Shown here: positions 1 through 64,000 of the stretch, piece after piece
Layout of the letters: each line of letters opens with the position of its first letter
Position numbering within the stretch: position 1 is the stretch's first letter
Assembly (NCBI GenBank): GCA_965215365.1
Contig: CBDCDS010000003.1
Span: forward strand, 632,383-696,382
Origin: Gammaproteobacteria bacterium
GTDB taxonomy: Bacteria > Pseudomonadota > Gammaproteobacteria > Eutrophobiales > Eutrophobiaceae
Length of the DNA: 64,000 nt
Reading direction: 5' to 3'
Notes under the pieces: model-generated
What the model was told of the DNA's origin: nothing
Databases searched by the model: none
Seen by the model: only the letters and a program-made list of their open reading frames with translations
Made by a program: the position numbers and the translations under genes

Positions 1-1388
1 GCATTCGCATCCCGCCGACCAAGCTGTATCGCAACGGGGAATTGCAAGCCGACATGCTCGAACTGATTCTGCACAATGTGCGCACCCCGCAATGGAACCG
101 CTTTGACTTAAATGCCCTGGTGGCGGCTTGCAATACCGCTGCGCGGCGCTGCGCGGAACTGGCCGAACGCTTCGGCGATGACGTGTTCTACTCCACCATG
201 GAAGTGATGCTGGAGCGCAACCATAGCGCCATGCAGCAGATCATCGAGATGATCGTGCCGGAACAACCCCGCAGTTTTGAGGACTACGTGTGTGATGATG
301 GCGTGGGCAACGGCCCCTACAAGATCAAGTGCACCCTCTGGCGCGAAGGCTCGCGCGCCATTTTTGACTTTGCCGGCACCGACCCGCAAGCGAACAGCTC
401 GATCAATTTCTTCCTGAGTGAGGACATGTTCAGGATGTTCTTTGGCGCCTTCACCATCAACCTGTTCGACCCGCAGATCCTGTTCAATGACGGGTTCTAC
501 GACCTGGTCGAGGTGCGCATCCCCCAAGGTTCGCTGCTGAAACCGAACTACCCCGCGGCCCTGTCCGGCCGTACCCATGCCTTGGGGCGGATTTTTGATG
601 TGATGGGCGGCCTGCTCGGCCAGGGCGCGCCGGAAGCCCTGAACGCAGCCGGCTTCTCCGACAGCCCACACCTGTTCTATTCCGGCTATGACGACAACGG
701 CGAGTGGTTCCAGCTGTTCCAGATCGGCTTCGGCGGCATCCCCGGCCGCCCCGCTGGCGACGGCCCGGACGGCCATTCGCTGTGGCCGAGCTTTACCAAC
801 GTGCCGAATGAGTTTATCGAAGCCTACTTCCCGTTGCGCATTGAAAAATACGAACCCATAGCCGATTCCGGCGGCGCCGGCCTGCACCGCGGCGGCAACG
901 GCCTGAGCGTGGCTTACCGCTTCCTGTGTGACGGTGCCATTGCCATCCACGATGAACGCTGGCTCACCTATCCCTGGGGTGTGAACGGCGGCGAGCCGGG
1001 ACAGCGTTCCAGCAAACAGCTGGTACGCGCCGACGGCACCGAGCAATGGCTGCCCGCCAAGTGCGAGGGGGTAGCAGTAAAAGTCGGCGACATCCTGTAT
1101 TTCAACACCTGGGGCGGCGGCGGCTGGGGCGACCCGTACCAGCGCGATCCCGAAATCGTGCGGCTGGACGTGGAACGCGGCCTGGTCAGTGCCGCCGGCG
1201 CCCGGCGCTACGGCGTTGTACTACACGATGACGGTAGCGTCGATGCAGCGGCCACGGACGCCCTGCGCGCGCAACTGAGCGCCGACAGAGGCGCAACGCC
1301 GATGTTCAACTTCGGCGGAACCATCGAGGACATCAAGGCCCGCGCGCTGGCAGAAACCCACCTGCCACCACCACAGACGCCGGGTTAG
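1..1388 (+). CDS. hydantoinase B/oxoprolinase (HyuB) family protein, 5'-partial; reading frame is open back to the window start
   Basis: ORF 42..1388 is in a frame with no stop back to nt 3. The sequence is HyuB/acetone-carboxylase-alpha-like and its length fits the C-terminal two thirds of the family. Confidence 0.6.
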   Translation, partial: IRIPPTKLYRNGELQADMLELILHNVRTPQWNRFDLNALVAACNTAARRCAELAERFGDDVFYSTMEVMLERNHSAMQQIIEMIVPEQPRSFEDYVCDDGVGNGPYKIKCTLWREGSRAIFDFAGTDPQANSSINFFLSEDMFRMFFGAFTINLFDPQILFNDGFYDLVEVRIPQGSLLKPNYPAALSGRTHALGRIFDVMGGLLGQGAPEALNAAGFSDSPHLFYSGYDDNGEWFQLFQIGFGGIPGRPAGDGPDGHSLWPSFTNVPNEFIEAYFPLRIEKYEPIADSGGAGLHRGGNGLSVAYRFLCDGAIAIHDERWLTYPWGVNGGEPGQRSSKQLVRADGTEQWLPAKCEGVAVKVGDILYFNTWGGGGWGDPYQRDPEIVRLDVERGLVSAAGARRYGVVLHDDGSVDAAATDALRAQLSADRGATPMFNFGGTIEDIKARALAETHLPPPQTPG

Positions 1389-1416
1389 GGTTGACCGGGG
1401 AAATCAGCAGCAGGTT

Positions 1417-1647
1417 TTAATTCACACTATCCGGGGCGGATGGCATATCAATGTTCCATGCCTCCATCAACAATGCCAACTGTCCCTCAATACGCGCCGT
1501 GCGCTGCTGTAAATCCACTACATCTCCTCTGATTCCGGCAATCTCCCCCTTTATTCCACTCTGCCCGGACAAGATCAAGCCAGCCAACAATGCGCCTACT
1601 GCAAAAATACTGATAATGATGCTGGTAACATCCGTTAGTTTGTACAT
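1417..1647 (-). CDS. small single-pass membrane protein with a coiled-coil tail (hypothetical)
   Basis: 76-aa ORF with a hydrophobic N-terminal helix followed by a heptad-like segment. The overlapping + strand ORF has non-protein-like composition. Confidence 0.3.
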   Translation of the reverse strand: MYKLTDVTSIIISIFAVGALLAGLILSGQSGIKGEIAGIRGDVVDLQQRTARIEGQLALLMEAWNIDMPSAPDSVN

Positions 1648-1737
1648 AACAGCCTCCTTTATTTGGGTAGCGCAAGTCTAGCGTGCCATTGAGATAATGG
1701 CAAGCACCAGTTCCGAGGCCGGGAGATAGAAACCTGC

Positions 1738-2553
1738 ATGTGGCGTCGTCGCAAGTCTATCAGTGACGCCGATTGGGTGGCCGCGCTGGACGCTGTTCCC
1801 ATGCTTGCCCCGCTTGCTGACGCTGAGCGCTTACAACTCAGGGAACTGTCTGCGCGTTTTATCGCCAGCAAATCCATTGAACCGGTGCGCGGACAGCGCC
1901 TCGATACGGCTGATCTTGTTGTGTTGGCCGCGCAAGCCTGCCTGCCGGTACTGGCCCTGGGTCTTGAGGCTTACGCCTCGTGGCAGAGTGTTGTGGTTTA
2001 TCCCGGCGGGTTTGTTGCGCGTGAACGCGAGGTGGACGAAGCCGGGGTCGAACACGAATGGGATGAGGCACGCGCCGGCGAGTCCTGGTTGCGCGGCCCG
2101 GTCATCCTGTCCTGGGAGGACGTTCTGGCCTCAGGACAAGGCGAGGGTTATAACGTCGTCATCCACGAGATGGCGCACAAGCTCGATATGCTCGACGGCG
2201 AGGCCAACGGCCGCCCGCCACTGCACCGGGAGATGGACGCAGAGCTCTGGCGCCGCGACTTCCGCGCCGCCTTCGACGACCTGAAACGTCGTATCGATGC
2301 CGGTGAGAAATCGGCAATCGATGACTACGCAACCACCGACCCCGGTGAGTTCTTTGCCGTGACCAGCGAGTATTTCTTTGACGCCCCCGGTGTGCTTGCC
2401 GACGAGTATCCGGCCGTTTATACGCGCCTGAGCGAATTCTATCGCCAGCGCCCACGCGCGCGCTTTGAGCGGTCAAAAGCAGTTTATCGTGAAAAGTTGC
2501 CGGGCAAGGGCAATAACAGTACCATTGACTCAGCTCATCCGCCCAGAAGATAA
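1738..2553 (+). CDS. mtfA: MtfA-like zinc-dependent peptidase (M90 family)
   Basis: HEMAHKLD zinc-binding motif. Length of 271 aa and overall sequence are typical of MtfA / DUF980. Confidence 0.65.
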   Translation: MWRRRKSISDADWVAALDAVPMLAPLADAERLQLRELSARFIASKSIEPVRGQRLDTADLVVLAAQACLPVLALGLEAYASWQSVVVYPGGFVAREREVDEAGVEHEWDEARAGESWLRGPVILSWEDVLASGQGEGYNVVIHEMAHKLDMLDGEANGRPPLHREMDAELWRRDFRAAFDDLKRRIDAGEKSAIDDYATTDPGEFFAVTSEYFFDAPGVLADEYPAVYTRLSEFYRQRPRARFERSKAVYREKLPGKGNNSTIDSAHPPRR

Positions 2554-2585
2554 AATTACACAAAGAAAATGACCACCGAACAACT

Positions 2586-2948
2586 TTGGGGGACAGAGGA
2601 ATCCCCTTAGAAAATCTGACGGGTTCGGAACATGACGACATCCTGGCAGGTGACCGGCGTGATAACTTTCTCATTGGCGGCGGCGGGCACGACACCTTCA
2701 AGCTCTCCACCGACCCGTTCTTTTATGCCTCGTGGCTCAACCAAGTGGAGCGATGGTTCGGACTCATCACGCAACAGGCTATCCGACGCGGCTCCTTCTC
2801 CTCAGTGAAACAACTTGTCAACAAAATCAACCAATTTGTGAACCACTACAATGATAACTCTCGCCCCTTCGTCTGGACTGCCACGGCTGAATCCATCCTC
2901 AACAAAGTAGAAAGATTATGCACAGTTATTTCCGGGACAGCACACTAG
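2586..2948 (+). pseudogene. mosaic remnant: an RTX-type Ca-binding repeat fragment (about 2586-2700) fused to an IS630-family transposase C-terminal fragment (about 2700-2948)
   Basis: N-terminal part carries GGxGxDxUx-like nonapeptides (LAGDRRDNFLIGGGGHDTFK). C-terminal part, SWLNQVERWFGLITQQAIRRGSF...YNDNSRPFVW, is the conserved end of IS630/Tc1 DDE transposases. No intact N-terminus is present. Confidence 0.55.
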
Positions 2949-3205
2949 AGGTGGCCATTCAAGCGGATTTATGCCCTTGTGCGGGTGCCGACCAGAGTTT
3001 TTCCAGTTGGTAATAGTCTCTGGTATCGGGGTGCATGACGTGGGCAATGACGTCGCCGAAGTCGATCAGAATCCACTCTGCCTGCTGCCGGCCTTCCACA
3101 CCCAGCGGTCTGATCTGCCGGGCCCGCGCCACCTCTATCACCTTGTCCGCAATGGCCTTGACCTGACGGTCGGAAGCGCCGCTAGCGATGATCATGTAAT
3201 CGGTC
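2901..3205. repeat. 305-bp direct repeat (left copy) flanking the IS1634-like element; identical to 5099-5403
   Basis: Base-for-base identity to 5099-5403 by direct reading. Contains the 3' end of the IS630 fragment and the 3' 78 codons of rsfS. Confidence 0.85.
2959..3195 (-). pseudogene. truncated duplicate of rsfS (C-terminal 78 codons only)
   Basis: Translation is identical to the C-terminus of the full rsfS at 5157-5495. It lies inside the 305-bp direct repeat. Confidence 0.8.
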
Positions 3206-5098
3206 CCGACTTCGACGGTCTGGTGCTTACTTTATCTGAAAATCTCTTGTAAATCAAAACGTGTTTTGGAGCAGGCAGTTGTAGTGCCTAGTTGATATTT
3301 GTAGCTTGACATTGTGGGCGGCGCGTGGTATCCTCCGGGCTATGTTCGTGCGCGTCAAAACCACCCCCAACAGCCCGCGTCAATCCGTACAACTCGTCGA
3401 GTCAGTGCGTGACGGCAAGGCCGTGCGCCAGCGCATTGTGCGCCATATCGGTATTGCCTTCGATGAAGACGAGCTCGTCCGGCTCAAAGACTTAGCCGAA
3501 GTGGTCAAAGCCAAACTTCAGGCCGAGACCCAGCCCGAGCTGTTCCCGCCCGAAGATGTCGCCGAGCAACTCAGCGCCGCCCGCGCCCGGCAGGACGACT
3601 CACCGCTGAAAGTCGAGCTCAAAGCCCTGCGGGAAACCCAGCGTGTCATCAGCGGCATCCATGCGGTGTACGGCGCCGTGTACGAGGACTTAGGGCTGTC
3701 CCGGTTGCTGCCAGCCTGGCGCTACCGGGCCTCGCACAAAGCGCTGTTCCATACGGTGATGGCGCGCCTAGCCAACCCGGACAGCAAACGGGCCAGTGTG
3801 CGCGCCCTGACAGCCGACTTCGGCGTGCAAGTGTCCCTGCCCCAAATCTACCGCATGATGGACTTGCTCGATGCGGCCTGTATCGAACGCCTCAATACCC
3901 TGGCCGAGACCCAAGCCCGGGCGCTGCTCGGCGGGCCGCTACGCGTGCTGTTCTTCGATTGCACCACCTTGTACTTTGAATCATTCACCGACGATGAGCT
4001 CAAACAACCCGGCTACAGCAAAGACGCCAAGTTCAAAGAATGCCAGGTGCTGCTGGCCCTGGCCGTCACCGACACCGGCCTGCCCGTGCGCTACACCGTG
4101 CTGCCCGGCGCCACCTTCGAGGGACACAGCCTCATCCCGGTGGTCAAAGCCTTACAAACCGACTGTCAGGCCGACAACGCCGTGGTCGTTGCCGACCGGG
4201 GGCTGCTGAGCAGGGATAACCTCAGCGCCTTAGAGGACGCCGGCCTGCACTACATCGTCGGTGCCCGACTCAAGTCCCTGCCGCACGCCCTGCAAACCCA
4301 AGTGCTCGATGAAGACCGCTATGAGACCCTGACAGATAGCGACGGACTGCGGGTGGCGGACCTACCCCACGACTCCCGCCGTCTGGTGGTGGGCTACTCC
4401 CCAGTGCGTGCCGAGAAAGACCGGCATGACCGCGACCAGGCCATCGCCAAGCTCCGTGAGAAACTGGCCAAAAGCCAAAACCCCAAAGACCTGCTCAACA
4501 ACTACGGTTATAAGAAATACCTCAAGGTAGACGGCAACAGTACCCTCAGCGTCAACCCCGATAAAATTGCCCAAGCACAACGCTGGGACGGCCTGCACGG
4601 GGTTATCACCAACCTGCCAACATCTACCACCGCCCCCGCCATCTTAAGCCAGTATCGCGGCCTGTGGCAGGTCGAAGATACCTTCCGGGTAAGTAAGCAC
4701 GATCTCAAGATAAGACCCATCTACCACTGGACCCCCCGACGCATCGAAGCCCACATCGCCATCGCCTTTATGTCCCTGCTCTGTGTCCGACACCTGCAAT
4801 ACCGCATGACCCTGCAAGCCAAGCCGGTCTCCCCCGAAGTCATCCGCAACGCGCTGGCCCACGTGCAGCACAGTGTCCTGACACATCAACAGACACACCG
4901 CCGCTACGTGATTCCCTCCGCCATCAGTGAAACCGCCCGGCGCCTCTACAAAATCATGGGATTGAGTCACTCCACCACCCCCTACGAGCTCAAATAGCCC
5001 GCCCCTGAGAACGCCGAAACAAGGCAATTGTAGTGCCTACGGGTCAACGCGCCTTCAATAAAATCAATCAGTTAGAGAAATAAACCGTCGAAGTCGGG
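3206..5098 (+). mobile_element. IS1634-like insertion sequence (IS4 superfamily), about 1.9 kb, with 14-15-bp terminal inverted repeats (CCGACTTCGACGGT)
   Basis: Left end cccgacttcgacggt and right end accgtcgaagtcggg are perfect inverted repeats. A single 563-aa transposase ORF lies inside. The element is flanked by 305-bp direct repeats. Confidence 0.75.
3306..4997 (+). CDS. DDE transposase, IS1634 family-like (IS4 superfamily)
   Basis: 563 aa. The N-terminus MFVRVKTT...SVQLVESVRDGKAVRQRIVRHIG resembles IS1634-group transposases. It sits between the IRs. Confidence 0.7.
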   Translation: MTLWAARGILRAMFVRVKTTPNSPRQSVQLVESVRDGKAVRQRIVRHIGIAFDEDELVRLKDLAEVVKAKLQAETQPELFPPEDVAEQLSAARARQDDSPLKVELKALRETQRVISGIHAVYGAVYEDLGLSRLLPAWRYRASHKALFHTVMARLANPDSKRASVRALTADFGVQVSLPQIYRMMDLLDAACIERLNTLAETQARALLGGPLRVLFFDCTTLYFESFTDDELKQPGYSKDAKFKECQVLLALAVTDTGLPVRYTVLPGATFEGHSLIPVVKALQTDCQADNAVVVADRGLLSRDNLSALEDAGLHYIVGARLKSLPHALQTQVLDEDRYETLTDSDGLRVADLPHDSRRLVVGYSPVRAEKDRHDRDQAIAKLREKLAKSQNPKDLLNNYGYKKYLKVDGNSTLSVNPDKIAQAQRWDGLHGVITNLPTSTTAPAILSQYRGLWQVEDTFRVSKHDLKIRPIYHWTPRRIEAHIAIAFMSLLCVRHLQYRMTLQAKPVSPEVIRNALAHVQHSVLTHQQTHRRYVIPSAISETARRLYKIMGLSHSTTPYELK

Positions 5099-5403
5099 AA
5101 CAAAGTAGAAAGATTATGCACAGTTATTTCCGGGACAGCACACTAGAGGTGGCCATTCAAGCGGATTTATGCCCTTGTGCGGGTGCCGACCAGAGTTTTT
5201 CCAGTTGGTAATAGTCTCTGGTATCGGGGTGCATGACGTGGGCAATGACGTCGCCGAAGTCGATCAGAATCCACTCTGCCTGCTGCCGGCCTTCCACACC
5301 CAGCGGTCTGATCTGCCGGGCCCGCGCCACCTCTATCACCTTGTCCGCAATGGCCTTGACCTGACGGTCGGAAGCGCCGCTAGCGATGATCATGTAATCG
5401 GTC
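5099..5403. repeat. 305-bp direct repeat (right copy) flanking the IS1634-like element
   Basis: Identical to 2901-3205. Confidence 0.85.
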
Positions 5404-5495
5404 ATGGGGCTCGATGCGCGTACATCGAAGGTCTGTATGTCCCGGGCTTTAAGGTCGTCCATGGTGGCGGCGAGCAGACGGGTGAGGCTGTTCAT
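5157..5495 (-). CDS. rsfS: ribosomal silencing factor RsfS (Iojap/YbeB)
   Basis: 112 aa with the Iojap-like sequence. Conserved position downstream of nadD, with a 4-bp overlap. Confidence 0.85.
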   Translation of the reverse strand: MNSLTRLLAATMDDLKARDIQTFDVRASSPMTDYMIIASGASDRQVKAIADKVIEVARARQIRPLGVEGRQQAEWILIDFGDVIAHVMHPDTRDYYQLEKLWSAPAQGHKSA

Positions 5496-6205
5496 GTGTA
5501 TAACTGGCGCTCCTTGATGTAAGCGTGGACGCCGGGGGGCAGGAGACGCTCTGCAGGCCCCGCTTCGTGCAGCAATGCGCGCGCCTGTGACGATGAAATA
5601 TCCGGGACTGTGAGCGCGGCGCGGTGGATACAGCCGGCCCGGCGCTCATGCAGGCGCGCCGCGTCAGGGCAGGCGCGCGCGTCATAATACTCGCGCAACG
5701 GTTCGCGCCAGGTCGTTGGCCGCGCCGCGCCCCGGTCGATGATCACCAGGTGTGCATGGTCGGTGAGCTCGCGCCAGCGGCGCCAGCTGGGCAGGGTGGC
5801 AAACGCGTCCGCGCCCAGGATGAAACAGAATGATTGCTGCGGCGCGGCGGCGCGCAGGCTGAGCAAGGTGTCGATAGTGTAGGACATCCCGCCCCGGTCG
5901 ATCTCGATGGCACTGGAGGTCAGTTGCGGATAGGGCCGCAACGCCAGTTCCAGCATGGCCAGCCGCGGCTGCGGCCCGGCGCTGGCAACGACTTTATGGG
6001 GTGGGATATGAGCCGGGATAAAACGCACTTCCTGCAGATCCAGGATGTCGAGACAGGCCCGTGCAATCTGAATATGAACGCTATGCACCGGATCAAAGGC
6101 GCCACCAAGCAAACCGATGGGCTTCCCTTCACTCACTGCCGGGCGTCTCGAAGGTGCTGTGAGCGGCGCTTTCAGGGGTTCCTTACTCTCTGATATGACC
6201 ATCAC
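5492..6205 (-). CDS. nadD: nicotinate-nucleotide adenylyltransferase
   Basis: [15 protein letters not shown] (the HxGH nucleotidyltransferase motif). Conserved synteny proA-nadD-rsfS. Confidence 0.85.
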
Positions 6206-7439
6206 CGATAACGATGAACTTCTGCGAGGTCAACCCTTCCAGCCCCACCGGGCCGCGCGCATGGAACTTGTCGGTGCTGATGCCGATCTCCGCGCCCAGG
6301 CCGTACTCATAACCGTCGGCGAAGCGGGTCGAGGCATTCACCATGACCGAACTGGAATCGACCTCGGCTAGGAAGCGCCGGGCGTGGGCCAGGTTTTCGG
6401 TGACAATGGCGTCGGTGTGCCTCGAGCCGTAGCGCGCGATATGTTGCAGCGCTTCATCGAGGCCGCTGACGACCCGCAACGACATGATCGGTGCCAGATA
6501 CTCCGTATAGTAATCCGCGTCGGTCGCAGCCGTTATCTGCGGCAGGATTTGCCGGGCCCGGGCATCGCCGCGTATCTCCACGCCGGCCTCAGCCAGCATG
6601 GGGCCGAGGCGCGCCAGCACGGCTTCGGCTTGCGCCTCTGCCAACAGCAGGCACTCCATGGTGCAGCAGGTGCCGTAACGCTGGGTCTTGGCGTTATAGG
6701 CGATGGTGACGGCCTTGTCCACATCCGCATGCGTATCCACATAGACATGGCAGACCCCGTCCAGATGCTTGATCACCGGCATTCTGGCCTCCTTGCTGAT
6801 GCGTTCGATGAGCCCCTTGCCGCCGCGCGGGATAATCACGTCGATATACTCGCTCAGGGTCAGCAGCTCGCCCACCGCGGCGCGGTCGGTAGTCTCTACC
6901 ACCTGCACCGCCGCGCCCGGCAGGCTGGCGTCCTGCAAGCCGGCGGCAATGGCGGCGGCAACGGCCTGATTAGAATTGATCGCCTCGGAGCCGCCTCTCA
7001 GGACGGTCGCATTGCCGGATTTTATGCACAGGCCGGCGGCGTCGGCGGTGACGTTGGGGCGGGACTCGTAGATAATGCCCACCACCCCCAGCGGCACGCG
7101 CATCCGCCCCACCTGAATCCCGGTCGGCCGATAGTTCAGATCCGTGACCGCGCCGATAGGATCCGGCAACGCCGCCACCTGTTGCAAGCCGTCAGCCATG
7201 GCCTCGAGGCGCGCCGGGGTCAACTCCAACCGGTCCAGCAATGGCGCCGCCAGCTGTTGTTCCCGCGCCGCGGCAAGGTCGGTGGCATTCGCTGCGAAAA
7301 TGGTTTCGCGGCGCGCTCGCAGATGTTCGGCCACGGCCGCCAGCGCAGCGTTTTTTGCGCCCGTGTCGGCGCGCGCCATAGCCCGCGCCGCGTCCCGCGC
7401 GGCGCGCCCCAGTGACTGCATATAATCCCGAATAGTCAT
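6183..7439 (-). CDS. proA: gamma-glutamyl phosphate reductase
   Basis: 418 aa. ProA/aldehyde dehydrogenase family sequence in the conserved position upstream of nadD. Confidence 0.85.
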
Positions 7440-7446
7440 GCGGTTG

Positions 7447-8475
7447 TCATGCTCTTTTACGCTCCAGCCGGTGCCCGCTCAGGCTGAACAGGAAGCGCTC
7501 CAGCAGTTGCCAGCCATCCGCCGGCAGCGCGCCTTTCAGAGCCTTGTCCACCTCTAGGGCGTCAACCAGCAGCGCCGACATAGCTGCCGGACTGAGGCGC
7601 GCCAACAGCATTTTAAGCCCCTTCCGGTCGCGCTCCAACACCCGCTGGGCCTGATATACCTGCTCTTGCGGTTTGCCGCGCGCCACCTCATGGGCGATCG
7701 CGCCGGCGCGCCGCAAGCCCCACATCAGCGCGCCATACACACTGAGCGGCTCGGCGCCTTCGTGTTTAAGTCCGCGCAACATCCTAGCGACGCGTTCGGA
7801 GCGCCCCAGAAAGACGTTCTCAATCAGGTCGAACACCTGGTAACGGGCACTGTCCACCACCATGTTCAACACCGCGTCACGGTCGATATCCGCCTGTTCC
7901 ACCAGCAACGCCAGTTTATCAATTTCCTGCTGTGCCGCCAGCAGGTTGCCCTCCACCCGTTGCGCCACCAGCTGTGCGGCCTCCCGGGTCATCTGTTTCC
8001 CCTGCGCCCGGCAGCGGTCCATAATCCAGCCCGGCAATCTGGCTCCCTCAACCGGCCAGATCTGCATGCAACAGCCTTGTTGTTCCAGTGCCTTGAACCA
8101 TTTCGTCTGCTGAGTCTTGCGGTCAATACGCGCCGTGGTCAACAGCAACAGGTTATCCGCAGCACACCCGGCTGCGTAATCGGTCAGGGCCGCGCCACCT
8201 TCCCGGCCGGGCTTGCTGCTACCCAGCCGCAACTCGATGATGCGACGACTGGAAAACAGCGACAGGTTGGCGCCGGCCTCACGCAGCTCGCGCCAGTCAA
8301 ATCCGTTGGCGGCATCCAGCACCACACGTTCTTCGTAACCCAGCGCGCGGGCGCGCGTGCGGATGCGGTCGCTGGCTTCCAGCATTTGCAACGGCTCATC
8401 GCCGCTGAGGTAATAGACCGGCAGTAGCTCGGGTTTACTCAGGTGCGCCGGGAGTTGCTCTGGCTTCAGTCGCAT
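7447..8475 (-). CDS. holA: DNA polymerase III delta subunit
   Basis: 342 aa, HolA-like, in the conserved leuS-lptE-holA arrangement. Confidence 0.8.
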
Positions 8476-8535
8476 CGGGTGTTCCTGCTACCTGCTACTC
8501 TTGTAACCTGATTTTGACATGTTCAGGCAGCGGGC

Positions 8536-9045
8536 TTACTGCGCCAGCGTATTGAGCCGTTCTGCAATGCGGGCCGCAGCCTGTTCGAGCAGTTCTTCCT
8601 TGATAGTCTCCTCCTCGGCAAATTTCCCCAGCGCCGCATCTTCGTCTAAGGCGTAGTCGCCGCTGACCCGCAGCGGCTGCCGGGCCACCAGCGCCTCGCC
8701 GTCGGCATTGCTGATACTGATGTGGGTGTTGAACACGATCAGGTACTCTTCCACCTTGCCGGTGGCGGGCGATACACTGGCCACCTGCCGCACAAATTCC
8801 TCGCCGTGCAAGGTCAGCGTGTAGTCGGCGTCCTTACGGCCGGCGCTGAGGGTGGCCCCGGCCGTAACCAGACGCGCCCGTAGCGCATCGGCAAGCGGGC
8901 CGGCGGCACCAATAACGTGGACGCGGTAAGCAGCCGGGGCGGGGGCGCCCTTGGCGGCACTCAAATTCTGACCGCGCAGGTGATAGCCGCAACCCTGGGC
9001 CAGGATTATGGCGAGCAGGACAACATGCCAGAACGGGATTCTCAT
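8536..9045 (-). CDS. lptE: LPS-assembly lipoprotein LptE
   Basis: Signal peptide plus lipobox (LAQGCGYHLRG is the LptE signature). Located downstream of leuS. Confidence 0.85.
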   Translation of the reverse strand: MRIPFWHVVLLAIILAQGCGYHLRGQNLSAAKGAPAPAAYRVHVIGAAGPLADALRARLVTAGATLSAGRKDADYTLTLHGEEFVRQVASVSPATGKVEEYLIVFNTHISISNADGEALVARQPLRVSGDYALDEDAALGKFAEEETIKEELLEQAAARIAERLNTLAQ

Positions 9046-9096
9046 TGCCTCAAAGGATACGGTGTTATGGCGTTCGATACAAGGCCAGACGGCGCC

Positions 9097-11712
9097 TCAG
9101 CCGCCGACTACGATGTTGACCAGGCGTTGCGGCACGACAATGATTCTGTCTATGGGCTTGCCGGCTAGGTGCCGTTGCACGTTTTCATCGGCCAGCGCCA
9201 GGGCCTTGATGTCGTCCTCGGTGGCTTGCGGCGAGACCAGCAGCTGTGCCCGTTTCCTGCCGTTTACCTGCACCACCAAGCGGAGCTCGTCGGCACTGAG
9301 CGCGGCCTCATCCACCTGCGGCCAGCGCGCGTCGACAAGTGGGGTGTCCTTGCCCATAGCGCGCCAGATGGCGTCGGTGATGTGTGGGATAATGGGAGAT
9401 AACAGCACGGTCATGACTTCCAGCCCCTCGCGCCGCAGCGCCTGATTGTTGTCGGATTGGGTGTCGTCGGAGCGGGTATTATCGGGCTGCTCACCCAGCC
9501 GGTTCAGGGCGTTCAATAACTCCATGACTGCGGCGATGGCCGTGTTGAACGTATAGCGCCGGCCAATATCGTCATTAACCTTGACAATGGTCTGATGAAT
9601 CTTGCGCCGCACCTGCCGTTGTTCCCGGGTATACGCGTGCGTCCCGGTCGAGGCGTTGCGGTAATTGTCACAGGCGAATTTCCACAGCCGCTTGAGGAAC
9701 CGGAAGGCGCCCTCAATCCCCGCGTCCGACCATTCCAGGCTTTGCTCGGGGGGGGCAGCAAACATGATGAACAGGCGCACGGTATCAGCACCGTATTGGT
9801 CGATGATGTCCTGCGGGTCGATGCCGTTGTTTTTCGATTTCGACATTTTCTCGCGTTTACCGATGGTGACCGGCTTGCCGTCCGCCTTCAGGGTTGCGGC
9901 AGTAATACGACCCTTCTCATCACGGGCAAACTCCAGTTCACTGAAGTTGTAGTAAGTCCTGTGCCCCTGTACCTCCCGGTAAAACGTTTCCGCTACCACC
10001 ATGCCTTGCGTCAGCAGGTTTGTGAACGGCTCACCATAGCGGGTAAGGCCTTGATCACGAGCCAGTTTCTGAAAAAATCTCGAATACAGCAAATGCAGCA
10101 CTGCGTGCTCAATACCGCCCACGTACTGGTCCACCGGCAGCCAATAATCGGCCCGTTCGTCGAGCATGGCCTGCCGGCTATCCGGGCAGCAAAAGCGCAT
10201 GAAATACCAGGAGGACTCGAAAAACGTATCAAACGTGTCGGTCTCGCGGCGCGCCGGCAAGCCGCTGTCCGGGTGGGTGGTTTGCAGAAAGTGTTCCAGT
10301 TCGTGCAGCGGCGAACGCACCCCGGACAACTCCACCTCCTCCGGCAGCAGCACGGGCAGGTCGGCAGCCGGCACTGCTGCCTCGGCGCCGTCCTCAGCCG
10401 TCACCACGGGGATGGGGCAACCCCAGTAACGTTGTCGGGAGATACCCCAGTCGCGCAGTCGGTAATTGACCTTGCGCCGGCCCCGGCCCAGGTCTTGCAG
10501 GCGTTGTGCAATCGCGGCAACGGCCTGGCTGGAACTCAGACCGTCAAATTCACCGGAGTTTTCCAGCAGGCCTTTTTCAACAAACGCGCCGCGCTCCGGA
10601 TCAGCGGCGGCATCAGTGGCGGCGGCTACCGGGCGAATGACCGGCTTGATCGGCAGCCGGTATTGGCGTGCGAACTGCCAGTCGCGGGCATCATGCGCCG
10701 GCACCCCCATCACCGCGCCGGCACCGTAACCCATGAGGATGAAATTCGCTACCCACACCGGCACGGTTTCCCCGCTGAGCGGGTGGGTGACATGTATCCC
10801 CAACGGCGCGCCGGCTTTTTCCATGGTTTCCAGTTCGGCCTCGGAGGTCGCGGCATTACGGTAGCGTTGCAGAAACGCGGCCACCTCCGGGTTGCTCGCC
10901 GCAGCCGCCACCGCAAGCGGATGCTCTATCGCCACCGCCATGTAACTGACGCCGAACAGTGTGTCCGGGCGGGTGGTGAACACCGTCAGGACGCCGCCGT
11001 CATTGAAGGGGAAATCTATCTCCACCCCTTCCGAGCGTCCAATCCAGTTGCGCTGCATGGTGCGCACTGATTCGGGCCAGCCGTGCAGGTTGTCCAGCTC
11101 GGCCAGCAACTCTTCGCTGTAGTCTGTGATCTTCAGAAACCACTGGGAAATCTCCTTCCTTTCCACCGGCGCGCCGGAGCGCCAGCCGCGGCCGTCGATG
11201 ACCTGTTCATTAGCCAGCACCGTCTGGTCGACAGGGTCCCAGTTGACCGGCGCGGTCTTCTTGTACACCAGTCCCTTGCGGTACAACTCGGTAAAAAACC
11301 ACTGCTCCCAGCGGTAATAGTCCGGCTTGCAGGTGGCCAGCTCCCGCTCCCAGTCGTAGGCAAACCCCAGTCGTTGTAACTGAGCGCGCATGTAATCGAT
11401 ATTCTGCTCGGTCCAGCGCGCCGGGGCTACCTGATTTTCTATGGCGGCGTTCTCCGCCGGCAGGCCGAAGGCATCCCAGCCCATGGGTTGCAGCACATTC
11501 TTGCCCTGCAGGCGCTGGTAGCGCGCAATCACGTCGCCGATGGTGTAATTGCGCACATGCCCTATATGCAGTTTGCCGCTGGGGTAGGGAAACATGGACA
11601 GGCAGTAGAACTTTTCCCGGTCGGGGTCCTCGGTGGCCTTAAATGCGCGCGTGGCCTTCCAGTTGGCCTGTACTTCCCGTTCGATGGTTTGGGGCTGGTA
11701 TGCGGTATCCAC
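9097..11712 (-). CDS. leuS: leucine--tRNA ligase
   Basis: 871 aa with class I aaRS HIGH (HIGHVRNY) and KMSKS motifs. Confidence 0.95.
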
Positions 11713-11809
11713 GTAGTCTGCGCGCCGGTGTATGAAAACGTGAAGGATACCGCAAACAGGGAGCGGGGAACAGTGACCACCGTCCCCCGCCGCAGTTTCC
11801 CCCTCCCGC

Positions 11810-12082
11810 CTATTCCGGCAGTTCGCCGACAGTCAGCACATCCTTGTTCTTTTCTATCAGCTTCGGCCCTATACCTCTTATGTCAGTCAATTCCTGTACC
11901 GACCTGAATCCGCCGTGCTGTTCCCGGTAGTCGATGATCCGCTCGGCGTAGGACGCGCCGATACCGCGCAAGGTCATCAGTGTATCCCTGTCTGCCGTGT
12001 TGATATCAATCATCCCCTCGGCAAACAGCGCGAGGGGCAGGCAGAGCAAGACAAGGGCTGTGAGTTTCCTGAATAGTTGCAT
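11810..12082 (-). CDS. comEA: ComEA-like helix-hairpin-helix DNA-binding (competence) protein
   Basis: 90 aa with a signal peptide and tandem HhH ([24 protein letters not shown] ... [15 protein letters not shown]). Confidence 0.8.
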
Positions 12083-12393
12083 AATGGTCTCCTTCAGTTA
12101 ACAGGTTTAAGTTCCGTGATCCTTATAACCACGCAGTAAAAAGAACCTCTGATTGCCAGAGGCGACCTGAAGTCTAGCAACAGCGCGCCGGTTGCACAGG
12201 AAAAAATTGGCAAAAATGTGGGAAAAGTCACATTTTTGCGAAAATTTTTGTGACGTTGTTCGTCTCGCACCCTTTGTGGGTCGATTTTGCCATCCACAAT
12301 GATGCTGATGCGACAGTTGTAATCCGCTTTGCGGACCTATCGAGCGCATACTGGCGAGCGTTATCTTCCTGGGCAGGCGACATAACGCAACGG

Positions 12394-12861
12394 TCAGCCG
12401 GCCGGATCCGCGGGAACGGCGTCCATGTCCAAGCGGGTTTCTATCCTGGCTACGCGTTCGCTTAGTGCGTACACCTGTTCTCGCAGAACGGCGATCTCTT
12501 CTCGCAGAATATCGATCTCGTCCCTGATGTCGGCAAATTGGGCTTGCATTTCCGCGCGCAGCTTGTTGATCTCGGTGTGCAGCTCGGTGCGCAAGTCGGT
12601 GCGCAAGTCGCTGATCTGTATTTGTATATCGCGCTGCAAACCCATGATAGCCGCATACAAAAACCCCTGGCTGGAGAGAATGGCTGCCAGCGCAATACCC
12701 ACCAGCCATTGCGCCTGCCGGAATTCACGCCAGCGCACCACATCATCGTCCGGGCGACCGGCGGGGCGGGACGTTACGCCCTGTTGGCGGACATCATCTG
12801 CAGGATTGGATGTATCGGGGCGCATGCCGTTCATAGTCGTTTCCATGAGTTTTACCTCCAT
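12394..12861 (-). CDS. hypothetical single-pass membrane protein with a long coiled-coil domain
   Basis: 155 aa with one TM helix (WLVGIALAAILSSQGFLYAAIMG) followed by heptad repeats. No recognisable family. Confidence 0.4.
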   Translation of the reverse strand: MEVKLMETTMNGMRPDTSNPADDVRQQGVTSRPAGRPDDDVVRWREFRQAQWLVGIALAAILSSQGFLYAAIMGLQRDIQIQISDLRTDLRTELHTEINKLRAEMQAQFADIRDEIDILREEIAVLREQVYALSERVARIETRLDMDAVPADPAG

Positions 12862-13323
12862 GGTGTTATTCGGTTCCTGTCCAGCGGTGCCTCACCGCCG
12901 ATCTTGTTTCAAAGTATAGCCGTGGGAGCAAAAATAGCAAGCATTTATTTGCGGCGCAAGTTTCACCTGCCACGGGCTGTTTACATCCCTGCCCCTAACC
13001 CGCAATCGTCCTGCATCAGGCCGGAACAGATCAGTAATACCAATGAACCGGTGCTACGGCGCATCACGGTAAAGGTTGGCGCTGACCCTGACAACACAGG
13101 ACGGGTTTATCAGGCGACCGGAGTAATCAGGGGGCTTCCAGTCTGTACACGATTGTGTTATAACGCTGAGGTATGCTGTGTACAACCTGTTTGTTTTCCG
13201 GTATGGCGCCGGGGTGTTGCGGTTATGCACAGGCAGTCAAGCGCATGTCAACATGGACAAACACCGTAAATAAAATATAAACTTTTGATTTATAAGTAAA
13301 AAAAACATAATCCAGAACTACTG

Positions 13324-14445
13324 TTGCCCTATAAACACAATACTATGAATATAACCTTAAATAGAGAACAACTGTTACCTGCCTTGTCTGATCTGAATGG
13401 TGTTGTTGAATCCAGGCCGGCCTTGGCAATTCTGGCCAATGTCCTGATCAATATTTCGCCCCAGGAAATCAGGCTGACGACAACAGATATGGAAGTTGAA
13501 CTTTCCGAAGCTATCCCAGGCGAGTTTGGAGAAACGGGGGAAATTACTGTTCCGGCGCGCAAGCTCTTGGACATTTGCCGGACTTTGCCGGAAGCCGCCG
13601 AGATCGCACTGACAGTTGAGGACGAACGGGTAAATGTGGCCTCTGGCAGAAGCCGATTCTCCTTGTTGTCACTGCCGGCACAGGAGTTTCCGAGAGTGGA
13701 ACCCGGCCAGACCGACGTCAGTTTTTCGTTATCGCAGGCGGTGTTCAAGTCGTTGCTGGAGCGTACCGCCTTTGCCATGGCTAGGCAGGATGTGCGCTAT
13801 TACCTGAATGGAGTCCTGTTGGAGGCGGAGGCAGGGCAGCTGCGCGCGGTCGCCACGGACGGACACCGGCTGGCCCTGTGTGAAGTTGACATTACGTTTC
13901 CCGCGGAGGAGAAAAAACAGTTAATCATGCCAAGGAAAGGCGTCATGGAGCTGCTGCGCTTGCTGCATGACTCGGAAGACGAGGTGGAAATCGTCATGAG
14001 CGGAAATCATATCCGCATTGTCAGGGGCGACCTGATCTTCACCAGTAAACTGATAGACGGCAAATACCCGGATTACAACCGGGTCATCCCGGCCCCGGCC
14101 CAACAGCCCGTGCTGGCCCAACGGGAGATATTGAAGCGGAGTCTCGGCCGCGCCTCAATACTATCCACCGACAAATACCGGGGGGTGAGAATAACGCTGG
14201 AAGAAAACAAACTCAGCGCAAACGTCCACAATCCTGAACAGGAACAGGCCGAGGACGAGATTGACGTCGAGTATTCGGGAGAGAAGCTGGAAGTCGGCTT
14301 CAACGTGAGTTATCTGCTTGACGCAGTCAGTATTATTCAGACCGACAAGGTAAAACTTTCCATCTCATCTCCGAAAAGCGGCTGTCTGGTATTGCCTGAG
14401 GAAGGCGAAGGGTGCAAGTACATCGTCATGCCGTTGATGCTTTAA
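13324..14445 (+). CDS. dnaN: DNA polymerase III beta sliding clamp (true start probably ATG at 13345)
   Basis: Full-length DnaN-like sequence (LSLLSLPAQEFP etc.). No dnaA is present upstream. Confidence 0.9.
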   Translation: MPYKHNTMNITLNREQLLPALSDLNGVVESRPALAILANVLINISPQEIRLTTTDMEVELSEAIPGEFGETGEITVPARKLLDICRTLPEAAEIALTVEDERVNVASGRSRFSLLSLPAQEFPRVEPGQTDVSFSLSQAVFKSLLERTAFAMARQDVRYYLNGVLLEAEAGQLRAVATDGHRLALCEVDITFPAEEKKQLIMPRKGVMELLRLLHDSEDEVEIVMSGNHIRIVRGDLIFTSKLIDGKYPDYNRVIPAPAQQPVLAQREILKRSLGRASILSTDKYRGVRITLEENKLSANVHNPEQEQAEDEIDVEYSGEKLEVGFNVSYLLDAVSIIQTDKVKLSISSPKSGCLVLPEEGEGCKYIVMPLML

Positions 14446-14493
14446 CCCGCATATCTCACCAAGTCACTTGTTTTAACACTGCTATCGCAGCCG

Positions 14494-15582
14494 ATGCGCA
14501 TTGAATGGCTGCACATCCGAAACGTTCGTAACCTGTCGGAACTGAGGTTAGAGCCGGCCGCCGGGCTTAACCTGATCTGTGGCCCGAACGGTAGCGGCAA
14601 GACGGCGCTGTTGGAAGCTATCTATTTTCTGGGGCGCTGTCGCTCATTTCGCACTGCCGCCATACAGCGGGTTATCCGCAACCAGCAACGCGCATTGCAG
14701 GTCAGCGCCGGATTGCTGCTTACCGATCAGCGTCGAATTGTTACGGGGGTGGAGCGCAGCCGGACGGCGCTCGATATCCGTTACAACAACACCACTGTGC
14801 ACAAGGTGTCCGAACAGGCAGCGCAGCTCCCCGTTATTACAATTATTCCGGAAAGCCACAGACTGGTTTCTGGCAGCCCGATATACCGCAGACGCTGGTT
14901 GGACTGGGCCATGTTTCACGTGGAACCACACTATATCAATCTCTGGCGGGACTATTACAAGGCGTTAAAACAGCGCAACAGCTTGCTTCGCTCGAACAGG
15001 GTCGAACAACTGGGTGCATGGGAACAAGCCATGGCGCGTGCCGCAGAAGCTATGACCGCACAGCGTACCGGCTTTATCGACGAACTGGCGGTGGCTATGA
15101 GCGCAGCCGCCCGGCGCTTGCAGATTGCACAAACTACGCTGGAATATGAGTGTGGTTGGCAGGCAGACACTGAGTTAGCCTCATTCCTCGCAGAGCAACG
15201 CAAAGGCGATCAGGAAAGAGGCACAACGCGACAAGGACTGCACCGCAGCGATATGACCATCCACCACGAGGGGAGGGAAGTCGGGCATTTTTATTCACGC
15301 GGGCAGATTAAGCTGTGCATTATTGCACTGTCGCTGGCCCTGGATAGTGTGTTCAGGAAGCGCACCGGGCGCATCCCGCTGATCTTGGCGGACGACCTGC
15401 CGGCGGAGTTGGATCAGAACAGCTTGCTGCGCGTTGTGGATGGATTGGCCGGGCAGGGGAGTCAGGTTTTCATCACTTCAACAGACTCGATTCCGGCAGT
15501 TTCACAGCATCCGCTAAAATTGTTTCACGTGGAACAGGGGCAGATTACCGACTCGGTGTTGTCCGGGTTCAGAAACAAGTGA
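14494..15582 (+). CDS. recF: DNA replication and repair protein RecF
   Basis: Walker A GPNGSGKT. RecF family; conserved position after dnaN. Confidence 0.9.
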   Translation: MRIEWLHIRNVRNLSELRLEPAAGLNLICGPNGSGKTALLEAIYFLGRCRSFRTAAIQRVIRNQQRALQVSAGLLLTDQRRIVTGVERSRTALDIRYNNTTVHKVSEQAAQLPVITIIPESHRLVSGSPIYRRRWLDWAMFHVEPHYINLWRDYYKALKQRNSLLRSNRVEQLGAWEQAMARAAEAMTAQRTGFIDELAVAMSAAARRLQIAQTTLEYECGWQADTELASFLAEQRKGDQERGTTRQGLHRSDMTIHHEGREVGHFYSRGQIKLCIIALSLALDSVFRKRTGRIPLILADDLPAELDQNSLLRVVDGLAGQGSQVFITSTDSIPAVSQHPLKLFHVEQGQITDSVLSGFRNK

Positions 15583-15613
15583 GACTCGAATAGACAAAAA
15601 ATCGGGTAGTGAA

Positions 15614-16045
15614 GTGTGTAAAGTGATTTCGATTAACTTACACAGGAGGACTACCCGATGCAGATCAAAAGGTAAGCGGGTGAAATCATATCGCAGTTGG
15701 CGCGTGGATGATACTACCGATGCTGACGCGCGCGGTCGTTTGAAGCAGTTGGAATGGGTTGCGACGTTACGCGAGGATGGGTGTGGTGAGGCGACGGCAC
15801 TGGCAGCAGTAGGTGGGTCGAGGGCGACCTACAACGGCTGTGTAGAACGCGCCAATGCCACCAGCCGCTATGAGTTCTATCCGTTCTACGAGGGTCCACT
15901 GACCGTGGCGGCCATCAACCGCAAACTGGCCGAGTATCAGCAATACTACAATACCTACCGCCCGCATGACGGTATTGGTTTATTAACCCCAATGGAGTAT
16001 TATCAACAACTCACACAGCCTGCCTCTGAGTCTCATATGTATTGA
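15614..16045 (+). pseudogene. integrase-core (rve) transposase C-terminal fragment, IS3/IS481-type
   Basis: Ends with ...YYNTYRPHDGIGLLTPMEYYQQL, a typical rve C-terminus. The N-terminal part is not transposase-like and there is no DDE N-terminus. Confidence 0.55.
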
Positions 16046-16060
16046 ACCTGGACAATCCGG

Positions 16061-16440
16061 TTGACACAGCATCAGCCGCAGTCCATACTGGCCGTACTAT
16101 GTCCGCTAAGTTTATCTGGCTCAATCTCGCCGGTTTGGGCCGTGACGGGCAAGATCGGCGCGTTCTTGCTGGTGTGGGGTTTCATTATTTGTCCGCTCAT
16201 TGCCATCAATGACTTAGCGCGATTGCTGGACAACATACTACACAGATGGGACGAGTAACCCAAATACTGCTGTGGATCAGCGTGGCCCTGGTGGTGGTCT
16301 GGCCGGCGCTGTTCCTGATTGTGCTGTTGGTGTGGGGATATATCATCTTGCCGATCATCCTGTTGCGGCTGCTGTATCTCTGGTGGCGGTTGCTGGTGGA
16401 CGGCCCCTCAGCCCTCGGCCAGCCGCACGAGCTCCCGTGA
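16061..16440 (+). CDS. two tiny overlapping hydrophobic ORFs (65 and 64 aa), hypothetical membrane peptides
   Basis: Hydrophobic composition only. Could equally be non-coding. Confidence 0.15.
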
Positions 16441-16647
16441 CACCACGTTGAGTTGACCGAGCAGGCGCGGGCCCGGGCGGATGTGCAGCCAGCGACACAG
16501 CGCTAACGCCTGCTCGTAGTCCAGACCGGCCACGCCGCCCAGCGGTAAGGTGTGGATGACGGCGGGGGCGCCCTGTATCAGGATGCGGATGGCATCGTGA
16601 TTGACCGGCAGCACATCGCAATCCTCGCCTCCCCACCAGGCCTGCAC
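16408..16647 (-). CDS. gpT-like frameshift extension of the tail assembly chaperone (G/GT arrangement)
   Basis: 79-aa ORF in a different frame directly after the gpG-like ORF. Contains a G..GLDYEQALALCRWL segment resembling the conserved GT-extension region. Confidence 0.4.
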   Translation of the reverse strand: MQAWWGGEDCDVLPVNHDAIRILIQGAPAVIHTLPLGGVAGLDYEQALALCRWLHIRPGPRLLGQLNVVSRELVRLAEG

Positions 16648-16655
16648 CGCCGCCG

Positions 16656-17000
16656 TCAGTTTCCCAGGGCGCGCGCCTCACCGAGTACCGCTCCGATATA
16701 CGCCGTGACCACCGCCGTGCGCACCCGCGGACGGGCGGTGAGCAGGTCGCGATTCGTCTCATTGAACGCCAGCGCCTTGCCGGCGGAGTCGGTTACATCG
16801 TCCCAACCAATCAGCACCCGGTTGACCAGGGCAATATCCGCGCGCGGCGCATCGAGCAGCGCATCGAGCTCAGCTTGCGTGAGCTCGACAAAGCGGGCGG
16901 TAAAGGTCTGCTTGTCGTGACCACTGCCGCCCGGCGCGGACACGCTCACCGGCATGGTGAACTCGCTGCTCTGCTCGGGTGTCAATAATTTTAATGTCAT
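16656..17000 (-). CDS. phage/GTA tail assembly chaperone, gpG-like
   Basis: 114 aa. Position and size are typical of gpG. Immediately followed by a gpT-like ORF in the -1 frame. Confidence 0.45.
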   Translation of the reverse strand: MTLKLLTPEQSSEFTMPVSVSAPGGSGHDKQTFTARFVELTQAELDALLDAPRADIALVNRVLIGWDDVTDSAGKALAFNETNRDLLTARPRVRTAVVTAYIGAVLGEARALGN

Positions 17001-17350
17001 GTGCTATACTCCTGATTATGTGTCGTGCTCTGATACTCACCGCTCTGCTCACGCTGCCCGTAGTGGCGCTGGCGCACGAGCCCCACTGGTTGCCGCCGGC
17101 GCCCTGGGGTGTGAATCCTTGTGATCTGCCCCGGGTGCGGTGCCCGCTGGCACTGATCAATATCCATGATAATCTGGTCTTAGCGCAACGGCGCCAGGAC
17201 ACCACGCAAGAGCGTTACTGGCTGGACCGGCTGGCGGGGTGGTACGCTTACAACCCCGACTACCGCCACCACCTGCATCCGCACCGCTAGACCGCCGGGT
17301 CTTATTCGTTGTTCCTCCCATGGCCCCGAAGCCGTCCCGGCGGCGGTGCG

Positions 17351-17924
17351 TTATGTCGCCTGGCCGTTGATGATCAAGGCCGGGCCGCTGGGCGGCTGTA
17401 AAATCTCGGCATTGAGTTGCAGCTGCTGCTCGGCGCTACGCCCGGCGGCTTTCATGGCCGCCTCGCCGGCGGGCGAGATGGCGCACAGCGGCGCATAATA
17501 GTCATTGCCGCGCCCGAAGGCGGCGGTCTCAAGATAGCGCACCCCGCGCCGGATTTGGCGCACCTCGCCGGTGATGGCCTGCTCGACGGTACCCGCCACC
17601 GGCGTGTAGGTCACTTTCAGCACATTGTCGGCCTTAATCTTGCCGCCCGGCTCAATGTACAGCCGGGCGCGCGCAGCGTCTAAGGTGTAATCGTCACCGG
17701 CCTTGGCCATCTTGCTCGCCGCCGATGGAATCGCCCAAGTAGCGCTCGCCGATGGGCGCATCGGCGTCGCTCAGGTCAACGAGGTAGAACTCGCCGGCGC
17801 CGATGATGATGTTCGATTTGCCATGTTTGTCTGTGGCTAAGCTCATAGTGTGTCTCCTAGGTCGGGTGGCTCTGTAACAGTCGTTCGCTCTGATAGCGTT
17901 GGCCGTACCACACCACGCCGGCAA
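17351..17924 (-). pseudogene. phage/GTA major tail protein-like gene disrupted by a frameshift
   Basis: Two overlapping ORFs in different frames (17694..17924 and 17351..17761), beta-rich tail-tube-like sequence, upstream of the chaperone pair. Confidence 0.35.
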
Positions 17925-18467
17925 AGTGTTCCGGGCCGACGATCCGATCTGGAAAACCCACTACCCGCCGAACGGGTTCGGCTGCCGCAGCCGACGAGCT
18001 GGGCAAGATCAGTGTCCCCAAACTGGAAGGGGCGCCACCGGCTATCGCCCGCCCGCACGTGCAGGACGCGCTGGATTATGGCGAGGTGTTGATTGACCAG
18101 CCGGAATCTTATGAAAGGCAAGGCAAACGTCACACGCTGATCGCCTATTACGAGGATGACGGCTGGTGGCGACACGTCATCGAAGTGCGGCACAAGCAAC
18201 TGCTGCTGCTGACAGCATTTCGAGACGAATATTCTGATATACGCACCGAGGATGTACTGCGCCGCCCGGGCCTGGTGACCGTGAGAGACTGGGACGAGAA
18301 CCGCTGGCGGGACAGACCGAAAGAGAGTGGGAAGTGAAGCATGGAAGGCGAATATCTCCACGGGCTCCCCGGCACAATCCGCTATGGATAGCCGGGTTCT
18401 ACGGTAAATCTGTACTCTACCTCACTTCCCAGAGTGCAGTATAACACAAAATGAAAACAGAACGTAA

Positions 18468-19991
18468 CTACTCGCCCCCCTTACCCTGATCTCTTGTTCT
18501 GATCTGGTTTTTCTTAACCGTTTTATTTTTGAGCGGTTTTTCCACCATGGTGGCGGCGTCTCCCTTGAGTGCTATCTCGATGGCGGCGAGGGGATTGTAG
18601 CCCTTCAGGGTCATAGACTGCAAGTAGCTGGAGATGCGGCAGTAGGTGTCGGCGTAGGCGGTGGTTCGGAAGCAGCCGGAGACTTTTTGTTTGACTTTAG
18701 CCATACGGATATCGCGTTCGGCGCGGTTGTTGGTGAACGGCACGTTGGGGTCGCGGGCGAAGCGGAGGACTTCGGTTTCGTACTTGACGAGGGCATCATG
18801 GAGGTTTTGTGCCTCACATTGGGCAATCCGTCCGCGTTGGCCGGTGAGCCGTTTCGGGGGTGTGGGGAGTTCCCGTTTGGCTTGTGTCAGGATAGTCCGG
18901 TAGCGGGTGCGCAGGGACTGGTAGTCGGTCTCGCTGAGTGCCTTGTTTTTATGTGTGCGCACCTGTCGGCAGGTCTTGAGCAGGAGGCGGCTCATACGTT
19001 GGGCCCAGGCATGGCCGTGGGCGTCCTCGATAAAGGCCAAGTTACGCAACAGGTGACTGCCGCACAGGGCATGCTCGCAGTTGTCATAGGCGAAGTAGCT
19101 GGCCCAGCGGTCGTGCACGAGAACACCGCCGTAGCGGGGGACGATGCCGATGTCCTTGAGGGCGTCCCCGCCCCGCTTGCGGTGGCAGTGTTTCAGTACC
19201 AGGTTCCCGGCACTGGTGCTGTGCAGCCAGTGTTGTGTGCGGTCGATGCGCAAGGAGGTCTCATCGGCGTGCAGCACGGGCTCTGTGAGCAGGCGGGCGA
19301 TAGCCGCCCGCTCCCACCCGGCCAGGGCCTCATGCACCCGCGTGAGCCAGGCCAGTAAGGTCGCCTCGGCGACGGCGCGCCCGGTCAGTGCATGAAGTGT
19401 CTGCGCCGTACGTTTGAGCGAGAGCATTTGGGCCGTTAACAGGTGCGTGGCGAAAGCCACGATGCCAGGGCCGTATTGTAAAGGCCCCGGCATGTCATCG
19501 GGAAACGCCCCGTGGGTCTCAGTGCCACAGCGCGGACAGGTTTTTATCTCGGCGTCAATGGTCAACTCGGTCGTCTCGAAGACTATATCGACCTTGACTC
19601 GTCGCACATGGCCGGTGGGGGCGGTGCCTTTGAGATCATGCCCGCAGGCCCGGCAGCCGGTCACGGGCACCGTGCGGGTCTGAGCCACCACGCGCCGGGA
19701 CGCGCTGGGCACCGTCCCGGTCTGCGGCCCCTTGCCCTGCTTGCCGGGCCGTGTGCGCGCACTGTCATCGGGGTCGGTGCGGGAACTGGGCAGGCTGGAG
19801 TTGTGCGCCCCCTTCGGTGTGGTCTTCTCTAAGAACACCGCCAGCAGCAACTCGAATAGCAGCAACATCGACTCGAACAGCGCACGCCCTTCGGGACTCA
19901 GCGCGCCGTCGGCGCACAACGCCTTAAAACGCATTCGGATGGCCTCGAACTCCGCACGCAATGAGGCCTTGTTCACCGTGGCCATGTGCAC
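18468..19991 (-). CDS. IS66-family transposase (TnpC-type)
   Basis: 507 aa with HADETSLRI, CGSHLLRNL and NNRAERDIRMAKVKQKVSGCFRT, the hallmark IS66 TnpC motifs. Confidence 0.85.
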   Translation of the reverse strand: MHMATVNKASLRAEFEAIRMRFKALCADGALSPEGRALFESMLLLFELLLAVFLEKTTPKGAHNSSLPSSRTDPDDSARTRPGKQGKGPQTGTVPSASRRVVAQTRTVPVTGCRACGHDLKGTAPTGHVRRVKVDIVFETTELTIDAEIKTCPRCGTETHGAFPDDMPGPLQYGPGIVAFATHLLTAQMLSLKRTAQTLHALTGRAVAEATLLAWLTRVHEALAGWERAAIARLLTEPVLHADETSLRIDRTQHWLHSTSAGNLVLKHCHRKRGGDALKDIGIVPRYGGVLVHDRWASYFAYDNCEHALCGSHLLRNLAFIEDAHGHAWAQRMSRLLLKTCRQVRTHKNKALSETDYQSLRTRYRTILTQAKRELPTPPKRLTGQRGRIAQCEAQNLHDALVKYETEVLRFARDPNVPFTNNRAERDIRMAKVKQKVSGCFRTTAYADTYCRISSYLQSMTLKGYNPLAAIEIALKGDAATMVEKPLKNKTVKKNQIRTRDQGKGGE

Positions 19992-20665
19992 TGTGCCTCC
20001 ACCGCCATCATCGCCGCCAGCACCGCCAGCCGCTCGGCCGGGGGCAAGTCACGATAACGCCGCCCCCAGTTCTCAGCCTTGCGCTTGACCTGCTGGCGGT
20101 GCGTGAAGTTGCGCCCCGCATAGCGCACCCAGTGCACCCGGTCCGGCACAAAATTGAACCAGACCCGCTCGGTCACCACCCCGCCCTGATTCATCACCTG
20201 CAAGGACACACTGCGCCAGCCCGCCAGCACCTCATCATACAAGGCCGAAGGATACCCCGACACCATCACCGCACAGGGCAGCCCCTGCAGTAACGCCAGC
20301 AGCGCCTCATGGTCTGAGTCCTCGTAGTCATACCGGTAACGGTGCCGTGACTTGCGCGTGCTGTGCAGGTAGGGCGGGTCGCTGTACACCAACTCCGTGC
20401 CGTCAAACGGAAAAGTCGCCAACCAGCGGTGACAACACCCCTGCACCAACTCCACCGGATACCCACACGTAAACCCCGCCAACGCCCGCACATCAAGATC
20501 AATCCCAATGTTGCGCAACGCCGCCGGCTTGCGCTGCATAATCGCCCCGCCGCCTAAGTGTGTCTCAATGTACACACTGTGCGGCGGCATCATCGCAATG
20601 AGCGGCTGGCACAGACCCGTCGTGGCTTTCGACCCTCGGTACGCATTCCCCATGACGACCAACAT
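19973..20665 (-). CDS. D12-class N6-adenine DNA methyltransferase (Dam-like), cargo of the IS66 element
   Basis: Motif I-like YIETHLGGGA and motif IV DPPY. 230 aa. Overlaps the transposase start by 19 bp. Confidence 0.65.
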   Translation of the reverse strand: MLVVMGNAYRGSKATTGLCQPLIAMMPPHSVYIETHLGGGAIMQRKPAALRNIGIDLDVRALAGFTCGYPVELVQGCCHRWLATFPFDGTELVYSDPPYLHSTRKSRHRYRYDYEDSDHEALLALLQGLPCAVMVSGYPSALYDEVLAGWRSVSLQVMNQGGVVTERVWFNFVPDRVHWVRYAGRNFTHRQQVKRKAENWGRRYRDLPPAERLAVLAAMMAVEAQCTWPR

Positions 20666-20817
20666 AACGCCATGACGCTATGTTGTCAAGGACGCCTTGA
20701 CAAAAAATTCAGTAGAATTAGAGGGAGGGGGCGAGTAGTTACAACAGAACAATTCATACCAGTAAGTATATCACGGCGGTCTGTTTTGTGGTCAGTTTGG
20801 GTAAGTATTTGATACAG

Positions 20818-21669
20818 TCAGACTTTTTCAAACAGGGTCAGGCTTAATATCTGTAATATTGTGTAGAGTTCGGTAGGCAGATCGAGCCGTTTTTTGATGA
20901 TGGCGACCAAGACATAAACGCCAATAGCGGTCCGGATTTGGGTTTTCACAGCATTCTCAGAGGTGCCGAAGAAGGCCTTGATACGCAGGTGTTGTTTGAT
21001 CCATTTGAAGAACAACTCGACCTGCCACCGGCAACGATACAAATCGGCAATGGTGACGGCCGGCAGGGTCAAGTTGTGGGTGAGGAACACCCGTGTTTTG
21101 CCGGTGTTGGCATCGTGATAGCGGATACGACGCAGGGTGTCGGGATAGCGCGGTGCGGAGCGTTGGCCGGTCAGCACGCCGGTCTGGTCGATGCGGCGGG
21201 AGTAGCGGCGCGCAAACTTGAGGTTGGACTTGGCTCGGATTACGAACAAGGCCGAGGCTAAGGTGAGGCCATGCAGTCGTTCGAAGTCGAGGTAGGCACG
21301 GTCCATGACGTAGAAGGCGCCGGGCTCGGGGATAAGCAGGTCGAGGGCATTGACATCGTGCAGTTTACCGTCGGAGACATGGATAAAGGCGGGGATACTG
21401 CCTTGTAAGTCCAGTAAGGTATGCAGTTTGATGGCGGCCTTGGTCTGTCGGAAGTGCGCCCAGGGGAATACGGACAGGCACAGGTCGACCTCGATATCGC
21501 GCAGGCTCTCGCGGTGGGTGAGTTGGGCGAAGGCCAGGCATAGGAACTGGTCAAGACAGGTAAAAGACTTGACGTAGCGATTGCCGTGGTAGCGTTGGAC
21601 GCAGCGGCGGAAAGTGTGCATGGGCAAGTGGGCCATGAGTTGTGAGAAGACGAAATTGCCGGTATACAT
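20818..21669 (-). CDS. DDE transposase, IS4/IS5 superfamily (DDE_Tnp_1)
   Basis: 283 aa with ...DRAYLDFERL... and YRCRWQVELFFKWIKQ (the catalytic E/K region). Confidence 0.7.
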   Translation of the reverse strand: MYTGNFVFSQLMAHLPMHTFRRCVQRYHGNRYVKSFTCLDQFLCLAFAQLTHRESLRDIEVDLCLSVFPWAHFRQTKAAIKLHTLLDLQGSIPAFIHVSDGKLHDVNALDLLIPEPGAFYVMDRAYLDFERLHGLTLASALFVIRAKSNLKFARRYSRRIDQTGVLTGQRSAPRYPDTLRRIRYHDANTGKTRVFLTHNLTLPAVTIADLYRCRWQVELFFKWIKQHLRIKAFFGTSENAVKTQIRTAIGVYVLVAIIKKRLDLPTELYTILQILSLTLFEKV

Positions 21670-21884
21670 GGGGCTGCACTCCTTGGTTATGAATGGGAGT
21701 CACAGCATGGCAGTCAGGGTCGGTGGAGTTCAAGTCGATGACAGGCATAAAACGACTGTTTATTAAGTTGTATCAATGAGTTATGATGCACGAACAAGGT
21801 TTTCTTGGGACACTAGTGAGGCGGCCTCTAAAAATCAGGGAATTATATACGATAGCGCCGAACCGCTATCAAGACCGATATTGG

Positions 21885-22514
21885 TTACTCCGGCTCAAAT
21901 CTTTGCAGGAATGCAAGCGCATTTTTCAAAAAGTCCTTGCCATTGCGGAATCTCCCCAACCCTGTATTGCAACTATCGCAAACATAATCCCTTGCATCTC
22001 CAGTTAAATGTCCATGATCTAAAACAATCTTGACGGTTACCCCCACTATGCCGTCTTTTTCACATATAGGACAACGCCAGAACACTCCTATTGGGGGCTT
22101 ATAAGGAACAGAGCCATCTTTACGCTTCGCATGATTGCGCACGCCGTCAATGCCCCTTCTGCAATCTACGCAGGTAGGACGATATATCGTTGAACCATCC
22201 TTCCGAGTTTGGTTTGCATCGAAATGTTTTAACGCTTTAAGGGTAAAACACTGATTACAGACTTTTTCAATTTGATCTTTTGGCTTCAATCCTACATGCT
22301 TCATAAACTCGCGCTGACGGGCGCTGATTTGAATAGGATATTCCTCTGGAGCAAAAGGCTTAACCGCATCTGTCGGTAAAACTTGCACGCGTCCACCCAA
22401 TGGAATTTTAACTTCGACCCCTCGGTCTGTGCGTTTTTGCACCATTGCCAACCGCCCATCAGCAACAATGACAACCCATTCAGGGGGCTGCTCTGGCGGT
22501 TCATTTGATGTCAT
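21885..22514 (-). CDS. HNH/Endonuclease VII-fold nuclease; putative type II restriction endonuclease
   Basis: C-terminal CPICEKDG...LDHGHLTGDARDYVCDSCNTGLG matches the CxxC...DHxHxTGxxRGxxCxxCNxxLG signature of phage T4 Endo VII-like HNH nucleases. It overlaps the upstream MTase gene by 4 bp (ATGA). Low GC. Confidence 0.55.
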   Translation of the reverse strand: MTSNEPPEQPPEWVVIVADGRLAMVQKRTDRGVEVKIPLGGRVQVLPTDAVKPFAPEEYPIQISARQREFMKHVGLKPKDQIEKVCNQCFTLKALKHFDANQTRKDGSTIYRPTCVDCRRGIDGVRNHAKRKDGSVPYKPPIGVFWRCPICEKDGIVGVTVKIVLDHGHLTGDARDYVCDSCNTGLGRFRNGKDFLKNALAFLQRFEPE

Positions 22515-23293
22515 GCGGTTGCTGCCATGATCTGGTTTCCCAGCCTGGTTTTTGCAATGTCAATGTATTCCTCGGATATATCAATGCCGATCCAATCACG
22601 ACCGTTATAAGCTGCCATTTTGCAAGTTGTGCCTGACCCGCACATCGGATCAAATACCAGATCGCCGGGATTCGTCCACGAAAGGATATGATCTTCGGCC
22701 AGCTTTTCTGGAAATACTGCCGGATGATTAAATGCTATTTTGTCCCTTGTGGTTCCTCCCAGACCAACCGCATAAGCCCATATATTGGTCCTGGTCTTTT
22801 CTTTCTTTAATTCTTTCAGCACTTTGTTATTGACCGCATCCGGGCCCTTGTTGTGAACCATCATTTCGTAGCCGTTGCGGACTGTTTTTTCCTTAATCGG
22901 ATTGAATGTATCAGGTGACCCTTTGGAAAATACAAACATGAACTCGTGACAGTTAGTGTAAGCGTTGCTGCGCATGAAAGGTGTATTTTTCTTCTGGTAA
23001 ATCATCACGTCATGGACGCGGAATCCCAAAGCCTGGAAAAACAGCGCTTGCTTCATACTGGTCAGCGTCCTGCCGCCATGACCATTTATCTTGTCACCCA
23101 CGACCCAAACAACCACGCCTCCTTCCTTCGTGACACGAAACAGTCCTGCCGCTATATCTTCAAATGGAAATGAATAACCCTGGTAATTCCTCAAATTGTC
23201 ATACGGCGGCGATGTGACAGTTAAATCAACCATGCCCTCATCCATGGCGGCCATAATTTTCACACAGTCGCCCGTGTAAAGGTGGTTTCTCAT
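22511..23293 (-). CDS. DNA methyltransferase (beta-class N4-C/N6-A; TSPPY motif IV precedes FDPMCGSGTT motif I)
   Basis: 260 aa with TSPPYDNL and FDPMCGSGTT in permuted order, typical of beta-class amino-MTases. Low GC. Translationally coupled to the nuclease gene. Confidence 0.75.
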   Translation of the reverse strand: MRNHLYTGDCVKIMAAMDEGMVDLTVTSPPYDNLRNYQGYSFPFEDIAAGLFRVTKEGGVVVWVVGDKINGHGGRTLTSMKQALFFQALGFRVHDVMIYQKKNTPFMRSNAYTNCHEFMFVFSKGSPDTFNPIKEKTVRNGYEMMVHNKGPDAVNNKVLKELKKEKTRTNIWAYAVGLGGTTRDKIAFNHPAVFPEKLAEDHILSWTNPGDLVFDPMCGSGTTCKMAAYNGRDWIGIDISEEYIDIAKTRLGNQIMAATA

Positions 23294-23327
23294 GCGATCA
23301 GGTTCTCATAATTCAGGGCGCGTTGCT

Positions 23328-24338
23328 TCAACGCGACTGCGGGTAGTGGTCTCGAATCAGTGATAACAAGCGGGTGGCATCATCTGTTGCCTCCCATTCA
23401 TTATCCTCATTGACCACAATCAGCTCGGTTTTGTTACCGACACCAGTCAGGCTGATTTGCCATGAACCGGACGCGTTGCTGGCATTTTTCTCACGCGTTT
23501 GTCCACTTGCGCCGAGCTGATAGGCACCCTGTTCCGAGTCGCTGCCGGTTACCTGCAGACCACTGTTTTGTAAGGCAATTCCGGTGTTCTTCCAGGCCTG
23601 TTCAAAGGCTTCGGGAATGGCCAGATACATTTTGCCGTCACCGGCATCGACTACCCGTAAGGCACCATCAGCGCCAGTTTGGGAAGCACCTGCCCCCGGC
23701 TCATCGACAGGCGCGGCCGGCGCCGGTGTTGCGGCAGGTTCACCGGCGCCAAGGAACCGGGCGAGCTCGGCAGCAAATAGTCTTTCCTGTTCCTGGTCTT
23801 GGTCTTGCTCGAGCCAGTCGGCATTGTCATCAATTCGGGTTTGGCGCAGTTGGCTGATGACCAGCGTTGAGCTGTCCGGCGTGCCGCCGGCTTCGGCAAA
23901 AATTTTGTATTTGTAACGATACTGCAAGCCAGCCTGTTGTTCGGTCGCAGACCAACCGGTCTCCAGCACCCCCAGCTCACTATCGTCAAGCTCAACAGAG
24001 TAATTTTCCGAGGCAATAAACTCAAGCAAGCGCGGCCACAGCTGTTGTGTTGACATCGGCAGGGTCAACCACTGTTCGCCTGTTTCGGTGCTGCCCGAAG
24101 CAATATCGGGGCCGCCGGGCGCGCGCGGATTTTTATAACTGGACAACGTGACCGGTGCCTCGCCCGGTATGTTCATGGAATCATTGATAGCATTGGCGGT
24201 CAAATCCGGCGGGATTTCCAAATCCGGCATGCTCTCGCTTTTCTTGTACTCGCTCTTTTTGTCGGGCAGGTACGCGCAAGACGCTAGCAGAGACAGGCCC
24301 GACAGGATGGTTGCAAGAGTTAAAACAGGTGTTTTCAT
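23328..24338 (-). CDS. bamC: outer membrane protein assembly factor BamC (NlpB) lipoprotein
   Basis: Lipobox LLASC, 336 aa. Conserved position downstream of dapA. Confidence 0.75.
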   Translation of the reverse strand: MKTPVLTLATILSGLSLLASCAYLPDKKSEYKKSESMPDLEIPPDLTANAINDSMNIPGEAPVTLSSYKNPRAPGGPDIASGSTETGEQWLTLPMSTQQLWPRLLEFIASENYSVELDDSELGVLETGWSATEQQAGLQYRYKYKIFAEAGGTPDSSTLVISQLRQTRIDDNADWLEQDQDQEQERLFAAELARFLGAGEPAATPAPAAPVDEPGAGASQTGADGALRVVDAGDGKMYLAIPEAFEQAWKNTGIALQNSGLQVTGSDSEQGAYQLGASGQTREKNASNASGSWQISLTGVGNKTELIVVNEDNEWEATDDATRLLSLIRDHYPQSR

Positions 24339-24400
24339 AACAGACCTCTGGTTGGTATTGCGTGTTCATACAAGGGGCATCCCGCTCAGGAGCGGCCCTG

Positions 24401-25297
24401 TCAAATCACCTCTGCTTGTTGCATGGCCGCTTCAACCCGAGCATGGAGCTCTTCGGAAAGCCAGGTCATGGGCAGGCGGATGCCGTTTTCGATCAGGCCG
24501 AGCCGTTGCATGGCCCACTTGGTCGGTATCGGGTTGGATTCAAGAAACAGCGATTGGTGCAAGCCCAGCAGTTTGGTGTCTAAAGCCTTGGCTGCGTCCC
24601 GGTTACCGGCGCGCGCCAGCCGACACAGTTCGTGCATTGCCGCCGGCGCCACATTGGCCGTGACGGAAATCACCCCATCGCCACCCATCAGCATAAAATC
24701 ACAAGCCGTCTCATCATCGCCGCTGAGCAGCAGAAAGTCCTCGCCACAGGTTGCGCGCAGCGCGCAGACCCGGTCCACCTCGCCGGTTGCTTCCTTGACC
24801 CCGATGATGTTATCGACCTGCGCCAGCCGGGACACGGTTTCAGGCAGCAGGTCGCAAGCCGTGCGCGCCGGCACATTGTAGAGCAGCTGGGGAATGGAGA
24901 CACTATCGGCAATCACCTTGAAGTGTGCATACATACCGGCCTGGGTCGGTTTGTTGTAGTACGGCGTCACCAGCAAACAGGCGTCGGCGCCGGCTTGTTG
25001 TGCATAGGCCGTCAACTCGATAGCCTCGATCGTTGAGTTTGCGCCGGTACCGGCGATGACCGGCACGCGCCCGTTGACGACCTCCACAACCTGTTTGATG
25101 ACCCGGCAGTGTTCATCCGGCATCAACGTTGCTGATTCGCCTGTTGTGCCTACGGCAACAATACCGTCCGACCCGTTGTCAATGTGGAATTCGACCAGCT
25201 GCGCCAAGGCGTTGAGGTCCAGCGGCGCATCCGGGGCGACGCCCCCCTGCATGGGGGTGATGATGGCAACTAGGCAGCCTGAGAACAGATCTTTCAT
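24401..25297 (-). CDS. dapA: 4-hydroxy-tetrahydrodipicolinate synthase
   Basis: 298 aa, full DapA-like sequence (GTTGE, YNVP). Confidence 0.9.
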   Translation of the reverse strand: MKDLFSGCLVAIITPMQGGVAPDAPLDLNALAQLVEFHIDNGSDGIVAVGTTGESATLMPDEHCRVIKQVVEVVNGRVPVIAGTGANSTIEAIELTAYAQQAGADACLLVTPYYNKPTQAGMYAHFKVIADSVSIPQLLYNVPARTACDLLPETVSRLAQVDNIIGVKEATGEVDRVCALRATCGEDFLLLSGDDETACDFMLMGGDGVISVTANVAPAAMHELCRLARAGNRDAAKALDTKLLGLHQSLFLESNPIPTKWAMQRLGLIENGIRLPMTWLSEELHARVEAAMQQAEVI

Positions 25298-25319
25298 ATT
25301 CTTTGATATTGCATAAGAT

Positions 25320-25385
25320 CACCTCTCACAAACACGAGGTGACTGTGCAGCACAGGGATGTGTTGCCAGTAACTGCAATCATGTC
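25320..25385. repeat. REP-like hairpin (CACCTCTCACAAACACGAGGTG) plus adjacent conserved module
   Basis: The same hairpin recurs at 27971-27992 and, as its complement, at 55985-56006. Confidence 0.7.
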
Positions 25386-25450
25386 AGTGGCCTGTTAAGT
25401 GCCCCTATAGCGGAATCCGTGTATAATACACCAGTTTAAGCCGCCGTGCA

Positions 25451-26014
25451 TTGGCCCTGTTTGACTGCCTGATCCGGATTTCAATAATGATACAATTCCT
25501 TGCGCTGACCGTTATTGGTAAGTATGACCTTGCCCTGCCGGAACGGTTGACCGGCGTTATCGCAGAATCAGGATGCAATATCCGGGAAAGTCGGATCACC
25601 ATACTCGGACAGGAGTTTTCCATGCTGTTGCTGCTCGCCGGGAACTGGAACGCGGTGGTCAAGGTTGAGGACGCGCTGGGCCGGCTGGGGCAGGAACAGG
25701 ATTTATCCGTCAGTATGCGCCGCACGGAATTGGACAAGGCGGAAAAGAATCTCATGCCTTATGCCATCGACGTAGTATGCAGCGATCGTGTTGGCGTGGT
25801 CAACCGGATAACCCGTTTTATCCTGGACAATGGCATCCAGATTCGGGATTTATCCACAACCACCTACGAAGCCTCGCATACCGGCACCGAGATGTTTTCC
25901 CTGCACCTGACCATTCACGTGCCGGTGGAGATATCCATTTCCTCATTACGCAACGACTTTCTGGAGTTTTGCGACCAGTTGAACCTGGACGCGATTATTG
26001 AACCGGTGAAATGA
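25451..26014 (+). CDS. gcvR: glycine cleavage system transcriptional repressor GcvR (tandem ACT domains); likely start near 25487
   Basis: ACT-domain protein in the conserved dapA-gcvR-bcp arrangement. Confidence 0.7.
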   Translation: MALFDCLIRISIMIQFLALTVIGKYDLALPERLTGVIAESGCNIRESRITILGQEFSMLLLLAGNWNAVVKVEDALGRLGQEQDLSVSMRRTELDKAEKNLMPYAIDVVCSDRVGVVNRITRFILDNGIQIRDLSTTTYEASHTGTEMFSLHLTIHVPVEISISSLRNDFLEFCDQLNLDAIIEPVK

Positions 26015-26033
26015 CGAACACGGCACTATTTCT

Positions 26034-26077
26034 GGGAACCTCTAAAAATACCCTCCGTGGTATTTTTAGAGGTTCCC
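26034..26077. repeat. REP-like perfect hairpin GGGAACCTCTAAAAATACC-CTCCGT-GGTATTTTTAGAGGTTCCC
   Basis: 19-bp perfect inverted repeat with a 6-nt loop. Family members are at 31509, 37969, 41221, 45211, 50189, 55794 and 56838. Confidence 0.8.
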
Positions 26078-26080
26078 ATC

Positions 26081-26380
26081 ACTTATTGAGAGCCATCATG
26101 TTTCACAAGGCAACAAGCGACTGGGTGAGATCTGCGGGATAGCCCGCATATCTCACCGAGTGATGCGAAGATCGCGCCGGATTGGTTCTGCCTGCGGGTG
26201 CCTGCGACCGAAACCATAGTGGTTCTCTGGTTGAGGAAGCACGTGCCTGCAGGCAGAACCAAGACCCGCGAGGGCGCATCAAGCGCAGTGGGTTATGGGG
26301 AAAGAGTAGCAGTATGATCATCACTTATTGAGAGCCATCATGTTTCACAAGGCAACAAGCGACTGGGTGAGATCTGCGGG
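26081..26380. repeat. MITE-like element, inverted orientation: 58-bp terminal partial copy plus one full 238-bp copy separated by ATAG; ends 17 bp before the bcp start codon
   Basis: Reverse complement of the 239-bp unit at 31690-31928, with terminal inverted repeats CCCGCAGATCTCACCCAGT / ACTGGGTGAGATCTGCGGG. Confidence 0.8.
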
Positions 26381-26397
26381 CTAAGGGTGACGCGACT

Positions 26398-26871
26398 ATG
26401 AGCACAATTAAGACCGGCGCCAAGGCGCCGGATTTCGAGCTGCCGGCCACCGGCGGCCAGACTATCAGGCTGTCCGATCTTAAGGGTAAAAACGTGGTTA
26501 TTTATTTCTACCCCAAAGACAGCACCTCGGGGTGTACCAGAGAAGGGGCAGATTTCCGTGACAACATTGAGGCTTTCAACGCGCACGACACAGTCATCCT
26601 CGGTGCCTCTAGGGACAGCATGAAGTCTCACGAAAACTTCAAGGCCAAACAGGCGTTTCCGTTCGACCTGTTATCCGACGAGGACGAACACCTATGCGCG
26701 CTGTTCGACGTCATCAAGGAAAAAAGCATGTACGGCAAGAAATACCTGGGTATTGAGCGCAGTACCTTCCTGATCGACAAAACCGGCGTCCTGCGCAAGG
26801 AATGGCGCAAGGTGAAGGTAGCAGGACATGTGCAGGAGGTGCTGAACAGCGTGATGGAATTGGCGGGTTAG
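26398..26871 (+). CDS. bcp: thiol peroxidase Bcp (peroxiredoxin Q)
   Basis: 157 aa with the YFYPKDSTSGCT peroxiredoxin active-site motif. Confidence 0.9.
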   Translation: MSTIKTGAKAPDFELPATGGQTIRLSDLKGKNVVIYFYPKDSTSGCTREGADFRDNIEAFNAHDTVILGASRDSMKSHENFKAKQAFPFDLLSDEDEHLCALFDVIKEKSMYGKKYLGIERSTFLIDKTGVLRKEWRKVKVAGHVQEVLNSVMELAG

Positions 26872-26880
26872 CCCGAACCT

Positions 26881-27945
26881 TCAGGAGGCCGGCTCCTGCT
26901 CCTGCGTCGGCCAGACGTTGATCAAGGCTTTTACTAGGGTAGCCAGCGGGATGGCAAAAAACACCCCCCAGAAACCCCAGAGTCCGCCGAACACCAAGAT
27001 GGCGATGATGATCGCCAACGGATGCAGGTTGACGGCGTCTGAAAACAGCAGCGGCACCAGGATGTTGCCGTCTAAGAACTGGATGATGAAGTAGGCCACA
27101 ACCAGCCAGACAAAGACCGGCTCAAAGCCCCACTGGAAATAGGCAACCAGTGCTACAGGCAGGGTCACCACGGCGGCGCCGATGTAGGGAATCAGGACCG
27201 ACAGTCCCACAGTGATAGAGAGCAGGGAAGCATAATTGAGCCCGAACAGCTTGAAAACGATATACGAAGTCGCGCCGACGATGGCGATTTCATACACCTT
27301 GCCGCGGATATAATTGCCGATTTGTGCATCCATCTCCCGCCACAGGTGGCTGACCAGACTGCGGTCGCTGGGCAGAAAACGGCTCAGCCAGCCGCGGATG
27401 CTGTCTTTGTCCTTGAGAAAAAAGAAAATCATCAACGGCACCAGGACCAGGTAAACCAGCACGGTGATGATAGCCGGAATCGACGCCACCGACACGGTTA
27501 CCAGTTCCTGGCCGAAATCACTGGCGCCGCGGCGCAGGGCCAGACTGATCTCAGTCACCAGCTCGGCAGAAAAAATACCCGGATAGCGCTCTGGCAGGCG
27601 CAACAGCAGCTCCTGCCCGCGGTTCAGCATACCAGGCAATTCCTGGAAAAACTGGCTGGTCTGTCCGGACAGGATGGGCAGCAGGCCAACCGTGATGAAT
27701 CCCATCACCAGTACAAACAGCAGGAACACCAGCACTACCGCGCCGAATCTGGGCACATTGTGGGTGGTGAGTTTCTGTATCGGGGCTTCCAACAGGTAGG
27801 CCAACACAACCGCAGCCAGCAGCGGCGCCAGCATGCTGCCCATGAAATAAAAGATGATGAACCCACCTACCAGCAAAACAACTAGCACGGCAGCCTGTGG
27901 ATGGGTAAAATAGCGCCGGTACCAGTTACTGAAAAAGTCGAACAT
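26881..27945 (-). CDS. AI-2E family transporter (PerM/TqsA-like)
   Basis: 354 aa, polytopic membrane protein with AI-2E/UPF0118-like features. Confidence 0.65.
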   Translation of the reverse strand: MFDFFSNWYRRYFTHPQAAVLVVLLVGGFIIFYFMGSMLAPLLAAVVLAYLLEAPIQKLTTHNVPRFGAVVLVFLLFVLVMGFITVGLLPILSGQTSQFFQELPGMLNRGQELLLRLPERYPGIFSAELVTEISLALRRGASDFGQELVTVSVASIPAIITVLVYLVLVPLMIFFFLKDKDSIRGWLSRFLPSDRSLVSHLWREMDAQIGNYIRGKVYEIAIVGATSYIVFKLFGLNYASLLSITVGLSVLIPYIGAAVVTLPVALVAYFQWGFEPVFVWLVVAYFIIQFLDGNILVPLLFSDAVNLHPLAIIIAILVFGGLWGFWGVFFAIPLATLVKALINVWPTQEQEPAS

Positions 27946-28115
27946 AGGTATTTCCTGTCAGCCTTAAGGCCACCTCTCACAAACACGAGGTGACCTTAAA
28001 CTTTATCATAACCTCAAAAAATGATTGAAGCCAATACTGTACACCGCATCGACCAGACCGGGCTGGCCTGGAGTCCGGTTGCAGGGAGGCGCGCCGGCTC
28101 AGCGGGGGATAGCCA

Positions 28116-28721
28116 ATGAAGCTGCGAGCAAAGCCGTTAATCATCATCCTGTGCGCGGTGTTTGCCCTGCCGCCGTTGTTGTCTTGGTACTTGTTCAACT
28201 ATACGGATCTGGGCCAGAACGCCACCGGTGGCGGGCAGCATGGAGTTCTGATTGTGCCGCCGCGCCCACTGCCTGACTGGCCGCTGATCAACCCGGCCAG
28301 CGAGCCGGCCAGCGACCCGGTCGCGCTCGGGCTGCACGGTAAATGGACGTTGCTGTCCCTGCTCGAGGGCGACTGCGCGCAAAGCTGTGCGCGCAGTCTG
28401 TACAAGATGCGCCAGCTGCGGCTGGCAACCGGCAAACACGCCCGGCGCGTACAGCGCGCGCTGCTGCCGGCCAATGGTGACCCGAACGCCCTGAGCCCGA
28501 CCCAACTGCAGGAATATCCCGGCCAACTGCTGTTGCTGCCGGGGGCAGCTGACATCACCACTTGGTTTGCTCTGTCGGACGCAGACAACCCGTTTACGCC
28601 GGGCCGGCTGTACCTGATCGACCCGCAGGGTAACCTGATGATGAGTTATGCCGACGCCACCGAACCCAAGGGTATCATCAAGGACCTGACCCGCCTGCTG
28701 AAGTATTCCCGGGGCGGATGA
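28116..28721 (+). CDS. hypothetical Sco-like thioredoxin-fold protein with CxxxC motif, first gene of the ctaA-cyoE cluster
   Basis: 201 aa with an N-terminal TM helix and CAQSC (CxxxC). LYLIDPQGNL near the C-terminus resembles SCO/SenC. Translationally coupled to ctaA. Confidence 0.4.
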   Translation: MKLRAKPLIIILCAVFALPPLLSWYLFNYTDLGQNATGGGQHGVLIVPPRPLPDWPLINPASEPASDPVALGLHGKWTLLSLLEGDCAQSCARSLYKMRQLRLATGKHARRVQRALLPANGDPNALSPTQLQEYPGQLLLLPGAADITTWFALSDADNPFTPGRLYLIDPQGNLMMSYADATEPKGIIKDLTRLLKYSRGG

Positions 28722-39892: not shown

Positions 39893-41161
39893 TCATGGCA
39901 GCTCAAACCCGTTCGCCAGTTTTTTTGTCACCGGCGCATTTTGCAGGCGCACATAGTCGGGCAGGCCGTCCCGGTAGGGAGGGTAATCCTCGCCCTGGAT
40001 CAGGGGTTGCAGGTAGTTACGACAGGCTGGCGTAATGCCAAAGCCGTCGGCACTGATGTAGTCCCGGGGCATGAATTTTTCCGTGTTGGCTACCTGAGCC
40101 AGATCGGCCTGACCTATTTCCCAGCGATACGGATTGTCCGAGGTGCGCACGATAGTGGGCATGATGGCACTGTGCCCGGCCAGTGCCAGTTCCACCGCAG
40201 CCTGACCTAGGGCATAAGCCTGCTCAACATCCGTCTGTGAGGCAAGGTGGCGCGCCGCGCGTTGCAGGTAATCAGCCACGGCCCAGTGGTACTTGTAGCC
40301 CAATTCCTGCTTGACCAGATTGGCCACTACCGGTGCCACGCCACCTAACTGGGCATGACCGAAGGCGTCGCGGGTGCCCTGTTCCGCCAGGAACCGGCCA
40401 TCAGCCGTGCGCGCGCCCTCCGACACCACCACGGCACAGTAACCGTCGCGCGCAACGCAGTCCTGCACGCGGGCGATAAAGCGTTCCTGCTCGAACGGGA
40501 TTTCCGGGAACAGGATCACCACCGGGATGTCGTTGTGCTCGTCGGCAGCCAGCCCGCCGGCCGCGGCAATCCAGCCGGCGTGCCGCCCCATCACCTCGAT
40601 GACGAACACCCTGGTAGAGGTCCTGGCCATGGCGCGCACATCGTAACAGGCCTCGCGCACCGAGACTGCGATGTATTTCGCCACCGAGCCGAAACCGGGA
40701 CAGTTGTCGGTGACGGGCAGGTCGTTATCCACCGTCTTGGGAATATGTATGGCCTGGATCGGGAATCCCCATTGTTGCGACAGTTGCGCCACCTTGTGGC
40801 AGGTATCAGCCGAATCGCCGCCGCCATTGTAGAAAAAATAGCCGATATTGTGAGCCTTGAAGACCTCCACCAGACGTTCGTATTCGACCCGGTTCTGTTC
40901 CAGCCCCTTGAGTTTGTAGCGGCACGAGCCGAACGCCCCGGAGGGCGTGTGTCGTAACGCGGCAATGGCTGCCGCCGGCTCCTTGCCGGTATCGATCAGG
41001 TCTTCGGTGAGGGCACCGATAATGCCGTCGCGCCCGGCATAAACGTTGGCGATTTTGTCGGCATGGCGGCGCGCGGTCTCAATCACGGCACCGGCGCTGA
41101 CATTGATAACGGCGGTCACCCCGCCGGATTGCGCGTAAAAGGCATTTTTTGTCTCGGTCAT
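39893..41161 (-). CDS. pfp: pyrophosphate-dependent 6-phosphofructokinase (PPi-PFK); ORF track extends the N-terminus to 41386
   Basis: GGGDSADT and PKTVDNDL PFK motifs. About 420 aa, the PFP-type length. MTETKN chosen as the start. Confidence 0.8.
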   Translation of the reverse strand: MTETKNAFYAQSGGVTAVINVSAGAVIETARRHADKIANVYAGRDGIIGALTEDLIDTGKEPAAAIAALRHTPSGAFGSCRYKLKGLEQNRVEYERLVEVFKAHNIGYFFYNGGGDSADTCHKVAQLSQQWGFPIQAIHIPKTVDNDLPVTDNCPGFGSVAKYIAVSVREACYDVRAMARTSTRVFVIEVMGRHAGWIAAAGGLAADEHNDIPVVILFPEIPFEQERFIARVQDCVARDGYCAVVVSEGARTADGRFLAEQGTRDAFGHAQLGGVAPVVANLVKQELGYKYHWAVADYLQRAARHLASQTDVEQAYALGQAAVELALAGHSAIMPTIVRTSDNPYRWEIGQADLAQVANTEKFMPRDYISADGFGITPACRNYLQPLIQGEDYPPYRDGLPDYVRLQNAPVTKKLANGFELP

Positions 41162-41255
41162 CAAAAAAACTCCCCCAGGCCCATGAAATAGGCTTGAAAA
41201 TGCGATATGGTTAGCTCTGAAAATACCACGGAGGGCATTTTCAAATGGTTCCGGT

Positions 41256-45210
<3,955 letters not shown>

Positions 45211-45285
45211 GGGCGCCTCTAAAAATCAGAGGTGCCTTTACAGCATTATGGATATGCTGCCAGTAACAGCAAGCACGCACCTCAT
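45211..45285. repeat. REP-like hairpin (GGCGCCTCTAAAAATCAGAGGTGCC) plus conserved module immediately after the gyrB stop
   Basis: Member of the same repeat family as 26034 and 55794. Could also serve as a terminator hairpin. Confidence 0.65.
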
Positions 45286-45395
45286 CAGCGACAATCCGAC
45301 TTCAGTTTATTTGAATACGGAACAGAACCAATATAGAATTCAGCCTCCTGTACTCCTGTGTAACGCTCTTCAACAACCCCGGGGATAATATAATT

Positions 45396-45626
45396 GTGGA
45401 ACAAATTGCTACCGTTCATATCGAAAAACTGCCGGAGGGGGTGTATCTGGTTACCAGTGAGGATATCCCGGGCCTAGTTGCTCAGGGACGTACAATTACC
45501 GAAATACTGGAAACCGCCCGCGATGTGGCAAAGAAGCTGCTGGAAGCAAAAGCGGAGCGCCACCAACAAGCCAAATTGAAACATGCTGAAGATTCTTTCG
45601 ATTACCCACTGGTTTTTGGCGCCTGA
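45396..45626 (+). CDS. HicB/UPF0150-family antitoxin-like protein (orphan)
   Basis: 76 aa. VHIEKLPEGVYLVTSEDIPGLVAQGRTITEILETARDV resembles the HicB N-domain. No hicA is adjacent. Confidence 0.4.
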   Translation: MEQIATVHIEKLPEGVYLVTSEDIPGLVAQGRTITEILETARDVAKKLLEAKAERHQQAKLKHAEDSFDYPLVFGA

Positions 45627-45652
45627 TGGGTCGTATGCGAGAATGGTTTTCC

Positions 45653-46333
45653 CTACCCCTCCAACACCGCCCGGGCCAGACACCAGACTTGTACCTGTTC
45701 GGCGCCGTGGGCTTTCAGCAAACGCGCCAGCTCGTTAGCGGTGGCGCCGGTGGTCAGGACATCGTCGATGAGGGCGATATGTTTGTAACTCATGGTCTTC
45801 ACCAGAGAAAAAGCATTCTTAACGTTGCGCGCCCGGTGTTCGGGACGCAGGTCGAATTGTTGTGCCGTGGGTTTATGCCGGCGCACCAGCTGCTCATCGA
45901 CGGGGACCGACAGGGCGCGCGCCAGCAGCTGCGCGATTTCCCGGGCCTGATTAAAACCGCGCCGCCGTTGCCGGGCGCGGTGTAACGGGATCGGCAGCAG
46001 GCACTCCGGTGGCGCCTGACGCGCCGGCTCAAGCAGTTCGATAAGCGGCCCGGCCAGGGCGCGCGCCAGGTCCAGGCGGGCCTGATATTTCAGCTTCCTG
46101 ATCATCCGGTCCACCGGATAGTGGTAGCTGTGCGCGGCGATGCAGACATCGAACGCAGGCGGCCTGGCGAGACAACGGACGCAGACCGCGGCCTGTTCCG
46201 ACTGCGCGCCGCAACCGGGACATATTGCGCTCGGCAACGGCAGCAAATCCTCCCGGCAGGCGCGGCAAAAGCCGTCCGCGCTGGCGCCAGCGCGCGCGCC
46301 GCACAAGACACAGACAGGGTCAATGAACATCAT
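45653..46333 (-). CDS. comF: ComF-family phosphoribosyltransferase (GntX)
   Basis: N-terminal CxxC pairs and the C-terminal PRTase motif [11 protein letters not shown]. Divergent from bioB. Confidence 0.8.
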
Positions 46334-46396
46334 CGGGTCAACCCCTGGAAACTACAGGTGTTGACAGGATTCGATTCGAGGTTAACATATTCATCC

Positions 46397-47485
46397 ATGT
46401 TGAACGAACCAACAGCGTCCAAGTCCGCAGAGGCAGTAGCCCCGAAGACAGTAGCCGGAAAAACGGCAGCCGCGCAAACAACGACCAGAACAGCTCCCGG
46501 GCCGGAGCCCAAGCATGACTGGAGCCTGGATGAGATCATAACACTTTACCGGCAGCCCTTGAACGATTTATTGCAGCGCGCACACACCGTCCACCGCCGC
46601 AACTTTGACCCGAATCGCATCCAGTTGAGTACCTTACTTAATATCAAGAGCGGTGGTTGCCCGGAAGACTGCGCCTATTGCCCGCAGAGCGTGCGCTATA
46701 ACACCGGACTGGAAAATGAGACTTTGATGTCCTGTGAACAAGTGCTGGACGCGGCGCGGCGCGCGCGCGACTCGGGCGCCAGCCGGTTTTGTATGGGCGC
46801 GGCCTGGCGCAGCCCGAAAGACCGGGACCTCGATCAGGTTGTGGCGATGGTCGCCGGGGTCAAACAACTGGGCCTTGAAACCTGTGTAACGCTGGGAATG
46901 CTGAAAGACGGGCAGGCCGCGCGCCTGCGCCAGGCCGGCCTGGATTACTACAACCATAATCTCGATACCTCCGAAGAATTTTACGATCAGGTCATCACCA
47001 CCCGCAGCTACCAGGACCGCCTTGATACCTTGCAACAGGTGCGTGATGCCGGTATCAATGTCTGCTGCGGCGGCATTATCGGCATGGGCGAGTCGGTGAC
47101 CGATCGGGCCGCGCTGTTGCAGACCCTGGCCAACCTGCCGCAACAGCCGGAGAGCGTGCCCATCAATACCCTGGTCAAGGTGTCTGGCACCCCGCTGGAC
47201 GCACAGGACGATATCGACCCGCTGGAACTGGTGCGCACCGTCGCCTGTGCCCGCATCCTGATGCCGAACGCATACCTGCGTCTGTCTGCCGGGCGCACCG
47301 ACTTGAGCGATTCGACTCAGGTCCTGTGTTTTTTTGCCGGCGCCAACTCCATCTTCTACGGTGAGAAGCTGCTGACCACGGATAACCCGCAATTCAATGA
47401 GGATCAGTCCCTGTTTGAACGCCTGGGGTTGACCCCTGATACGGACCCGGTCTCCGCAGCATGCGCGACCGCGCCGGGCGGTTAA
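46397..47485 (+). CDS. bioB: biotin synthase (ORF track begins at 46121; start set at MLNEPT)
   Basis: Radical-SAM CPEDCAYC motif; BioB family. Confidence 0.9.
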
Positions 47486-48666
47486 TGGTCCAAGCGCCGC
47501 CGCCGGATCCGTTTTCACTGGCAACCGGGCTGGACCGGATCAGGGCTGCGGGACAATTCCGCCGCCGGTATATGCTGACTGCTGCGCAGGGTGCCACGAT
47601 ACAGGTCGAAGGGCGCAGCTATGTCAACTTTTCCGGCAACGATTACCTCGGCCTTGCCGGCGACGCGCGTTTGGCGCAGGCGTTTCAAACCGCCGCCGCC
47701 CGTTACGGGGTGGGCAGCGGCGCCTCGCAACTGCTATCCGGCTACAACCGCATGCACGCGCAGCTCGAAGAGGCGGTTGCCGCACACTTAGGGCGCGCCC
47801 GCGCGCTGCTCTTTTCCAGCGGTTACCTGGCCAACCTGGCCGTAGTCACCAGCTTTGCCAGGCGTCGGGAGGACCGGGTGGTGATGGATCGGGACAATCA
47901 CGCCTCGCTCATAGATGGTGCCTTGCTGGCGCGCGCCGGCCTGCGCCGTTATGCGCACCATGATCTGGCCGGGCTGGAAAACCTGCTTGGCAAGGGCCGC
48001 ACCCTGGTGGCCACCGACGGGGTGTTCAGCATGGACGGCAGCATCGCCGCATTACCGGACCTGGTCGCCTTGTGCGCCCGCCATGGTGCCCTGCTGGCCG
48101 TGGACGATGCCCACGGTTTCGGGGTGCTGGGCGCGACCGGCGCCGGCTCACCGGAGCATTTTTCCCTAGACCAAAATCAGGTTCCCATCCTCATGGCCAC
48201 CTTCGGCAAGGCCTGTGGCGTTATGGGCGCGTTCGTGGCCGGGTCGGAAGACGTGATAGAAACCCTGATCCAGACCGGACGCACCTGCATTTACAGCACC
48301 GCCATGCCGCCGGCCCTGGCCGCCGCCGCGACTACGGCACTGCATCTCAGCGTCCGGGAAAGCTGGCGCCGGGATAAGTTGCAGGCGCTGGTGCAACGCT
48401 TTACGCAAGGGGCGCGGCAACTGGACTTGCCGGTATTACCCTCCACTACGCCGATCCAGAGCTTTATGGTAGGCAACGCGGCGCTGGCGCTCAGCGGCAG
48501 CGAATATCTGCGCGCCGCCGGCATCCGGGTCAGCGCCATCCGGGCGCCCACGGTTGCGCGAAATACCGAGCGCCTCAGGATCACATTGAGCGCCGGTCAC
48601 AGCGAACAGCAGGTGGACCGGCTGCTGGAACACCTGGCGCAACTGGCGCGGCGGCTGGCGCCATGA
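47461..48666 (+). CDS. bioF: 8-amino-7-oxononanoate synthase
   Basis: PLP-dependent class II aminotransferase, FSGNDYLGL, located between bioB and bioC. Confidence 0.85.
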
Positions 48667-49604
48667 ACGATCCTGCCTACCAGCGTGATAAAACTGGCGT
48701 GCGGCGCAACTTCAGCCGCGCCGCGCCTGATTACGAGCGCGTGGCCGTGTTGCAACAGACCATCGGGCAACGCCTGCTGGAGCGCCTAGAAGTGATCAAG
48801 CTGACGCCGCAGCGCATACTGGACCTGGGGGCTGGCGCCGGTCGCCTGTCGGTGCAACTGGCGCAACGTTACCACCGCGCCCGGCTGGTGCAACTGGATC
48901 TGGCCTTGGGAATGTTGCAACAGGCCGGCCAAGGGCCGGATTTTTCCGCTCGGCAGTCGCTGCTGTGCGCCGATGCCGAGCACTTGCCACTCGCCGGGGA
49001 GTGCGTGGAGTTCGCCTTCTCCAACCTCATGTTGCAATGGGTCACGCAACTCGATAGAACGCTGGCAGAGGTGTACCGGGTGTTGCGCCCCGGCGGCCTG
49101 CTGCTGTTTGCCACGTTCGGGCCGGATTCCTTGGCGGAGTTGCGGGCAAGCTGGGCCCGCGTGGATGATTATGTGCACGTCAACGCCTTCACCGATATGC
49201 ACGACGTGGGTGATGCCCTGGTACGGGCCGGTTTTGTTGAACCGGTGATGGAAACGGAGTCCTTTACCCTGGTTTATGATGACGTACCAACACTGTGTCG
49301 GGAACTCAAGAGTCTGGGCGCCGGCAATGTCAACGCCGGCCGGCGCAAGACCCTGACCGGCGCCGGCGCGTTCCGTGCCATGCAGGCCGAGTACCGGCGC
49401 CGCTACGCGCATGCAGAGGGCGTGCCGGCCACCTTCGAGGCCATCTACGGCCACGCCTGGGTACCGGAGGTAAAGCAGCCACGGCAGGCAGGGCTGGAGC
49501 CCGGGGTTTTTCCGATTACTTTCTCGACCTCTAGCAGCCTGTCGGACTTGACCGCCAAGCTGCTAGGCGCTCGTCGTGACGAATATATTCATCACCGGCA
49601 CTGA
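48663..49604 (+). CDS. bioC: malonyl-ACP O-methyltransferase BioC
   Basis: SAM-MTase motif I ILDLGAGAG in the bio operon. The C-terminal tail overlaps bioD. Confidence 0.75.
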   Translation: MNDPAYQRDKTGVRRNFSRAAPDYERVAVLQQTIGQRLLERLEVIKLTPQRILDLGAGAGRLSVQLAQRYHRARLVQLDLALGMLQQAGQGPDFSARQSLLCADAEHLPLAGECVEFAFSNLMLQWVTQLDRTLAEVYRVLRPGGLLLFATFGPDSLAELRASWARVDDYVHVNAFTDMHDVGDALVRAGFVEPVMETESFTLVYDDVPTLCRELKSLGAGNVNAGRRKTLTGAGAFRAMQAEYRRRYAHAEGVPATFEAIYGHAWVPEVKQPRQAGLEPGVFPITFSTSSSLSDLTAKLLGARRDEYIHHRH

Positions 49605-50199
49605 TACCGGCGTCGGCAAAACCCGGGTCACGTTGGCGCTGATGGCGGCCTGGCAGGCGCGCGGGTGGGTGGTGAACGGCATGAAGCCGGTTGCCAGCGG
49701 CAGCGAGTGGCGCCACGGGCGTCTGGAAAACGAGGACGCGCGCCTGATTCACGCGCAGTGCAGCCTGCCGGTTAGCTACGAACAGGTGAATCCGTACGCG
49801 TTGGCCGAGCCAATCGCCCCGCATATTGCCGCAACCAAGGCCGGGATCGAGGTTGAACCGGACACCTTGGTTGCGGCCTACCGTTGCCTGACGGCCGGGG
49901 CCGACCGGGTGGTGGTGGAAGGGGTCGGCGGCTGGCGGGTGCCGCTGGCACCGGGGCTACAAACTGAAGATCTGGTGCGGTCTCTGGACCTGGCTGTAGT
50001 GCTGGTGGTCGGGCTGCGTCTGGGCTGCATCAACCATGCTTTACTTACCATGGAGGCCATAAGCGCCGCCGGGGCGCCTTGCGCCGGGTGGCTGGGCAAC
50101 AGCATCTGCCGTGACTATGCCGAGCAGCAGGCCACCCTGGACTATCTGCGCGACCAGCTGCCGGCACCTTGCCTGGGGTTCATTCCGTGGCATTTTTAG
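49576..50199 (+). CDS. bioD: dethiobiotin synthetase
   Basis: P-loop GTDTGVGKT. 207 aa. Confidence 0.85.
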   Translation: MTNIFITGTDTGVGKTRVTLALMAAWQARGWVVNGMKPVASGSEWRHGRLENEDARLIHAQCSLPVSYEQVNPYALAEPIAPHIAATKAGIEVEPDTLVAAYRCLTAGADRVVVEGVGGWRVPLAPGLQTEDLVRSLDLAVVLVVGLRLGCINHALLTMEAISAAGAPCAGWLGNSICRDYAEQQATLDYLRDQLPAPCLGFIPWHF

Positions 50200-50208
50200 A
50201 GGTTCCCG

Positions 50209-53154
50209 TTAATCTATCCCATCAATAAACGTATCAATATATGACATAATCCGGCTGACGATACGCTCGCCAACTGTACGTCTTTCCCGGAGCCTGGGTT
50301 GTTGGTCCATAATCCGGATGACGTCAGCCGGTAAAGGCCTTCTGCTGGTGTACAGGCAATTAGCGATCACCTTGTCTAATCCATCCCGGTCTAGTCCCTC
50401 CTCCGCGCATAGCGACTGCAGGGCTTGTTGCCGTTGTGCTGACAGGTATTGTGCAAACGCGTGGTTAACGTCTCCATTCTGCGGCAGTGTCGGCACCTGT
50501 TCTTCAATGAAGCGTTGTATCAGTTCTTGCTTGCTGCGCAGTTCGGGTTCATTCTCCAACGTGCTGATAATCGCCTGCACCTGTCGGTGGTATGCGTCCG
50601 GTTTGGCTTGGCGCAGTCTGATGACCAGCTCGAGGATGTAGCTGACGTTGATGTTATCTCTGTGGATCAGCTCCACCTCAAAGTCGATATCGTCCAGTAT
50701 GGATACTGTTTCCTTCTGCCGGTCGGTCTTTACCTTGTCGTTCAAATCCAGGTATTTGCTCTTGTAGTCCGCAAAGGTCTGTTGCTCCAGGGCCAGCTCA
50801 GCAAAATCAAATTCGGTGAAGCCAGTCAGTACGTTCATAAGACGCAAGAGATTCCTGAACGCCTTAATAAAGGCAAGCTGCTCTGCCTCCTGTTGTAGTG
50901 TGTCAACACAATCTGGCGTGGCCGCGATGCCAAGCAGCGCCGCCACGGCGTCATTGAACCGTTTAAGGTATGCCTGGTAAGGTTCAAGGGTGATGGTGTC
51001 AACCGCCTCCTTGTCGGCAAACAGCGCGATGGCTTCGTCCGTGGCCGGTTTCAGGTTCCGATAACAGACGACATTGCCGTGTGACTTTTTCGAACCCAGG
51101 ATGCGATTGGTACGGGAGAACGCTTGCACCAGGCCGTGGTATTTCAGGTTTTTGTCCACGTAGATGGTATTGAGCCACTTGCTGTCAAACCCGGTCAGAA
51201 ACATATTCACCACCAGCAGGATATCAATGCCGGCGCCCGTGCGTCGGTTTTTGTCCCGATACCGGACTCGTTTACCGATGTCTCTGTAATAGTCGTAGAA
51301 GGTGTCGGTTTTATAGTTCGTGCCGTACGCCTTGTTGTAATCCCTGATGCAGTGCTCCAGCCGCGCCCGGCTGTGCCGGTCGGTGTACTGGCGGGAACTG
51401 TCGGCGGGATCATCGGCGCCGTAGGCTGCTTCCTGGTCTCGCACCCGGTTCTCATCCTCGGCCCGGCCTGGTACACTCCCCGACCCCGCCGCCATGCCGG
51501 CGAAGTACGTATCGGCAACATCGCTCACCTCGCGGTCTTCCTCATTGGCCTGCCAGGAAAATATGGTTGCTATGTTGAGGTCATGCGTGCCGGCCTCCCG
51601 TTTGCGCCTGAACAGGTCGTAATACTTGAGCAAAGTCCTGATATCGGCAACGCAAAATAGCGCGTTGAACACGCGGCCATGAGTCTTGCCGTCATGGTGG
51701 GCGATGATGTGATCGACGATGGCCTCAAGACGTTCTGCCGCGGCCAGCGCCTCGGCGGTGTCTATCGCCTCCACCCGGATATCCGCCCGGTTGTGCTGCC
51801 GGTCTTTGAAAGTGCCGATATATTCAATGGAAAACCGCAGTACATTCTCATCGTTAATCGCATCCGTGATGACGTACTTGTGCAGACACTCGCCAAACAG
51901 ATCTGTGGTGGTGCGCTTGCCATACTCATTGCCCAGCGCATTCTCGGCAAAGATGGGGGTGCCGGTGAAGCCGAACAGCTGCGCTTTGGGGAAGTGGTCG
52001 CGGATACGCTTATGGGTGTCGCCAAACTGGCTGCGGTGGCATTCGTCAAAAATGAATACCATGCGCTTGTCCCGCAACGGTGTCATGGTGGTTGCATGGC
52101 GGCGCTTGTGAATGGCGTTGTTTAACTTCTGCAAGGTGGTGACAATCAACCTGGTATCATCGCCGAATTGTTCTACCAGCCTGGTGGTATTGTCGGTCCC
52201 GTCAACGCTGCCTTTTTTATAGCTGTTGAAGTCCTGGATGGTCTTGTAGTCCAGATCCTTCCGGTCCACCACGAACACCACCTTGTGGATGCCGGAGGTG
52301 CCGGTGAGGATTTGCGCCGCCTTGAACGACGTCAGTGTTTTGCCGGACCCGGTAGTATGCCAGATATAGCCGAACCGGTCGGAAGTCCTGACCCGCTCGA
52401 CAATCGCCTCCACCGCATGATACTGATACTGGCGCAGCGCCAGCAGCAGCTGGTCGGTTTCGTTCAACACCACGTATTTTGTAACGAGCTTGGACAGCTG
52501 GCACGGCTCCAGGAAAGTATCGGCAAACTCGCTGAGTTGCGTGATACGCCGGTTCTCCCGGTCGGCCCAGAAAAACGTTTGCTTGAAGTCGCGCTGTTTG
52601 ATCGGGTTGTTGGCGTAATATTTGGTATTGACGCCGTTGCTGAGCACAAACACCTGAATGTATTCGAACAACCGCCATCCTGCCGAATAGGAATGACGCT
52701 GGTAACGGTTGGTCTGGTTAAAGGCCTCCTTGAGCGCCAGGCCGCGGCGTTTTAACTCTATCTGTGCCAGCGGCAGGCCATTGATGAGCAAGGTCACGTC
52801 ATAGCGATTCCGGTAGCTGCCCGCCATCTCCAGCTGTTGGGCCACCTGAAACTCGTTCTTGCACCAGTTGATCTGATCGACCAGTTCCAGATACCCGACC
52901 TCGCCGTCGTCCCTGTGGTAGTCCAGCTTGGCCCTGAGCTTTTTGGCTTTGTCGAAGATATTGCCTCCGGAGAGCGCTACCAGGATGTTTTGAAATTCCT
53001 TGTCGGACAGGGTGATGCCGTTGTGCTGCTGCAGTTGTGTTTTCAGGTTGCCGACCAAGTCGTCCTCATTGCGGAGAAGGACATGCTCGTAACCCAGGGC
53101 TTGCAGCTGGACAACCAGTTTCTGTTCCAGAACCGCTTCTGATTGGGTGGCCAT
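50209..53154 (-). CDS. hsdR: type I restriction enzyme R subunit
   Basis: 981 aa with TGSGKT, DECHR and helicase motifs. Confidence 0.9.
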   Translation of the reverse strand: MATQSEAVLEQKLVVQLQALGYEHVLLRNEDDLVGNLKTQLQQHNGITLSDKEFQNILVALSGGNIFDKAKKLRAKLDYHRDDGEVGYLELVDQINWCKNEFQVAQQLEMAGSYRNRYDVTLLINGLPLAQIELKRRGLALKEAFNQTNRYQRHSYSAGWRLFEYIQVFVLSNGVNTKYYANNPIKQRDFKQTFFWADRENRRITQLSEFADTFLEPCQLSKLVTKYVVLNETDQLLLALRQYQYHAVEAIVERVRTSDRFGYIWHTTGSGKTLTSFKAAQILTGTSGIHKVVFVVDRKDLDYKTIQDFNSYKKGSVDGTDNTTRLVEQFGDDTRLIVTTLQKLNNAIHKRRHATTMTPLRDKRMVFIFDECHRSQFGDTHKRIRDHFPKAQLFGFTGTPIFAENALGNEYGKRTTTDLFGECLHKYVITDAINDENVLRFSIEYIGTFKDRQHNRADIRVEAIDTAEALAAAERLEAIVDHIIAHHDGKTHGRVFNALFCVADIRTLLKYYDLFRRKREAGTHDLNIATIFSWQANEEDREVSDVADTYFAGMAAGSGSVPGRAEDENRVRDQEAAYGADDPADSSRQYTDRHSRARLEHCIRDYNKAYGTNYKTDTFYDYYRDIGKRVRYRDKNRRTGAGIDILLVVNMFLTGFDSKWLNTIYVDKNLKYHGLVQAFSRTNRILGSKKSHGNVVCYRNLKPATDEAIALFADKEAVDTITLEPYQAYLKRFNDAVAALLGIAATPDCVDTLQQEAEQLAFIKAFRNLLRLMNVLTGFTEFDFAELALEQQTFADYKSKYLDLNDKVKTDRQKETVSILDDIDFEVELIHRDNINVSYILELVIRLRQAKPDAYHRQVQAIISTLENEPELRSKQELIQRFIEEQVPTLPQNGDVNHAFAQYLSAQRQQALQSLCAEEGLDRDGLDKVIANCLYTSRRPLPADVIRIMDQQPRLRERRTVGERIVSRIMSYIDTFIDGID

Positions 53155-53168
53155 ACAGATGACCCGCG

Positions 53169-54401
53169 TTAAATAAACATTTGCTGCAACAGCCCCTGCT
53201 TGAAGAAGCAGGCCTGTTCGACCTGTTTCGCTACCAGTTCTATTTTCCGGTCGATGGCGGAGAGGAAATTGGCGATTTTTTGTTGTTCACATTTTGAGGG
53301 TATGCTTAATTTGAGGAATCTGAGATGAGAAGCATATAAATGAATAACCGATATTCCCTGCGCCAATCTGGCTATATCAGCCTTCTTATAATTCAAATAA
53401 TACGCAAGAAACACCCCGTTTTCCTGGCAGCGAATTATGTTTATGTCACCTCCCAGCGCAACCCCGTCAAGCCTTACACAAGCGGCGGTTGCTATGTCTG
53501 ATGCAATCTCGCCGGATGAGGGAATAATGACATCGTTTTTGTTGCTCAATTCCAGCTGAGAAGGTGGGATATTAGTGCTCGAAATTACCAGGGAAATTGT
53601 AGTTCCATAGTGGGTGTAGAGTTCCCCATACCTGATACACTTTAATTCTCCATTTGTTACGACATCGCTCTTTGAAATTCCTTTACCCTTACTTATCTTT
53701 GAAATATCACCCAATGATTTCTCCTCCCAATCCGGATAATCCCTCCCATCCTCATCCTTGAACCGAATTTCCTGACTGAACAGTTTTTGCATCATGCCTT
53801 GCTTGTACTGTTCCAGCAGCGACTGCTTCCGGCTCAGTTGCTCAATTTTGATATCAACCGCCGACAGGAAAGCAGCGATTTTTTGTTGTTCTCTTATAGC
53901 CGGAATACATAGTGGGATCTTTTTGATCTCACTCTTGCTTATTTCAAGGAAGGTAGAACCATTTGCTCTACGCAAAAAATGCTTTTTGTTTGCAAGAAGC
54001 CAATAGTAAAGATACTCATTTGAGAACATTGAGTCATTTACAATAAACGACTGAAACCCCTGGTTTGTTGTGCAGACTTCACGAGCAATGCTGACCTCGC
54101 CTATTGTTGCCCTGCTGGTGAATAAAATTGTCCCAACAGGCAGTAAGGCAGCAGAGGATTGAGCAATACCTTCCCTGGTTATTTTGCGGATACTGCCAGT
54201 AGCATATTTCGTCTTGATTTCTGTCGGAGTGAACCAGTTTATATCACCGTCCCATAAGCTCCTCTTGCCAGTGCTGGGGGTGCCACCCCCAACAATATCT
54301 CCGACATGATCCAACTTTTTCATCTCCCAATCCGGATAATCCCCCCCATCCTCATCCTTAAACCGCAACGCCGGCACGCGTTGTTGTTGTGCTGTAATCA
54401 T
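53169..54401 (-). CDS. hsdS: type I restriction-modification S (specificity) subunit
   Basis: 410 aa with two target-recognition domains, each preceded by the conserved repeat RFKDEDG(G/R)DYPDWE. Confidence 0.85.
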   Translation of the reverse strand: MITAQQQRVPALRFKDEDGGDYPDWEMKKLDHVGDIVGGGTPSTGKRSLWDGDINWFTPTEIKTKYATGSIRKITREGIAQSSAALLPVGTILFTSRATIGEVSIAREVCTTNQGFQSFIVNDSMFSNEYLYYWLLANKKHFLRRANGSTFLEISKSEIKKIPLCIPAIREQQKIAAFLSAVDIKIEQLSRKQSLLEQYKQGMMQKLFSQEIRFKDEDGRDYPDWEEKSLGDISKISKGKGISKSDVVTNGELKCIRYGELYTHYGTTISLVISSTNIPPSQLELSNKNDVIIPSSGEIASDIATAACVRLDGVALGGDINIIRCQENGVFLAYYLNYKKADIARLAQGISVIHLYASHLRFLKLSIPSKCEQQKIANFLSAIDRKIELVAKQVEQACFFKQGLLQQMFI

Positions 54402-54659
54402 TCGCTCACGTTAATCAGGACATCGGGCAGGTGGCGCATGGACAGGATTACTCAGAATCAATATGCTCATTATTACGGACGTGATGACAATCAGTGGGCG
54501 CATGATAATTTCAATCATGTTTTTCCTCTGATGATCGGGCTAACGCTGAAATCGCTGCCATTATGGCGAATGGGATTGCGATATGCAAATCTACCATCCC
54601 TTTGATTTTCAGGCCGGTAACGGTATAGTAAATCTACCCTCAATAAGCATTAAAGAGAT

Positions 54660-55043
54660 ATGAACCTGCATGTGACTATTCCTGAGAGCAAGGCGTTGGC
54701 GGCTTTTTGCCTAGAGAACGGTATCATAAAGCTGGCTGTTTTCGGCTCAGCCCTGCGCGAGGATTTCAACGCGGAAAGTGATATTGACCTGTTGGTCAAG
54801 TTCAGGCCTGAGGCCGCTGCTGACTTGTTCAAAATGGCTGGAATTGAAATTGCCCTTTCTCCATTGTTTGGCGGACGCAGTATCGACCTGCGCACGCTGG
54901 AGGAGCTGAGTCCCTACATCAGAGGTAGAGTACTTAACGACGCAATATTACTGGTAGATATTGCTGCGTCGGAAGACGAAGGGAGTAAAGTAAGGCATGA
55001 CCATTCCAGCGCGGCCGATGTGATAACCCATGTCCATCATTGA
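54660..55043 (+). CDS. MNT-domain nucleotidyltransferase (MntA-like antitoxin of a HEPN/MNT pair)
   Basis: GSALRED...SDIDLLV (GSx10DxD nucleotidyltransferase motif). Confidence 0.75.
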   Translation: MNLHVTIPESKALAAFCLENGIIKLAVFGSALREDFNAESDIDLLVKFRPEAAADLFKMAGIEIALSPLFGGRSIDLRTLEELSPYIRGRVLNDAILLVDIAASEDEGSKVRHDHSSAADVITHVHH

Positions 55044-55413
55044 TGACAATACCCGGTTACGGCACATGCTGGACGCAGGATGTGAAGCTATTGAAATGAG
55101 TAAGGGTAAAAGTCGAAATGATTTGGCCAATGATCGTAAGCTGTCCTTAGCATTGGTGAAGCTTTTGGAGACTGTTGGAGAGGCTGCGTATAAGGTGTCA
55201 CAGGAAAAAAGACTTGAACTTGATCAAATTGAGTTTGAAAAGATCATCAAAATGCGTCATCGGCTTGTCCACGACTATTTCGACATTAACTACGGCGTTA
55301 TCTGGAATACGATACAAAATAGCCTGCCTGAATTGGTGAGGCAACTTCAAGAGCTGCCCGAATGCAGCAATGATATGGTGCCTGCCTCATCGATGCCTTT
55401 AGATAAATGGTAG
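55030..55413 (+). CDS. HEPN-domain protein (HepT-like toxin)
   Basis: RHRLVHDY (the Rx4-6H HEPN motif). Overlaps the MNT gene by 14 bp. Confidence 0.7.
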   Translation: MSIIDDNTRLRHMLDAGCEAIEMSKGKSRNDLANDRKLSLALVKLLETVGEAAYKVSQEKRLELDQIEFEKIIKMRHRLVHDYFDINYGVIWNTIQNSLPELVRQLQELPECSNDMVPASSMPLDKW

Positions 55414-55454
55414 TGGAGACACCTGTGAGTCCTGGTTGCGCTCCCCGGTCATAC

Positions 55455-55612
55455 CGACTATCAGGTGGCATTGCGGGAAATAGAAACCCTGATGACGGCC
55501 CGGCCGGATTCGCCCGAGGGTGGAAAACTGGATGTGTTGACGACACTGGTCGAAGCATACGAGCGCAGGCATTATCCTCTGGAGCTACCCGATAATGAAC
55601 TGCCGCGCTAGC
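55455..55612 (+). pseudogene. HigA-like antitoxin N-terminal fragment (about 90% nt identity to 56494-56640)
   Basis: Encodes ...[46 protein letters not shown] then an immediate stop. The HTH domain is missing. Confidence 0.7.
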
Positions 55613-55793
55613 GCTGTTCGCAGTCCAGCAGATAATCATCTACCGCTTCCTTGAAGGCCTGTTCAAGTTGTTCTACGTTTTGACCTTCATAGCTGACCAG
55701 CGGTTCAATAAATTCCAACTTCCCGAAAAGACAATTATCCTCTATGCTGGCTTGTACGGAACCGTAAAAGCCCTTGTAACTGAATAAACTCAT
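55608..55793 (-). pseudogene. truncated hicB (first 60 codons only, identical to 57611-57790)
   Basis: Identical N-terminus to the full hicB. It diverges and stops at the junction with the higA fragment. Confidence 0.7.
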
Positions 55794-56014
55794 GGGAACC
55801 TCTAAAAATACCCTCCGTGGTATTTTTGCTGTGTAAATTTTGAAGATTTACATACTGGCGGGGTGTGCAGCGCTCTGATCATGAGGGTTTAGAGACGGAA
55901 ACGAAAAAGTATGATTTTTCGTTTCCTTCATTTTCAAGCACTTACGTGCTTGCTGTTACTGGCAGCACATCCCTGTGCTGCACGGGCGCCTCGTGTTTGT
56001 GAGAGGCACCCTCA
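55794..56014. repeat. full-length composite REP-like element (about 220 bp) made of several hairpin modules
   Basis: Contains all hairpin modules seen individually elsewhere (26034, 37969-38118, 25320, 45211). Confidence 0.75.
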
Positions 56015-56145
56015 TAACATTTTCGCTCGAATAAGATGGTCTGAATTATGATGTGGCACAACCTTATTTGCAACTACAAATGAGTTACTGTTGTAATTTC
56101 CGGTATCGCTGGTTAGAATAGTCCCGATTTAGGACATATTGGATT

Positions 56146-56448
56146 ATGAGAATTATTGCGCTCTCCACACTAAAGCAGTTCTGGGAGCGGAATGTTGCAT
56201 ACATGGATGCTGCGGAGCCGGTCCGGGTCTGGTATCGGCGCGTGTTACGGGCTGATTGGGCGTCTCCTTCTGACGTCAAACGGGATTTTGGCAATGCCAG
56301 CATCCTGAAGGATGGACGGGTGGTGTTTAACATAGCAGGCAACAAGTATCGATTGGTGGTATGGATCAATTACGCCTACCGTGTGGTTTACATAAGGTTT
56401 ATCGGTACCCATAACCAATATAACCAAATCGATGCACAGGCGATTTAA
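56146..56448 (+). CDS. higB: HigB-family toxin (RelE/ParE superfamily)
   Basis: 100 aa with VVFNIAGNKYRLVVWINYAYRVVYIRFIGTH. Directly upstream of an XRE-type HigA. Confidence 0.75.
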   Translation: MRIIALSTLKQFWERNVAYMDAAEPVRVWYRRVLRADWASPSDVKRDFGNASILKDGRVVFNIAGNKYRLVVWINYAYRVVYIRFIGTHNQYNQIDAQAI

Positions 56449-56451
56449 TCC

Positions 56452-56838
56452 TTGGAAAAACAGTTGATGGATGTCAAACCTATCAGAACAGATACCGACT
56501 ACCAGGCGGCACTGCGGGAAATAGAAACCCTGATGACGGCCCGGCTGGATTCGCCCGAGGGTGAAAAACTGGATGTGTTGACGACACTGGTTGAAGCGTA
56601 TGAACGCAAGCATTATCCTTTGGAGATGCCCGATGCGATAGCGGCTATCAGATTTGAAATGGAACAACAGGGATTGAAGGCAAAAGACTTGGAACCGATG
56701 ATTGGGAAGCGAAACCGCGTTTATGAAGTGTTGAACGGGAAACGTTCCCTCACGCTGAAAATGATCTGGCGTCTGCATGAGCAGTTGGGCATCCCCGCCG
56801 AATCGTTGATTAAGCAGCCTTCCCGGCCTGGTAATTAA
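56452..56838 (+). CDS. higA: HigA-family antitoxin (XRE helix-turn-helix)
   Basis: 128 aa with a C-terminal HTH (KDLEPMIGKRNRVYEVLNGKRSLTLKMIWRLHEQLGI). Confidence 0.75.
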   Translation: MEKQLMDVKPIRTDTDYQAALREIETLMTARLDSPEGEKLDVLTTLVEAYERKHYPLEMPDAIAAIRFEMEQQGLKAKDLEPMIGKRNRVYEVLNGKRSLTLKMIWRLHEQLGIPAESLIKQPSRPGN

Positions 56839-56872
56839 AGGCCACCTCTAAAAAATTAGAGGTGGCCGTGCA

Positions 56873-57434
56873 GCAGTACCCTCAGCGTCAACCCCGATAA
56901 AATTGCCCAGGCACAACGCTGGGACGGCCGGCACGGCGTCATCACCAACCTGCCGACATCCACCGACACGACCGCCATCTTAAGCCAGTACCGCGGCCTG
57001 TGGCAGGTCGAAGACACCTTCCGGGTAAGTAAACACGACCTCAAGGTCAGACCCATCTACCACTGGACCCCCCGACGCATCGAAGCGCACATCGCCATCG
57101 CCTTTATGTCCCTGCTCTGTGTCCGACACCTGCAATACCGCATGACCCTGCAAGCCAAGCCCGCATCCCCCGAAGTCATCCGCAACGCGCTGGCCCACGT
57201 GCAGCACAGTGTCCTGACACATCAACAGACACACCGCCGCTACGTGATTCCCTCCGCCATCAGTGAAACCGCCCGGCGCCTCTACAAAATCATGGGGTTA
57301 AGTCACTCCACTACCCCCTACGAGCTCAAATAGCCGGTCGCTGAGAACGCCGAAACAAGGCAATTGTAGTGCCTACGGGTCAACGCGCCTTCAATAAAAT
57401 CAATCAGTTAGTGAAATAAACCGTCGAAGTCGGG
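56873..57434 (+). mobile_element. truncated copy (3' 562 bp including the right IR) of the IS1634-like element
   Basis: About 97% identical to 4538-5098. The 5' truncation point abuts a REP hairpin at 56838-56870. Confidence 0.8.
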
Positions 57435-57454
57435 AGAATGATCCGGCCAACGCG

Positions 57455-57790
57455 CTAGCGCTGTTCTACGGCTCGTTCAATGGACAGCTTGACGAATTCG
57501 TTCAGGTTGAGATTGTTTTCTTTTGCGGTGATGAGCGCATGCCTGTGCAATTCCGGGCTGATACGCACATTAAATGAGCCTCTGCATGGCTTGGCAGGCT
57601 CCCTGCCAAGCTGTTCACAGTCCAGCAGATAATCATCTACCGCTTCCTTGAAGGCCTGTTCAAGTTGTTCTACGTTTTGACCTTCATAGCTGACCAACGG
57701 TTCAATAAATTCCAACTTCCCGAAAAGACAATTATCCTCTATGCTGGCTTGTACGGAACCGTAAAAGCCCTTGTAACTGAATAAACTCAT
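57455..57790 (-). CDS. hicB: HicB-family antitoxin with a C-terminal ribbon-helix-helix
   Basis: 111 aa. N-terminus MSLFSYKGFYGSVQASIEDNCLFGKLEFI is HicB-like. The C-terminus is CopG/RHH-like. Confidence 0.75.
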   Translation of the reverse strand: MSLFSYKGFYGSVQASIEDNCLFGKLEFIEPLVSYEGQNVEQLEQAFKEAVDDYLLDCEQLGREPAKPCRGSFNVRISPELHRHALITAKENNLNLNEFVKLSIERAVEQR

Positions 57791-58035
57791 AACATTTTCG
57801 CTCGAGTCAGTTTGTTTACGACCAATTTGATTGCATATCGTTTCAGCTCGTTGTCAGGGTGCGGGCGATGCAAGTTGATTGTATCGTCCGGGTTGCCATT
57901 ATCGAATTTCACCCTTGAGCCGTCCCCCTTAATCTCCTTGTAGTCCAGTGCTTTCAATAACGTTACCAGTTCATTCCAGGTAACAGCCTGCCTGCCATGC
58001 AGCAATTTAGCTTTCAATTTATCACGCTTTCCCAT
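57787..58035 (-). CDS. hicA: HicA-family mRNA interferase toxin (start at MGKRDK; ORF track extends it to 58071)
   Basis: LLKALDYKEIKGDGSRVKF...NLHRPHP are HicA/YcfA motifs. 4-bp overlap with hicB. Confidence 0.7.
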   Translation of the reverse strand: MGKRDKLKAKLLHGRQAVTWNELVTLLKALDYKEIKGDGSRVKFDNGNPDDTINLHRPHPDNELKRYAIKLVVNKLTRAKML

Positions 58036-58148
58036 GGCCTGAATTATGATGTAGCAAAGCCTTATTTGCAACTATAAATCAGTTACAAGACCCAGTAAGC
58101 CTCGGGAAATAATCGAGCGGAGGATCGGGTCAGAACCGAGCCAACCGG

Positions 58149-59738
58149 TTAAAACGGGCTGTCTATCCCCAGTTCCCGGCAGTATCCTGCGATAGTACCA
58201 TCTGTTGCCTGCATAGCTTGCTCCAGGGTTTTCAGTTGTTTGGACACGGCGGTGATATCAACCGGCTCCTCTTCCTCAAAAGTATCCACGTAGCGTGGAA
58301 TGTTCAGGTTGAAGTCGTTCTCCCTGACCTGGCCTAAAGTGGCGACACTGGCATACTTGTCGATGGCTTCACGGTTTTTGTAAGACTCAATGATCCGGTC
58401 CACATGCGCATCGGTCAGCACATTCTGGTTGCCCGCCTTGTCATAATGCTGTGAGGCGTCGATAAAGAGGATATGGTCATCCTGTTTGCGGCATTTTTTC
58501 AGTACCAGGATACAGGTTGGGATACCGGTGCCATAAAACAAATTGGCCGGCAGGCCGATGACAGCATCGAGATAGTTCAGTTGTTCAATGATATAGCGCC
58601 GGATTGTGCCTTCCGCCGCGCCTCGGAACAGTACGCCGTGTGGCAGCACCACGGCCATGGCGCCGTGCTCTGCAAGCTGGTAAATCATGTGCTGCACAAA
58701 GGCGAAATCAGCTTTGCCTTGCGGCGCCAGTTTACCGTATTGGCTGAAACGTTCATCGTGCGCGTGCAGCGGATTGCTGTCGCCTCGCCACTTGGCGGAA
58801 AACGGTGGGTTGGCAACCACCGCCTCAAAGCGCATATCCTGGTGCTGAGGTTTGTCCAGGGTATCCTCCTGACGGATGTCAAACCGGTCAAAATGCACGC
58901 CATGGAGGATCATGTTCATGCGCGCCAGGTTGTAGGTGGTGCGGTTGAGTTCCTGTCCGTACAGCTCAATCAGGACCTCATCACCCGCCCGGGCTTGTGC
59001 TCTGGCCTCCTTTTCGATGCGCAGCAGCAGTGAGCCGGAACCACAAGTGGGGTCATAGGCATTGCGGATGCGCTCCCGGCCTGAGGTGACGAGCCTGGCA
59101 AGTATCTTCGACACCTGTTGCGGCGTATAGAATTCCCCGGCCTTCTTGCCGGCGCCGGATGCAAACTGACCGATCAGGTATTCATAGGCGTCGCCCAGAA
59201 TGTCTGCATTGGCTTGCTCAGGGCCGAAATCGATACGGTTCAGATTCGCCATGATGTTAACGACCAGTTTATTGCGGTCATCGACCTCCCGACCCAGCTT
59301 GCTGCTGTCTAGGTTCAGGTCTTCAAACAGGTTGTTGAAATCGTCGGCGCTGCCCGTTTGACTGGCGGAGGCCTCGATGTTTTTGAAGATCGCTTTCAGA
59401 TCGCCGATGATATGGGTGTCCCGTTCCTCAGCGGCCCCCTGGCCTTTCGCTATGACTGCGGAAAATGTCTCATCAGGTGCCAGAAAATAGCCCAGCCGTT
59501 GCAGCGATTCATCCTTGATGGCCGCAATATCCTCGGCATCTGTGACCTGGTAATAATCCTTTACCTCCTCGGTTTCCAGCAGTTCATTGGCTAACGCATA
59601 TTGCCTTTCCGACAGATATTTGTAGAAAATGAACCCGAGGATGTAATCCTTGAACTCATCTGCATCCATCTTGCCGCGCAGGTCATTGGCGATATTCCAG
59701 AGTTGTCTTTCCAGCGCTTGCTTCTGTGCTGCTGTCAT
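58149..59738 (-). CDS. hsdM: type I restriction-modification methyltransferase subunit
   Basis: 529 aa with NPPF motif IV and N6-adenine MTase motif I. HsdM N-terminal domain. Confidence 0.9.
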   Translation of the reverse strand: MTAAQKQALERQLWNIANDLRGKMDADEFKDYILGFIFYKYLSERQYALANELLETEEVKDYYQVTDAEDIAAIKDESLQRLGYFLAPDETFSAVIAKGQGAAEERDTHIIGDLKAIFKNIEASASQTGSADDFNNLFEDLNLDSSKLGREVDDRNKLVVNIMANLNRIDFGPEQANADILGDAYEYLIGQFASGAGKKAGEFYTPQQVSKILARLVTSGRERIRNAYDPTCGSGSLLLRIEKEARAQARAGDEVLIELYGQELNRTTYNLARMNMILHGVHFDRFDIRQEDTLDKPQHQDMRFEAVVANPPFSAKWRGDSNPLHAHDERFSQYGKLAPQGKADFAFVQHMIYQLAEHGAMAVVLPHGVLFRGAAEGTIRRYIIEQLNYLDAVIGLPANLFYGTGIPTCILVLKKCRKQDDHILFIDASQHYDKAGNQNVLTDAHVDRIIESYKNREAIDKYASVATLGQVRENDFNLNIPRYVDTFEEEEPVDITAVSKQLKTLEQAMQATDGTIAGYCRELGIDSPF

Positions 59739-59863
59739 GGTGGTAATGTCGTTGGTTTTAAGCTGTAAAGGAAGTCGTGAAAGGGGTTGGAAACAGGGAT
59801 GCCGACATCACTTTTTGTGGCGGCATAGTCAGGTTGTCTCGCAATCTGGCTGTCAAGAAGGCA

Positions 59864-60166
59864 TCAGGCAGCTTGCCGCCTTGGTTTCACTTGCTTGACA
59901 ATATCCTTGCCCGATTTGAGTTCGACTACCCGCAGTTCGTAGGTTTTCTGTAAGTTCAGCCAAACTTGCGGGGTTGTATTAAAATAGCGGGCGAGCCGCA
60001 GCGCCGTGTCGGCAGTAATGCCCCGCCGGCCTCTCAAAATATCCGAGATACGGTTTTGCGGCACGCCCAACTCACGAGCAACCGCCTTGGCTGACATGCC
60101 CAACTCCGCTAATTCTTCACACAAAATCTCACCAGGGTGCACCGCTTGCATACCATTATTTGTCAT
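59864..60166 (-). CDS. higA: HigA-family antitoxin (XRE HTH)
   Basis: 100 aa with the [26 protein letters not shown]. Downstream of higB. Confidence 0.8.
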   Translation of the reverse strand: MTNNGMQAVHPGEILCEELAELGMSAKAVARELGVPQNRISDILRGRRGITADTALRLARYFNTTPQVWLNLQKTYELRVVELKSGKDIVKQVKPRRQAA

Positions 60167-60179
60167 ATCTTCACACTCG

Positions 60180-60458
60180 TCAGTGATAATCTACTATTTC
60201 AACATCGTAGGGACCATCGTCTTCCCAACGAAAACAAATTCGCCAGCGTCGGTTGATGCGGATACTGTACTGTCCAGCCCGGTTGCCGGATAACGATTCC
60301 AGCCGATTACTTCGCAGGCCCGCTAAATCCCGCAATGATTCCGCGTTGTCCAAAAATGTCAACCGCCGCGTTGCCTGAGCAGCAAACCCCTGAAAAGTGT
60401 TCGTTCGCTGACCACTGAAAAACCGTTCCGTTTTTGAATCCTTGAAACTACGAATCAT
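60180..60458 (-). CDS. higB: HigB-family toxin ('plasmid maintenance system killer', RelE/ParE fold)
   Basis: 92 aa with YSIRINRRWRICFRWEDDGPYDVEIVDYH, the conserved C-terminal signature. Confidence 0.8.
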   Translation of the reverse strand: MIRSFKDSKTERFFSGQRTNTFQGFAAQATRRLTFLDNAESLRDLAGLRSNRLESLSGNRAGQYSIRINRRWRICFRWEDDGPYDVEIVDYH

Positions 60459-60469
60459 AGGCTGGAATT

Positions 60470-62494
60470 ATGACAGACAATACGGGATATGTATATGCTA
60501 TTATCAACATACAAGCAGTTTACGCATTATCCTCTGGAGCTACCCGATGCGGTAAAGGTGCATCGCAGCGTCGCCCCTTCTTTGCTACAATTCCAGCCCT
60601 GATGATATCAAGCGACCAGAAATATGATGTAATTGTTGTCGGTGGCGGCCATGCCGGGACTGAGGCGGCGCTGGCCGCGGCGCGCATGGGCGCCAGTACT
60701 CTGTTGTTGACTCACAGTATCGATACCCTGGGGCAGATGTCGTGCAACCCGGCCATCGGCGGCATCGGCAAGGGGCACCTGGTGAAGGAGCTCGATGCCC
60801 TGGGCGGGGTCATGGCCGGGGCTGCGGATCGCAGCGGGATACAGTTTCGCACTCTCAACGCGCGCAAGGGGCCGGCGGTGCGCGCCACCCGGGCGCAGAT
60901 TGACCGCAGCCTGTACAAAGGGGTCATCCGCCCGCTGCTGGAGGGCGCAGATAACCTGCACCTGTTCCAGCAACCCGTGGACGACCTGGTGCTTGCGGGC
61001 GAGCGCGTCACCGGCGTGGTAACCCAGGCCGGGTTGCGCTTCTGCGCTCCTTGCGTGGTGTTGACCGTAGGCACCTTCCTGGCCGGGCAGATTCACATGG
61101 GCGAGTCCGGCTACCAGGGCGGACGCGCCGGCGAGCCGCCGGCAAACACCCTGGCGCAACGTCTGCGCGACCTGCCGTTGCGCACTGGGCGGCTGAAGAC
61201 CGGCACCCCGCCGCGCATCGACGGGCGCAGCATTGACTACAGCCGTCTCACCGAACAGCCGGGCGATGAGCCGCTACCGGTGTTCTCATTCATGGGCACG
61301 GCGGCGCAACACCCGCGTCAGGTTTCCTGCCACATCACCCATACCAACGAGCGCACCCACGACATCATTCGCGCCGGCCTGGACCGCTCGCCCATGTACA
61401 GCGGCAGGATTGACAGCGTCGGGCCGCGCTATTGCCCGTCGGTGGAAGACAAGGTCGTGCGCTTTGCCGACCGTACTTCCCACCAGATCTTTATCGAACC
61501 GGAGGGATTGACCACGACGGAAGTGTATCCGAACGGTATTTCCACCAGCCTGCCCTACGATGTGCAACATGAGCTGGTGCGCTCGATCAAAGGCTTTGAG
61601 CAGGCCCGCATTACCCGCCCCGGGTATGCCATTGAGTACGATTATTTCGACCCGCGCGACCTGCACCCGTGGCTGGAGACCAAGGCCGTCGCCGGGCTGT
61701 TTTTTGCAGGGCAGATCAACGGCACCACCGGCTACGAGGAGGCAGCCTGTCAGGGACTGGTGGCCGGCATCAACGCGGCGCTACGGAGCCAACAGCGCGA
61801 CCCTTGGAGCCCGCGCCGTGATCAAGCCTACATCGGCGTACTCATCGACGATTTGACCACCCGCGGCGTCACCGAGCCTTACCGCATGTTCACCAGCCGG
61901 GCGGAATACCGCCTGTTGCTGCGGGAAGATAACGCCGACCTGCGCCTGACTGAAACCGGTCGTGAACTGGGCCTGGTGGATGATGCGCGTTGGCGCAGTT
62001 TCGAGGCCAAGCGCGCGGCTATTGATACGGAACAACAGCGCCTCGCTGCCACTCGTCTGGCTGCGGATACCCTGCCCGCAGACATTACCGCAGACACCCT
62101 CGGACAACCCTTGCGCAAGGACGTCAGCCTGTTGCAACTGTTACGCCGTCCCGGTATCGGCTATGCCGAGCTGGCCCGCCTGCCCGGGTTTGAGCCCGCC
62201 GACATAACGCCGCAAGTAGCCGCACAGGTGGAAGTGCAGGCCAAGTACCACGGCTATATCGAGCGCCAGCAGCAGGAGATTGCCCGCAACCGCCGCGACG
62301 AACAGGCGCGCCTGCCCGAGCACATCGACTATCTTGGAGTCACCGGCCTGTCCAACGAAGTGGCGCAGACACTCTCGACACAACGGCCCGATACCCTGGG
62401 CCAGGCCTCCCGCATCCCCGGCGTAACCCCCGCGGCCGTGTCCCTGTTGCGGGTGTACCTGAAGAAGCGCTCCCTGTTGAAGCAGGCTTGCTGA
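60470..62494 (+). CDS. mnmG: tRNA uridine-5-carboxymethylaminomethyl modification enzyme MnmG (GidA); true start about 60602 ([19 protein letters not shown])
   Basis: FAD-binding [10 protein letters not shown] with high overall MnmG identity. The 5' extension of the ORF contains a higA-like fragment and is not part of the gene. Confidence 0.9.
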
Positions 62495-62613
62495 GGTCGG
62501 GCAGCGGCTGCCAAGCCCCCGTAGTAGCCGCAGGGAACCATCTGAAAGTGCCCGCAGTGGCATTTTCAGGAGTGGCCTGTACCTCTTTCCGCCCAGTCCT
62601 GACTTGTTGAATA

Positions 62614-62751
62614 CGTTGTATTGCTATCGCTGAACTCGTTACAATTCTATCGCTGTATGCGTTACAATTCTATCGCTGAACTCGTTGCATTTCTATCGCT
62701 ATGTGCGTTACAATTCTATCGCTGTATGCGTTACAATTCTATCGCTGATTA
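62614..62751. repeat. 23-bp direct tandem repeat x6 (consensus CGTTACAATTCTATCGCTGNANN)
   Basis: Six consecutive 23-bp units read directly from the sequence between mnmG and the downstream ATPase gene. Confidence 0.8.
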
Positions 62752-62778
62752 TTGGCATAGAGATATTTTACCAGTTAT

Positions 62779-64000
62779 ATGACTTATCATCCCCGCATTG
62801 TCGATGCCGAGCTGGAGCAGCAACTTGCTGCCGCGGGAGGGGTCGTTATTGAAGGCCCTAAAGCCTGCGGAAAAACGGCTACCGCCAGACAGAGCGCTGC
62901 CAGTGAAGTACTGCTGGATGTAGATAAAGAGGCCCGACGCACAATTGCAATCGATGCTGCTTTGGTTCTGGATGGCGCAACACCGCGCTTGATTGATGAG
63001 TGGCAACTCGAACCCGACATCTGGAACCATATCCGCAGAGCCGTGGATGCGCGCGTACATTCCGGCCAGTTCATCCTTACGGGCTCGGCGGTGCCGGCGG
63101 ATGATGTTACCCGACACACGGGAGCGGGGCGTCTGGCGCGCCTGCAGATGCGGCCGATGTCCCTGTTTGAGGCCGGATACTCATCCGGCGCGCTGTCACT
63201 GGCGGCCCTGCTTGACGGCGCGCCGCCGCGCAGTCCAAGGGCCGAATTGCCCGTCAGGAAGGTGGCTGAACTGGTGTCGATCGGAGGCTGGCCGAGCCAC
63301 CTGGGTCGTTCTCCAAAGTCCGCGCAACAGGCCAACCGGCATTACCTCGCCGAGATTTGCCGAAGTGACATCGAACGAGTGGATGGCATACGGCGGGATC
63401 CGGTGAGGGTCGGTCGCTTGCTGCAGTCCCTGGCACGCAACGTGGCGACCCAGGCAACAGTATCAACCTTAGCCAGGGATGTGGGTGGCGCCGACAACAT
63501 TTTGCGAGAGAACACAGCACATGAATACCTGGCGGCCCTTGGACGGCTGATGATCGTCGAGGACCAACCGGCATGGGCGCCTCACTTGCGTTCAAAGTCG
63601 AAGTTACGGGGCACGCCCAAGCGGCATTTCGTCGACCCCTCCCTGGCAGTGGCGGCCCTGCGCACGCGCCCCGAGCGATTATTAAAAGATCTCAACCTGC
63701 TCGGCTTGCTGTTCGAATCCATGGTGATCCGCGATTTGCGCATTTACGCCCAGGCCGCCGAGGCTGAAGTGCTGCAATACCGTGACAATACCGGATTGGA
63801 AGTGGATGCCATCATCCAGGCCGGAGACGGGCGCTGGGCGGCCTTTGAAGTCAAGCTGGGAGCGGCTCGTGTCGATGAGGGCGCTGCCAACCTGCTGAAG
63901 TTCGCCGAACGGGTGGATCTGAATCGGTGCGGCAAACCGTCAACGCTTGGCGTGATCGTATCGGACGGCTATGGATATGTGCGCGCAGACGGCATAAGCG
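62779..64000 (+). CDS. AAA ATPase with DUF4143-type C-terminal domain, 3'-partial (runs off the window end; not in the ORF track because no stop is reached)
   Basis: Hand translation from ATG 62779 gives about 407 codons with no stop. Walker A is GPKACGKT. Confidence 0.6.
   Translation, partial: MTYHPRIVDAELEQQLAAAGGVVIEGPKACGKTATARQSAASEVLLDVDKEARRTIAIDAALVLDGATPRLIDEWQLEPDIWNHIRRAVDARVHSGQFILTGSAVPADDVTRHTGAGRLARLQMRPMSLFEAGYSSGALSLAALLDGAPPRSPRAELPVRKVAELVSIGGWPSHLGRSPKSAQQANRHYLAEICRSDIERVDGIRRDPVRVGRLLQSLARNVATQATVSTLARDVGGADNILRENTAHEYLAALGRLMIVEDQPAWAPHLRSKSKLRGTPKRHFVDPSLAVAALRTRPERLLKDLNLLGLLFESMVIRDLRIYAQAAEAEVLQYRDNTGLEVDAIIQAGDGRWAAFEVKLGAARVDEGAANLLKFAERVDLNRCGKPSTLGVIVSDGYGYVRADGIS

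Follow-up and report, generated by a model that had tools for sequence, protein, structure and literature searches.

The 64,000-nt stretch of gammaproteobacterial DNA analysed here (the window) holds dnaN-recF (13324–15582) and gyrB (42769–45210), which lie about 27 kb apart. The region between them is occupied by transposases (an rve_3 fragment and IS66- and IS4-family members) together with genes for a DNA methylase and an endonuclease VII-like protein, which suggests heavy mobile-DNA insertion into the usual dnaN-recF-gyrB cluster. Downstream of mnmG/gidA, a 23-nt unit (TGTATGCGTTACAATTCTATCGC-like) is repeated six times in tandem at 62608–62748; the repeats may be part of the replication origin region. 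A low-G+C island (47–53% against ~60%) extends from 50209 to 59738 and carries type I restriction-modification genes (hsdR, hsdS, hsdM) amid MntA/HepT, HigBA, one intact HicAB pair and one broken one; a remnant of the repeat described below lies at its edge, at the end of bioD. OZ241347.1, a 3.52-Mb chromosome of an uncultured gammaproteobacterium, is a sister genome, with ~89–93% identical DNA in the orthologous regions that were compared. The island is absent from the sister species, where DUF2244 and cytochrome oxidase genes come next after bioD.

The window also contains an IS1634-family element, whose transposase gene (3306–4997) stands between perfect 305-bp direct repeats at 2901–3205 and 5099–5403. 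These repeats resemble the long target duplications of IS1634 and IS1549, which have been reported as unusually long (PMC2266710). A second copy of the family is present as a 576-bp 3' fragment at 56860–57435.

Short palindromic sequences recur throughout the window. The preliminary description had read them as a dispersed, mostly intergenic hairpin repeat family built as a mosaic of independent modules. Related sequence was detected at every position listed there, far above chance, and the family as such was confirmed. The mosaic was not: all the modules turned out to be parts of one fixed 151-nt non-coding element and of its deletion products. The element is bounded by terminal inverted repeats GGnnnCCTCTAAAAAT, its right end being the inverse of the left end, and its consensus reads GGTAACCTCTAAAAATGCCCTCCGTGGCATTTTTAGAGACGGAAATGAAAAAGTGTGATTTTTCATTTCCTTCATTTTCAAGCACTTACGTGCTTAAAAATGGCAGCATATCCTTATGCTGCACGGCCACCTCTAATTTTTAGAGGTGGCC. 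Alignment of 40 distinct full copies, including the one at 37968 in the window, gave a mean column identity of 94% over 151 nt, and both ends were conserved across the alignment. The left end (GGTAACCTCTAAAAAT) and the reverse complement of the right end (GGCCACCTCTAAAAAT) agree at 13 of 16 bases. Five different hairpins follow one another in a constant order, the first and the last of which contain the terminal inverted repeats; the four modules reported earlier correspond to hairpins 1, 2, 4 and 5. Variants range from 28 to 729 nt, and their sole internal additions are hairpin modules or tandem repeats. The element itself carries stop codons.

The recurrence could be quantified by simple searches. 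The 22-mer core of hairpin 1 (AAAATRCCCTCCGTGGYATTTT) has four exact occurrences in the window, with 0 expected. For the end motif GGNNCCTCTAAAAAT, nine matches were counted when one mismatch was allowed, against 0.04 expected. Repeat finding joined 55794–56014, 37962–38119, 26028–26071, 25322–25389, 31505–31554, 41207–41271, 45210–45246 and 56837–56866 into the same set. A profile was then made from 41 full copies and used to scan the window, where about 12 element loci were located in the 64 kb: two full copies and around ten shortened or broken ones.

The first full copy (55794–56011, plus strand, 218 nt) belongs to a local subfamily and is inserted in a duplicated hicAB cassette, where the hicB start meets the hicA stop. 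The composite had been given as 55794–56014; it is real, but the element ends at 56011, and positions 56012–56015 are the right-hand TCAT duplication, matching the one at 55790–55793. Profile matches cover 55794–55827 and 55888–56009. The gap between them is filled by a nested 60-nt miniature element on the plus strand (55828–55887, beginning GCTGTGTAAATTTTGAAGATTTACATA...), inserted after GGTATTTTT in hairpin 1. The second full copy (37968–38118, plus strand) is a canonical 151-nt element in ccsB, flanked by TTCA and TGCA, and it matched the profile over its full length with E = 1.5e-52. An 85%-identical inverted copy had been reported at 37969–38118. We found 84% identity with the composite when the nested 60-nt insert was left out, but the orientation is direct.

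The shortened copies fall into several forms. A 44-nt short form at 26034–26077 (plus strand; profile match 26034–26071) consists of hairpin 1 and the element's last 6 nt. It no longer has the target duplication on its right, and it adjoins a copy of a second, 243-bp repeat family at 26077/26078. A decayed short form (41209–41252, minus strand; profile match 41215–41248) is located in the divergent pfk/M48-peptidase intergenic region, and a probable, strongly decayed one with 3 mismatches (62533–62577, plus strand) lies downstream of mnmG/gidA, where the profile match was weak (62537–62569, E = 0.0018). A solo terminal hairpin of 28 nt with the variant loop TCACAAACAC (27968–27995, no strand assigned) is flanked by TTAA on both sides, between the divergent AI-2E transporter gene and the gene at 28116. 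The deletion derivative at 31509–31554 (plus strand; profile match 31517–31554) joins the left inverted repeat to positions 94–131, is truncated at its right end and stands 25 nt upstream of the start of a sigma-70-family (rpoH-like) gene.

The remaining copies are fragments. On the minus strand, 25319–25389 is a 3' fragment (model positions 83–149) some 20 nt upstream of where dapA starts, and 45211–45264 is a right-end fragment (positions 99–151) directly after the gyrB TAA stop. Another right-end fragment on the same strand (56840–56876, positions 116–151) begins 1 nt after the TAA stop of a higA-like gene and is fused to an internal point of the IS1634-family fragment at 56860–57435. The profile matched all three minus-strand fragments over these coordinates. 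On the plus strand, the loop and right arm of a short form lie at the bioD end (50184–50207, weak profile match), and a terminal-hairpin remnant (GGCGGCCTCTAAAAATCAGGG) at 21820–21840 is separated by 36 nt from one end of an IS4-family element.

To see how far the family extends, a 22-mer scan was carried out with one genome per species. It returned at least 91 stretches, of which at least 66 were separate 8-kb blocks in OZ241347.1, spread along the length of the chromosome. These 66 blocks (528 kb) contain 83 exact 22-mer matches and 119 element loci. Confinement of the motifs to the window, the outcome named beforehand as fatal to a repeat family, was thus not what we found: the family is genome-wide in the related chromosome. 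A near-identical strain was also recovered (L092, 98.9% identical to the window over 11.5 kb). In the JGI metagenome collection the element was present in only five contigs from one project, all of them plain copies. Some of the related contigs come from sponge-metagenome bins. No Rfam family matched the element, the plasmid collection gave no match, and we found no published description of this sequence family. The family, which is abundant in a group of uncultured Gammaproteobacteria, seems to be undescribed, while the type of element is an ordinary one of a known kind.

The flanks of the copies revealed a clear signature of mobility. Among 64 bounded copies, 44 have a perfect 4-bp flank duplication, and 12 more match at three of the four positions. 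When the flanks were re-paired at random, 5 pairs were identical on average and never more than 13, and duplication lengths of 2, 3 and 5–8 gave just 0–3 matches. The 20 bounded copies that have no perfect duplication count against an interpretation as a MITE (miniature inverted-repeat transposable element). The duplicated sites are AT-rich (TTAT 14, TTAA 8, ATAA 6, TTTA 4, TATA 3); since TTGC, GGAT, GTCT and AACA also occur among them, these are true duplications and not element sequence.

Empty counterparts were found for three insertions. The first is within the window, where the duplicated hicAB cassette has a single TCAT at 57787–57790 (...AACTCATAACATTTTCGCTCGA... at 57780–57805); in the filled hicB/hicA junction, TCAT-element-TCAT occupies 55790–56015 and is followed by AACATTTTCGCTCGA. 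The second is a sister-species locus (L093) in which ccsB is unbroken and reads ...CATTGCAAAC..., in the wider context ...GGCGTGCATTGCAAACAGTCGATTACC...; the window ccsB reads ...GGCGTTCATTTCA, continues with the element between its TTCA and TGCA flanks, and resumes with TGCAGGCAGCCGATTACC.... The third involves strains of the sister species, two of which (L102 and L103) read ...AACAGATGATTACAAT..., while a third (L101) carries a 229-nt copy at the AGAT site. These three comparisons of filled and empty sites show insertion directly.

The inverted ends, the 4-bp target duplications and the empty sites together imply transposition as a MITE, by a cut-and-paste or copy-and-paste route, and not a REP. 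Every MITE-defining feature testable here is present in the element, the identification of the parent IS excepted. We consider it very probable that the scattered hairpins all represent one MITE, in intact, shortened or disrupted copies, and that it is mobilised by a transposase cutting with a 4-bp stagger. The element would be mobilised in trans, with cuts at AT-rich tetranucleotides (TTAT, TTAA, ATAA, TATA, TTTA and others), and the staggered cutting would leave the 4-bp target-site duplications.

Placement of the copies was consistent with such targets. After in-silico excision, only 12 of 56 junctions fell in a coding-like open frame, as compared with 71% of random positions, and the copies are thus strongly intergenic. 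In a ~60% G+C genome, AT-rich tetranucleotide targets would lie mostly between genes and at stop and start codons; this target preference and selection against gene hits suffice to account for the intergenic placement. The repeats had also been said to sit where terminators would be expected. This held in part: with genes called roughly, 27 of 62 full copies have the 3' end of a gene no more than 100 nt away and 9 copies abut a stop codon, but 35 of the 62 are near no 3' end and are located in 5' or divergent regions, and orientation relative to the neighbouring gene showed no bias (12 same, 6 opposite). In the window, copies lie 3' of gyrB, bioD, the higA-like gene, an ACT-domain gene and gidA, and others just upstream of start codons (dapA, rpoH-like, pfk/M48). 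A scan of the consensus returned one terminator-like stem with a T-run per strand, in invariant columns. Judging from these stems, a terminator role is possible for full copies, although it does not determine where the copies sit.

The structure of the element is unusually well kept. All five helices are retained, with 99% of the cells paired in the alignment. Changes on both sides were found for 12 of 55 pairs (0–2 pairs in slid controls), amounting to 76 cells as compared with 19 in shuffles and 0–5 in slid controls, and one pair of the terminal hairpin occurs in all four Watson–Crick combinations without a mismatch. Folding of the composite gave z = -6.7. The swaps are nearly all from one Watson–Crick pair to another, with hardly any G-U intermediates, which suggests that symmetry is maintained in the DNA itself. 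This could reflect a requirement at the ends, palindrome correction or derivation from a small number of master copies; selection on an RNA fits less well. Such preservation is not needed by a purely selfish element, and it may indicate a structural role or structure-dependent transposition. In the more specific version of this idea, which draws on the double substitutions with hardly any wobble intermediates and on the failure to find an IS with matching ends in ~0.7 Mb, the five hairpins would be kept as perfect DNA palindromes. The family would then be mobilised by an unrecognised transposase that reads hairpin or cruciform ends yet produces 4-bp duplications, or it would have been domesticated as a bidirectional terminator and IS110-type landing pad; we regard this version as unlikely.

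Also unlikely is that the host selects the structure itself, for instance as an intrinsic terminator working in both directions or as a 3' structure that stabilises mRNA, in a domesticated MITE whose mobility is incidental or past. The compensatory changes in all five helices, the terminator-like stems and T-runs in invariant parts of both strands, the folding score and the 27 copies close to 3' ends would all fit this explanation. The lack of orientation bias and the 35 copies away from 3' ends speak against it. In addition, one copy interrupts ccsB within the resB-ccsB operon, other copies immediately precede start codons, and Watson–Crick swaps with hardly any G-U intermediates are a better match for a DNA palindrome or for a small number of master-copy lineages.

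REP/BIME-type palindromes, spread by a REP-associated tyrosine transposase (RAYT) and assembled as mosaics, were the original reading and are a very improbable one: the elements are indeed palindromic, multi-copy, mostly intergenic, clustered with other repeats and entered by IS110-family ISs, but they are fixed 151-nt units with inverted-repeat ends and five different hairpins instead of alternating REP orientations, they are flanked by variable 4-bp target duplications (perfect in the 44 of 64 copies) where REPs make none, they have empty sites, and they lack a conserved GTAG-type 5' tetranucleotide. IS110-family elements also target REPs. A Pfam scan of 48 window ORFs gave no Y1 transposase (Y1_Tnp); for six others, NCBIfam alone was used. 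REP/BIME elements make no target duplication and insert next to a fixed tetranucleotide, and their unit is a single imperfect palindrome of 20–40 nt assembled in alternating orientations; the present element departs from them on both counts. What it shares with them is the form of short intergenic palindromes, the behaviour as recombination and IS-insertion hotspots, and possible transcript 3' structures; REPs, unlike this element, lack a unit enclosed by terminal inverted repeats. They rely on a Y1 transposase.

Within the MITE interpretation, the shortened forms could be traced to specific sequences. Copies would decay through deletion between short internal direct repeats. The 44-nt short form equals positions 1–38 plus the last 6 nt of the element, as would result from a deletion between the direct repeats ATTTTTAGAG at positions 29–38 and 136–145, leaving the hairpin alone. 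In the sister species a full copy occupies the pfk/M48 site at which the decayed 44-nt form stands in the window (41209–41252). A deletion between TAAAAATG repeats would similarly give the form at 31509, in which position 17 is joined to 94, and microhomology deletions into neighbouring DNA would shorten further copies. Enlargement was also observed: longer variants have extra hairpin modules at one internal point (L014, L031, L080), and one copy (L055) contains seven to eight tandem 60-nt modules. The family offers a clean natural data set for MITE decay by internal-repeat deletion.

Copies would donate stop or start codons to genes, as in bioD and ccsB. The claim that a copy supplies the bioD stop was borne out. 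The window bioD product has 207 aa, as compared with 221–235 aa in its homologues, and is 14 residues short; its end reads ...ATTCCGTGGCATTTTTAGAGGTTCCC, and the last residues, P-W-H-F, together with the TAG stop (50197–50199), are encoded by the element's right arm. Another 9 nt on comes the stop codon of hsdR. In the sister species, bioD continues as ...ATGCCGTGGCTGGCACATTTTGAC..., and a short-form copy with TTCA duplications lies 38 nt past the stop. The motif CCGTGGC occurs both in bioD and in the loop/stem of the element, and a deletion between the two would have fused bioD to the right arm.

The overlap noted at the 5' end of ccsB (called ccsA in the preliminary description) is real and is in fact an intragenic insertion. 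The 37968 copy splits the gene at about codon 20, within the resB-ccsB operon, and cuts off the first 19–20 codons. In-silico excision of the element and one duplicated 4-mer restored an ORF colinear from residue 1 with homologues of 387–392 aa, the closest intact one (P0001) being 93% identical. The remaining ccsB is open and in frame with two ATGs of the element, one at 38022 and one in the loop of the terminal hairpin (AATGTTT, near 38104). The AATGTTT loop was found in none of the other 39 aligned copies, most of which have AATTTTT. The terminal-loop ATG may serve as the ccsB start. The stored gene call of the near-identical strain (L092, 4876–6000) starts ccsB at this ATG, and at another locus (L050, 4785–6956) a long ORF, which we take to be (probably) SpoT, begins inside a MITE copy. 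The element systematically gives false or altered 5' gene ends. For the annotation of these uncultured genomes, the family accounts for a large share of the intergenic repeats; it explains false 5' ORF extensions, the truncated bioD and the split ccsB, and it marks sites of strain rearrangement.

The copies were also associated with other insertions and with breakpoints. In OZ241347.1, two different IS110-family elements (Pfam DEDD_Tnp_IS110 and Transposase_20) are located inside MITE hairpins, at fixed points (L010, 1573–3358; L029, 7263–8000; L056, ~3900–5300). The 60-nt miniature element lies at the same point, after GGYATTTTT, in at least eight MITE copies, the window composite among them, and it has its first 9 nt (GCTRTGTAA) and its insertion point in common with an IS110-family IS. 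Comparison of L092 with the window showed a break in synteny inside the 45211 copy; in addition, this fragment opens a ~455-nt block that is absent from the sister species, in which gyrB and a comF-like gene overlap. Truncated copies are fused to the IS1634-family fragment at 56876 and to the second repeat family at 26077. The suggestion that the repeats are IS targets and recombination hotspots, found at junctions with truncated ISs, is supported by these insertions and junctions: IS110-family elements land in the copies, and the copies act as rearrangement breakpoints. The family shows how IS110-family elements use MITE hairpins as targets.

We searched for an autonomous element with the same ends in ~0.7 Mb (the window, the 66 OZ241347.1 blocks and 13 other loci), and none was present. 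Paired-end candidates with ends 0.4–4 kb apart and equal 4-nt flanks gave four matches, which enclosed housekeeping genes, an IS110 insertion or a tandem-repeat variant and no parent. Inspection of split copies with long inserts and of multi-copy segments of at least 500 bp returned only IS110- and IS1634-family elements. The transposases of the window belong to the IS1634, IS4 and IS66 families, besides the rve_3 fragment; as possible parents, the IS1634-like element (ends CCCGACTTCGACGG) and the IS4-like element (ends TAAGTATTTGATACA) were rejected, their ends being unrelated to those of the MITE.

The 4-bp duplications and GG termini would point to a DDE enzyme, such as one of the IS5 group or IS701. 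In the ISfinder classification, the IS5 family includes an IS5 group with 4-bp duplications, GG termini, YTAR-like targets and a DDE_Tnp_1 transposase. Judged by these general features of the group, the 4-bp duplication, the GG-starting termini and the TA-centred targets of the MITE (TTAA, TTAT, ATAA, TATA) fit. IS701 duplicates 4 bp and ISH3 duplicates 4–5 bp (PMC2266710), but the MITE end GGTAACCTCT does not match the IS701 end consensus (---YACT-Y--YR, PMC2266710). The likeness to IS701, ISH3 and the IS5 group is a lead to the parent and not a result.

Among described systems, the family behaves like known bacterial MITEs, including the QMITEs of Coxiella (PMC10969869, PMC4596501, PMC5896051). 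It changes no general picture of bacterial repeats and would be no surprise to a specialist. The Correia elements (CREE/NEMIS) found in Neisseria have a TA duplication, 26-bp inverted repeats and an IHF site. They are likewise MITEs of ~100–160 nt with terminal inverted repeats, mostly intergenic, present in hundreds of copies and in both full-length and internally deleted forms. The present family differs in duplicating a variable, AT-rich 4 bp, in its unrelated ends (GGnnnCCTCTAAAAAT) and in its five separate hairpins, and there is no sequence similarity between the two. Correia elements have been reported to carry promoters and to form a hairpin RNA that is cleaved by RNase III (PMC10969869); this MITE family has sequence features that would allow similar promoter or RNA effects.

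A further likeness is to the pneumococcal BOX, RUP and SPRITE repeats and to BrickBuilt of Porphyromonas gingivalis, which also consist of hairpin modules and have internal modules added or tandemly amplified. Modular repeats of the pneumococcal type cluster and insert into one another (PMC10969869), and a MITE with an internal minisatellite has been described (PMC4596501). Hosts, sequences and target duplications are different in our case; here the terminal hairpins contain the inverted repeats, and a lone hairpin of 28–44 nt is a bounded copy with its own duplication.

Two other repeats were observed alongside the family. In several Treponema MAGs, another multi-copy repeat, detected at no fewer than 14 loci, holds an identical 22-nt hairpin (AAAATGCCCTCCGTGGCATTTT) between unrelated flanks (GGGATAAAATGCC...GGCATTTTATCCCGCAAGTTTTC...); it gave no Rfam match for the two loci tried, and the identity may be a coincidence or may result from a shared constraint. 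In the second MITE-like family of the window the unit is 243 bp long, with TTAACCCGCAGATCTCACCCAGT at one end and the inverse sequence at the other. It was located at 26077–26386, 31686–32255 (2.3 tandem units), 14441–14473, 34540–34594 and 35900–35932, and at 341–464 of L092. This family is polymorphic, since L092 carries an extra copy at window position ~33752.
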